64,000 bases of DNA. It comes from Hydrolagus colliei (lineage: Eukaryota). The stretch lies in NCBI GenBank assembly GCA_035084275.1, contig CM068746.1, positions 24,738,001 to 24,802,000 of the forward strand. The letters are read 5' to 3'. Below are positions 1-64,000 of the stretch, one piece after another; the first letter of the stretch is position 1; every line of letters starts with the position of its first letter. A model generated the notes under the pieces. The model made no database searches. It worked only from the letters and a program-made list of their open reading frames with translations, and was not told the DNA's origin. The position numbers were made by a program, and so were the translations under genes.

Positions 1-1474
1 CACAGGAGGAAGAGTGAGACATAAAGGCGAGACAAAAGCAAAGCTAGACAGAGGCAAAGAAGACTAGCTGCACAGTAAAGTAGCACTAGCTAATATACCC
101 GAATGGTGTAACTAGAATCTCCAGCTTTCAAATAGTTCCCAGAAAAGCACAGACTAATTTAATTTAATTTAAAATTATGTTGCTGTTTTGATCTGCAGAT
201 TTTATATTATCAATGAATCGAGTCCAGACAAGGATATTAAAATCACAAGACAGGAAGTCTTATCAGTGTTGATCAGCCACTTCAACTGAAAACAGGTGCT
301 TTATTGTGTATTTTTGCTATAATCAACAAACAACAACAACAAAATTACACTTGTATAGTGACTTTCACATCAGGAGGACATCACAAGGTACTGGACAGAA
401 ACACTTATAGAAAGTAACAATATTGATGATATTCTGCTTTACATCCTTAACTGGGTTCTGGTAACTGAGGTGTGAGAACAAAAACTGACCTCAGATAACA
501 GCTTATCTCCTAATAGAGGTTCAGATAAATTATCTGCTTATTTTTATCATTGTGGTCTTCATAAGCTGCCAATACTATGTCTTGGACTTTCCCTTTACCA
601 GTGCAAGTACAAGATTATTGAAGCTGAATAGTTCAAAAAACAAATTGTTAAAAGGATGAATTTTAAAAAGGGCAATTTAAAAAAGAGTGTGATTTCACCT
701 GTTAAAAATCATTAGTCTAATTCATACTGATAGTTACAAATTCATCTTTTCAATACACTTCATAACACGATGAATGCTGAACTGAATTGGAAACTCAGCT
801 CTCAATTTGTCCCTTTAAGTGATGCTCTTAGCTAAAAGATTTTGGTGCAGATGTGGAAAGGAGCATGCCCTATCTGGCTTGTTCATGGCACTTGCAGGGA
901 CAACCGACTGACTGGGGAAGAATTATTTCCAACAAGCTTCCATTAAGCCTACAAGCCAAAGCTGTAATGGGTAGAGTGGTCATAGCCCGTGTTTAATTAC
1001 TAATTAAACTCCAGCAATGTGCTAATGGGTCCCCAAGCCTTGGCTCTACCAACATGTGCCTAAACTCTCAAGGAGTAGGTGAGCAGGATACATTGTTGTT
1101 ACCAACAAACGGAAACCATAACATATGTGGAACTCTCAGTAGTTTGAATTGGAGACTTGTGAGTCTTTTAGTGGGTTTCAATGTGTCAGATACTTCTTCA
1201 TCAACAACAACAAAACAATTACATTTGTATAGCGCCTTTCACTTCGGGAGGACGTCCCAAGGCGCTAGAAACATTTAGAATTATTTAGATTCTAAACCAA
1301 TTTTATGTTTATGTGGGAGGCCAGTAGTGTGATTTGGGCAGAATTGAAAGGTGCATTGTTGTAGCTAGCTCCATCTAGTGCTCTTCATGAATAACTGTAC
1401 CAGATATCAGAATCCTGCCACAAAAAATGTCAGCATTTATGGCTTGTCTTACTTTGTCAATCATTTGAATTAAA

Positions 1475-1957
1475 TGATCATTTCAATCCACGACTGTTTG
1501 TGGGACACTGCTGTGTGCAATTGGCTGCTGCATTTCGTCCGCAAGTATACAGTCAATTCACTTTACAGTATAATCTGTGAAGCACTTTGGGACATTTAGA
1601 AAATAGTTCTCAACCTTTTTCAGTAATGTACCCCTTGTCAATTTTCAACATTATCGTGTACCCCCACCCAACCATACACACACCTCATTCTACTTGCATT
1701 TTATGACCAAGCTTTTCTTATACTGTATAACAAAATAACTATCAAATACAAAACGAGGGGAATAACAATTAAATATGAGATTTGGAAGGCTATAAAATGC
1801 TAAACAAGAGAGCTAAATAAATCAATGTACCACCACTTGTACCCCCTAGAAGTAATTTTGTATCCCCTGGGGTACATGTACCCCTGGTTGAGAACCGCTG
1901 GTCTAGAAGATGTGAAAAGCACTATATAAAATGCAAGTACTATTATTATTATTATTT
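1475..1957 (+). mobile_element. 5'-truncated tRNA-derived Deu-like SINE, interrupted by a hAT MITE
   Basis: Body motif tcatttcaatccacgactgtttgtgggacactgctgtg..aattggctgc and tail gtgaaaagcactatat..aatgcaag(att)n, shared with many copies in the window. Confidence 0.85.
1602..1900. mobile_element. hAT-Charlie-like (MER5-type) non-autonomous DNA transposon, ~300 bp
   Basis: TIR cores gttctcaacc / ggttgagaaccgctg; flanked by atttagaa and gtctagaa, resembling the Charlie NTCTAGAN 8-bp target. Confidence 0.8.
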
Positions 1958-2637
1958 TAAAGTGTTTATATTAATATTAAAATACAACAGTAATTTCAAG
2001 CTACAGATTGCAATAGTTCATTTTTTTAAATCTGAAAGGAGCAATTGTGACTGATATTAGGTTAATAGAGCATAAAATGAAAAATAATAATCCTTGCATT
2101 TGATATAGTGCATTATTACATCTTTACAGAATACGCTATAAAGCGAAATTGCTAAATGTATATTTATTAAACTGTTCTATTTCACAATATTAATTTGTTG
2201 CACTTTGATGAGCACAAACATACACAACTCTCAGTTTGAATCAATTTAGATTAAATCATTTATCATCACCCAATTCATAGAAAATGTTAAATCAGCTGCT
2301 CAAGGCGCAACTTTGTTGATGCAAAACAATAATATTAGCCTATTGATCTCATACAGTCAAACATAAAAATGTGTCCTTTGAACTAATGTAATGCAATAGC
2401 ATGGTTCCATTTGCATTGTCAATCAGGACTAATATATAGTGATTATTAATGGGATTCGTGAATATGGAAACCAAATCAGGGCTCCTACCAGTAAGTCACA
2501 CAAATTCATGGAACTTTGCTGTGTTGTAGATTGACTCCATTAGAACAGGCCCTTTGTTACTGAAGATTAGCTACAGCACATCAAGATATTAGAAATCTAA
2601 CATTACTACTGAAAACCTTTACATGTGAATATGAATG

Positions 2638-2940
2638 TGGAGTCCTGTAGCTCAGGGGTTAGAGCACTCGCCTTGCAAGTGAGAGACCCGAGAGACCTGG
2701 GTTCAATTCCAGGAAGGGCAATACCTTGGGCAAGTTTCCTTACTCCACACGCCTAATAATAGTCGCGCACAATTTTTTTGGGGGTCATTTCAGTCCGTGT
2801 CTCTGTGGGACACTGCTTTGCAAAATTTTTGCTTTGCAAAATTTGCTGCCGTGTTTCACCCACATATATACAGTCAATTCACTTTACAGTATATTCTATG
2901 GAGCGCTTTGAGACATTTAGAAGGTGTGAAAAGTGCTATC
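2638..2940 (+). mobile_element. Full-length tRNA-derived SINE
   Basis: Head tggagtcctgtagctcaggggttagagc (A box), ggttcaattcc (B box), family body and tail. Confidence 0.9.
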
Positions 2941-3215
2941 CATCCCGCAGCCCCTCCGCCTTGCTTCCTCCATTTCCTCCTTCAAGGCCGTTCTCAAGAC
3001 CTTCCTCTTTGACCATGCCTTCAGCTGCCCCACTAACTCTTCCCCCTCTCCCACTCTCCTCCCCCTTCCCCCTTCCCTCTTCCCCCTACCCCGACCCTCC
3101 CCCCACCACCCCCCCAGCCCCCCCGCTCGGGTCCCGACCAGACTGTTCAGTGCTTTGGGACGTCCTCCCGATGTGAAAGATGCTATATAAGTATAATTTT
3201 GTTGCTACTTTTGTT
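2941..3215 (+). mobile_element. L2 LINE 3' fragment inserted in the SINE tail
   Basis: Encodes ..SSFKAVLKTFLFDHAF; ends ttgggacgtcctcccgatgtgaaagatgctatataa..ttgttg, as in the L2 at 11402. Confidence 0.85.
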
Positions 3216-5584
3216 ATATCAAGTACACTACAAGGATTATTATATATCTTATACAGTGGTCAGCCCATGACCTCAATTGTTTGCATGAGAAGTTAAACCA
3301 AGATCCTATCTACCTGTTCAGGTGGATATTAAGGATCCCTCGGCATTATCAAAAAGAGAAGGTATTTTCTTTCAGTCTTCTGGCCATCAAGCCCTCAGAT
3401 AACATTGCTCATTCATTTCATGGGTATTGGTGGGATATTGCTGTATTGTATGTTGGGTGCTATGTTTGCCAAAAATACCCAGTCACTTTGTTTTCAGGTA
3501 AATTCTGTAAAGTACTTTGAGACCATTGAATGATATGATAAGGTGGTATCAAATACAAGGATTATTATTTTTCTAGCAATTCTCTGGTATACATGCATGT
3601 ATTCATCCAGGGAAAATGTAGTTTAGCTGCAAATAGCAATGATTTTATATTTGTCCTGAAAATTCATTCAGGAAAGAGTTTTATTTCTTAAAGTAAACTA
3701 AGTACTTTATAGAGCGCCTTGGGACGTCCTCCCGACGTGAAAGGCGCTCTATAAATGTAATTTGTTGTTGTTGTTGTAAGTACAGTACTTGCATTAAAAA
3801 AAGTTATGTAGATGATACTGTGTGTCACTCATATTAACAAGAGCAGATAATCACGCATATTGTGTACTAACATACACTAACTCTATTTATGTATCCACAC
3901 CAGAATGTCAACCTGTGCATAGTAGGCAAGCTGGTGATGGAGTTGAGATGGGACCGGGTTTGTTGGATCTGTTGGTCATTAATGTTCCTGACAATTATGC
4001 CTGGCGCTTGTATTGAAACTGGTTAGAATTGAAGGAAGCATCTTCAAGGTTTCATTGTTGCAATTTCATCAAAACAAAAAGCTACCTTTGAATTTCACAG
4101 AAGTCTGAAGTCTGACACCAGCAACCGTCAAGATGAAGGTTTTGATTTCTCTTCAGCCCCCATCAAATAGGCTCTTGAAGTCTTAGACTGGTTTCCTGCG
4201 TAAAAATGTAATACTCAGACAGATTCAAAAAGGATGTATTTTTGATAACATCAGCTTAACAGAAATGAAAGACTAATATGAGTCATTCATTTAGCAATAA
4301 GCTTTGTACATCAGACATGAAAAAACACTGCATGGTTTTGTTTGGGAATTGTATTCAGTTTTCAAATGCAACATTCACGCAGTATAGAGGCAGACACGAG
4401 ATTGCGTTTCACAACATTGATCAAAGTATTGATAGCAAATGTAGTGTATAATAATATCTGATATTTGCCATTTGACTAAATTCACCATAAAGTGAATTCG
4501 TTATCCATTTGTTTACCCTGGCCTGTTCCATGTCCACCACCATTAGAGGTCAGGCTTTCAGTCTTTCTGCCTCTACCGTCCAGAACTCGATCCTGGAATA
4601 TATATACTGTATATCAGCAACAACAAAATTACATTTGTATTGCGCCTTTCACGTCAGGAGGACCCATTGTGGAGGCCTTTTACCCAGTCAGGTGGCTCCC
4701 GCTCTGTGTGTGAAAAGTGCATTCATTCTAACCATCTGCAATCTTTCCACTAAACCAAGGATCATTTTGGGTAGCATGTAAATGTTTAAGCTGACACCTC
4801 TTCCATGATTGTGTGGCTAACTCAGCAAACAAAAGTGCACCCTGGTCAGACAAGCTCCTGAGTACATTTTTAGCAGCTGTATTAAGCCCTTAGAGAAGTA
4901 ATCTCAACACGAAAGGGCACCATATCAATTGTGACGCACTGGTGGGCACACTCAATCTCAGTGCCATTGAGCAGGGATAGTTGGAAGCACAAAGTACCAT
5001 GGTGTTTCATCTGTGATGTTAACTGTGGTATTGTGAATGACAAGGATATCACTTAGTGAATGAATTTTGTATGCAAGGGAAATACATCCTGATCAGCTTT
5101 GCGAAGTTAAGGCCGAGTTAAAAATCACAATTATGTTTTGGAATTGCTGACCTGCATGAAGTCAACCAATTACTGCTGCAGGCAGACACATGATCCATAC
5201 GTAGCATTCAGTACTTGTCTTTGGGGTGGACTTTCCCACATCTTAAACAATCTAAGAGCAGAAAAAACGAAATGCGTAACCATTTGCTAGCTTAATATAG
5301 TAAATCATAAGTGCAACTGAGGTCGGATGTCAAACCTGATGCCTTTTAAGTGGATTTGCTCAAGGTTTCCTGTATGATAACAACTATATTGGTTTGTTCA
5401 TTTCAATGGGCAGGAAATTTCTAATGCTGTTATTCACATAGTATTAAAACCTTAGCTTAGCTTAATGGGGAGCCATCACAGGTGCCGTCCTTCAGTTAAG
5501 ATTTAAACTAAGGCCTCATTTGCTTGTTTAGGTGGACATTAAAGATCTCAATGGACTATTTAAAAAGAGAAGGGAGTTTCCCTG

Positions 5585-6230
5585 ACTTGCTCTTCCTTTT
5601 CCCATCTCTGCAACATTGCCCGACCCCACCACTACCTCATCCCCAAAGCCGCTGAAATCCTCATTCACGCTTTCATTACATCCCGGCTTGACTATGCAAA
5701 TACCCTGCTTGTCGGCCTTCAATTCCTCCCTCCACAGGTTGCAGATAATCAGAACTCTGCAGCCCGTGTCCTGTACCTTTCCAAACTCTGTGACCCCCAT
5801 CTCCCCCATCCTTGCCCGACTCCATTGGCTCTCCATCAGCCAGAGGATCCAATTCAAGATCCTGGTCCTCACGTTTAAAGCCCTCCACAACCTCGTCCCA
5901 CCCTATTTCCATGACGTCCTAACCCCTTACCAACCTGCCCACCCCCTCCACTCAGCAAACTCTGCCCTGCTCCATGTCCCTCGACTCACCCACCCCACCA
6001 TTGGTGGACGAGCCTTTAGCTGCTCTGCCCCCAACCTCTGGAATTCCATCCCGCACTACCTCTGCCTCGACCCCTCCATGGACTCCTTTAAGTCTCGCCT
6101 CAAGACTCTCCTCTTTGACATGCCCGTCGGCAACTCCCAATCCCCTCTTTCCCTCCACCCACCCTGTCCCCAGCTCGGGTCTGAAATAGCGCCTTGGGAC
6201 TTTCTCCTGACGTGTAATTTTGTTGTTGTT
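5585..6230 (+). mobile_element. L2 LINE ORF2 C-terminal fragment
   Basis: ORF 5616-6341 contains ITPISPILARLHWL..RIQFKILVLTFKALH..GGRAFS..APNLWN-like L2 motifs; (gtt)n tail. Confidence 0.9.
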
Positions 6231-6390
6231 TCCTGGTCAACAATCCCCCAAATACATTGGATTTCTTTAGATCCTTATAATGTAGACATTTCAAAGTGCC
6301 CTATAGTAATAATTCTGCTGGGTAGTAACTATTTTCTGTAAACAAACCAAACATTTTGCACACAAACATGTAAGGCCTCACAAACAGATA

Positions 6391-6441
6391 AGTGACTAAT
6401 TTTACAAAGTGACTAATTTTACAAAGTGACTAATTTTACAA
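6391..6441. repeat. 3x 17-bp tandem repeat (agtgactaattttacaa) inside an old SINE
   Basis: Directly visible. Confidence 0.9.
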
Positions 6442-7414
6442 ACTGTTTTCAAGTAGTGGCACCTGCTACACAAATGTTGTTGTTCTTGTTGAACAAGACC
6501 TTTAATGTCCATCTGAACAGGCTTAGAAGGTTAACAGCTAATGTCTCATCCGAAGGACGGCACCTTCTACAATGTAGTGTATCCCCAGCACGCGTTGCAA
6601 CATGACCTTAGACTTTATGAGTTCCAACTACCGTACCAACATGGAGTTTGAACTCATAACCTCTTGATTCAGGGGTGAAAGTTTGACCAACAGAGCCAGA
6701 CTGACACATCTTATTCTGCAAACCAAACCAGCTCATGCTCTTGAATGTGGGTTGCTCTGTTTAGAATTCCCCTGTATTCAGCGGCAGGTTATTTCTCTGT
6801 AAACCTCTATTAATGACCACACAAATCGTTCATACCGTTCTGTGAAAATCCTGTACTCATTGTTGGGTTTACCACAGAAACCCACAAGAAATTAAGACCT
6901 AAGTACCTTAAAACCTGCCACTCTGAGCTAAGATCTGTGTCTCCTCTATCCACAGCTCTCATGTCTCTTGACTCTAAGCTAGTGTGAGAAAATGCTGTAT
7001 GGTCTCAACAAGGCTTAAATACCCTTTGATGATGGTGTAGAAATGTTTTGATTGTCTCATATTTCCATTTTCATCCTGGCACTGGGGTAATAAATAATTT
7101 GAATGAAAGCAGTCAGCTAAAATGATGATTAATAGCAGATAGAAGACAAAGAATGCACTCGCTTCTATATTCCAGCCCATGTTACTCCATAAACTGCCCA
7201 AATCTTGCTCTTAATTCATCAAATTAGTGGATGAGTTTCTTCATCCTGATGCTATCAGATCTCGAATTGTAAAACAAAAAATTGCTCCACATATACTGAC
7301 CCTAAACCGCACTGAGTGTACATATATTCCCATTTTAATCCAGCGTGTAGAGTACTCACCTCACAAGCGATGGGACACGGGTTTGTTTTCTGGGTTTGGA
7401 GCAAAACTTTAGAC

Positions 7415-7690
7415 AACAACAACAAAATTACATTTATAGAGCGCCTATCGGCACTGAACTCGGTCCCAAGGCACTGAACAGTCAGAGGTCAGGACCCATG
7501 CATGGGGGAGGGGCAGGGTAGTAGGGAGGGGCGGGAGAGAGGTGGGAGGGCAGCAGAAGGCACAACTGAAAAGGAGGGTCTTGAGACTGGTCTTGAAAGA
7601 GGCAAGAGAGGAAACAAGGCGACGGAACTGTGGGATGGAGTTCCAGAGTGTGGGGGCAGAGAGGCTAAAATCTCAGCCACCAATAGTAGA
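7415..7690 (-). mobile_element. L2 3' fragment
   Basis: (caa)n aaatttacatttatagagcgcc tail in reverse orientation. Confidence 0.8.
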
Positions 7691-9669
7691 CAAATCTCCT
7701 TACTCTGTTTATCTAGCTGTAAGGAGGAACACAGTTGTTAGTCGATTCACGGATTGCTATTCCGGGAGTAAAAATCCCTTTAAAAAAATAAAGTCACTCA
7801 TTCACAAATGTTTGTGGGACACTGTTGTGCACAATTGGCTATCTTGAGTTTGCCCCACAACATATACAGTGAATTAATTTTACAGTATATGCTGCAAAGC
7901 GCTTTGAGACATCTCAAAGACGTGAGTCTGATGAGCAACAATCCTGAAGTGAGAAGGAAAAGGCGTGTACATAAACATTGAGGTGAAAATTTCCTCAATC
8001 TAAGTTGAGAGGAGAGTTTCACTTTGTGCCTCATTCAACTTTCTGAGATGTGACGGCTGCCAAGGAGTAACCAGCATCTTAAAGAGACAATTTCTCTAGA
8101 CTTGGGTCCACGGGCATCCATTTTTCTGTAAACTTCAGCAAAACTGTTTGGTTAGAATATATCTATTTACAGTATGGTATTGCTTGGTTAGTGGTGTGTT
8201 TCTGAGAGTTTGCTAAAGTGTCTGCACCCTGCATGCCCTAACCTGCAAGTGATGCTAATTGCCCACATTGAGAGTGCAAATGGAGACTATAGGTGTGCAG
8301 GTTGGGCTGAAACCTCAAGCAAATTATTCAGATACAGAATTGCACCAGAAAATGATGCGGTCATGCGATATTCACTAAGACACTAGCCAGAGAACCAAAT
8401 ACCAATGGCAGTCTCCTGTTACAAGTAGGCGAACAATATATGCTCCCACTCCTCATATTACTATTTTTCTACAGATAAAGTATTATACATAGGAGATACT
8501 TGTACTCCATAGATGGGAAAGAGGAAGATGTAGGGATGTTCATTGCTAAATCAGTTGAGTTCAGATCCCAAGATGTCATGCTCAAACTGTACAATACTCT
8601 GGTCAGACCTCACATCAAGGGCTGGGTACAGTTCTGCTCATCACAGAAGTTGGCTGTCCAGAACTTAAAGGCAATGTAGAAGAGATCAACAAGGATTCTC
8701 TGGACAAAAAGCCAAGGACTCTATTTGTTTTGGCCTTGTGCATTTGTGCTTTTACTTTTGCAAATCTATAAATCTGAAGCCTGAGATTTCCTTTTCAATC
8801 TATAATAATAATAATAATCCTTGCATTTGCAGAGTATACTGTAAAGTGAATTGACTGTGTGTGTGTGGGTGAAACGCGGCAGCCAATTGCTCTATTCCTC
8901 TTACAACAACAACTTGTATTTATGTAGCATCCTTCATGAAGGCGGTGGGGAGGGCAGGAGGGTAGCTTCCCGGAGCGCTTGACAGTGGCGGAATCTGACC
9001 CGAGCCAGGTGGAGAAGGTTGGTGAGGTGACCGTGAGCACAATCAAAAAGCAAGGTCTTTAAGCAGCACTTGAAAGTGAGTAGGGAGGGGGCAAGATGGA
9101 GGGATAGAGGGAGGGAATTACAGAGCTTAGCGGCATCGTGGCTGAAATCTTGGATTCTTATCTTCTAGGGATATTTTGCTAGCGCGAATCACTTCATATT
9201 TCTCTATATTAAACTTCATCTGCCAACTATCTGCCCATTCTGAAAGGCTGTTTATGTTTTTCTGCATCATTACATTTCACATAGAGAAGATTTGCTTCAA
9301 AGGACAGGTGTATACTGAAAAATATAATGACTGCATCTTTTCGGCATACAAGAGCTGAACCAAAAAAATGCTGCTGTAATTAATTATTGAGAGGCAAATT
9401 AAACATCCATTTAAGGAGGTTTAAAGAATGTCAGTTGGAACTGGCAGAAATGAAAAATGCTCTCCATGAGAACATACAATACAAAATATAATATAAAATA
9501 ACATTTGTAATTCATGGTATGAAGTAAGCAGAACGGAGGGTGTGGCTGATGGAACAGGTTCATAGTTGATTATAGAGATACAATGGGGCGAGGCAGTGGA
9601 GGCATTTGAATGTATCGACAGGGAAGGAAAAACCAGTGGATTTGGGTTGGGTAACTAGTGGATTAAATT

Positions 9670-10080
9670 AGAATACATTAGAGTATACAGCACAGAAACA
9701 GACCATTTGGCCCAACTGGTCTATGCTCCAAATGAGCCTCCTCAACTAAATCTACAGGCATAACCTTCTATTCCTTTCTCCCTCATGGTCCTATCTAGCT
9801 TCCCCTTAAATACATTTTTTGCTATTTGCTGCAACAACTCCTTGTAGTAGCAATTTCCAAATTCTCACTACGTAATTTTTTTTTCTAACCACTTTTGATC
9901 TATTTGTGTATATTTTATATAGATGGCCCCTGTTTTTAGTCCCCCCCACAAGTTGAAACATCTTACCCATGTCTACTCTATCAAAACCTTTCATAATTTT
10001 AAAGACCACTATCAGGTCACCACTTATCCTCATCTTTTCAAGAGAAAAGAGGCCAAGAATGTTCAGCCTTTCCCGATAGT
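9670..10080 (-). mobile_element. CR1 LINE 3' fragment
   Basis: ORF 9806-10114: YRERLNILGLFSLEKMRISGDLIVVFKIMKGFD (CR1 ORF2 C-terminus). Confidence 0.9.
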
Positions 10081-10099
10081 TACAGTAAAATCGACAGTT

Positions 10100-10955
10100 T
10101 CTCTTCCAGCCCACATCAGCAAAACCAAGGGCTCCGCACCTCAGGCACTGGCAGTATCAGCATCCACGGATGCACACTCCACCTCACCAAGCTAGCCAGG
10201 AACCTGGGCATTTTGTTCAACCCTGAACTGTTCTTTCTCCCCCTTATCTGTGGCATGACTAGCCTTCCACCACTTCCGCAAAATTGCCCAACTCCGCCAC
10301 TGCCTCACCCATCAGGCCGCAGAAAACCTCACACACACATTTGTCACCACAAGGCTCAACTACAGCAACTCCCTCCTTGTCAGCCTCCCCAACTCTTCCC
10401 TCCAAAAGCTGCAGATCATCGCACCATCATCGCTCCATGACCCCATCACACCCACCTTCACCCAGATCCACTGGCTCCCCATCCCTCAAAGATTAGAATT
10501 CAAGATCCTCATTCTCATTTGCAAGGCCATCCACAGTCTTGCCCCCTCCTAACTCTCTGCCTTGCTGAGCCCCTATCAACCTGACCACTCCCTCAGTTCC
10601 GCAGGCTCCAGCCTATTCCATGTCTCCTGCCCGACCTGCCCTACCATGAGCAGCTGGGCCTTCAACCTCTTTCCCCCATGCTTTGGAACTCTATCACACA
10701 ATCACTTTGCCTTGCTCCCTTCCCTTACCTCCTTCAAGGCTGCTGTCAAGACCCTCTTTTTCGATTGTACCTTCAGCCACCCTCCTACCTCTCTGCCCTC
10801 ACCCCAATCCTGTGCCCCCCCCCCCCCCTCCCCACCCCCCTCACACCCACTACCCCATGCCCCGGTACTTAGCACCTTGGAGCATCCTATTTAGTACCTT
10901 GGAACATCCTCCTGGCGTGAAAGGCGCTCTACAAATGCAATTTTGTTGTTGTTCG
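10100..10955 (+). mobile_element. Decayed L2 LINE 3' region
   Basis: Nucleotide similarity to 11402-12200; tail gtgaaaggcgctctacaaatgcaattttgttgttgtt. Confidence 0.85.
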
Positions 10956-11401
10956 GGAAACATTGAACCATCAAGCACAAGCTGAGCCTGTCAATGCAAG
11001 CCTCACTAATTTTACAAAAGTTCTGATGCTGTTGCCATCAAAGACTGTTGCAGTGTTGAGGAAATGTGTGGGAGTTAGAAACTATACTTAAACAGCAGTT
11101 GACCTGCATCTGTGTCCATTGTGCACAGTACAGGTCACAAACCACGATGTGCAGCACTCAGATTGGTCCAGTTTAGCTGTCAGGATGTGTAACATCTAGT
11201 ACTGACACTGTTGATTTTGAATAATTTATGTTTAATCTTAACCGTGAACTTTTTAGTTCCTTAATTTACCTTTTACTGCTTCATGTCAGTTTACAGATTA
11301 TCTGTAACATGTAAACAATGCTATTCAATGTCATTCCTACTTCACTGTTTACCTTGGGAGCTGATCTACAGGTTGCCGTATTAACGTAGCTCAGTGTAAC
11401 T

Positions 11402-13097
11402 CAACAACAACAACAACAATTTACATTTATAGAGCGCCTTTCACGTCGGGAGGATGTCCCAAGGCGCTGAACAGAAGGCGTGTGACCCGAGCTGGGAGGG
11501 GAGTGTTTGGGAAGGGGTGAAGCACGAAGGGGAGGTAAAAGAGTTCAGGGTGGAACAAAAGGCACGATCGAAGAGGAAAGTCTTCAAACCGGCCTTGAAA
11601 GAAGAAAGGGAAGAGACGAAATGGAGGGATTGAGGGATGGCATTCCATAAGGTGGGAGCGGAGAAACTGAAGGCCCGGCCTCCGATGGTGGGGCGGTTCG
11701 GGTGGGGGGCTTGGAGCAGGCCAAGTTCTGTTGAACGGAGGGTCCGGGTGGGCGTGTAGGGGGAGAGTAGATCGGTTAAGTAGGATGGGGCAAGGCCATG
11801 TAAGGCCTTGTAGGTGAGGACGAGGATCTTAAACTCGATCCTCTGGAGGATGGGGAACCAGTGGAGACGGGCGAGGGTGGGGGTTATGTGGTCGCGGAGG
11901 CGGGTGCGGGATAGTACACGGGCTGCAGAGTTTTGGATGGCCTGCAGCCTATGAATGGAGGAACTGGGGAGGCCGACTAGGATAGAATTTCCGTAATCCA
12001 GCCGTGAGGTGATGTATGCGTGCACGAGTGTTTCGGCAGCGCGGGGGGTAAGATAATTACGGAGCCTGGCAATGTTGCGCAGATGGAAATAGGCGGTGCC
12101 GGTCAAGGCGCGGATGTGGGGGAGGAAGGAAAGTTTTTGATCGAACATGATGCCGAGGTTCCTGATTGGCTTTGTGAGGTGGCGAGTGCAACCTTGGATA
12201 TTGAGGCTGGCAGTGCCCGATGTGCGGAGGCGCTGGCTTGAGCCAATCAGGAGGGCCTCGGTCTTATTCACGTTCAATTGCAAAAAGTTGTCCCTCGTCC
12301 ACGACTCGATGTCGGACAGACATGCTGTCAGAACATCGATGGTCTGGGGGTTGAGGGATGAAGCAGAAAGGTACAACTGGGTGTCATCCGCATACATGTG
12401 GAAATTTACCCCATGTCTGCGGATGATGTCACCCAGAGGAAGCGTGTAAAGGGTGAAAAGGAGGGGACCGAGGACAGAGCCCTGAGGGACGCCGTGGGAA
12501 ACTGTGCGGGGGTTTGAAGAAAAACCATTGGAAGAAACAAAATGTAAACGGTGGGTCAAATATAAATGGAACCAGTCAAGGACTGTGCCTTGAAGGTTGA
12601 GGTGGGAGGAAAGACGTTGAAGGAGGATGGTGTGATCGACTGTGTCGAACGCAGCAGACAGGTCAAGGAGGACGAGGAGGCAGAGGGAGCCCGGTCACAG
12701 GCGGTTAGGATGTCATTTGTGACCTTAACCAGGGCAGTTTCTGTGCTGTGGATAGGGCAGAAACCTGATTGGAGGGGTTCAAGAAGTGAGTGATTTGAAA
12801 GGAAAGAACGTAGCTGGGAGGCAACCACTCTTTCAAGGACCTTGGATAGAAACGGGAGGTTGGAGATGGGTCGATAACTTGATGGTTGCGACGCATCAAG
12901 GGAGGGTTTCTTCAGGATAGGGGTGATGGTGGCTGTTTTAAGGGAGGTAGGGACGGTGCCTGAGGAGAGGGAAAGGTTGATGGTGTCAGAAATGAGCGGG
13001 GCTAACAAATGGAGCTGGGTGCGGAGGAGGGGGGTGGGGATGGGGTCCAATGAGCACGTGGTGGGTTTCATGGAGGTGATTGTTTTTGTGACTGAAA
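11402..13097 (-). mobile_element. Relatively young 5'-truncated L2 LINE (~1.7 kb), frameshifted reverse transcriptase
   Basis: ORFs 12556-13071 (YRPISNLPFLSKVLERVV..HSTETAL) and 11441-12559 (GVPQGSVLGPLLF, YADDTQLY); (GTT)n tail; flanking ctcagtg duplication. Confidence 0.97.
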
Positions 13098-13099
13098 AA

Positions 13100-13378
13100 C
13101 TCAGTGGTTAGAACATTCACCATGCAAGCGAGAGAATTGGGTTCATGTCCAGGGGCAAGTTTCTTTATTCCTAATAATAATCCCTTGAAAAAAAGCAATA
13201 GTAAATTGGTCATTACAATCCACAACTGTTTGTGGGACATTGCTATGTGCAATTGGCTGTCAGTGTTGCCCACAAATATGCAGTCAATTCACTTCAAAGC
13301 ATATTCTGTGAAGCACTTTGAGATGTCTAGAAGACGTGAAAGAGCTGTATCAATTGGAAGGATTATTAATATTATTGT
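13100..13378 (+). mobile_element. SINE whose A box is split by the L2 insertion
   Basis: ctcagtggttagaacattc..gggttca..body..tail; its first bases (gtagctcagtg) lie at 11386-11396. Confidence 0.85.
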
Positions 13379-14099
13379 TTTATTAATGTTATTGGCAGTT
13401 TAGTAAGTCTTTTAAGGTTATGCTTCGTCAAATTGCAAAGCCGACTAGAAAGTCTATATAATAACTACATCCTATCAATATCACACAGTGAGATGCTGTG
13501 GTGCATTTTGGTCTGTGTATATTTGTTTCCTGTTTCTTCGGCGTCTGCAGCCAAAAGCTTTTCAGACTGCCTGAATCTGTGGTCAGCTTCAGCTGTGACA
13601 CTCAGAGAGCTTACGGTAAATTTCTTGCCTGCCAGATAACATTTCCCGTAAAATGAGTGTGGGTACAATGGTTTTCTAGGTAGTCCAACACTTGCAGAAG
13701 AATAGAATTCAAGAGGTCGCCCTGATGTTTAGTAAATTGTATTTACATAAAAATAAAAATGCTAACAGCAAAGCTGAAACTTGGTGTACAACTTGTCTGA
13801 CGATCTCAGTGCTCTTATTAGACTTCAAAAGTACAAAAGCTGTTAACCGAATAGCACAACTCTTACAGTTCAGAAGATGGACACCACATAGTTCTTGCTT
13901 TCTTTCATTCAGATAATCACAAAGTTTAACAGGAACTGTTGCCTTTATACAGTAACCTTAGTTTATTGATGGAGGTGAACGCTTTGCGAGCAGAGTTATA
14001 TCGATTGAGAATCAATCAATCAATCAATCAAAACTTACATTAGGACTTTAGGACATATAAGTTTTGACTCGTCACTACTTGAGTGACAAAATCATAAAA

Positions 14100-14757
14100 A
14101 GAATCCTTGCATTTGATATAGCGCTTTCACGTCTTTTTGACGTCTTAAAGCGCTTCACAGAATATACTGTAAAGTGAATTGACTGTATATTTGTGGGCAA
14201 AAAGTGGCAGCCAATTGCGCACAGCAGTGTCCCACAAACAGCGTGGATTGAAATGACCAATGTATTATAGATTTTTGGAATAGGTTATTATTAAGCTTGT
14301 AGAGTAAGGAAACTTCCCAAGGTTTCGCCCTGCCTGGCATTGAACCCAGGTCTCTCGCTTTTAAGGTGGGTGCTCTAACCACTGAGCTACACTTATCAAA
14401 TAATCCTCACATTTGATATAGCGCCTTATCGTGTCTTTGAGAAGTCTCAGACTGGTTTACAGACTATACTATAAAGGGAATTGACTATATTTTACGGGTG
14501 AAACTCAGCAGCCAATTGCACATAACAGTGTTCCACAAACAGTTGTGGATCAAGTTACCAATTTATTGTTATTTTTATTTTTTGAAGGAATTATTATCCC
14601 TGAAAAAGCAATCCAACAATCGACTAACAGCTGGGTTCTTACTTTGCTGCTGGGTAAACAGAGGCTGTGGAGCAAGGAAGCCTGTCCAACATTTGCCTGA
14701 GAATCGAGCCCAGATCTCTTGCTTGCGAGGCGAGTGCTCTAACCACTGAGCCACAGA
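14100..14757 (-). mobile_element. Two tandem SINEs (short type ~14100-14390, long type ~14400-14757)
   Basis: Reverse heads gctctaaccactgagctac / gctctaaccactgagccac, with bodies and tails. Confidence 0.9.
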
Positions 14758-15319
14758 TCTATAAATAGTAATAATAATAGTGCTTAGAGCATCTTTTACA
14801 CAAAGAAGACATTTCAAAGCACTTCTCAGCATTTAAGTGAAGTTATGTGAGGGGACTGAGTATTTTGTAAGCAAACCCAAACGGCAATTTGCACATCTCA
14901 ATGTATCACATATAATCATGAAGTGAATGAATAATTTTATTTAATACTAATTTTATTTTGAATAATGCCATGGGATCTTTAATATTCAGCTGAACAGGCC
15001 GACGGAGGTTTAACATCTCATCCAAAGAATAGCATTGCCAACAATGCAGCACTCCCCTATCTCTCCACATGGCTTAGACCCCACGAGCCTCATCCGTCCC
15101 ATTTAGTCGAGCCTAGGATCATTTCCAGCTTGCATCCTCCCAACCCTGGCAGCGCTTGGGAGGATGCAGCGCGGGGAGTGGAAATAATGGCGACCATTAC
15201 TGAAGTCTTATCAGGACGTCATTCCTGAGTTGAGGGTGGAGCTCCCTGACAAGCCAGCAGGTCTCCTTATCCACCACATCCTTCCCTACCAACAGTCGGG
15301 TACTGCCACTGCAGACAGT

Positions 15320-15792
15320 GATTGAGAGGAACAGGAAAGTGAGGGAGGAGTGGAAGAAAATGATTGATTGAGAGAGACAGAGAGTGTGAGAGGACAGAGT
15401 GTATGAGAATGTGAGTGAGAGGTGAGAGAGAGGGAGTAAGAGGGGGAGAGGGAGAAGGGGGTATAGATAAGAGTGTGATCAAGAGAGAGTGATTGAGAGT
15501 GATTGACACAGAGGGGTAGGAGAGAGGGAGAAAGAGAGAGTATCAGGGAGAGAAAGAAACAAAGAGAGGAAGGGAGACGGAGTGAAACAGAAGAGAGAGT
15601 GACAGGATGTGATTGAGGGTGTAAGAGGAGAGAGACTGTGTGTGGGAGAGGAGGAAAGAGAGCGGGGAGTGGGAGAGATTGTGTGTGAATAACTGTGTGA
15701 ATGAGAGAGGGGAGAGACTGATTCAGAGGGAGCATGGGGTCAAGGGATTGAGAGAGAACCAAAGATAGTGTGAGAGAGAGGAGAAGTGAGAG
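15320..15792 (+). repeat. GA-rich low-complexity polypurine tract
   Basis: Degenerate (GA)n/(GAGT)n run. Confidence 0.9.
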
Positions 15793-16644
15793 CAGTTTTG
15801 TGGTTCACTGTAAGGACAGGTGATTGGAGTCTTCCTCGGGCGTTAGGCAACATACCATGTAATTTCCTCACACAAAGCTCCCTTTTTCCCCAGTGAAAAA
15901 CTCATGTACTTCCATCATTCCACTACCCCTTCTCTTCCCACCCTACCTCTGCAATCAGCCATTCGTTTTGCCTAGCAAAGACCTGCTCGTTTCATGCCTC
16001 CCATCCCATCTGCCCCACGATTGCCCTTTTGCTCCTGCTCTCAGGAGCTCCATTCCTGGAGTCCCTCTGACTGCCTCCCTTTTCAAAGCATCATCAAGCC
16101 CAAACTCTTTCACCGCATTTCCAGTCATCTTTTCTCCTCCCCATCCCACCACTCTCGACTCCCACCCACAGGTCTGGGATACAGCCAGTAGTCTCGAGTC
16201 CTTCTGATGTCTCAAAGCACACAATGTCTGCCTCCATCCGTAACACAGACCTGCAGCAGCCAAAGCCCTCATCCATGCCCTTGTCACTTCTCGGCAGGAT
16301 TTTCCAAATGCCCTCCTTGCTGATCTCCCTAGTTCCACTAAAATAAAAATAATTCAGAACTCCGCTGCCTGATTATGCTTATGGTCATTTAGTCGTCTTG
16401 CTAAAAACTGGAGAGTTTACTCGAGTTTTGTGTGAATCCTGGTGAAGATGGTGTGCTGAGGTTAAGCTGGCATTACTTGTGAATGAATGGGATGCGAGAC
16501 TGGTTTATTGAACATCACGGCAAATCAGTGGGACAGCCTGTTGATAATAATTTGCATTTGATACAGTTATACAATAATAATTTGCATTTGATATAGCACC
16601 TAATTATGACTTTGAGATATCTCAAAGCGCTTCACAGGTTAGAG

Positions 16645-16950
16645 GTTAGAGCACTTGTCTTGCAAGCTGGGGAGACATGTGTTCGAATCCAGGCTGGTCA
16701 GGGTGAAACCTTGGGCAAGTTTCCTTACTCCACATGCCTAATAATAACTCGTCCAAAAAAACCACAATAATAAAATTGGTCATTTCAATCCACGACTGTT
16801 TGTGGGACACTGCTGTGCACAATTGGCTGCCGCGATTCGCCCACAAATATATACAGTCAATTCACTTTACAATATATTCTGTGAAGCACTTTGGGATGTC
16901 CATAAGATATGAAAAGCGCTATATCAAATGCAAGGATTATTATTATTATT
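16645..16950 (+). mobile_element. tRNA-derived SINE
   Basis: ggttagagcac..gttcgaatcc..body..(att)n. Confidence 0.9.
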
Positions 16951-17238
16951 AGTAGTATAATGTAAAATGTACTGTGTACCAGTATTTTGTGGGCAAATGC
17001 AGCAGACAGTTTTTATACAGCAATGTTCCTCAAATAGCCATTGAGTAAGTGACCAATTTTATTTGAGGGATTATTGGCCAGGACAACGGAAGAAACTCCC
17101 TTCTCTTTTTGAATAGTGCCATGGGATGTTTAACGTCTACCTAAACAGACAGTTGAGACCTCAGTTTAATGTCTCATCCATAGGACAGCACCACCAACAA
17201 TGCAACATATCCCAGTAATGCATTGGAGTGTCAGGTTA

Positions 17239-17498
17239 GAACATAAGAACATAAGAAATAGGAGCAGGAGTAGGCCATTCGGCCCATCAAGCCTGCTCTG
17301 CCATTCAACCATGGCTGATATTCTACTCCAGATACCTGCCTTATCCCCATACCCCTTAATCCCTTTATAAATGAGAAATCTATCTCAGTCTTGAATATGT
17401 TCAAGGACTGAGCATCAACAGCCCTTTTGGGTAAAGAATTCCATACATTCACCACCCTCTGAGTGAAGAAGTTTTTTCTCAACTCAGTGTGAAAGGGC
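17239..17498 (-). mobile_element. CR1 3' end inserted in an ancient SINE
   Basis: RKNFFTQRVVNVWNSLP..FKTEID; (ttcttatg)n terminus in reverse. Confidence 0.92.
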
Positions 17499-18029
17499 TG
17501 AGAGTGCTACCACTGTACCAGGCTGTCACACTAATCCAATGAACTAATAACATTAAATTGATGTACTAATTTGACAAGCTACCCAACAAATACAACGTGG
17601 ACTATATAATAATAATCAATCTTGTATTTAACATAGCGGCCTATTTTATTATGAATAATTCTTAAGAAAAATTCTATACATATAATTCTATACATCCAGT
17701 AGCTAATGCCATGCAGAAATGTAGCATGGGGGAGATTGGGGGGATTTTGGAGGAAGAATAGACTGTACCACATATTTACGTGTTTCTGCATAAATAAAAG
17801 AAATGCAGTCATGCAGATGTGGCAAGATGACTTGTGCCAACAGTCATTATTTCCCACTGACCTACTTCATGTCCTAACTTTCCATTGACTGACCCAAATA
17901 CTCATTAGTCATTAGTCGCAGTCTTTGGGTTTGTGGTATGATTTTCAAGATGCCAGTGCTAACCTATTAATCCAATGAGCAGTTACCTGAATTCCCTACA
18001 AGAAAAGCGACAACCACTTGCATTTATAT

Positions 18030-18400
18030 GTGGAGTCTGTAGCATAGTAGCTAGAGCACTCGTCTTGCAAGCGAGAGGATCCGGGTTCTATTCTGGGACA
18101 GTGCAAATCATTGGGCAAATTTCTTTATTCCAAGTGCCTCTGTATACCTAGCAGTAAGTAGGAACTCGGTGGTTAGTTGATTGGTGGATCACTTTTCCAG
18201 CGGTAATAATCCCTTGAAAAAAATGCACAAAAATTTAGGTCACTGCTTGTGGGTCACTGTTGTGTGTAATTGTCTGACCCGTTTCACCCACAAAACATAC
18301 AGTCAATACAGTATATTCTGTGAATTTACAGTATATTATGTGAAGCACTTTGAGACATCTAGAAAATATGATAAGATATTATGTCAAAATATTATATTAC
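18030..18400 (+). mobile_element. Long-type SINE
   Basis: Head plus extra segment gcctctgtatacctagcagtaagtaggaac..., body and tail. Confidence 0.85.
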
Positions 18401-21040
18401 TCCTCTCACAAAAGTTAGCGCTTTGGAAGTCTTGGACAGAGGTGACATAGGGATCAAGGATCCACTCTGTGTACTGAGAACTTTGTTTCTCTTGCTTTCA
18501 CAGAAAAACAAGAACAACAAGGTGCATTAACATAGTGCCCTTCAGGCAGGATAGCGTCTCAGAGTACTGCTCAATTATTAATAATCCTTGCATTTGTTAT
18601 AGACATAATGCTCATCTGCCTAAAAATATACATTCAGTCAATTTTACACTACAACAACAACAACAACAATTTATATAATGATTTATATAGCGCCCTCCAC
18701 GCCGGAGGTTCTCATGTTCTAATTCTTGTGAAGCACTTTGAGATGTCCTTCCGACGTGATAAGGCGCTATATCAAATGCAAGGATTATTATTATACTCAA
18801 GGGCATATGTAATTCCCTCAATATACCTGCATTTACATGTTATCCCAAACTGCAAATGAGATCCCAGGCTAAAGATGCATCGGCTCAGTTAGTTCTCCAT
18901 AGAAGACTGAGGTTTCTGTGCAGTTCTCTTTATATTCATTGGTAAAATATGTCATATATTGTGCTGCTGAGCTGCACAAATCTGCAAGGTCTTTGGATTA
19001 TTTCCTTGACTTTACTGAGTTGGACGATTAATCAGAAACTAAGGAAAATATTCCTGTAATGAACAAACTGTTATCTGTTATCTCGTCATCCTTCTTATTA
19101 ACAAATAATGTGTAAAAATATGTGCACTGAACGCACTTAGGATTTTAGCGATCTATCCAGAATAGTAGCCATTCATATAGGAGTCCCTTCTCATCAGTCT
19201 GATCCAGGGAGGTATCAGGATTGTAATGAAAATTAGACCAAATGGCGACAAGAATGTGTGATACAGTACTGTATTTCAAAACAACAACTTGGCTTTATAT
19301 AGCACCACTCACAGTGTAATTCACAGAGTGCTTTCACAATCTAATGCATCTCTGAAGTGGCTGAATCTCTCGGAGTGTGATGGGTTGCTTTACACATGGA
19401 GGTGAACACAAAACAAAGAAAATTTCTTGGTCTCTGCCAGAGTCGTTTCACATATTTCCTTTGACAATAGTTCAAACATGCTAGCTGCAACCACTGCATG
19501 CCATTTAATAGCTCTGCATATTCACTCCACAGATCCAAGGAATAACACCAAAGCCACATTAAAACCCACAAATGCAGGTTATTTGGAAAGGAATCCTGGC
19601 AGTTATGAATCCTTTGCAGTATATGGAGGAGAAATGAGGAGAAGGCTATTCTTTTCATCTTTCTACATATCCTTAAGGTTTATAATCTTCATCTCCCTAT
19701 GCACTTTAGCTTTACGTTTCTCAGTAGAATAAATCTAGTTACCTCGAGATAGCTTTAAGATTTATTGTTTATTGGAAAACTTAGTACATGACAAGGAATT
19801 ATCATTCACCTTTCTAAAGAACTTACATTACTAGTCGTTTCCATCAGTATGTTCTCCCAAATCCTTAGCTTGGCACTTTCCTTATTTCTACAGTAACTAC
19901 CCCTATACTCTGGAACTCCATCCCACAGTCCCTTCGCCTTGCTCCCCAGCGCCTTGGGACGTCCTCCCGATGTGAAAGGCACTCTATAAATGTAATTTTG
20001 TTGTTGTTGTTGTTGTAACTAAAGGAACAGAACAGCCCCCTCTACTGGGACTCCTACTGGCTGCTGTATCTACAAAACAATCCTTGTTACAGTCCAGCCT
20101 CCAAAAATCGTGCTCTACCCGAGAACTGTATTGAGGTGTCTGCCTCAACTATGAGTTCCAAGTCCTGATGTGGGACTTGAATTCACAGCCTTCAGAATCA
20201 GATGCTCGAGTGCTACTAGCTGAGCTAAACTGGTGCACAATAGCATGATGTGGGCAGAGTAGATGATGTGATGGTTAGGCTTTTTAATGCTGCAGGGAGA
20301 ACAAATTTGGAGACATTAGAGAGGAAATTGCTTCTCTACTTATTTTACTCTATGCCCGTCTGATGGAAACGTCCCTGTGAAATACGAAAAGGCTTGCGTA
20401 AAGTTAGGGCAATGGCAGAACTAGTTTTAAAACTGAAGCATTTAAAATTATTCCAGCAAAGAGAAAAGACCAGGAAAGGTCAGCGATGATTGGAATAAAG
20501 TGCTACATAGACATTGGGGTTAGAGGAAGTAGAAAATGTGCATTCTTACAATTTGAAATGCTTCTCCGATGTGGTGGAAAGTTGTGGAGGTTGTTTTTTG
20601 CCTGGCTAATCTATGGTTAATCATTCCTGTGAAGATCTTTTATCTGTTTTATTACCAGTAAATAACGAAAAGGTCAGATGAAATCGGTGCCCATGTTATC
20701 AACCAAATCAGCAATTAATCTAACCGTTGCCTCACTTAAGGAAAAAGTGGTCAATCAGAAACTGTGAGAGACAAAAAGGTATTCTTATACCACTTTATCA
20801 TGTCAAAATGGCTCAAAGCGTTTTACGGTAATTACTGTCAAATCTAGTGACTGTTTTGAACAGAGAAAATAATATGTATAAATTAGAAGTTTTCAAATGA
20901 GCAAGCTCAACAGTGTCTTGCTTGGTAATCTCAATAATCGGTTCCACACCAAGCTGCTCTACAATATTATATGCTCTGCTGATGATTAGCTAGGCAGGCT
21001 CATTGGCAAGAATTCAACACACTCAGACACTATTAACTAG

Positions 21041-21365
21041 TGGAGCTCCTGTAGCTCAGTAGTTAGAACACTCGCCTTACAAGCTTCAGACCTGTGTTCG
21101 AATCCAAGCAGGTCAGGGTAAAACCTTGGTAAATTTCCTTACTCCACACACTGATAATAATCCCTCAAAAAAAACAACAATAATAAAATTGGTCATTTCA
21201 ATCCACGACTGTTTGTGGGATACTGCTGTGCGCAATTGGCTGCCATGTTTTGCCCACAAATTCACAGTCAATTCACTTTGCAGTATTTTCTGTGAAGCGC
21301 TTTGAGATGTCTAGAAGACGTGCAAAGTGCTATATCAAATTCAAGGATTATTATCATTATTATTC
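21041..21365 (+). mobile_element. Full-length SINE
   Basis: tggagctcctgtagctcagtagttaga..gttcgaatcc..body..tail. Confidence 0.92.
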
Positions 21366-21971
21366 TTATAACTCTGCAAGCTCAGGCCTAAAGAGCAGGG
21401 TGGTCCTAGCAGCAGGAAGTTTGACAGAATGAATAGCATGTTGTGCGATTTTAGCTGTACCCAACTGTACCCCAACTCACATTCTAGAGATTCCCAGACC
21501 TTAGATCATGCCATTCTGCGCCTAATACTCTCTGTAACTGAATTTTTGTTTAACACCATGCTGTTCAGAAATCAATAATACTAAAAATGTCTAAAACAAA
21601 CTACTGCCCTGTAAAGCAACTGGGAATCAATATCAATAGACTGAAGGCTTGTACTAAGTTCGTGAAAATGTTTCAAGTATCTGCAGATGCATCAGTTGCT
21701 AGGATTAATAACCACCAGTTTATCACAAGTCAATTTTTAAAGGGAACTGAATGGTGCACACTGAGTTATCATATTGTCCATTCATCAATGGGACCTACAT
21801 GTGAACTGTATTTATGTATTGTATTAATTTATGTATTGTGTTAAGTACTCGTATTAAGCGCTCTGAGACGCCGTCCGGCGTGGAGGGCGCTATATAAATC
21901 GAAATTGTTGTTGTTGTTGTATTTAGCCAAACTGAATCTCCAGATGTAAACATCTTATACTAAACGACCTT

Positions 21972-22237
21972 ATGTATGTGTATTTAACACATACATAAGG
22001 TGTGCGTAAGTGTGTACATATGACTCTGCGCTTGTGTGTCACGCACACATGCATGCTTCTCTTGTGTTTTTGTTTGTGTGTGAACATATGTGCATTTCTA
22101 CACGCCTGCATCAATGTGCATCTTTGTGTGTGTATAAATATACACGTACATGCATATATGTACGTGTCTATGTGTACAAATCTATGTATTTGTGTGCATG
22201 TGAGTGGGAATCCTTGTGAGTGTGTATTGCTCACACA
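21972..22237. repeat. Degenerate (TG/CA/TA)n simple repeat
   Basis: Alternating purine-pyrimidine run. Confidence 0.9.
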
Positions 22238-24954
22238 ATATAACTAAATGCTAGCAGTCGTTTGCAGAGAAGCCATTCGTTGACTAATATTTCCATTGCC
22301 ATGGCAGACTTCTCTCTGTGGTAATGGAGTGATGTAGTTTGATGTGGCTTTAGCTGGCAGTCAATACATGGCCTAGTGTCAAAAAGGAAAATGATTTATC
22401 ATTTATATATAGGAGTGCCAAGTTTCATGCAAATCAAATCATCTGGGTTAGGAAGCAGTTGAACATTATCATATAAAGATTATATATATATGTATCTCAA
22501 TGTATGTATTATTCACCAGAATAACCTGTAATGAAATCATTGGGACAACTCAGATGATAACAATAACTGACATTATATAGCTCCCAACACACAGGTAGCA
22601 TCTCAGAGTGCTTGACAGTGTTGGAGCATGACTTGTACGCATGGTCGAATAGGAAGGTCTTCATGAGCAACCAGAAGGTTGGGATGGAGCAAGGCAGGGA
22701 TATAGGGCAAGAGTGTTCCAGAGTTTCTGGGCATTGACTGAAAGCACGGGGACTAATGGTGGAACGGAGGGCATGGGGACATTCAGAAGACTGAAGCCAG
22801 TCGAGCAGAGGCAGCAGGTTGTGGGTTATAGAGTAAGCAGGTCGGAGAGGTAGGAAAATGCCAGGGCATGAATGGATTTGAAAACAAGGGTGAGGACCTT
22901 GACGTGGATAAAGCTGTAGTATATGGACCAGGAGCTACACTGATACAAAATATGGTCCGTGTTAAATTTGCTGCTCTCAGCGGCTGCATGGGGAAGAAAT
23001 TGACTCTGGTCTTTCCAAGATTACAGAGGGGAAAAACAGCTAAAATTCCTGTTGCTGGTCCCTTCTACAGCACCCTCTGTTGGTTGTGAATACATGTAGC
23101 AACTAGATAAGGATAGGCGATGCTTTCTTACCAGTTGAATAGTCTGCCAAGGACACTGCCGAGGCTCACACATGAGAACCCTTGTGATTGGCTCGCAGAT
23201 ATTGATCAACCAACTAGTGACTATCCTCCTTGGTGGGAGGTAAGCGGGGGCTCTGTTCAGCTGAACTGGCCAAGGTGACATGCTTGACAAGGGAATGTTG
23301 GATTTAAGCCATCCCTCTGTGGCAGTCTCAGAAGTCCGCTTCTTGAGCCAGGTTGGTCCGCAGTATTCTAGGGAACTGCTGATGATAGCATAGCCAACTT
23401 AGCTCATTGGCAGGACTTGGAAGGGTAGACCAGTTACTAAGGTCAGGGAATCCTACCACCCAGCTCCCAGCACTTTGGGAGGTCCTCCTGATGTGAAAGT
23501 GTAATTTTGTTGTTTTTGTTGTTAACCCTGCAAGCCAAAGCCCCAACAGGTCTTAGCTGGACAAGCAGCGAGAAGGCTTGCTGGACAGCGATATCAATGG
23601 TTTTAGCTGGTAATACGCCCAACACACACTCTGGGGTCCCTACACCTTGGCTCTTGCCAGCCTGCATCTAATATTTTTTGGAATTAGGTAAGCGGGTTGC
23701 GTTCCTTCAGGAAGAGAGCAAGCATTCCATTCCAACAATCTATCGCTGGAATTTCCATATATAGGTGAGATGTATTGAATTCTCAGTTTGGGTTGGATAC
23801 TTTTAAGCATGGTAAATGGCTTTCTGTAAGTGTGCAACAGATTGGCCAAAAAATAAAAATTGAGTGGAGACTGGAGAACTTGTGGTACCTCACAACAGTA
23901 ATAGGAGATCAGATGAGACACAGAGAGGAAAAGTCAGCAGGAAGAACATTAGAAAAATATTTCTTTAATCTTTATAGTATGTAAATTTTATAAGAATCAT
24001 GAATACTAATCCCAAAACTATTTGTTTGTTTACATTTTGATAACACATTCAACTGCTGCCTAACCCAGCTGGTTTCATTCACATGAAAATTGCAGCTCAC
24101 ATATTTATAAAGTGTTCAGAGCTTCCAATTTATGCACATGCAAACTATTAGAGAGGTGGGGTGTTATATTTGTTGTCATTCATCCAGTAGATTCTTCCAC
24201 ATCCTGACGAGTGGGTGAGCTGAGCAGAAACTTGTGCATATGAAGGTCACTAGAAGAGGCACACTAGGTGTAAGACAAGATGCAGAACCAGTCAGATTGA
24301 TTTCCTCTGAGGTAAAATGTTCCACATCATCTCTGAGCTGCATGGCCTCCGCTCACTAAGGATAGAGTATTGTGTGTCAGACCCATTGTTTTCCTGGCAT
24401 TTTCAAATTATGAGGCAGTTATATAAATGACTGCATTTTGTACATTCAATCCATGACTGTTTGTGGGACACTGCTGTGCGCAATTGTCTGCCATGTTTCA
24501 CCCACAATATATACAGTCAATTCACTTCACAGTGCATTCATTGCTTGACACATCTCAGACATGATAAGGCACTGTATCCAATGCAAGAATTATTATTTTT
24601 ATTATGTAACTTAATTTACTTAGCATTCACAGTTTACTGTCTGTGAATGTATTATCTGAACATACTAACATGGAAATTAGGGACAGGATGTGGCCATTCA
24701 GACCATCCACTTTACCACAGACTGACATACTACCTTCACTAATACCACCTCCTCACCAACTAACATTCAACAATAAACATATGAATCTTTCATTGTTTCC
24801 ATCACTTAGATCCCTCTGCTGATTGCCCACTTGAAGTTTTCTGAGGCAATGCAGTCCAAAACATAAAGAGTACTGTGTCTATGCCGGAACCTGCTTTTGC
24901 TCTGTCTTCACACTCAGCTCTTTCATCTTCTCCCTACGAGTGCTTGGACAATAA

Positions 24955-25250
24955 CAACAATAATAATCCTTGCATTTGATCAAGCACTTTTCACGTCTTC
25001 CAGATGTCTCAAAAAGCTTCACAGAATATAGTGTAAAATGAATTGAATGTATATTTGCGGCAGCCAATTGCACTGACTACAAACAGTGGTGGATTGAAGT
25101 GACCAATTTATAATGGGGGGTTTTTCTTGAGGAATTATTATCAGGTCTGTGGAGTAAGGAAACTTGCCCAAAGCTTTGCTCTGGCAAGAATCGAACCCAG
25201 GTTTCTCACTTGCAAAGCGAGTTCTCTAATCACTGAGTTACAGGACTCCA
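24955..25250 (-). mobile_element. Full-length SINE
   Basis: Reverse head cactgagttacaggactcca. Confidence 0.9.
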
Positions 25251-25559
25251 TAATCCTCATTTCTAATAACCCCTCAACTACCTGAAACACTGGGGCTAAT
25301 TGTAATCCCTCTCCTACCGCTGTGTTATATTGCTAAATCAGTTTAAATCCCAAGGCACCATATTCAGGATCTGTAGTCAGGCCACAATGCATGCTGTTCT
25401 GGAAACAATGAGACTGGCGTGTCAAAGACGTGATAAGGTGCAATATCAAACGCAAAGAGTATTATTATTATTATTATTATTATTAAAGAGACAGCTACCA
25501 GCAATGATGATGATCCCCAGTGTTGGATGTAAAGACCTTTGAGTAGCAATTAGACAAGC

Positions 25560-25880
25560 AAATGCTTCTTAGAAACCTTGAGAGAGCAGGTCTCAGAGCG
25601 GACATTATAGAGGTATATACAATTCTAAAAGGGATTGAAAAAGTAAACCTAGAAGAATACTTTAGGATGTACCAAGACAGTAGAACAAGAGAATACAGGT
25701 TTAGCATTGCAAAGCATAATTTCAGGACAAAACCCAGGTCGATTTTCTTTAACCAACAGTTAATCAATGACTGGAACAAGTTGCAAGGAAGGGTGGTTGA
25801 AGCAGAACATTGGATTAATTTTTTAAAAACATCTTAATATTGTGATGGGAAGATAGTATAGTGGATATTCTGAAGGGATG
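25560..25880 (+). mobile_element. Old CR1 3' fragment
   Basis: LERAGLRADIIEVYTILKG..FFNQQLINDWNKL. Confidence 0.85.
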
Positions 25881-25911
25881 AAATCAGATAAAGGAATGAT
25901 TTTCACCTGGG

Positions 25912-26025
25912 CTAATCTAGAGATTTTCTTTTCGTACCAGTAATATCGCAGACGAGATTTCGAAGAATATAGAGTTGAAAGATAATACTTCGCTTGGATT
26001 CATCTGTGTATTTTGAGCACCTCGC
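25912..26025 (-). CDS. Class II helical cytokine (IL-10 family-like), exon 5 of 5: ARCSKYTDESKRSIIFQLYILRNLVCDITGTKRKSLD*
   Basis: Acceptor tttccag, phase 0, 37 aa + TAG; helix-F-like I..QL.IL pattern; unique DNA between TEs. Confidence 0.75.
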   Translation of the reverse strand, partial: ARCSKYTDESKRSIIFQLYILRNLVCDITGTKRKSLD

Positions 26026-26859
26026 CTGGAAATGTCACACAAATATACATGTAAGAGGAACTTTCAACAGGTCTGCCCTGTGGGCATAAATAAACGTGAA
26101 ATAATCCTATCAACAACAACAAAATTACACTTGTATAGCACCTTTCAAGTCAGGAGGACGTCCCAAGGCGCTGGACAGTCAATGTTTCAGACCTGAGCTG
26201 GGGTCGGGGATGGTGCAGGGGGGATTTGGGGTGACCAATGGGACCATCGAAGAGGAGGGTCTTGAGGTGGGATACCTCAAGTTCTGCATGAATTACGGGA
26301 ACGATTTGCAGATCATGTTTCACTGCATGATCAATGGGAAAAAAGTTTTTCTACATAACTGTATGTGAAGAGTGCTGTCCATGGCTTCTCTTAACTCACA
26401 TTGAAAGCTTAATAAATCCAGTCAGGGTTAAATTTGTTGGTTGGTTTAGCAGCCCATATGCAAAATATACCCCTTCATTCTATGTATTTTGCCCCAAAAA
26501 GCACATAGTCAAATCACTTTACAATATGTCCTGTGATACACTTTCAGACATTGACATGTTACGATGCTATATCAAATACAAGCATTACTTATTATTACTT
26601 CTTATACTTTTCATATTAGCTTTTATTTTTAATAATATTTATTCTATTGTTTTTTTACCTCTTGTTGTGCTTTATTGTCATTTTAAAATTAAATTTACAT
26701 TTTCTCCTTGTCCTTACAAGCAACAGGAAGAAGCTATGTGGCTTTAACTGATCCTACCCCAAAACATAATCTGGAGGTCCCCAAATTTTGACTCTCTCCA
26801 ACATGTCCTACTAGTACTGTATTCAGAATTAGGTATGCAGGTTGCATCCCTAATATATA

Positions 26860-27170
26860 GTAATAATAATCCTTGCATTTGATATAGTGCTTTCACATCT
26901 TCTAAACATCTCAAAGTGCTTCACAGAATATACTGTAAAGTGAATTGACTGTATATTTGTGGACGAAAAGGGGCAGTCAATTGCACAAGTAGAGTCCCAC
27001 AAACAGTTGTCGATTGAAATGACAAATTTTATTGTTGTGTTTTTTTTGAGGGATTATTGTTAGACGTGTGGAGTAAGGAAACTTGCCCAAGGTTTCACCC
27101 TGACCTGCCTGGATTTGAACACAGGTCGAATTGTAAGGCGAGTGCTCTAACCACTAGCTACAGGACTCCA
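26860..27170 (-). mobile_element. Full-length SINE (intron 4 of the cytokine)
   Basis: Reverse head gctacaggactcca, body and tail. Confidence 0.9.
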
Positions 27171-27821
27171 TCCTTTCAGGGAGAGTGTGCACATTTGTTT
27201 TCAGACACAGGAGATTTTTCATGCATAGGTGATATGTATAAGTGGAACTCTCAATCATGTTTGGATACCTTTAAGCATGGGGTTTTAAGTTTCCACATCT
27301 ATCAGTCATGTACTGACCCCAAAAAAAGCCTGGCTCAGAATGAGCAATTGAAGGCAATTAGCTGCCGTATTTTGCCCACAAAATATACAGTCAATTCAAT
27401 TTACAGTATATTCTGTGAAGTGCTTTGAAACGTCTCAAAGACATGATAAGGTGCAATATAAATTGCAAGGATTATTATTATTATGGAAGTGGGATAATAA
27501 TAGTAATCCTCACATTTGATATAGCGCTCTTCACATCTTCTAGATGTTTCAAAGTGCTTCACAGAATATGCTGTAAAGTGAATTGACTGTATATTTTTGT
27601 GGTCGATCCACATGTGAGGGAATCTACATCTTTTAAATGAAAACTGATTTCATAGGTCAGTCTTCCAACCAACACTGGTAGTGAACGTTAAAATTCCAAA
27701 ATGTCCAATATGCAACAATGCTCAGTGGCATTTACTGCTGGTCAGGAAATAATTACTTAAGTTTTAAGCTTTGAAGTACAGCAGAGATACTATTATTTTA
27801 TACCAAATCTCAATCTATTAC

Positions 27822-27893
27822 CTTGCATATTTCTTCTTCCAATTTTCTGATGGCCCGTTTAGCCTTCAAATCCTTTAAATACTTGCATTCATC
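27822..27893 (-). CDS. Class II cytokine exon 4: DECKYLKDLKAKRAIRKLEEEICK
   Basis: gtttcag|72 nt|gtaata; phase 0/0; amphipathic helix; size typical of IL-10-family exon 4. Confidence 0.78.
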
Positions 27894-28639
27894 CTGAAAC
27901 ATATTACAGTTGGAACAAAATGCATGTGTTAGTATTCATTCTGAGAAAACTTAAAGAAGTTCCCTTGTATGTTTATTTTCTACAATGAATATCTTCACAC
28001 AGAGTCCAACTAATTTTACGTCAATTTTGCCGCTGCTGACTGTTCTCCTAGCAGATTTACTCATTTACGATTCTCATTACCAAGTGTCAAGATGAAAATT
28101 GATTCAGCAATCGATTTCGGCATTTAATGGTGACGCTTAAATAAAAATATAATCCTGGCATTTGACGTAATGCCTTAACAAGTCTTTGAGAAATCTCAAA
28201 GCATATCACATACTAGATAGTGAATTAACTGTGTATTTTGTGGGTGAAGCATGGCAGCCAATTGCACACAGCACTGTCCCACAAACAGCCATGGAGTGTT
28301 AAGTATTAATCACTTGCATTGATAAGCATTGAAACATCTCATAGAAAGAAGGCACTTTGAGATGTTCCCCTGTGAAAAGTGCTATATACATTGAAATTGC
28401 ATTGTATATTACTGTATTATTAACTCTATGAAGTGAGTGACCAATTTTATTTGGGGGATTGTTGGTTAGGACACCGGAAGAAACTCCTTTTGAATAGTGC
28501 CATGGGATCTTTGTGGAGTCCTGTAGCTCAGTGGTTAGAGCACTCGTCTTATAAGCGTGAGACCTGTGTTTCGAATCAAGGCAGGGCGAAACCTTAGTTC
28601 CACAATTTAGTTACTTTTTTGCACAGATGCTGGAAATCT

Positions 28640-28995
28640 AGAAACCTATAAGATTATTAAGGGTCACGACAGAATAGATAGTGGGAGACTTTTTCCCCTG
28701 GTTGGAAAAACTATAACCAGGGGTCGCAGTCTTAGTCAGTGTTACAATCACAGTCTTTCGCACTTTCACCCGGAGGTTAGTGAATTTATGGAATTCTCTA
28801 CCCCAAAGGGCTGTAGATGCTCAGTCCTTGAACATATTCAAGACTGAGATTGATAGATTTCTTGTGGATAAAGGGATTAGGGGATAAGGCAGGTAGGTGG
28901 AGTTAGAATAGATCAGCCATGATCTTATTGAATGGCGGGGCAGGCTCGAGGGGCCGAATGGCTTACTCCTGCTCCTAATTCTTATGTTCTTATGT
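28640..28995 (+). mobile_element. CR1 3' end
   Basis: ..gaatggcggggcaggctcgaggggccgaatgg..ttcttatgttcttatg terminus. Confidence 0.9.
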
Positions 28996-29187
28996 TTTTT
29001 GGGTGAGTTACTTATCTGAGAAAATGTAATAGCTAATCAGGAAACAGGACATTCCACAAATATCAATGAAGCAATTGACCAAATAATCTGAATGAAGGAG
29101 GAATTTGGGGATAACATTGGGATAACTCCCTACTCCTCCTTGAAATTGTGCTACATCACCAATTGAACAGGTTCACTGTTTAACCAA

Positions 29188-29380
29188 CAAAAACACAAAA
29201 TACTGCAGATGCTGGAAATCTGAAACAAGGGTTAAGGGTTAATCCTTAAAAGCCTTTCCCTCTGAACAAGCTCCAGTTCTGACGAAGGGTCGTGGACCCT
29301 AAACGTTGACTCACTTTTCCTTTCTCCATAGATGCTGCCTGACCTGCTGGTTGTTCCCAGCGATTTCTATTTTTGTTTCA
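29188..29380 (+). mobile_element. Short shark-type repeat (Penelope-like terminal remnant)
   Basis: aaatactgcagatgctggaaatctg..ctgacgaagggtc..gatgctgcctgacctgctg; partial copies near 28621 and 31675-31765; family assignment from memory. Confidence 0.6.
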
Positions 29381-30328
29381 TTGTTTAACTTCTTATGTGA
29401 GGGATAAGGGACTGATGATGTAGGTTTGTCGTTGTTAACCTAAGATGAAGACTGCTTTCAGTTTATGAAAAACTTTTTCTAAAAGAGTCCTTTCCAAAAC
29501 TTAGTGGGTGAAATAAGTATCGTACATAGTTAGAGCAGAAGAAATAAGTAAATGGTAAAGATAAAGTTAAAATCCTGAGATTTAGGGAGGAAGGGAAAAG
29601 TGATGGCAGACTAAACAAAACTACAACAATAACAACTTACAGTTACATAGCACCCTTCATGTGGGGATGTGTATCAGACTTTTTAATAGTGACAGAGCTG
29701 GACACTGAGCCACTGAAACCGGGTCTCTCACTTGCAAGCAGAGTGCTCTAACCACTGATCTGCAGGGGTGTGAGTTTGAGAGATGTTACAGTGAACAAAT
29801 TTACATGTTTACCCACAAGTACATACCGGTAGTCACTATATTTTACAATAAAATCCTGTAAGTCTTGAAATAAGGCACTATATCAAATGAAAATTATTCA
29901 TCTGGCCCAACTTGTTTGTGTTGGTGTTGATACTTCACCTAAGCTTCCACACCTCCCTATCCCCTCTCCCATATCCCTCTGGTCCCTTCTCTCTCTGCTG
30001 CAATCATCAAGTTTCCTCTTAAATATATTAATGCTTTCTGCCTCAACTATAGCTTATGGGAGTGGGATCCATATTCTTACCGCTATCTGAGTAAAGAGGC
30101 TCATTGTAAACTCTCTTTTAGATCTGTTACCAGCTATTTTGTGGTGTCCTGTACCTTAGTGGTTAGAGCACTCTTCCCACAAGCAAGAGAACTGGATTTA
30201 ATTCCGAGCAGGGAACAATGTTGGGTAACTTTCCTTACTCCACATGCCTTTGTTTATCTAGCAGTTTTCCCAGAAAAGCAATCCACCAATCGACTAACAA
30301 CCGGGTTCCTATTTACTGCTTATTAATA

Positions 30329-30652
30329 GTGGAGCTCCTGTAGCTCAGTGGTTAGAGCACTCGCTTTACAAGCGTGAGACCTGTGTTCGAATACAGGCAG
30401 ATCAAGGCGAAACCTTGGGCTAGTTTCCTTATTCCACACACCTAATAATAATCCGTCCCCAAAAAAATCATAATAATAAAAACTGGTCATTTCAATCCAC
30501 GACTGTTTGTGGGACACTGCCTTCCACAATTGGCTGCCACGTTTCGCCCACAAATATACAGTCAATTCACTTTACGGTAAAGTCAATTTACTTTGAGACG
30601 TTGATAAGATGTGAAAAGCGCTATATCACATGCAAGGATTATTATTATTACT
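30329..30652 (+). mobile_element. Full-length SINE, preceded by a partial long-type SINE (~30140-30322)
   Basis: Intact A box, near-intact B box, body, (att)n tail. Confidence 0.92.
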
Positions 30653-31108
30653 ATACACCTAAACAGAGGCTTGTGGAGTAAGGCAACTTGCCCACTATTT
30701 TGCCCGGCCATAGACACTTATCACTGCTGACATCCGAGTAAATCTGTGCTGCATTCTCCATTGCTACAATATCCTTCCTATTGTATGAGGACCAAAAATG
30801 CATATAGTACCCAAATATGGTCTACCCAAGGTTTTGGTTGCATTTAGCATCACTTCCGTGTTAAATATATTTAATATTATAGTAAGATCGTCACATAATC
30901 AGCCATGCAATCCCGACAATGTATACCGTTTTAAAAAAAATAAATTTGTTATACATTTTACACCTTCCCTCTGGGAAACCGAAGAATGTTATTTAGGTCT
31001 TCTAAGATGGGAAAAAAAGACGGTAGATTTAGAGCCACGCATGAATTTGAAGCAAATAAGTTTTACAGACAGGATTTGGATATATTAGGGAGGGGAAAGT
31101 TGACTTAC

Positions 31109-31255
31109 ACATCTTGTCTTGGCATACATTTCCTCGATATAATGTTTAACTTTGATGAGATCCTGCCTGAGACCCTCTGGCATCTGTCGGTATTGTTTCA
31201 AGAAAATCAAATAGAATTCCAAAGCCTTCTTCAGAACAGTGCACTTGCCGTGTTC
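31109..31255 (-). CDS. Class II cytokine exon 3: EHGKCTVLKKALEFYLIFLKQYRQMPEGLRQDLIKVKHYIEEMYAKTRC
   Basis: ttttttgctgacag|147 nt|gtaagt; C-x7-E-F-Y-L resembles IL-10 helix C (CQALSEMIQFYL); ends in Cys like IL-10 exon 3. Confidence 0.9.
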
Positions 31256-31363
31256 CTGTCAGCAAAAAAGCAATCATTAAAAACCCGAATAGCCCAGGTA
31301 CAGCTGCAACACAGAACAAAAAAAACACATCGGATCGTTAGGCGAATGCAAAGCAGAACTTAC

Positions 31364-31432
31364 TGTCATTTTGCCAAGCTTTGGCATGATTCGAAAGCCT
31401 CCCCCCTCGCTCAAGGATGATCCCCAAGAATG
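31364..31432 (-). CDS. Class II cytokine exon 2: HSWGSSLSEGGGFRIMPKLGKMT
   Basis: aatgcag|69 nt|gtaagt; phase 0/0; short exon 2 typical of the family. Confidence 0.85.
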
Positions 31433-31987
31433 CTGCATTTCAACACACACAAAAGGAAAGAGGGATTAAGTATAAAGGGACTAAAAGTTGCGAGAATCCT
31501 GCTGCCCCTAATAATATATTGGAGTGAGTGAGTGAGTGTGTGTGGGGTGGGGGGGAGGAGTGACAAGGTAATCTGTTCCTTTGAAACGCATATTCTTTCA
31601 TTTCATTACATTACATTACATTGGACAATGATAATAATAATAATAAGGATCGCAGAGCCAACACTCTACTATCAAAACACAAAATACTGTACATGCTGGG
31701 AGTCTGAGACAAAAACAGAAGGATGCTGCCTGACCTGCTGAGTTTCCCCAGAAACTTCTGTTTTTGGTGCTGCTATCAATATTGTTTTAAAACAGATATA
31801 CCCCAGAATGATGGTAAAAGAACACGACTGTGTTTCTCTCTCTCTCTGTCTCTCCTTCTCTTGCTTAAGTAGGAGCGTCCCAGATAAAGGAACAGAATTG
31901 TGAAGCTTACAATAGTATTTGTGTATGTGTATGTATATGTATGTATGTGTGTGTGTAGATATATATATATAAATAAATGTGAATCAC

Positions 31988-32131
31988 CTGCGAGACCGTC
32001 ATGACATTTTTCACACACAGAATGAAATCCTGGATCAGAATATCCATCACATTGGGTTTGCAAGTGGAGTTGGATGTTCCTGCAGCACACACCCCGAGTG
32101 AGATCAGGAGACAGGCAACCAGAGACAGCAT
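31988..32131 (-). CDS. Class II cytokine exon 1: MLSLVACLLISLGVCAAGTSNSTCKPNVMDILIQDFILCVKNVMTVSQ
   Basis: ATG preceded by an in-frame stop; hydrophobic signal peptide; CAG|gtgatt donor; TATA box 82-88 nt upstream. Confidence 0.88.
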
Positions 32132-32212
32132 ATTGAATCAGGTGTGTTTGGGAGGGTGATCGCCTGTTATCACTGTCACCACTGACGGCGGTTTCGGGCT
32201 AAATGCCTTCTT

Positions 32213-32425
32213 ATTTATAGGCTGGGTTTAGCAAAGGAGCATCCACCCTTTACCCTCCCCCCCCCACCCACTCCCTCCCCCCAGAAAGGAGGTCAATCTT
32301 AAATGCCCATCCCTCCTGCTCGGCCCACGAGGAATTGGGGGAAAACGAAATAAAGTTTCCAAATGTTGAGCTAATTTTGGGGTCAGATACGGGGGTGGGG
32401 AGAGTCCCTTTGCTTTTCTAGGTCA
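32213..32425 (-). promoter_or_regulatory. Promoter of the class II cytokine: TATA, IRF-E, kappaB and RORE-like half-sites
   Basis: TATAAAT 32219-32213; GAAAACGAAA 32341-32350; GGGACTCTCC (minus) 32399-32408; RGGTCA at 32290, 32380 and 32420. Confidence 0.65.
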
Positions 32426-34191
32426 TCATTCACATGCTCTGATCTCCTTTCCCTGCCCTCCACCCCTTTGCTAAGGTAGTGGTTTCAGAATACAAATCAA
32501 GATAGCAAACCCTGTTTGGTGTGGTGCCAGATAATCATCTCACACTCACTGCTGAAGTGAAAGTTATGGTGAAAAGAACTATTGGGGAGCTAAACTATTT
32601 CATCCAACGTATTGGGCCGAGATCAGATTTGTTCAGATACAGATCAGGCGAGGGATGGTGGTGTGAGATTCTTGTATTGCATTCGCTCACCACATTTTGT
32701 TTGGGTTGATCCCATCATAAACGTGCCCACCCAGGACTCTCTTAATGAATTAGAAGCAGTCCTCTCTCTCCTCTCCCCCCCCCCCCCCCCCCCCCCCCAC
32801 CCCCATTACAAACACCCACAGAGTGGATGTGTGCAACAGATTCCCAACTAAAGTTATCAGGCTGCATCTGTCACATCTTCAAAATCACAACACTTTCTGT
32901 ATGTTTGTAGTTGGTTGTGTGTGTGGGGACATTGCTGTGTGCAAATTGGCTGCTGCGTTCGCTTACAAAATAGATGGTCACTACATTGTACAGTAACTAA
33001 CTCACTTGAAGCACTTTTAAACATTAAACGGGCTTCCGATATGAAAGGTGCTCTATCAAACACAACTCTTATTATTTATTAGTAGTAATGCTGTACAGTA
33101 GTATTAGTATGATTTACAGACAACCAGCTAACTACACAGACTGGAGGGAATATGTGCTTCCCAATGCTGTGGGATATTTTCTTTGGTCAGTGTTGAGTAG
33201 TGGAGCACTGCACTGTCTGACATGCTATGTTTTGGATGAAACGTTAAGCTGAGTGAGGTTCCATCTGCCTGTTCAGATGGATGTTAAAGATTCCAATGAC
33301 ATTATTTGATAAAAGAAGGGAATCTGGCCCAGTGTTTTAGCCAACAAACCCCCAAATAAAATGGCTACATGGCTGTTTATGGGGTATGGTTGTGTATGCA
33401 TTGACTCCCATGTTCTCTTACGGTCACCGCACATTAAAACAAATACCAATTAAGCAATTTAAATGTTTCAACTATGTGATAAGCTACTATATCAAATGTA
33501 AGGTTTTCTTATTCATCTTTGTCCTTCATTATCACTATGAAAAATGAGCACCTCTATATCCAGTGAAAATAACCAGGCCAGAACATTTATGTTAAAAAAT
33601 AATCATCATTCTGTTTGATTTACCACCTGTCATGTTAGAAGACATCAAAAACTGCTTCACACAATGTACTATAAAGTGTGATGAATGGGTATTTTATATG
33701 CAAATATGGCAGACATACAATGACCAATTTTGTTTCAAGGATGTTGGACCAGACACCAGGTGAAACTTCCTTCTTCTTTTCAAATAGTGCCATGGGATCT
33801 TTTACATAACCAGCTCCCTATCCCCCAACAAATTGACATTAAGATCATCGTCCTCACCTCTATTGCCTCGCCCCAACCTATCTCTTCAATCCTAGATGTT
33901 CATTTGTGGTTGGTCCATAAGCAACAGGGATTCTCCTGGTGTCCTGAACAACACACAGTCACTACCTTTACAGAATATCTTATGAAGTGCTTGGAGATAT
34001 CCTCCTGGTGTAAAAGGTGCTATACCAAATGCAAGAATCATTATTATTATAACCGTCCTCAATATTAATTGGTACATTCCATGTTTGTGGGACCTCGTTG
34101 GTGCAAATGACAGCAGAATAGATATATTGGTTCTTGGCTACCTAATTAAAGGTACATGGACACATGGATTTACACATAATATATTAATAAT

Positions 34192-34915
34192 GTGGAGTCA
34201 TGAGACCTGGGTACAATTCCAGGCAGGGCAAAACCTTGGGGAAGTTTCCTTACTCCACACACCTAATAATAATCCCTAAAAAAAGCAATAATAAATTGGT
34301 GATTTCAACCCATGCCTGTTTGTGGGACACTGCTGTGCACAATTGCCTGCCACGTTTCACCCACATATACACAGTCAATTTACAGTATATTTTGTGAAGT
34401 GCTTTGAGACACGTAGAAGATGTTAAAAGCACTATATCAAATGCAAGGATTATTATTAGTAATAGTAGTAGTAAAATATAATGTGAATAAGAGTAAATAA
34501 GCGTGTGTGTATGTGTGTCTGTGTGTAACAAGATAATTTGGTCACTCAATCCACGGCTGTTTGTGGGGGAATTGCTGTGCACAATTGGCTGCTACGTTTT
34601 ACCCACAAAACCTATGGTCACTGCGCTATACAGTTTATTCTGTAGCGTGGAGTTCTGTAGTTCGGTGGTTAGAGTGCTCGCCTTGCAAGCAAGAGACTGA
34701 GTTTGATTCCAGGCAGGGCAAGTTTTTTTACTCTGCACTCCTGATAATAATGCCTAAAAAAAAATTGTTTATTTCAACCCATGACTGTTTGTGGGACACT
34801 GGTCAATTGGCTGCCACATTTTGCCCACAAAACATAATCAATTCACTTTACAGTATATTCTGAGATGTTTACAAGATTTAAAAAGGCAAAATCAAATGCA
34901 AGGATTATTATTTTT
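34192..34915 (+). mobile_element. Cluster of SINE copies (~34192-34460, ~34535-34640, ~34648-34915)
   Basis: Repeated heads, bodies and tails. Confidence 0.85.
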
Positions 34916-35348
34916 ATTTTTATTGATTTAATCTGTGCATTTAATATATAGTAGTACCTTATGTCATTGAGATGTTTCAAATGCTACATAGGATATCTCC
35001 TAAAAATGGGTGTGATTGTATGTATTGTGTTCAGCTGAATATACATCAGTCAAAGTGTTTACACTGATAAGACCTAGGAGAACAATATCTGGCTGATCAC
35101 TAACACTTCCATTTACTCTTGCGTCATATCAAATTGAAACATTTCAAAGTATTTCACACCATCAATTAATTACATTGAAGTGTAGTGATTGGGTTATGTA
35201 GGTAGATGTGGCAGCTAATGTGAGTCAGTGTTGTTTCACAAACAGAAATGACTGAATGAGCAACTTTGTTTTGTGATGGATTTGAATTTGAGAGGTAAAA
35301 TAGCCAGGACACCAGCTCTCCTTCGAAATACTGTAATATAATGGCATC

Positions 35349-36188
35349 TGGAGCTCCTGTAGCTCAGTGGTTAGAGCACTTGCCTTGCAAGTGTAAGACC
35401 TGTGTTCGAATCCAGGCAGATCAGGGCGAAACCTTGGGCAAGTTTCCTTACTCCACATGCCTAATAATAATCCCTCCAAAAAAAACAAATAATAAAATTG
35501 GTCATTTCAATCCACGACTGTTTGTGGAACACTGCTGTGTGCAATTGGCTGCCGAGTTTCGCGGCAGCCAATTCACTTTGCAGTATATTCTGTGAAGCGC
35601 TTTGAGACATCTAGAAGAGGTGAAAAGCGCTATATCAAATGCAAGGATTATTTTATTTTATCTGAACCACCAGAATGGGATTGTGATCTTAAACTCTTAT
35701 CTGAAGGAAGCACCTTTAGCAATGTGCCAACCCTCAGCACTGAACTGAACTGTAAACAGGTTCTGTGAGCAAGCCCGGGGTGCAGGTCAAACCCACATCT
35801 TTCTGACCTTGAAGTGAGAGCACTGCCAAATGAGCCAAGGTGGCATTTCATGTTTATAGTGTAGTCTTAGCGCATCCTGGAGGCGTATGGAGTCCTGTAG
35901 TTCAGTGGTTAGAGCAAGCAAAAGACCTGGGTTCAATTCTTGGCAGAGTGAAATCTTGGGCACGTTTTCTTACTCCACACGCCTAAGAATAATCCCTCCA
36001 AAAAAAAACAATAATAAAATTGGTCATTTCAACCCCCGACTGTGGAATACTGCTGTGTGCAATTGGCTGCTGCGTTTCACCCACAAGTATACAGTCAATT
36101 AACTTTACAGTATATTCTGTGAAGTGCTTTAAGATGTCTAGAATACGTGAAAAGCGCAAAATAAAATGCAGGGATTATTATTATTATT
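35349..36188 (+). mobile_element. Two SINEs (~35349-35655, ~35888-36188) among older SINE remnants
   Basis: Recognisable tRNA-like heads and (att)n tails. Confidence 0.88.
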
Positions 36189-36431
36189 AACCTTCTGCTT
36201 TCTAGGAGGGAAGCTGTGGATTAGCTGTTTTATGAACTGCTAGCTGTACCCTTTGCAGCTTCACTTGCAACCAAAGGATCCAATATGAAATGTAGATTGA
36301 CATACAGAAAGACACGTAGAGACATCTATACTCAGCTGGAAGGACTCCTGTGGGTGGACTCCATTTGGGAGGCCTCACTGGGAGGACTCCTTTAATATAT
36401 TTTCTCTCACAGTTCCTCAGTCTCTCTTCAT

Positions 36432-39400
36432 CATAAGAACATAAGAATTAGGAACAGGAGTAGGCCATTCGGCCCCTCGAGCCTGATCATGGCTGATCTT
36501 CTCACCTAACTCTAATTACCTGCCCTATCCCCATATCCCCTAATCCCACTATTTTTTAGAAATCAATCGGTCTCAGCCTTGAAAATGTTCAAGGACTGAG
36601 CATCTACAGCTTTCTGGGGTTGTGAATTCCATAAATTCACTACCCTCTGAGTGAAGAAATATTTCCTCAACTCTCTTCTAAAAGGCTGACACTTAATTTT
36701 AAGATTATGACCCCTGGTTATAGATTCTCCTATCAGGAGAAACAGTCCCTCACTGTCTACTTTATCCAGCTCTTAAAGAATCTTATATATTTCAGTAAGA
36801 TCTCCCCTAATTCTTCTGTACTCTAGAGAATACAGCACTAGTTTATTCAACCTCAGGCCCGTACGCAGGATTTTTAATGGGGGGGTGCGAATTGCTAGTG
36901 ATGGGACCAACAATGGCCGGGGGCTTGCGGGCTACCCCCGAAGCCCCCTCGAGGTCTCCGACGTTTTACACAGTTTGCGTACGCACCCGTCGCACCCCCC
37001 TGCATACGGGCCTGTTCATGCAACTCCGCTTTCAAAATTCATGTCGAGCATAAGACCACCTGCATAGAATCTATTTTGATTTGATAGATGAGCAGGTGAT
37101 TGAAGATTAACAAACATGTGCTGTAGGTACACTGTTACTAATACACATAAATTGCAGAAGTATTGACAAAGATTAACCAACTTGCAAATTAGCAATGTAG
37201 ATGGAACTATATTAAGCTAAAGGCAGCTTCAGAGAATTAAAAGCAGGACAGGAGACATGTGTAAGCTTTAAAATAATGAAAGACGATAGTAGATACGGGC
37301 ATATATCGGATTGCACAACTTCAACGCAGTTCAGCCCTAGGTCATAAAATAATTATTTTAAAAATAAGTATGAATAACACAGGGAAATAAGAATTGCGGA
37401 AGATTAGACTTGTTGATTTTGTACAAGAATATAACAGCATTGGTACCGAGTGTATCGCTAGATTGCATATGACTATAGAAAATGGTGGCAGCATTTATAA
37501 TACAAATTATACATTGTGCTTAAACAGTGGAGGAATAGACATACATATTTGGGATTCTCGTTATCTTCGACCCCATTTTTCAGTATTAAACTTAAATTCT
37601 GCATTCCTGGGACTATCCTTGTAATCTAGTTTACACACTGTCTAAGGCTGTGGCATCCTCCCTACAGCGTGGGAATCAGAACTGAAGACAGTTCTCTAGA
37701 TGCGGCATCACTGCTGTTTTATAAGGTTCATCATAACATACAGACATAATAATAAATGGTCATTGTTGTATTTGGCATTGCACTTTTCACGACTCAGAGA
37801 CGTCTCCATACTCTCGACAGAATATACTACTGAATGAAATGTGTATGTATTTTTGGGCGAAACGTGATAGCCAGCAGCGCTCAACAGTCTCCCACAAACA
37901 GCCATGGATTTAAATGATAAATTTGCTATTGTTTTCTTGATGGATTATTATCAGTCTTGTAGACTGTGGAAACATATCAAAGGTTTCGTGCCTACCTTGA
38001 AATGAATACTTAGCTCTCGCTTTTAATGTGACCGTTCTGACCACTGAGGTACAGAAATCCACAAAATGTTTAAAGTGTGCAATGCGTTTAGACAGTTCAA
38101 GTCTCTATAACTGCTGAGTGTTTTTTTTTAGCAACTACTCAGTTTCAGATCAATGTAGCCTCCTTACTGACATCGACATTTCGTCACTACCATTATTACT
38201 TATGTTACTGCACTGTTGTTTTGATAACATGGGATTTAACATTCCTAACAAGGGTATTAGGCAGCAATTCACCGAGAAGCATTGTAGAATCGATATATCC
38301 TGCAGCAAATGCACTACATCCATTGTCCTTCACCTTTACCTTATTACAATGTGGATGAAAGGCAGATAGATAACCAAGTCCAGATTGGATGCCAAACAGG
38401 TTGCTGAGGGACGTAAGGGTGGAAATAACAAAACCGTTGACCACAATGTGCCAATTCTCATTGACATCAGGATGGTGGCAGAGGATTGGACCATTGCAAG
38501 TGCTACTCACCTGTATAGAAAAGGGCCGAGGGATAAACCGTGATCTCAAATCGATCAGCCTAATTAATTGGTTTGATTTTTTCTTACAAACTACAGTCTG
38601 AGAAGAAAATATTGTTTCACTCACAAGCAAAAATAGTTAATCAAGGACAGCTAACTGAGATTTCTTCAAGCAAACTCGTTTCTGACAAACGTGCTGGAGA
38701 TTTTATGATGAAGTTACACAGAGGATGTATCAATGTGGTGAAGTTATGTAACTGATATAGTTTTCCAAAATACATTTCATAATGTTCCACATAAGAGACT
38801 TGAATACAACACACTGTTAAAAAGGGCCGATATGCTCCGTTAACCCGGCCTTGCGGTATCCGGATTTTCAGCCTCTCTGGCCACACACTCTGGAACTCCA
38901 TCACACAGTCCTTTCCCCTCTTTTACCCCTTGCTTGCTGCAAGGCCGGTCACAAGAACTTACTTTTCGTGCCTTCTGCCGCACTCTAACCTCTTCACATC
39001 ATTTCGCCCCAATCCTTCAGCTCCCCCATGCTCGGATCCCGACCGCTGAATTTCTAGCGCATTGTGAGATCCTCCCATCGTGAAAAGACTCTCTAATATT
39101 TTTCTTGTAATGGTACCATGGACAGCGAACTGCCTGGGAGACAAGTAACAGAGGGAATTCTACGCTAAACAACGCCATTCTCTACCCCGGAAAATGTGGA
39201 CCTTTTATAATTTAGGGGGGTGCGTACGCACCCGTCGCACCCCCCCTGCGTACGGGCCTGAACCTATCCTCATAGGTCAGTCCCCTCATCCCAGGAAATA
39301 ACCTGGTGAATCTACCCCTCTAAGGCAAGTATGTCCTTTATTAAATAAGGAGACCAAAACTGCACACAATACTCTAGGTGATGTCTCACCAAAGCCCTAT

Positions 39401-39715
39401 CCAGTTGCAGCAAGACTTCCCTACTCTTGTATTCTAAACCTTTTGCAATGAACGCTAACATGCCGTTTGCCTTCTTAGTTGCTTGCTGCACCTGCAAACT
39501 AACTTTTTGAGACTGGTGTACAAGGACACCCAAATCCCTTTGTACACTAACACTATCTAACCTCTCCCCATCTAGAAAATAATTTGTTTTTTTATTTTTG
39601 CTACTTAGGTGAATAACTTCACACTTCCCCACATTAAATTCCATCTGCCACCTACTCGCCCACTCCCCTAGCCTATTTATATCTTGTTGCAATCTTTTTA
39701 CATCACCAACGTAAT
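36432..39715 (-). mobile_element. 5'-truncated CR1 LINE split by a DNA transposon
   Basis: Terminus cataagaacataagaa at 36432; ORF 39312-39692 QQDINRLGEWASRWQMEFNVGKC..RDLGVLV..LEYCVQFWSPY. Confidence 0.93.
36854..39260. mobile_element. 2.4-kb non-autonomous/composite TIR element with 5-bp TSD (aacct)
   Basis: Perfect 16-bp TIR CAGGCCCGTACGCAGG / CCTGCGTACGGGCCTG; aacct at 36849-36853 and 39261-39265; extra right end at 36976-37014. Confidence 0.88.
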
Positions 39716-39799
39716 TGACTGGGGATCGGGCAAGGGGTTATTGAGGAGGGATGGGGAGAGTATTGGCAGCTGAAAGCATGATTGATGATAATGCAATAC

Positions 39800-41240
39800 A
39801 CTACAAAATTACATTTGCACCTTTCGCATTGAGAAATCTACTGGACAGGTGCTGGTCAGTCAGGGATTGGACCTGAGCTATGGGGTCAGGATTGGGGTGG
39901 ATGGAGGGCAGGGAGGGTCGGAGGATGACCAAAGACTCGGTCAAGGAGGAGGGTTTTTAGATGCATCTTGAAGAAGTCAAGGGATCCAGCGAGGCAAAGG
40001 GAACGTGGGATGGAGTTCCATACCCTGGAGAAAGGTGAAAGTCCCAGGTTTTCGATGGTGGGCGGGCAGGAGATGTGGAGCAGGCTGGAGCCTGCTGAGT
40101 GGAGAGAGCGGATAGGTTGATATTTTGGTCAGAAAGTTGCAGAGGTAGGGAGGGACAAGTCAGTGGAGGGTCTTGAAGCCAAGGACAAGGATTTTGATCT
40201 CTTTCCTCTGGGGTATAAGGAGCTAGTGGAGCCGGGCAAGTGTGGGGGTGATAGTGTCATGGAGCCTGGTGAGAGAGAGGACACAAGCTGCAGAGTACTG
40301 GCTGATCTGCAACTTGTGGAGGGAAGAATTGGGAAGACTGACTCTCAGGGAGTTGCCTTAGTTGATCTTACATGTGATGAATAATAATAATCCTAGCACT
40401 TTTCACGTCTTCTAGATGTCTCAAAACGCATCACAGAATAGACTGTAGAGTGAATTTACTGTATATTTGAGCAAAATGCAACAGCCAATTGCAGACAGCA
40501 GTGTCCCATAAACAGTAGCGTATTGAAATGATCAGTTTATTATCTTTTTCGAGGGAATATTCTCAGGGATGTGGAGTAGGGAAACTTTCCCAAGGTTTCA
40601 CTCTACCTGGAATTGAACCCAGGTCTCTCATTTGTAAGAGTGCTCTAATCACTGTGCTGCAGGACTCCACAAGGAGTCCAATAGTAAAGTAGTTGAGCCT
40701 GGAGATTGTGGACCTGGACGAGAGTTTCAGTAATTTGGAGGGAAGAGGTAAAAACAATGCATGAATGAGAGTTTCTGCAGCCTGAGTGGTAAGGCGGTGG
40801 CGAAGCCTGTTGATGTTGTGGAGATGGGGGATGACAGAGCTGGTCATGGCACAAATGAGGCATAGAAAGGATAGATTTTGAGGGTGAAGAGGAAGGGGAC
40901 AAGGCAGAAGCATTCCAGGATGGAGTTTTAGAGAGCTGAGCTGAAAGGTCGAAAGCTTATCCACTGATGATGTTGCGGAATGGGCAGACTGCTTGCTAAG
41001 TGGAAGGAGCATCCAAGACAGTAGAGCCACAGAAGGCCATGGATCAAGGCCATGGAAGCATTTGAATGTGAAGGCGAGAATCATGAATTTTAGCTGCCGG
41101 ACCTGTCTAGTCGATGGGATGCACAGAATCTTGTGCAGGAGAAGACACAGATAGGGAAGAGCTGAGGAGTCCAGCAATAAAACAGTTGAGCCTGGAGATG
41201 GTGGACCTGGTTGAGAGTCTCAGTAACCTGGAGGGAATAA
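39800..41240 (-). mobile_element. Decayed L2 fragments with a nested SINE (~40381-40670)
   Basis: LHNINRLRHRLTTQAAETLIHAL and LKFMILAFTFKCFHGL remnants; reverse SINE head ctgcaggactcca. Confidence 0.8.
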
Positions 41241-41699
41241 GCAAACAACTGAATGTAGGAAAGGCTTGTGTTTCACTTAGATAAAGTAGAATCAGAACTA
41301 TATGGGATATACCAGTGTATGGATTGGTGGGAGGTCACCAAAGACACAGTCAGAGATATATTTCAAAAACAGAAGGGGAGGGCATGAAATAAAGAGAATT
41401 ATGGAGATAGTTCCAGAGAGAGAGAGAGGGAGGTTGAAAGCTTACCCACTGAAGGTGGGGAAATGTGGGCAGGATACATGGTGCAGGTTTGAGTAAGCAG
41501 AGCAGGTAGTGAGTGTAGGGGAGAATAATTGCAGGAGTCGACAATGATAAGTTGGGGTAAAGGCATGGAAACATTAAAATGTTAGAATGAGGATCTTAAA
41601 GTCAATTTGCTAGGAAATAGGGAGCCATTGTAGCCTGGGTGATGAGGTGGGTCTGATGAGGTTAATGACAATACATATCATTATAAAAACAATTTGCTT

Positions 41700-42213
41700 T
41701 CTTTTTTTTATTTTCATCAACAGTAATACAATTCAGACAACAATCTTTGAGAGAATACTCCCATCGGTGTATGACATTTTTATTTTTTTTAAATTACATT
41801 GTGTCTTTTTTTTAAAAGATGAAGCATTGTACTTTAGGGTTTACAATCTTTATAAACAATTCCTGAAGAATTTTTATTCTTCGCCAGATCATTAAGAGAT
41901 TCAATCTTCCTGAGTTTCTGATATTTTTTCTAGATATAACATATATTTTACCCGCGGCAGCATTTTATTAGATCTAATAAAAGTAAAACTCGGGTTATCA
42001 GAATTTTTCAACAGTCTATAAAAATCTAACCTTAATTCACACCTAAATGTCTTTAAATATTCAGCAATTATTCACTCAACAAAGCAAATTTATATAATGT
42101 TAAGATGTATAAGAATATATAAATTATTAAATATGAAATAAATATGTTGGCTTCGAACTTCTCAGTAAACATGCCATTACTTAAGTTAATAACTGAAGGA
42201 ACTAAAGTGATCT
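41700..42213 (-). promoter_or_regulatory. IFNG: IFNG 3'UTR with AU-rich elements and candidate polyA signals
   Basis: ATTTA (plus-strand TAAAT) at 42044, 42054, 42120, 42128, 42139 and 41790; AATAAA (plus TTTATT) at 41964, 41873, 41779 and 41707. Confidence 0.75.
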
Positions 42214-42339
42214 TTAAGGCCTTGGTCGCCGTCTGCCTCCAATGTTGCTCCTGCGTTTTCTTTTCCCACTTACGTTCATTCTTGGTAGTAGCATTTCAAG
42301 TTCAAGGATTGCTTTGCGTTGGACTAAATGCTTATCCCA
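42214..42339 (-). CDS. IFNG: Interferon gamma exon 4: WDKHLVQRKAILELEMLLPRMNVSGKRKRRSNIGGRRRPRP*
   Basis: tcttcaatag acceptor; IFN-gamma signature core [IV]QxKAxxEL; KRKRR basic tail; TAA stop. Confidence 0.97.
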   Translation of the reverse strand, partial: WDKHLVQRKAILELEMLLPRMNVSGKRKRRSNIGGRRRPRP

Positions 42340-42409
42340 CTATTGAAGAGAGACAGAAACACTAAATTTATAACAGAAAATGATAAAAACTAGTAATATG
42401 AAAGAAGGT

Positions 42410-42780
42410 CTCAGCTTGGCTCACTCTGGGCCAGGAAGTTATGGATTACCAATGTGAGATGTGAGTTCATGGTCAAGGTTGATAGTCAAATGCAATACGA
42501 GGGGAGCACTGCATTGGAGGTGCCATTAAATCTGTCTATGTATCCATATGTTGATGTTAAAGATCCCACTTTACTGTTCAAAAGGTAAAGGATGTTTCTC
42601 TAGGTGTCCTGGGTAATAACCATCCAGAGGCAATGGTCATTCACTTGATGTATATGCGACCTTGCTGTGAGCAAACCATCTGTGGCATGTGCCTAGAAAA
42701 CCAGTCACTACACCTGCCAGGAATGACCTCTTTGAGCCACTTTGAGAAGATATGATATTACAGGCGCTATATCAAATTGG
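42410..42780 (+). mobile_element. Ancient Deu-SINE remnant in IFNG intron 3
   Basis: gatgttaaagatccca..gtgtcctgg..cttgctgtg..ggcgctatatcaaat. Confidence 0.7.
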
Positions 42781-42817
42781 AGCATTATTATTTAAAATAC
42801 ATAAAATGGGAGTTTAC

Positions 42818-43018
42818 CTGAATGTTGTCTAATTTATTGAGGTCAGATTTCAGTTCCTCTGGTTTGTATTTGTCCTCTACAATCCGCCTAGAAATTAGAT
42901 TCCCAATGTTGCTAACTTCCAGTCCGTCGTGCTTTCCAGGAGCGTCTTTGATGTTTTTAAAGAAATTTTCGTACCAGAGCAGAATCCGATGAAACACAAT
43001 CCCCTTTTCAGGCAAGTT
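42818..43018 (-). CDS. IFNG: Interferon gamma exon 3: NLPEKGIVFHRILLWYENFFKNIK...ELKSDLNKLDNIQ (67 aa)
   Basis: tttcccag|201 nt|gtaaac; phase 0/0; helix-C I...Y..FF pattern. Confidence 0.95.
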
Positions 43019-43116
43019 CTGGGAAATATAGCATCACATTAGCAATCGCGATCTGGATTAGTTTCTGGAGAGAATTCCAATGCAAATGAAAATTCGGGCT
43101 AAAAACACAATCTCAC

Positions 43117-43182
43117 CTTCCACTTGTTCAGAATATTCACGAACAGCGGCCCACCTTCAGCCAACTCATGGCTGCTTGTATT
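43117..43182 (-). CDS. IFNG: Interferon gamma exon 2: NTSSHELAEGGPLFVNILNKWK
   Basis: ttttgcag|66 nt|gtgaga; aligns with human exon 2 [23 protein letters not shown]. Confidence 0.97.
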
Positions 43183-43297
43183 CTGCAAAACAATTAGGAT
43201 TACAAATCACACATCCACCATCACTGCTGCATACAGGTTTACAGATTTCACAGGGTTGCAAGTTCGACAAGTACGGTTCATTAATCCCGCTCAATCA

Positions 43298-43625
43298 GCA
43301 ACAACAAGAGCAACCAAATTACATTTGTAGAGCGCCTTTCACGTCGAGAGGATTGTCCAAGGCGTTGGACAATCAGTGTTTCGGACCCGAGCTGAGGTCG
43401 GGATCAGGGAGGGTTGGAGGGAAGGGAGGTGACCGATGGAACGGTCGCAGAGGAGGGATTTGAAGCCGGTATTTGAAAGAGGCTGGGAAGGGGGTGAGGC
43501 GGAGGGATTGCAGGATGGAATTCCAATGCTTGGGGGGGGTGGTTGCAGAGTGGCTGAAGGCTTCCCCCTCCACTGCCCACCGATGGGGGGGCGGGGGGGG
43601 GGGGGGGGGGGGGGGGGCAGAGGTG
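43298..43625 (-). mobile_element. L2 3' fragment with poly-G run in IFNG intron 1
   Basis: aattacatttgtagagcgcctttcacgtc tail; G-run ~43585-43617. Confidence 0.85.
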
Positions 43626-43813
43626 GTGGTGGGTGTGGGGGGGGAGACACGGAGCAGACCAATTGGAGGCTCCCCTAGTCGTTTACGACGTTACCAATTC
43701 ACGCGCACCAGCCAATGGTGTCAGCGTCTCTAACCGTGTAGTTTTAAGCCAGTGATGGTTACCGAAACGGGTCGGGTGTGTCAACTCTGAGCGAGTGGGG
43801 ATGTGGTACTTAC

Positions 43814-43924
43814 AAAGCGCGACTTCAGCTGATTCAACTCGTCCTGGACACGGTCGCAGCTCACAGAGCTCAGCAATAAAAGTGAAACACAAGAGGCCAA
43901 CGCAAAGATCCCACGCAGCTTCAT
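43814..43924 (-). CDS. IFNG: Interferon gamma exon 1 (coding part): MKLRGIFALASCVSLLLLSSVSCDRVQDELNQLKSRF
   Basis: Kozak-like gccATG; signal peptide; E...LK..F helix A; donor gtaagt. Spliced protein is 167 aa. Confidence 0.97.
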
Positions 43925-44049
43925 GGCTTCGAGCAGTTTGGAGACAGGCGGGCGGTGAACTGGGGGAGTCCTGGCGTGTGTCTCGCTGCGTGTGTTAGCG
44001 CTGGCCTGACTAGAGGAGCTCTGATGCCAAGCGTCGCTCCTTCGTGCAT

Positions 44050-44470
44050 TTTTATACCCGCCGCTTGTGTATTTTTGGCTCCTCAAAAATACCCACCTCA
44101 CACTTGATTTGCAAATCCATTGTTGTAGCGATGGTGTCAGATAGGCACACACACACACACACACGTTGGTGTAACCCTGAGGTTTGGTTTTTGTGGGGTT
44201 TCAATGCAATGTTTCCTTTAAACAGCGACACCTGACGCATCGCCTAGATTACGTATAATGTACCCTGATACCCACCCCCACCACCCCCTCACTTGTTGTT
44301 CAACGTGATCCTCGAAAGACCAGCCAGTCAGTGTCTCTAGAGTCCAAGGGGGAAAATCCTTGTTGTGGTTGTTTGAAGCCAATCACCAAACCGCGGGTTT
44401 TTGAGAAGCAGTCATCATTTCTTTTTAATGAATAAGATGACAAAGCGGGTGTGGTCTCTGTGACTCGGGG
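44050..44470 (-). promoter_or_regulatory. IFNG: IFNG proximal promoter
   Basis: TATAAAA 44056-44050; TACGTAATC 44255-44247; CRE half-site TGACG 44233; RUNX TGTGGT near 44364 and 44450; CpG-rich and TE-free. Confidence 0.75.
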
Positions 44471-45759
44471 GGGGGGGGGGATGAGCTGTGAGCCGCAAAA
44501 CATTTAGAGAGAGAGAGAGAGACCCTTACATCAATCGCTGGTCAATCAAAAAGTCTCTCCCCTCACCACCAGCTCCCAACATTTAAATGTCCTCAACTTA
44601 GAGAAATGTTGCCCCCCATCCACCTCCCCTCCCCACCCAACCACCAAAAGTGCAGCTGAACTTTTCAGAATGAATTGCGAGTCTTAACTCGTTTTGTTTT
44701 ACAACGCTAACGTTAACTTGTTCGCTCTTGTGACTGACTCTCCAAGCAGGCTTACTGTTCGCATGAGCAGTGTGTGCAGGTTGGACCTATAGAGTCTCTT
44801 AGAGTAGTCACTGTGTAAGGTGCAACAAGCATCTGTTCTTAGTGCAATGCAGTGTTTGTGGCCGATTGCATTTTAATTGAACTGACCAGAGTATGAAGAC
44901 ATAATTCTCAACAGTAACCGTTTATAGGATGTTTCTCTATAGGATATACTTTTACCCCCCCTCCCCCCGTTTCTTCTTCTTTGCTTTCTTAAAGCTACTG
45001 CTTAATACAAATGATGCAAGGAAGTCAGTTTGAAACTGAGGTTTTCACACCTTGTCTTTCATTACACAGTGGAGGCAAATGTCTCATGCAGCCTTTCTTT
45101 TTGGAAATTCAGACAGATGAGCAATCTTTCTACCAAATGGTCCTTACTCAGCGGAATTCTCCACCCCAAAAAATGACAAAATTGTTGCATCTTTTCCACT
45201 GTTTCATTGTTTCTCGGGGCTGACGAAGGTCAGACCGCAAGGATTTGCCATTTTCACGCACTGATCTTCTGAATTAAACCATTGGACTGGTTTGTCTACA
45301 AATTGTAAAAGGTATATACCTTATTACGTTAAGGATTGCATTGTTAACCAGCAGCAGTGGCTAGACAGTAATCGTGAGGAGGCCGGGTCTATCTAAATAC
45401 TTTCACACGCTTTCTTGCCGCAGGTGTCTTGCTAGTGTTACTAGCATTCATGCCAGCCCTGTTATGGGGGCCCTGTAGGTGGACATGAATTACACAGTGT
45501 GATTGCATAGTTTGGAGAAGTTGTAGATCACGCTCGGGAAACCAATACGTACCACAGCCTGCAAATAAATAAAGAAGCAAAAGATTATTTGGAATAACAT
45601 TGCTTTGCAAATGCACCACAGCTTCAGTCAAAGACATACACCATTCTACGTGCAAGTGTCTCGCAAGTTGCAGATGATTAAAAGTCACTGGGTGCAACAT
45701 TGTTTTTCTGAACTTTAACTAGAGGAACCTAAATCTTCACTTAGCGCTGACATTAATAA

Positions 45760-46055
45760 TAGTAGTAATAAGACTTGCATTTTGATATAGTGCTTTAAAC
45801 ATCTTCTAGATGTCTCAAAGTGCTTACAGAATATGCTGTAAAGTGAATTGGCTATATTTGTGGGCAAAACGTGGCAGCCAATTGCACACAACAGTGTCCC
45901 ACAAACAGTCGTGGATTGTAAATGACCAATTTATTATAGATTTTTTTTGAGGGATTGTAATGAAGGAATCTTGCCCAAGGTTTTGCCCTGGCTGGATTCA
46001 AACACAGGTCGCATGTTTAAGGTGAGTGCTCTAACCACTGAACTACAGGACTCCA
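45760..46055 (-). mobile_element. Full-length SINE
   Basis: Reverse head ccactgaactacaggactcca. Confidence 0.9.
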
Positions 46056-47969
46056 CATAAGGCATATTACTGAAATAATGAGTGTCACAGATTGGACATT
46101 TAAACATTGAGATAGCATTGGGGTTCTGGAATTCCTCTTGTTCATAAGCATAGTGACTTTAACCATGTGCAATTATAATACGAGGAAATCTTGCTACAAT
46201 CCAAGATCAAAATCCCTAAATTAACTTTGTGATGAACATCACGTGAGATGAGGGAAAAGCCTGGAAGCATAGTAGAATGAGGAAGTAGTTAATTGATGGG
46301 CTGAATGACATTTTTGCATTGCATACATACTTTCTTATAGAACTTTGGAAATTTACAGAATAGGAGATCACTTAGCTCATTGTGTCTGTGCTGGCTATTC
46401 AAAAGAGGATTGTATGGAGATTCTGGTGTTAATAGAGTAGCAGATATTTTTACAAATATTTTACATTTGATGTGCTGATATATTACCTGTAAATATAAAC
46501 TAAACCAAAAACTACTACCAGAAGAAATAATTTCCATTTTCTTGGTGCTTCACTTGAAATGCCTAAAAGCACTTTCATCAGTACAAGTCACTACTATGAC
46601 TTTGTCTAACACAATCTATTCTGGCCCAGAACCTCAAGATTGTGCATTCCTCACCTTCCTTCATCATTCACAATCTAGTAGCTTTTCATGTCCAAACTTG
46701 GCATCACCTACTTGTTTTTTGAATTACCTTGTTTGCTACTGTTTTTAATCACAGTGTTTAATAATAATAGTAATCATCATGAACAACATAATATATTGCA
46801 GCAATACATTTGTAACATATCCATTTTACCCGGTGAAGTGGTCGGACACAAATAATCTATAAAAATATACATGTTTATTAATTCAGAATAATAATGTTTA
46901 CAGGTAGCTAAAAATACACAACAGAATAATGTTTAAGTATCCACATACTTTCACAATTGAGGTTGTCAAAACCAAATATTGCGGAAGAGATGGAGGAGTA
47001 ATGTCCAATTTATTGTCCAAATTAATGTCCACCAACAGGTATTCAGGTACTATTGCACTGTTGCCCATTTGACCAACAAAATGGTCTCCAGGTGTTGTGA
47101 CACTTCATTTGAGAGCATAAATAAAGTTATTGATGGTCGTCTTAGTCTTGAAAGTCCTTCTTTAGAAGCTGGGATTATGGTTTGCGACTCCCAAGGTCCA
47201 ACTCTCCCTTCTGACTCATCTGAATCGATCTCTCTTTTTCCAGTTGGTAGATGACCTTTCACCTACCTAATTTTTTGCAAGATGGTTTCTTTGCCTCTCA
47301 GTTTTTCTCTGAAGAAAAATTTAATAAGCCCCCACCTTCCTCTAGCTTATAGTGACCTTGATCAGGCTGGTTTCCCATGAGAAAAGAACTGATAGGGAGA
47401 AAGATATTGACAACTTTTGCTTTGGCAGCCTTCTCCAACCTGTGTGTTTCTCAACCTTGACAAAAACAAGTGTCTGTAGCCTTTTCTTTTGGTCTTTTGC
47501 TTCCAGAGGAGTTAATATCTTCCCAGGAAAATATGAAATGTAACTAGAAGCTCATCTCAACTAGTCCAGCAAAATCCAGCACCTTTAACCCTTGCTAAGC
47601 TATTCTTTTGAGACAACCAGCCTGCATCATGCCTCACAAGATGATATATAATAATAATCCTTGCATTTGATATAGCGCTTTTCCCCATTTTATCGATATC
47701 TCAAAGCGCTTCACAGAATATACTGTGAAGTATATAATTGACTATATATTAGTTGGCCATACTGTAATTCTAAAGCCTTAATAACATTAAGCATTGCAAT
47801 AATACTTTAAGATAATATCTAACACATTAATTACAGAATACTTATACATGAATAATAATAATAGTGTCTCTTTAATGTTTAGAGCAGTGGTAGCTAATCT
47901 TTATGGTCAGTCAATAAAATAGATTTTCTTGATTGAATATTTCTTGATTTATAGCATAAATCAAGAAGT

Positions 47970-48355
47970 ATTCAATTCCTTCCTCCATAGGCTGAAAATA
48001 ATCCAGAACTCTGTGGCTCGTGTGCTCTGCCGCTCCAAGCTTCGTGATGCCATCTTCCCCATCCTCGACCAACTCCATTGGCTCCCCCATCACCCAGAGG
48101 ATTCAATTCAAGGTTCTGGTCCTCACTTTCAAAGCCTAGCATGACCTCGCCCCACCATACCTCTGCAACTTCCTTACCCCCTACCAACTTGCCCGCCCGC
48201 TCCACTCAGCAGGCTCCGGCATGCTACATGTCCCCCGACCCACCCACCCCACTATTGGTGCGTGAGCCTTCAGTCTTCCATCCCGCAATCCTTCTGCTTC
48301 GCCCCCTCCCTAGCCTCCTTCAACTTCTGCTTCAAGTCTCTCCTCTTCGACGGTC
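47970..48355 (+). mobile_element. L2 ORF2 fragment
   Basis: LHRLKIIQNSVARVL..ILDQLHWLP. Confidence 0.85.
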
Positions 48356-51300
48356 CCATCTGATGCAAAGACAATGACCACTAGACTGTCAGTCAAACTG
48401 TGTGGCCGACCAGCACAAGCAAAGCTTTGATTTTGAACATAATTGCTGAGTATGAGGCAATCACTTACAGTAGCAGACGTCCAGTTGCAGATTGCTTCAG
48501 CAGAAGTGGTTTACACAATTTGCAGCAGTTTCACTGGCCACAATCTGTAAGATGCACTCTGATCCTCCCATCCTGAAACCAGCATTCATTATATGTGGTT
48601 GCCAAAAGCCCGCAGAACAACACAAAAGACAACATTGAGAGACCTGAACCTATTGTATGGGTTTGAGGAATGGTTGCAAAATGCCACAAGGAATTTAATG
48701 TAAGTGGATATAGATGGTAATATATTGTAATAATATACTATTACAATATATTCAAGTTGTACTCAATGGAGTTATACCCATTCACGGTAAAGGTGGAAAA
48801 AGAAACTGCTCTTGATCATTCAGTAGGCAGCTTTTGTCCCTGTGCTAAGGTTACTGAGGAAGTTAATCAAATTTTAAGGGGGTACCTCAAGGTCATTTAA
48901 CTATAAATCAAAATCTGTTATTCTGACAATGTCAGTTCTGAGCTAGGCTGCCACTCCAATGCAATGCTGGGGGAATGATGCATTATTTGAAGGTGTCATC
49001 CTTCAGATGCGACAATAAAAAAGGTCCCGTCTGCCTGTTTAGGTGAATATTAAACATCCCAAGCCATTATTTGGAAGGAATTTCTCCCAGTGCCCTAGGC
49101 AACAATTCGCTATTTGAAACAAATTGATCATTCACTCCATGGCTGTTTGTGGGGCATTGGTATGTGCAAATTAACTATTTAGATTCTGTGATAGTAATAT
49201 CTAGCATGTTATAATTTTACAATTCTTGTTCAGCAATGTATTATTCTTGTTGTTTCTGTGTGCGTAGATACTCTTTCTGGATATCATTTGCTGCCTACAT
49301 TACTGGTATGTCTGGTATGTTACACAGAAATATTGTACAGTATCTCTAAGAGGATATTTGCACAATTTAAATTGTTATAACATAAATAACTTTGCAAAAT
49401 AACTTTGCAAAATTATTTGCAAAATACAGGGAATAATTTATCCATTCTGCAATGTTTATTGGACTCTTTTCCTTCTCCCCCCACCTCCCCCACCACCACC
49501 CCACCTTCCCTTCTCACCCATAAGCATTGGATTAGTTACCATGCATATGAATGGAGGTGATTTTCATAAAACAACTTTAAAGTAAACTAAAAATAATTAC
49601 AAATCTGAAGTTAGGCAAGTATACTGTGGAATCAGTAAATATGTGTGGTTCAAGGCAGAATCATATTTTCAAGAGGGAACTGGATCGATAGCCAAAAATG
49701 AGTAATTTCCTAGTAAATGGGGAAAAGGCAAGTCCATGGAACTCAATGGATTTGTGTTTCAAAGGGCCAGCACAGATAGTCATATCATCGCTCTAATTTG
49801 AAATGGTCATTTACTGTGCTCTAAATTTCTACAGTTCCACATTGTTGGCTATTACTATTACTAAGATTAAGAGGATTTGGGAATTTTAACCAAAAACGCT
49901 GCCTCATACTACTGCCTGACACTGAACAGTGACTATTAGCTGCTGCACCTCAGCCTCATGCAAAATTAAGAACTGGTGAAGAATTTATTTATCTGATTGC
50001 TGCAAACATATTTAATTGCCACAAACCTTTGGAAACCAGAACCCAAGTGCAACCCAAGTGAAGATGAAAAAGCGCCAAAGCTGCCTCATACATATATTGT
50101 AGATTGGAAATGCAAGTCTCCACTTCCAGTAAAAAAGAAGCAGAGCAAATGTGATCAGACCACAGGCCAGCAGAGGCATGGGCTCAGTTTCCAGCCCCTA
50201 GAACTAAATGTCAAAAATAAGTGCTACAAATCTGCTGCTGATTTACAGAACATGCTGCAGACAGGCAATGCAAATAATATGTATAGCAATGGAACTTGTA
50301 TAACAGAACATTCATAAGGGTCAAAATAAACCACACTGAGCAAAGAAGGTTGCACACAATCTAAAACAAATCTTGCTGTAAAATTGTTATGAACATGCTG
50401 TGAGATGTTATGCATAAGCATTTGGAAATACTTGAACCTGGTTTTGAAAAGAAATGTTAATAATTGAAACTAAAACCTGTGTTTTTCAAGCAAAGCGAAA
50501 GGTAGTCAAAGCCAATTGTTGCATATTGCTTTGAGGACCTATGTAGCAATTGAATATGGACGATACAAGGATCAAAGGATTGTGGGAAAGTGAATGGGGC
50601 AGATTTGAAAGAGGTTGATTTGTAAAATTGGAGTGAAAGGACCGAGGGAATCTACATTGTGCTTTGGATTAAATAACACTACACCAATTACTTGCAAGCT
50701 GCTTCTTTAAATTAATCCATTGATTATTTTAAAAGGACAGTTTTTTTTTGGTGGGTGACTCATGGCTGACTCATCAAAACCCATCACCGTGCTTAAGGGG
50801 TTCCAAATCAGACTTACAGTTGCTTATATGTAAGCCATCTACACGAGGATATTTCACTATGTCTGGAATAACATGTGCATTCCTTGCCTAGAGGGATTGC
50901 ACCCTATAAATGTAATTCAGAGACAGTTGGGTAAAGTTTGGCCACGGTTTGAGGTCCACAGATTGTTTGTTGGGGGTATAGCTGGATTAGAGCCATGTAA
51001 ACAGCAAATCTTACCATTGAGAGCAGTGTTTGGGAAGCTACCAATTACTTGCCTAGTTTGGGCCAAACAGGTTCCTTGTACCTGGGTTACAAAGTTAATA
51101 GGAACCGAGCAAGAAAAATCCCTGTTTCCTTGGATAGATGGTAAATTGTAGGAGTGAGATTGGGTTGAACTGCTCATGTGGAGAAAACACCAGAAAAGAT
51201 ATGATGGGTATGACGACCCATTATTGTGCTGAAATATTTATTCTATAACGACTTCTTTATATTAGATTGCAGGGTAGGATTTGGTGTGGATGAGAGTTTG

Positions 51301-51643
51301 GCAGTCACTATAACTGAGAGGAATACAAGCCACTCTTCGCTATAATTAAGAGGAAGAGAAGCACGCAGTTATTCTGAGCTGTGAGCAAAATGGCTGCCCA
51401 TTTGTATGCAAAGCCAAATTAGTACATGACAGTAAAGCATTTTAAGATGTTTTGACATGTTCAGGCACTATGTTTGTGTGCTGTTTGCATAATTTGGATA
51501 TTACAATTTAGTGAGGTCTTATGTGCATACTTATACAGCTTGTAAATGTAACAGAAGCCATACATAATATTAATTTAATAATCCTCGCATTTGATATAAC
51601 GCTTTGCACATCTTCTGGACATCTTAAAGCACTTCACAGAATA

Positions 51644-52002
51644 CAGTTAACCCTCGCTGAATGCGACTTTCTCGATTGCAAATTCAACTATACGCAAAGA
51701 AAAGATTGTGTAACGTTTGCACTTGCAAGGACGCCCAACCCGCACAATGCACACTTGGGAGATCAAGCTTGGAGATGGACCCCATTGGGAGAGCAGGGAG
51801 AGTGGGAAAAGCGACGAGAGCAGGGACAGCAGGGAGAGCGGGAAGAACAGGGAGAGTGACGAGAGCAGGGAGCAGGGAGAGCGGGGAAGGTGAATCCCCC
51901 TAGCCCCCCTTTTCCCATTACTTGTTAAGCTTACCGAACGCGATTTTACTGAGTGCGCAGTTTTCCAGGAACGTAACCCCCGCGTTCGGCGAGGATTATC
52001 TG
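51644..52002. mobile_element. Tc1/mariner-pogo (Tigger-like) MITE nested in a SINE tail
   Basis: TA|CAGTTAACCCTCGCTGAATGCG ... CGCGTTCGGCGAGGATTATCTG|TA; internal ggagagcag repeats. Confidence 0.85.
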
Positions 52003-53038
52003 TATACTGTCAAGTGAATGATAAACATAACTTTGTTTTGCCGAATGAGAACTCATTGCAACAAAGTGGTATCATGCCCAATACCAATAGCCATGTTGTA
52101 ACCTCTATTTGTAATAGCTCTGTGTTATAAAAAGGATCACTGTGTTTCTTTTGATATGGATCAGTGAACAGCATTCATTCCACCAGTAGAAATGAGCAAG
52201 AAGGTGTGACTGCAACTTGTATCCCTACAGGATGGGGCAAAATCAGTAGTCAACAGAGGTTTCAGTGTAGGCAGAACAAGACGTTGTTTCAATTCTTTTC
52301 AAATCAGATTGCATTGAAAATCATTCTAAATGTCCATTTTAACAAGGGTGGGGGTTTTGGGGTGTGTGGGGAGGATCCTGTTTAAAATTGGCACAGCTAA
52401 AGCAGGTAAAATTACCAACCGAGTTGAGTAAAATTAATATCCTTAAAATTGGAAATGATGGGATTTAAACCTTTAATCAATATTAGACTCAAATTCAGGG
52501 CATTGAAGGGTAAGCTTAGGACATCGGGAACTATTTATTTGTACAGAAGGTAATCAACAGCGGAATCAGGTTACCAGGAAGTGTGGTGGAAACCAATGCT
52601 TTGAACTTATTTAAGAAACAGTTTGATGCTGCAATGGGAAGAAAATAGTAAAGGTATTCTGGAATGGTGAGTTCAAATGTTCCAAAGAACATTCTTTGAC
52701 AGAGAAAGAGTGTGCATTGTAATAATAATCCTTGCATTTGATTTAGTGCCTTTTCACATCTTTGAGATACCTCTAAGGGCTTCACAGACTATACAGCAAA
52801 GTGCAGTATAATTGTGGGCAAAACTGTGCAGCCAATTGCGACAGCAGTGTCACATGAAAAGTCATGGATTGCGAGACCAAATTATTATCATTAATATTAT
52901 TTTGAAAGGCAGAAGATAATTTTTTTCTGGAAGGGGTGGAATTGTTGGCAAGGAAACTAGGATAAATTCCACTTTATTTTTGAATAATGCCATTGGCTTG
53001 TTGTTAAAGTCCACCTAAGGAGACGGACAAGAGCTAGG

Positions 53039-53103
53039 TGTAAAAAAGTACCATGGTAATGGTGGCATGGTACTACCACCATTACCATGGTACTTTTTTT
53101 ACA
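53039..53103. repeat. Perfect 24-bp-stem palindrome
   Basis: aaaaaagtaccatggtaatggtgg (53042-53065) / ccaccattaccatggtactttttt (53076-53099). Confidence 0.95.
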
Positions 53104-54864
53104 AGTGGTCTCATCCAAAAAATGGCACTTCTGTCAATTTTGCGCACCCCCCACCATTTTATTGGAGACTCAGCTTAGCCTGAGTTCAAAATCTCAAAGT
53201 GGGATTTTTCTAACATAGAGGCTGGAGTACTACCAACCAAGCCAGGCTGACACCAAGTTTAGATCAGGTACATTACTGGATAAAGTCCAAATTAGTAATC
53301 AAGCACAATTCACGAATGTGATTCTCCAATGATTGTTCTCTCCATGTTTCACACAACAGAACAGCCTGACATAATTTATTTGTTTTAAAGAATTTATTGA
53401 CGTTAGTTAGTCAGTCAGTCAGTCAGTCAGTCAGTTTATAATGCTAATCGCATTTTTAACAATGAAAACTGCGGTTTAGGAAATTCATGAGGTCATTCTT
53501 GGCATTTTCCAATGAACAACGGTGTTAATTAAATATTAGAATAAAACCTCTTTGACTTGTGTGAGAGATTCATGTGATTGTTTCCTATTGGCTTTCTATT
53601 TTGTTGAGCTCACATCCTTAACTTGAATCTGAACTTTTAATTGTACTACAAATCAGCATTGATACAATGGAAAATCATTTGCGTAACCACACGCAGGATT
53701 TTGGTGATGCCGAGAAGATTGCAGAAGATGGTAGCAGAGGTTATTCCGTCCCAGTTAGGAAAAGACTAGAAATGCATTTGTGATATCATGACTCACGGCT
53801 TAGTAAGTTCACCATGCACGAGAGATATTTTACGTAGAAGTAACTTCTTCATGGCACCCCTTTTAGAAAGTAAGGTTAGTAATAATGACACAGAAATATA
53901 TTTTTTAAATCATAACAGCTGATGAACATATTTTGTCTAATCTGAACTCTTGGTATTTTGCACTTTAAGATTTTGCACCCTATTCTCTCACTTTATTGTG
54001 ACCTATTCAACTACCTCTTTTATCTTTCTCTCTCTCTCTCTCTCTCTCTCCCTGCTTTCTCTAACAAATCCCATTTCTATATCTTGTACCCTCTATTGCA
54101 ACCAACCCAAACCCTTGGCGGCAACACCCAAAGTTCAAATTGATGCATTAAAACATGATGTACAAATGTTTTGCATTTATTGAACATCTGTGAATAAATA
54201 ATTTTGCCATTGCCAAATAGAGCAGGCCAGTGCGTTAAACAAATTTGCTTTATAAAGATAGTTTTATCGGGAACCTACATGAATCTATGCACTGTAAAAT
54301 TTTTCATAGCTTTGCAATAAATCCCAGTACAACTTTCATTTCAGTTGACTCTGTGTCCAGTCCATTTAGATCTGAGAATGCTGTTATGATGCGGCAGAGC
54401 TGATGGTAGGGACATTCTATTGGAGGATATATGTGGCATGACTTTGATGATAATTAACCTCACACTCTCCCAGTAGAAGTCAAGGACTATATTATTTGCA
54501 TAAGAGATTTTTTTTTACATAGCATTCATTACTGACAACGATTTCCTGTGACGCCGCACAGGCTTTTCCGTTGTGGTGACTGGTTAACGTGATATTTCCC
54601 TAGGCTACATTTACAAAACGATATCACGACTGGGCTGATGTTAGGAAATAAATATGTGTGATGTGCACAATCACCTGAAATATTTTATTAAGTTACAATT
54701 GGCACAACAATTACACAAATGTTCCTATAGCTTAAAAATTATTTCATTGATATAATACATATATCATTTTAGCCCACTTCCACAGTAAGAACAACGCCAG
54801 GTGTGTTTTGACATAAACAATATGGTCTTTATGACTACAACTTGTCTATAGACTCAAAGTATTA

Positions 54865-55160
54865 GAGACCTGCAGCTCAGCAGTGAGTTAGAGCACGCAC
54901 TTTCCAAGCGAGAGAATCTGGATTCGATTCCAGGCATGACGCAATCATGGGCGTCATGCCTTACTCCACATGCCCGATAATAATCCCTTGGAAAAAAATA
55001 ATAAATTGGTCATTTCAATCCACAACTATTTGTGGGACACTACAGTGCGCAATTGGCTGCTGCATTTTGCCCACAAATAGTCAATTCACTTTACAGTATA
55101 TTCTGGGAAATGCTTTGAGACGTCTAGAAAATGTGAAAAGTGCTATATCAAATGCAAGGA
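54865..55160 (+). mobile_element. SINE
   Basis: Decayed head, body and tail. Confidence 0.85.
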
Positions 55161-55169
55161 ATTACATAA

Positions 55170-55232
55170 AATGCCAATTACATAAAAACCTACCAAATTT
55201 TGAAATTTGGTACGTTTTATGTAATTGGCATT
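55170..55232. repeat. Near-perfect 63-bp palindrome
   Basis: aatgccaattacataaaa..taccaaattt / aaatttggta..ttttatgtaattggcatt. Confidence 0.92.
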
Positions 55233-56747
55233 AGAGTGGTAATGTAGGATTGAAAGCTTTTTGGTTTGGAAAATATTTATTTGCAAATATATTTATATGA
55301 ATGCAAAACCAAATACGCACAAGGCAAAAAAAAACATACGCAGGTTGTGCGCACATTTTTTCACGTGTGCTCCCTTTAAAGGATCGGGATTCGCCCCTAT
55401 GTGCACCACAACTATACGCACGCCTATGCACACCCTGAGAAGATCACCTATCGCTTTCAGAAGGCACCATCCTCGCACATGTCATATATACATACATTTC
55501 CAGACGCTCTTCGGTTACATGTCGTGCCACATATAACGAAAACTGAACCATTTTGTGATGGGAGTGAAGGCACTGATGCTGCTAGTTTGTTCACAACTCT
55601 GAGTTTCATGCTATTTCTCGAGGTCCACCCTGGATTTTCAGTAAAGAGGTTGTGTCATCTATCAGCTCCACCCACTGAGGTCACCTTTGCATCACTTCTA
55701 TCGTACTTCACAAGTTAGCACCCTTGTCAGGAATCAAATTGTGTGGTTGTAAAGATAGGCAAGTGATTACAAGTAACAATAAAGAGCATAGATTTACAAG
55801 ATTCTACATGATTTACAAGATTCTACCAAATCTACTGGAGGCACAATTAGGTTGTAGATCATTCCAGATTCAATCCCTGTTTCCTTCCCCACCCCTCAAC
55901 ATCCAAGACTATTTCAATGAGTTATAACACCTCATGCATATAATCTGCAGCATTAGTGAGTGAAAAAGCAACATACCAAGCTTATTGTAGTCCTTAAAAT
56001 AAATTTTGTAGATTTGGTTAAATTATAATGTTCCCAACTCTGCTTAATTTCATACCGTAGTAACAACAACTTGCATTTATATAGTGCCCTTCGCTTGGGG
56101 TAGGGTCCCAAAGCACCACAACCAGTCACTAGTTCTAGTCGCTCAACGCTGGTGGGATCATATAAGTGTTAGGGTGGCCTCTTGTCAGCTACAAAATGCA
56201 ATGGTCTTTCTTGATAGTCTAATTTGATGTTGCACACAACAGCATATTAAAGACAGTCGTTTTTGTGTTGCTGCATGAAGAAGGTGCTATTTCCTGCTGC
56301 TTGTTTGAAAGCATTAATACTTCCAACTACGAGCATGTAGCACTTTGCTAAACAACATAAGAGTGTTAAGTTAGGATATATTGGCCATCCTTATTGCTCA
56401 CTGTTTCAGATATAAATAAGCACTTTTATCATTTATGCTTTCTCACTGATATGTCAGTGCTTCAGTCATTGTTTCATATTAGACTGGCACAATGCACCTA
56501 CCAACAGGAAGTATTTTGCCAGAGTGACAAATGCCATCTCCTTTTATAATAGTGCCCCCTGGAGCCTCACTGCAGTGAAAACCATTTAGTCAACACACGG
56601 AATACCAGCCACAAAGCTGACAAATTTAATGAAATTTATTTCCTGTTTGTTATCTTTTTAGTGTTTCCAAATGACCTTATTTGTCCATATTTGATGCAAA
56701 TTCTCAAACATTTCCGCAACTATTGTAAAAGAAACGACTCTCGTCGT

Positions 56748-57060
56748 TGGGATCCTGCAGCTCAGTGGTTAGAGCACCGAGAAATGTTGGGCACGTTTCC
56801 TTATTCCACATGCCTCTGTTTAACTAGCGGCAAGTAGCAACCAGGTTGTTAGCCAATATGCAGATCACCTTTCCAGGGGGAATAATTCCTGAATTTTAAA
56901 AATCGGTCATTTCGATCGCCGACTGTTTGTGGGACACTGCCGCATTTCACCCACAAAATATACAGTCAATTCACTTTACAGTATAATCTGTGAAGTGTTT
57001 TGTGATGCTCAAAGATGTGATAAGGCGCTATATCAAATAAAGCACATAAATTATTATCAT
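56748..57060 (+). mobile_element. Long-type SINE
   Basis: gcagctcagtggttagagc head, tgcctctgtttaactagc segment, body and tail. Confidence 0.85.
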
Positions 57061-58939
57061 TAGTACTGCATTACCATGTGCTACAAGTAGGCAACTGTTA
57101 AGGAAAATGGTAAATTGCAACCAGTTATGCACCAGTAGAGGGCAGGAAACAATAAAGGAACTGTTGTTGACAAATGGACTGAATTTTGTTTCTGATTCAA
57201 ATATTATGCGAAACAACAACAAAAACAAAATTATATTTGTATAGCACCTTTCACCTCGGGAGGACCTCCCAAGGCCCTGGAAAACAATGTGATGGACGAG
57301 AAACAATTATTACTCTATCAACACAAATATAAAATACTATATAAACACAAGTTTTTCTTCCTTGAACCATTGAATGATTAGCGCATATTATGTCGATATA
57401 TCAAAGTGCACTTCCAATACCTTTATATAGCTCCCTTCATAGGAGGAGTGGCTTAGAGCACTTTGGGAGGATGGTCTGAGGAGTATGTGTATGTTTATTA
57501 TTTTCTGAAACTTGTGCAACCTGCCATGTGGAAGCATTTACAGCAAAGAAGTATTCAAGAAGGAAGATCAAAAGGAAACTCAACTAAGCTTTCTGTGACA
57601 AAGGGTTAGAGCCTGGGCATGTTCCCCTACAAGGTACACAGACATTCCACGTTACAGTATATTCTATAAAGCATTTTGAGAGGTCCTCCCAATGAGAAAG
57701 TGACGGTATGAAAGGTTTATTATTATTAAACCAATATATAGAGTAATTGTTTACATCTAATATTATATGGGAGTATGGCAATGTTCCCCAAAATAAACAC
57801 ATATAGAGAAAAGTAGTCATTTTCCTTTGCTGTTGATTGAAGTTTATACTTACTCTGATCTTACTCCGTAAATTTTTTTTAGATTGACAAGTAGTAGTTT
57901 GATGAGGAATAGCAAAGTGATGGATGCACAAAACACACTCAATGTGGTTCACCAATATGAAAAGCAAACTAGAAAGTGTTGAGTTAGCTCAAATTCATTT
58001 TTTAGCTAGATCCAATGTCCTTTTACATTTGTTTAATGCACTATCAGCCTATCATTTCTCCATTGGGGAAAATTAGGACTGATTGCCTTTATCCCATTAT
58101 TTCTCATTAGTTTAAGGGCTATTCTTATCTCATGAGAACAACTTGCTGATAGCTTTTATCCTGTGATTTCTTTTAAAAATTTCAATTAATCTGGAATTGT
58201 TGCGAGAAATACAATATACGTTTTAGCTGAAATTGGAGGATGGGAAAGATCAGAGAAGGACATGCAAAGACAAACCACTACAGAAGGATAGGGTTGGGCA
58301 TGGTAAACTGCAAGACGTGGGATGAGACTGTTTATCACAGGAATAGTAGCAAAAGGTTTCAGGTGTGAATGAGAGGACAAACATAAACCACAGGATAGTG
58401 ATATTCAAAACAGAAACAGCAGTAAACAAAACATTCAGCCAAATGGATTAAAGTAAGTAAATTACTTGAATTTTATATAGCTGTCAAAATGTACTGTTGA
58501 CAGCCACTAGGAGCACTCTTGGCCTGTTTTACTACTGATGGCACTTTTGCTTTGGTATCAATACTTAACATACCTGAGATTATTCGAATGCCTCATTTAG
58601 TATTTGCATTAAATGAAAATTAGTTTCTGTCTCATTTTCAGCTTGTAAAATAAATAAAAATCAATTGGTTAATTCAGATTTAGTCAATTTGAATTGAACA
58701 GTTATGCATAATGAATAAGGAAAGGGTTTCTGAAATTAGATTTGAAATTCCAGAGATAATCCAGAGAGGTGAGCCTCATAACATTTTTCATGTTATATTT
58801 TGTGTTTGTTTAGGATTTCTGTTGTACTAAATATTGTATTTATAAATAAATATAATTTTTCCCAAATAAAGTTATTTATGTTTGAGATCCCTCGCAATTA
58901 CCGAATGGTCCGGGTGACAGGTTGTCAATAGGAGAGGGG

Positions 58940-60535
58940 GAGACTGAAAGCACAGTCGAAGAGGAGGGTCTTGAGGCAGGTCTTGAAGAAGGTAAGGGTT
59001 GAGGCAGAGGGACTGCAGGATGGACTTCCAGAGAATAAGGGCAGAGTGGCTGAAGGCCTGCCTGCCAATGGTGGGGCGGCTAGGCAGGAGACATGGAGTA
59101 GACTAGAGCCTGCTCAGCTGGGGGAGGAGGCAGGTTGATAGGGGCTTAGGAGGTTGCAGAGGTAGGTGGGAGCAGGGCCATGGAGGGCTTTGAAAGTGAG
59201 GATCAGAATCTTGAACCATATCCGTTGTGTAATGGAAAGTCAATGAAGTCTGATGAGGAAGGGAGTGATAGGGTCATGGAACCTGGTGCAGGAGAGGACA
59301 CAGGCTGCAGAAGTCTGGATGATCTGCAACCTCTGGAGGGAGTAGTTGGGGATGCCGACAAGCAAGGAGTTTATGTAGTCGAGCCTGGATGTTATGAATG
59401 CAAGTATGAGGGTCTCTGGGGGCTGTGATATGGGACATTAGTGGAGCTGAGTGATGGTGTAGAGGTGGGAAAAGGCGGAGCAGGTCATGGCACGAATGTG
59501 AGGTATGAAGGACAGTTGAGGGTCGAACAGGATGCCGAGGTTCCTTATTGGCTCCATGAGATGTAGAGTGCGTCCATGGAGGGAGATGCTGTCTGCGCCC
59601 AAGGTACTGATGGGAGGCAAGCAGGAAGTCCCAGGTCTTGTTAACACTCAACTGCAAGAAGTTAGCTTTCATCCTGGAATTGTGGGTGGAGGCAGAGAGA
59701 TAGAGAGATACAGTTCAGTGGCAACTTCGGTGGAAGGTAACCTCCAATCTGTGGATGTCACCAATAGATGTTGAAAAGGAGAGAACCAAAGACAGAGCCC
59801 TTAGGGATGTGGGGCGGGGGTTGGAGGAGAAGCTACTAGTGCCAACAAAGTGGAGATCATGGGAGAGGTAGGATTCAAACCAGGCAAGGAGAGGTTGAGC
59901 TGAGAGGAGAGATGGTGTTGGAGGATAAAATGGTCAACAGTGTCAGAGCAGTAGAGAGGTTGAGGAGGCCAGGAGGCAGAGAGAACCCTGTTGCTGATGT
60001 TCAGAATATCGTTAGTGACTTTGCCAGGGCTGTTTCCATGCCGTGGGCAGGATAGAAATCTAATTGAAGGATTTCCCCTTGGCAGAAGGGGAATGGTGGG
60101 GGAGGGAAGAGGAAAGGGCATTGGAGATGGGGAGATAGCTGGAGATTAGGGATGGGTTTAGGGAAAGTATTTTCAGGATGCTGTTTATGACAGGTGTTTT
60201 TAAGGGGATCGGAGCAGTGCCAGTGGATAAGGAAAGGTTGATAATATTGGTTAAAAGAGGGGCTAGGAGGTAGAGCTGGGAAATGAGGAGAGGGGTGGAG
60301 ATGGGGTTGAGGCAGCAGGTGGTGGCCCTCATTTTTGAAATGGAGATGAGGGAAAAGGAGGAGATAGGGGCAAAGGTATGTAGGGAGGGATGGGCTGGTG
60401 ACTGGGGTGTGAGGGGGAGGTGGTGAGGAGTAGTGTGGACGGGGATGTTGCTGAAAGAATCCCCTCGATTTGGGATTCGAGAAAGTCTAACATATCCTCG
60501 CAGTTGGAATTGAAGGAAAGGATGGGTGAAGCACT
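58940..60535 (-). mobile_element. Decayed L2 LINE (~1.6 kb)
   Basis: Fragments MRATTCCLNPISTPLL, KVTNDIL, MKANFLQLSVNKT and PIRNLGILFDPQLSF in several frames. Confidence 0.9.
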
Positions 60536-63500
60536 TGCAACACAATTAAACACTTTCCTTTGATAACGTTTCAAGCTGAAATAACTATAACAGAGCTACA
60601 CCACACACAATAGTTTTATCTTGACACTAGTTTCGCATTTGTCTTGACACTGATGATATCAGACAAGCCAGTAAAAGTTTCAGTAAAACAGAGATCACTG
60701 CATTCCCTATCGAGATAACATTTAGTTATCTGACCACAACTTTGTATCATTCTGCCTTAATAAATTGTGCCATTTAATTTAACAGTATTGTTTAATATCT
60801 ATTATGCTACATTTTAAAATGATAAACATTTTTCTTTGATCAAGTATAGGTGGTTTTATTGAAGCTTTTTGTGTACTTTATCTCACTCACGTGATACGTT
60901 TATATCACTCACAAACACAGACGCACACATATTTTTGCAAAGCTATTATTTCTGAAGTGAGATATCTATCACTTCCGTGATAAGAATGTGGCCTCAATAA
61001 AGGCAAAACTCTATCTAGTAATTTTGGTAGATGGCATGCTATGCTATGGACTCACACTAAACCCAGCTTGGTATCCTGTGGTCGGTTGGTGCTGAGTTCA
61101 TCTTTTCAAGTGGTTAAGGAGAAGTGAGGCTAGAACTCTGCATATTGGTTGTTAAAGACAAGATCTCAATTTAGGAAAATATTCTTCGGACGGAAATCCA
61201 GTGTCCTGTTTTTGTAATGAAGCAACATTCCTGACAGCTGGATGCGACCAAAATAATCAGGTCCAATTGATCACCTGAAGTTATTTCAAATAAAATTGAT
61301 CTATAAGAAGATAATACCTGCAATGCGATCAATTTTATAAAATGTGCAGTTTTTACTGGATACCATTTTCCATAAAATATAATTCTTTGGTGGGTGAGGG
61401 GGTTTATAATTCAAGGAATAGGAATGTTTTCTCTGGAGTTGAACCAAGCTGTATCTTAATGCCTCTTTACTACTTTACCAGTAATCTATAGAGTTTGGAT
61501 CGTCTCAGAGTTCTCTGTGCTCTTTGCAGAACAGCAAGAAGCTGCAATCAGAAATGTGTGGTGGTTTCCCATTGACAGTGTGAAACATGAATTCAGCTCT
61601 TTCAGCGTGCAGTAGAAGAGATGCAATTGGAAACCCAACCTTTGTGCATCTCCAGCTGACTTGTATGAAAAGACAGATAAGACTTGGGAGCTGTAATGTG
61701 AAGGAAATGAAAGCTGAAACTTATGAAAAAAAATTCCTTGGATTTGATGCCTTAACGCATCATTGAGATGTCTCAAAAGCGCTTCGTAGAATATACTATG
61801 ATATATTGTCTATACATCAAGTACTCCAAGATGCTAACCCACATGAAGGGTGCTGTATAGATCTAAGTTGTTGTTGTTGTAAAGTGGATCGTCAGATTGT
61901 GTCTTTGGGGCGATATTTGGCAGCCAATTGTGCACAGCAGTGTCCCGCAAACAGTTGTGGATTGATTAACCAAATTTTTTTGGAAAGTTTATTACTCCCG
62001 GATTGATCTGCCATTCGACCAACAACCAGGCTTGCAGCAACTTCCATTGTAAATTAGTCCAGCCTTCAGGAACAAGAGCAGTGAAGTGACTGGTTAATAT
62101 GCGTCACTCTCTGCATTTCTGCTTAAGAGCAGACTTAATCAAAGATCTCAGTATAGTCCAGATTTGTTGCAGCTTCATACGTTTCTACCTTTGAAGTTTG
62201 TGACGTGAACCACAATTTATGCATTTACTGGAACAGCAAAGCTACTGTACGCTTCCAAGAACTACGGTTTTCACTTTAAAACCACATTAGATGTTCTTCA
62301 GATCACTCAAAAATTTAAATATTGATTACCAATACCATGATTATGCTCTACTAGAGAGATGCACTTGAATGAGTAGAGAAAACCTTTCATGGTGTTTTTG
62401 ACTATTTGTTCTTTTGGCTGAAAAGTAATTTACTGCTTTTAAAAGGTTTGTTTTACTTTAAAAACTGAAAAAACAGCAATGCAAACGTATGCATATTAAT
62501 TTATCCTACACACAAACACTCATTCACACACTGAAATCATGCCACAACAATTGGCCTGGATTATCAATGCTACAAAATGATTGCAAATGCCATATTCGAA
62601 GACTGTAAAGGTTTTATTACAGAAATGTGGTTTGTCTGTTCCCAGCTCTAGAGATTCCATTGAGGATGGCACGTATCTATCTGTATACGCCCAGCTAACT
62701 TACATGTTTGTATCTTCCTCGGTAGGTGAGTCTGGTTGGATTTTGGGGTTATCATGTGCATTAGGGGCTACTGCAATTACCTTGCTCCAGAAAAGAATGT
62801 TAAAAATTAACATTTCTGTAAAACTGAAAGTGCTAAAAAAAAAGGTATCACCTGATATTTGTAGCAAACCATTTTGCTCATCGTGCAGTTAACACTTTCC
62901 TATAAATCGAGGGTTTGGTTAGTTAGATTTAACGGCAAAACCACAAAACCAAACATGTTTTGCATATCTGTTTAATTCCACTTAGAAATGTTCTGCCTTG
63001 CATGGGATAATTAACATAGGTCTGACTCTGGGTTGGTGGGGTGCTTGTAACAGAATAACTCTACCCCTGCCTCTAGCTCAGTCCGCTATTGTGAAGCGCT
63101 CAGAGACGCCGTCCAGCGTGGAGAGCACTATATAAATTGAAGTTGTTGTTGTTGTTGAATAACTCAAATCCCAGTGGTGTGACTTTTGCAGGTGCATTTC
63201 TCGACTGATCCTGCAAGAGATTTTCCATGTGTTTTGCTTTACTCAATCACAGTCTAACTGTCCCGTTTCACCAGGACTAACACTTGATATCAAATATATG
63301 ATATTGGCACCTCGGATACCAGATTGCACCTTAACTCAGCCCGTGTCTCATCACATCCACTCTTTTACCCCTAATCCCTTATACTCTGCCTAAAGTCACA
63401 CCTGTGACTCCACTTAATAGCCACTACTGACCACCTTATAATATCAAGATACAATGATTAAAGTAAATTAATATAGTTGCAAACTATTACAAGTTAAGAA

Positions 63501-64000
63501 AGCTGCACTAATGTTCTGAACCCTAAACAACAATAATAAGGTCCTTCCATAGATACAGTACACAATTGAAAAATTCAACAATAACAACATGCATTTGTTT
63601 AGCATCCTTCACGCGGGATATCATCCTGGAGCTTTTAACACTCATCCCGAGCCAGGGGGAGAGGGAGTGGGGACGTGACCATAAGCATGATCAAAAAGAA
63701 AGGTCTTTAGGCAGGATTTGATAGTGGAGAGGGAAGGGCCAAGGAAGTTAATCAATAATGTTCCATTAAGTAGCTTTTTTCCAGGCCAGGGACCCAGGTT
63801 TCATTATTTTCCTCTCGTTAATTCTATGACTCTCCAAACAGAAATGATTTGCCAGTCAATCTCATACAATCTATCTTCACTCACGCACTCCTACATGTCG
63901 ATCAATTTGGTTAATGAGTAAGACAACAGCATGCTATCTAACAGCAAACTCTAGTCAAGAGTCACGCTATCGTGGTCAACAAACAGTTCTGAAATGAGCG

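What the first reader, a model, noticed from the sequence alone, without database searches (positions are those of the whole stretch)
25912..32219. Hidden 5-exon class II cytokine gene downstream of IFNG, possibly an undescribed IL-10/IFN-family member
Seen: five minus-strand exons (32131-31988, 31432-31364, 31255-31109, 27893-27822, 26025-25912), all GT-AG and phase 0, splice without stops into 181 aa: MLSLVACLLISLGVCAAGTSNSTCKPNVMDILIQDFILCVKNVMTVSQ|HSWGSSLSEGGGFRIMPKLGKMT|EHGKCTVLKKALEFYLIFLKQYRQMPEGLRQDLIKVKHYIEEMYAKTRC|DECKYLKDLKAKRAIRKLEEEICK|ARCSKYTDESKRSIIFQLYILRNLVCDITGTKRKSLD. It has a signal peptide, an NST glycosylation site and a TATA box. Established: five phase-0 exons with this size pattern characterise IL-10/IL-22/IL-26 and IFN-lambda genes, and in the conserved cluster the transcriptional order is MDM1-IL22-IL26-IFNG. 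Inference: a class II cytokine 3' of IFNG is in an unexpected position and may be a chondrichthyan-specific or ancestral paralogue. Only exon 1 appears in the ORF track.
Basis: partly seen in the sequence, partly recalled or inferred. Interest (0 to 1): 0.92.

Follow-up and report, generated by a model that had tools for sequence, protein, structure and literature searches.

The report
Chimaera IL-26-like cytokine gene beside IFNG
This is a real five-exon gene for a secreted, strongly positively charged helical cytokine lying 10 kb behind the interferon-gamma gene of a chimaera-like fish, and it is the counterpart of the "IL-26-like" gene already printed for the elephant shark in 2015, so it is a little-known gene rather than an undescribed one.

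Summary
Five minus-strand exons sit at the stated coordinates, all GT..AG and phase 0, with TATAAATA 81 nt before the ATG.

The claim of novelty does not hold. Yamaguchi, Takizawa, Fischer and Dijkstra 2015 (PMC4690019, passages) print a deduced 173-aa elephant shark "IL-26L" found in the IFNG locus. By eye it lines up exon by exon, without gaps, at 123 of 173 residues.

In read laying, a 631-nt contig of a related organism lies on exon 3 alone (31110-31254). Bin depths show a contig of the same depth exactly on exon 4 and on exon 5. All 5 amino-acid-changing differences shown give the elephant-shark residue, and the other 6 are silent. The gene is therefore conserved and spliced in a relative.

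IFNG (four exons, 43924-42214, minus strand) ends 9,995 nt upstream. The gene thus lies 3' of IFNG, whereas human IL26 lies between IL22 and IFNG.

Exon-wise Pfam, PDB, Atlas and 1.84-billion-protein searches found nothing. Searches and folds of the joined protein were left out by rule, so the family is assigned from gene structure, charge (31 K/R, net +12), helices and locus.

The scan had not found this before on other DNA. Verdict: orthologue of a described but neglected gene; its true relation to IL-26 is unresolved.

The parts
32212..32219 (-). TATA box (TATAAATA), 81 nt upstream of the start codon
   Evidence: Read and printed. The transcription start itself was not mapped.
31988..32131 (-). 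Exon 1, coding part (48 aa): start codon, hydrophobic leader, N-S-T sequon, start of helix A; donor CAG|GTGATT
   Evidence: 31/48 residues identical to elephant shark IL-26L (by eye). This exon was outside the stretch laid.
31364..31432 (-). Exon 2 (23 aa), phase 0 on both sides
   Evidence: 14/23 identical to elephant shark IL-26L (by eye). Only a low depth of the relative's contigs falls in this bin.
31109..31255 (-). Exon 3 (49 aa), the best conserved exon; folds on its own as a helix-loop-helix
   Evidence: 42/49 identical to elephant shark IL-26L (by eye). Run X2 contig 16 (631 nt) lies on 31110-31254 only. AlphaFold2 of this piece gives helices 2-21 and 27-46, mean pLDDT 88.9.
27822..27893 (-). 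Exon 4 (24 aa), lysine/arginine-rich (8 of 24)
   Evidence: 17/24 identical (by eye). X2 depth in the two bins (4.7 and 2.3) equals a contig of depth 19.2 over 48 + 24 nt, that is exactly this exon. The difference at 27860 lies 34 letters from the piece end, which puts that end at 27893.
25912..26025 (-). Exon 5, coding part (37 aa plus stop TAG at 25914-25912): last helix and a basic tail, 8 aa longer than in elephant shark
   Evidence: 19/29 aligned residues identical (by eye). AlphaFold2 of this piece gives one helix, 8-29, mean pLDDT 85.8. X1 and X2 depth in bin 25870-26069 is 16.5 and 15.9. There is no AATAAA or ATTAAA until 1,308 nt after the stop, so the 3' end is unknown.
42214..43924 (-). 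Neighbouring gene: interferon gamma (IFNG), four phase-0 exons (37+22+67+41 aa), same strand; its stop is 9,995 nt upstream of the IL-26L TATA box
   Evidence: The exon 2 piece matches Pfam IFN-gamma PF00714 at E 0.0064, 16.8 bits, below the full-length cut-off of 23.9. The other 3 of 4 pieces gave no family. PDB and Atlas searches with exon 3 found nothing.

Best explanation
The stretch is the orthologue, in another chimaera-like fish, of the elephant shark gene published as IL-26L. It is an intact five-exon, phase-0 gene, 6.3 kb from TATA box to stop, lying 10 kb 3' of IFNG on the same strand. It encodes a precursor of about 181 aa with a cleavable leader. The mature protein of about 163 aa is an all-helical, strongly cationic class II (IL-10-type) cytokine. 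Shown here: the gene structure, the orthology, the locus, the charge, helices in the two pieces folded, and a spliced, conserved contig in a relative. Inferred: it is secreted. It signals like the IL-20-subfamily member IL-26, through a class II receptor pair that includes IL-10R2 and an IL-20R1-like chain, then JAK1/TYK2 and then STAT3/STAT1. Its lysine/arginine-rich C-terminal helices may also bind nucleic acid or microbial membranes, as in human IL-26. I put the identity part at about 0.85, the IL-26-like mode of action at about 0.45, and true IL-26 orthology at about 0.5.
For: Exons, phases and splice sites. Orthology: PMC4690019 prints elephant shark IL-26L, found in the IFNG locus, with expression seen in SRA data, an IL-10-family exon organisation, a Phyre2 hit to IL-10 at 52% confidence and some cysteines shared with IL-26. 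By eye the five exons align to it without gaps: 31/48, 14/23, 42/49, 17/24 and 19/29, together 123/173. Locus: IFNG is 9,995 nt upstream on the same strand. Relative's contig: X2 record 16 lies on exon 3 only; equal depth (19.2) covers exactly exon 4, and depth consistent with it covers exon 5. Of 11 differences shown, 6 are silent and 5 give exactly the elephant shark residue. Charge: K 21 + R 10 against D 8 + E 11, net +12, with 8 Cys in 163 aa, counted exon by exon. Human IL-26 has 30 K/R in 171 aa, pI 10.77, five exons, lies next to IFNG in the same orientation and uses the IL-20R1/IL-10R2 receptor (PMC6379347 passages). Helices. Homologues of IL-10RA/B and IL-20RA/B are reported for C. 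milii (PMC12652433 passage).
Against: No sequence search supports the family. The 5 exons tested one by one gave 0 Pfam families at E up to 10. PDB gave 0 relevant hits for the 4 exons tested. The 1.84 billion representatives gave 0 hits for exon 3. The Atlas gave only unnamed hits at 0.78 or lower. These are weak tests on 23-49 aa pieces, and the joined protein was not searched or folded. The gene lies on the other side of IFNG from IL26 of human. The 2015 authors themselves call the similarity to IL-26 minimal and note that there is no typical IL-10 signature in the last helix. The exon-exon joints were not displayed, because the table was swamped by intronic repeats, so splicing is inferred from piece borders and equal depth. 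Runs X1-X3 are only guessed to be RNA and come from one study. No transcript evidence was obtained for the window's own species. Exon 1 was outside the laid stretch.
Confidence: 0.85

Rival explanations
1. IL-26L is not IL-26 at all. It is a separate, old class II cytokine paralogue that sits on the DYRK2 side of IFNG, was kept in holocephalans (perhaps all cartilaginous fish) and was lost in bony vertebrates. It may have a receptor pairing of its own.
For: It lies 3' of IFNG, whereas human IL26 lies between IL22 and IFNG. The 2015 authors report only minimal similarity and no typical IL-10 signature in the C-terminal helix. No exon reaches any Pfam IL10/IL22 model. The 20 kb upstream of IFNG shows no recognisable class II cytokine exon (0 of 144 pieces), so that region holds no ordinary IL-26.
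Against: The gene is adjacent to IFNG in the same orientation, has five exons, shows a very similar excess of K/R (31 here against 30 in human IL-26) and shares cysteines according to the 2015 paper (data not shown there). All of this fits a diverged IL-26. The upstream scan is a weak test: the same method finds 0 of 5 IL-26L exons and 1 of 4 IFNG pieces.
Confidence: 0.3
2. It is an interferon-type gene rather than an IL-10-family member: a type III or type IV interferon relative, or an IFN-gamma-related tandem copy.
For: Five phase-0 coding exons are also the plan of fish type I IFN, multi-exon type III IFN and IFN-upsilon (PMC8863823 passages). The gene stands in tandem with IFNG, as IFN-gamma-rel does in teleosts.
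Against: IFN-upsilon lies between ADARB2 and PFKP, also in elephant shark, and not at the IFNG locus. IFN-gamma-rel is reported as a teleost-specific duplicate of IFNG, and the IFNG here has four exons, not five. Phyre2 matched the orthologue to IL-10.
Confidence: 0.07
3. It is a chance chain of open frames or a dead gene copy without function.
For: No database protein or family matches any exon. No canonical polyadenylation signal occurs within 1.3 kb of the stop. No RNA run of the window's own species was found.
Against: The frame is intact with four canonical introns. Identity to the elephant shark protein is 71% without gaps, highest in exon 3. Six of the 11 differences shown are silent. 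A relative's contig has pieces confined to the exons. The authors of the 2015 paper report expression of the orthologue.
Confidence: 0.03

Closest known systems
Elephant shark (Callorhinchus milii) IL-26L, Yamaguchi, Takizawa, Fischer and Dijkstra 2015, Biology 4:814 (PMC4690019)
   Same: Collinear without gaps over all five exons (123/173 identical by eye). It is reported in the IFNG locus with an IL-10-family exon plan. Seven cysteines of the mature part fall in the same places, and the last helix is equally atypical.
   Different: It is from another species (about 71% protein identity; about 90% nucleotide identity in exon 3 against organism A's contig). The protein here is 8 residues longer at the C-terminus, with an extra cysteine and a KRK motif. 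The N-S-T sequon here is absent from the printed elephant shark sequence. The gene order in the paper's Figure 2 could not be seen.
IL-26 of tetrapods and teleosts (IL-20 subfamily of the IL-10 family)
   Same: Five exons, next to IFNG in the same orientation, similar size (171 aa in human), a very high K/R content, and predicted helices (for human; here).
   Different: Human IL26 lies between IL22 and IFNG, that is upstream of IFNG, whereas this gene lies downstream. No significant sequence match was obtained, and none could be sought with the joined protein. Human IL-26 is said to have four conserved cysteines, against eight in the mature part here.
IL-10 and IL-22
   Same: Class II helical cytokines with five phase-0 exons of similar size order. 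Exon 3 encodes a helix-loop-helix. Phyre2 matched the orthologue to IL-10 at 52% confidence.
   Different: No exon reaches Pfam IL10 or IL22. The 2015 authors report no typical IL-10 signature in the last helix. My own recollection of the conserved C-terminal motif of IL-10/IL-22 agrees, but it is recall, not a test.
IFN-upsilon (type IV interferon) and teleost IFN-gamma-rel
   Same: IFN-upsilon also has five phase-0 coding exons and occurs in elephant shark. IFN-gamma-rel is also a tandem neighbour of IFNG.
   Different: IFN-upsilon sits between ADARB2 and PFKP. IFN-gamma-rel is a teleost-specific IFNG duplicate and is of the IFNG type, not the five-exon type.

Membership tests
Orthologue group of elephant shark IL-26L | Collinear sequence similarity over the whole protein | tested here: met
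   By-eye count against the sequence printed in PMC4690019: 31/48, 14/23, 42/49, 17/24, 19/29, with no gaps.
Orthologue group of elephant shark IL-26L | Position in the IFNG locus | tested here: met
   IFNG (Pfam IFN-gamma hit on the exon 2 piece, E 0.0064; four-exon model) ends 9,995 nt upstream on the same strand.
Orthologue group of elephant shark IL-26L | Transcribed and spliced | tested here: inconclusive
   In a relative (organism A), pieces of a 631-nt contig are confined to exon 3, with equal depth on exons 4 and 5. The joints were not displayed, the runs are only guessed to be RNA, and nothing is available for the window's own species. The 2015 paper reports SRA support (data not shown there).
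IL-10 family / class II helical cytokines | Five coding exons, all introns phase 0 | tested here: met
   The plan is stated for IL-10-related cytokines in PMC8863823.
IL-10 family / class II helical cytokines | Significant match to a family profile (Pfam IL10, IL22) | tested here: inconclusive
   0 families for each of the 5 exons at E up to 10. The pieces of 23-49 aa are too short for a fair test, and the joined protein was not searched, by rule.
IL-10 family / class II helical cytokines | Six-helix bundle fold | tested here: inconclusive
   Only pieces were folded. Exon 3 gives two helices and exon 5 gives one helix. The whole fold was not predicted. Phyre2 on the orthologue gave IL-10 at 52%.
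IL-10 family / class II helical cytokines | Secretion signal | not tested
   A hydrophobic leader is seen by eye. No predictor was available.
IL-26 proper | Gene between IL22 and IFNG (upstream of IFNG) | tested here: not met
   The gene lies 3' of IFNG. The human order is taken from PMC6379347. IL22 was not found in the window (a weak test).
IL-26 proper | Unusually cationic protein | tested here: met
   31 K/R against 19 D/E in 163 aa, net +12. Human IL-26 has 30 K/R and pI 10.77.
IL-26 proper | Sequence or phylogenetic grouping with IL-26; shared cysteines | not tested
The 2015 paper claims shared cysteines (data not shown there).
IL-26 proper | Signals through IL-20R1/IL-10R2 | not testable with these tools
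   Needs binding and STAT assays.

The most novel reading that the evidence does not exclude
IL-26L is a distinct, ancient class II cytokine lineage and not a displaced IL-26. [quoted passage not shown] It would have independently acquired, or ancestrally held, the cationic DNA- and membrane-binding character, and it might use its own receptor chain.
Probability: 0.3. Interest if true: 0.55.

Novelty: new member of a known kind. Interest (0 to 1): 0.3.

Why it matters
The IFNG-IL26-IL22 cluster is a textbook example of conserved immune synteny. Surveys still date IL-26 no further back than reptiles or bony fish (PMC12652433 passage).

A second holocephalan copy of IL-26L is intact, conserved at 71% and lies on the 'wrong' side of IFNG. 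This shows that the elephant shark gene is not an assembly or prediction artefact. It also gives a clear exon model for finding the gene in sharks and rays.

It sharpens a question that can be tested: did the cationic, DNA-binding IL-26 type of cytokine exist in the first jawed vertebrates? Practically, the gene appears to be missing from the protein collections searched here, so annotators will keep overlooking it.

Tried and rejected
**Searches that found nothing**
- Pfam on each of the 5 exons gave nothing.
- PDB sequence search on 4 of the 5 exons (1, 3, 4, 5) gave only chance hits at E 0.84 or worse.
- phmmer of exon 3 against 1.84 billion representatives gave 0 hits. I take this to mean that neither this gene nor the elephant shark one is in that collection. 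I therefore spent none of the three homologous-protein searches, whose length window (0.55-1.75 times the query) could not have seen a full-length relative of a single exon.
- The Atlas on exon 3 of the gene and on exon 3 of IFNG gave nothing at 0.8 or above.
- The PDB search with IFNG exon 3 gave nothing.

**Scans of the window**
- I looked for IL22/IL26 upstream of IFNG by scanning 144 stop-free minus-strand pieces of 36 aa or more from 44303-63800 against Pfam. There were 0 cytokine families, and the best E of 0.0096 was for an unrelated hydrolase, which is chance for 144 queries. Pieces shorter than 36 aa, the plus strand and 1-25900 were not scanned. In 1-25900 I only noted that the list of ORFs of 90 aa or more shows no long kinase-like ORF, so DYRK2 is probably outside the window.
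- tblastn of the single exons against the window found no paralogues.
- The bacterial promoter/terminator scan was a wasted call on a eukaryote and shows nothing.

**Readings considered and rejected**
- IFN-upsilon was rejected by its locus.
- IFN-gamma-rel was rejected by exon number and by its reported teleost-specific origin.

**Earlier findings**

**What I could not see**
- Figure 2 of PMC4690019, which shows the gene order in elephant shark.
- Its supplementary files 1 and 2 (positions, ORFs). They may already show IL-26L 3' of IFNG.

Full report
**What is in the sequence.** Reading the flanks and a script show four introns of 555, 108, 3,215 and 1,796 nt. Each starts with GT (three of them GTAAGT or GTAATA) and ends with AG behind a pyrimidine-rich tract. 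All exon lengths are multiples of three, so every intron is phase 0. TATAAATA lies at 32219-32212, 81 nt before the ATG.

**What surrounds it.** Stop-free pieces of the minus strand upstream and the DNA itself give a four-exon, phase-0 gene at 43924-42214 (37+22+67+41 aa). It has its own TATA box. Its second-exon piece matches Pfam IFN-gamma (PF00714, E 0.0064, 16.8 bits; 1 of 4 pieces matched). Its last exon ends in a run of basic residues which, from recall, is typical of IFN-gamma. PDB and Atlas searches with its third exon found nothing. I accept it as IFNG. Its stop codon is 9,995 nt upstream of the TATA box of the gene in question, on the same strand.

**What it is.** A full-text search led to Yamaguchi, Takizawa, Fischer and Dijkstra 2015 (PMC4690019). 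I read passages only: the Figure 2 legend, section 4 and part of Table 1.
- It says that expression was confirmed in SRA data (not shown) and that the gene has the intron-exon organisation typical of the IL-10 family.
- Phyre2 predicts several alpha-helices and similarity to IL-10 at 52% confidence.
- The last helix lacks a typical IL-10 signature, and some cysteines are shared with IL-26.
- The name was chosen 'despite the minimal similarity'.

I compared the printed sequence by eye, block by block. The two align without any gap. Identities are 31/48, 14/23, 42/49, 17/24 and 19/29, together 123/173 (71%). The protein here runs 8 residues further at the C-terminus. This is an orthologue in a different holocephalan. 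Earlier notes of this scan also call the genome chimaera-like.

**Evidence from reads.** The run search gave three runs of one study from 'organism A', guessed to be RNA and sharing 0.05-0.07 of the words. It also gave one run of 'organism B' that holds 0.79 of the stretch, probably the source or a near relative, as DNA.

The single read-laying run (25470-31469, exons 2-5, likeness from 90) was swamped by high-copy repeats inside introns 3 and 4. 11,832 joints were not shown, so no exon-exon joint is displayed. Three things are still readable.
- X2 record 16, a 631-nt contig of depth 19.2, lies only on 31110-31254. That is within one base of both ends of exon 3. It aligns as its letters 159-303, with 14 other letters and no gap.
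- X2 depth in the two bins that hold exon 4 is 4.7 and 2.3. This is what a contig of depth 19.2 gives over 48 and 24 nt, exactly the exon. The difference at 27860 is 34 letters from the end of its piece, which puts that end at 27893, the acceptor. The bin with exon 5 has 15.9.
- A 631-nt genomic contig could not reach across a 3.2-kb intron, so a spliced molecule is the simplest reading. This is an inference from equal depth and borders.

X1 shows the same differences in exon 3 at depth 5.5 but nothing on exon 4. X3 shows nothing in the exon bins. A script placed the 11 differences displayed in exons 3 and 4. Six are silent third-position changes. The five that change a residue (four in exon 3, one in exon 4) each give exactly the residue printed for elephant shark IL-26L. 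Organism A therefore carries the elephant-shark type of the gene, and the frame is under purifying selection.

**Family assignment.** That covers search, exact look-up, profile comparison and fold of the 181-aa model.

Exon-wise searches are blank:
- Pfam gave 0 families for 5 of 5 exons at E up to 10.
- PDB sequences gave nothing relevant for the 4 exons tried.
- The 1.84 billion representatives gave 0 hits for exon 3.
- The Atlas gave no hit at 0.8 or above.

These blanks say little, because the same approach recognises only 1 of 4 IFNG pieces. What supports a class II, IL-10-type cytokine is the following:
- the five-exon phase-0 plan, stated for IL-10-related cytokines in PMC8863823 (passages);
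- the position in the IFNG cytokine cluster;
- the leader (by eye);
- helices in the two pieces folded: exon 3 as a helix-loop-helix at pLDDT 88.9 and exon 5 as one long helix at 85.8;
- the published Phyre2 result for the orthologue.

**How close to IL-26.** Counting exon by exon, with an 18-residue leader left out, the mature protein has 21 K, 10 R, 8 D, 11 E and 8 C in 163 residues. The net charge is +12, and exons 4 and 5 are especially basic.

Human IL-26 is described (PMC6379347, passages) as follows:
- 171 aa with 30 K/R, pI 10.77, six helices and four conserved cysteines;
- five exons, located between IL22 and IFNG, in the same orientation as IFNG;
- signalling through IL-20R1/IL-10R2, JAK1/TYK2 and STAT1/STAT3;
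- binding DNA through its cationic helices.

Size, exon plan, adjacency to IFNG, orientation and charge therefore agree. The side of IFNG does not.

I looked for another candidate in the 20 kb upstream of IFNG. 144 stop-free minus-strand pieces of 36 aa or more gave no cytokine family in Pfam, and the five exons have no second copy in the window. IL22, MDM1 and DYRK2 were not located.

Secombes and Zou 2017 (PMC5332411, passage) say that elephant shark IFNG lies next to IL22, between MDM1 and DYRK2. That would fit IL-26L on the DYRK2 side, but they do not mention IL-26L. I could not see Figure 2 or the supplements of the 2015 paper.

**Rivals.**
- IFN-upsilon has the same exon plan and occurs in elephant shark, but it lies between ADARB2 and PFKP.
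- IFN-gamma-rel is reported as a teleost-specific IFNG duplicate (PMC6640115, passages).
- A chance chain or pseudogene is contradicted by the conservation pattern.
- The live question is whether IL-26L is a displaced IL-26 or a separate old paralogue. I put these at about 0.5 and 0.3.

**Is it in print elsewhere?**
- The term search found 2 papers. One is the 2015 paper. The other is a lupus paper of which I saw only the listing.
- The searches found 12 papers and 1 paper. None describes the gene further. I read passages of PMC4929537 and PMC12652433 and saw only the listing of the rest.
- The 2025 survey (PMC12652433) traces IL-26 only back to a reptile. It traces IL-10, IL-10RA/B and IL-20RA/B back to C. 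milii. So the ligand is overlooked, while candidate receptor chains are reported.

**Verdict.** This is a real, conserved gene that is apparently unannotated. Its kind has been described, so it is a new member (orthologue) of a known kind. Its location 3' of IFNG is shown here in sequence. Its mode of action is inferred from IL-26.

Noticed in passing
window 42214-43924 (-): Complete four-exon, phase-0 IFNG gene (167 aa) with a TATA box (GTATAAAAA) near 44055 and a basic C-terminal tail. Only its exon 2 piece reaches Pfam IFN-gamma (E 0.0064).
   Followed up: partly
window 26070-26269, 26670-27669, 28070-29469, 30070-30669: Introns 3 and 4 of the gene are filled with very high-copy repeats. 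Summed contig depth reaches up to 1.3e7 in run X4 and 6e5 in X1, against about 60-190 over the exons. These repeats are shared between organisms A and B and explain the 5-7% word share of runs X1-X3.
   Followed up: partly
window 11441-13071 (-) and 39315-39737 (-): Long open frames that look like reverse-transcriptase parts of retroelements (372 + 171 aa, and 141 aa), judged by eye and untested. A similar short frame at 25562-25837 (+) lies just behind the gene's stop codon.
   Followed up: no
window 23500-25911 (-): No AATAAA or ATTAAA until 1,308 nt after the stop codon (24603). Only two ATTTA motifs occur in the first 1 kb. The 3' end of the mRNA is not defined.
   Followed up: partly
window 43585-43650 (-): A long C-rich homopolymer-like tract (a proline-rich frame in all readings) inside IFNG intron 1. 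GGGG/CCCC-rich tracts also lie just upstream of the IL-26L TATA box (32230-32400).
   Followed up: no
window 31920-31985 (-): A TA/CA microsatellite directly after the exon 1 donor site.
   Followed up: no
window 25912-25950 (-): The C-terminal tail is 8 residues longer than in the printed elephant shark protein and adds a cysteine and a K-R-K motif. I did not test whether this is a real lineage difference or a different stop in the elephant shark prediction.
   Followed up: no
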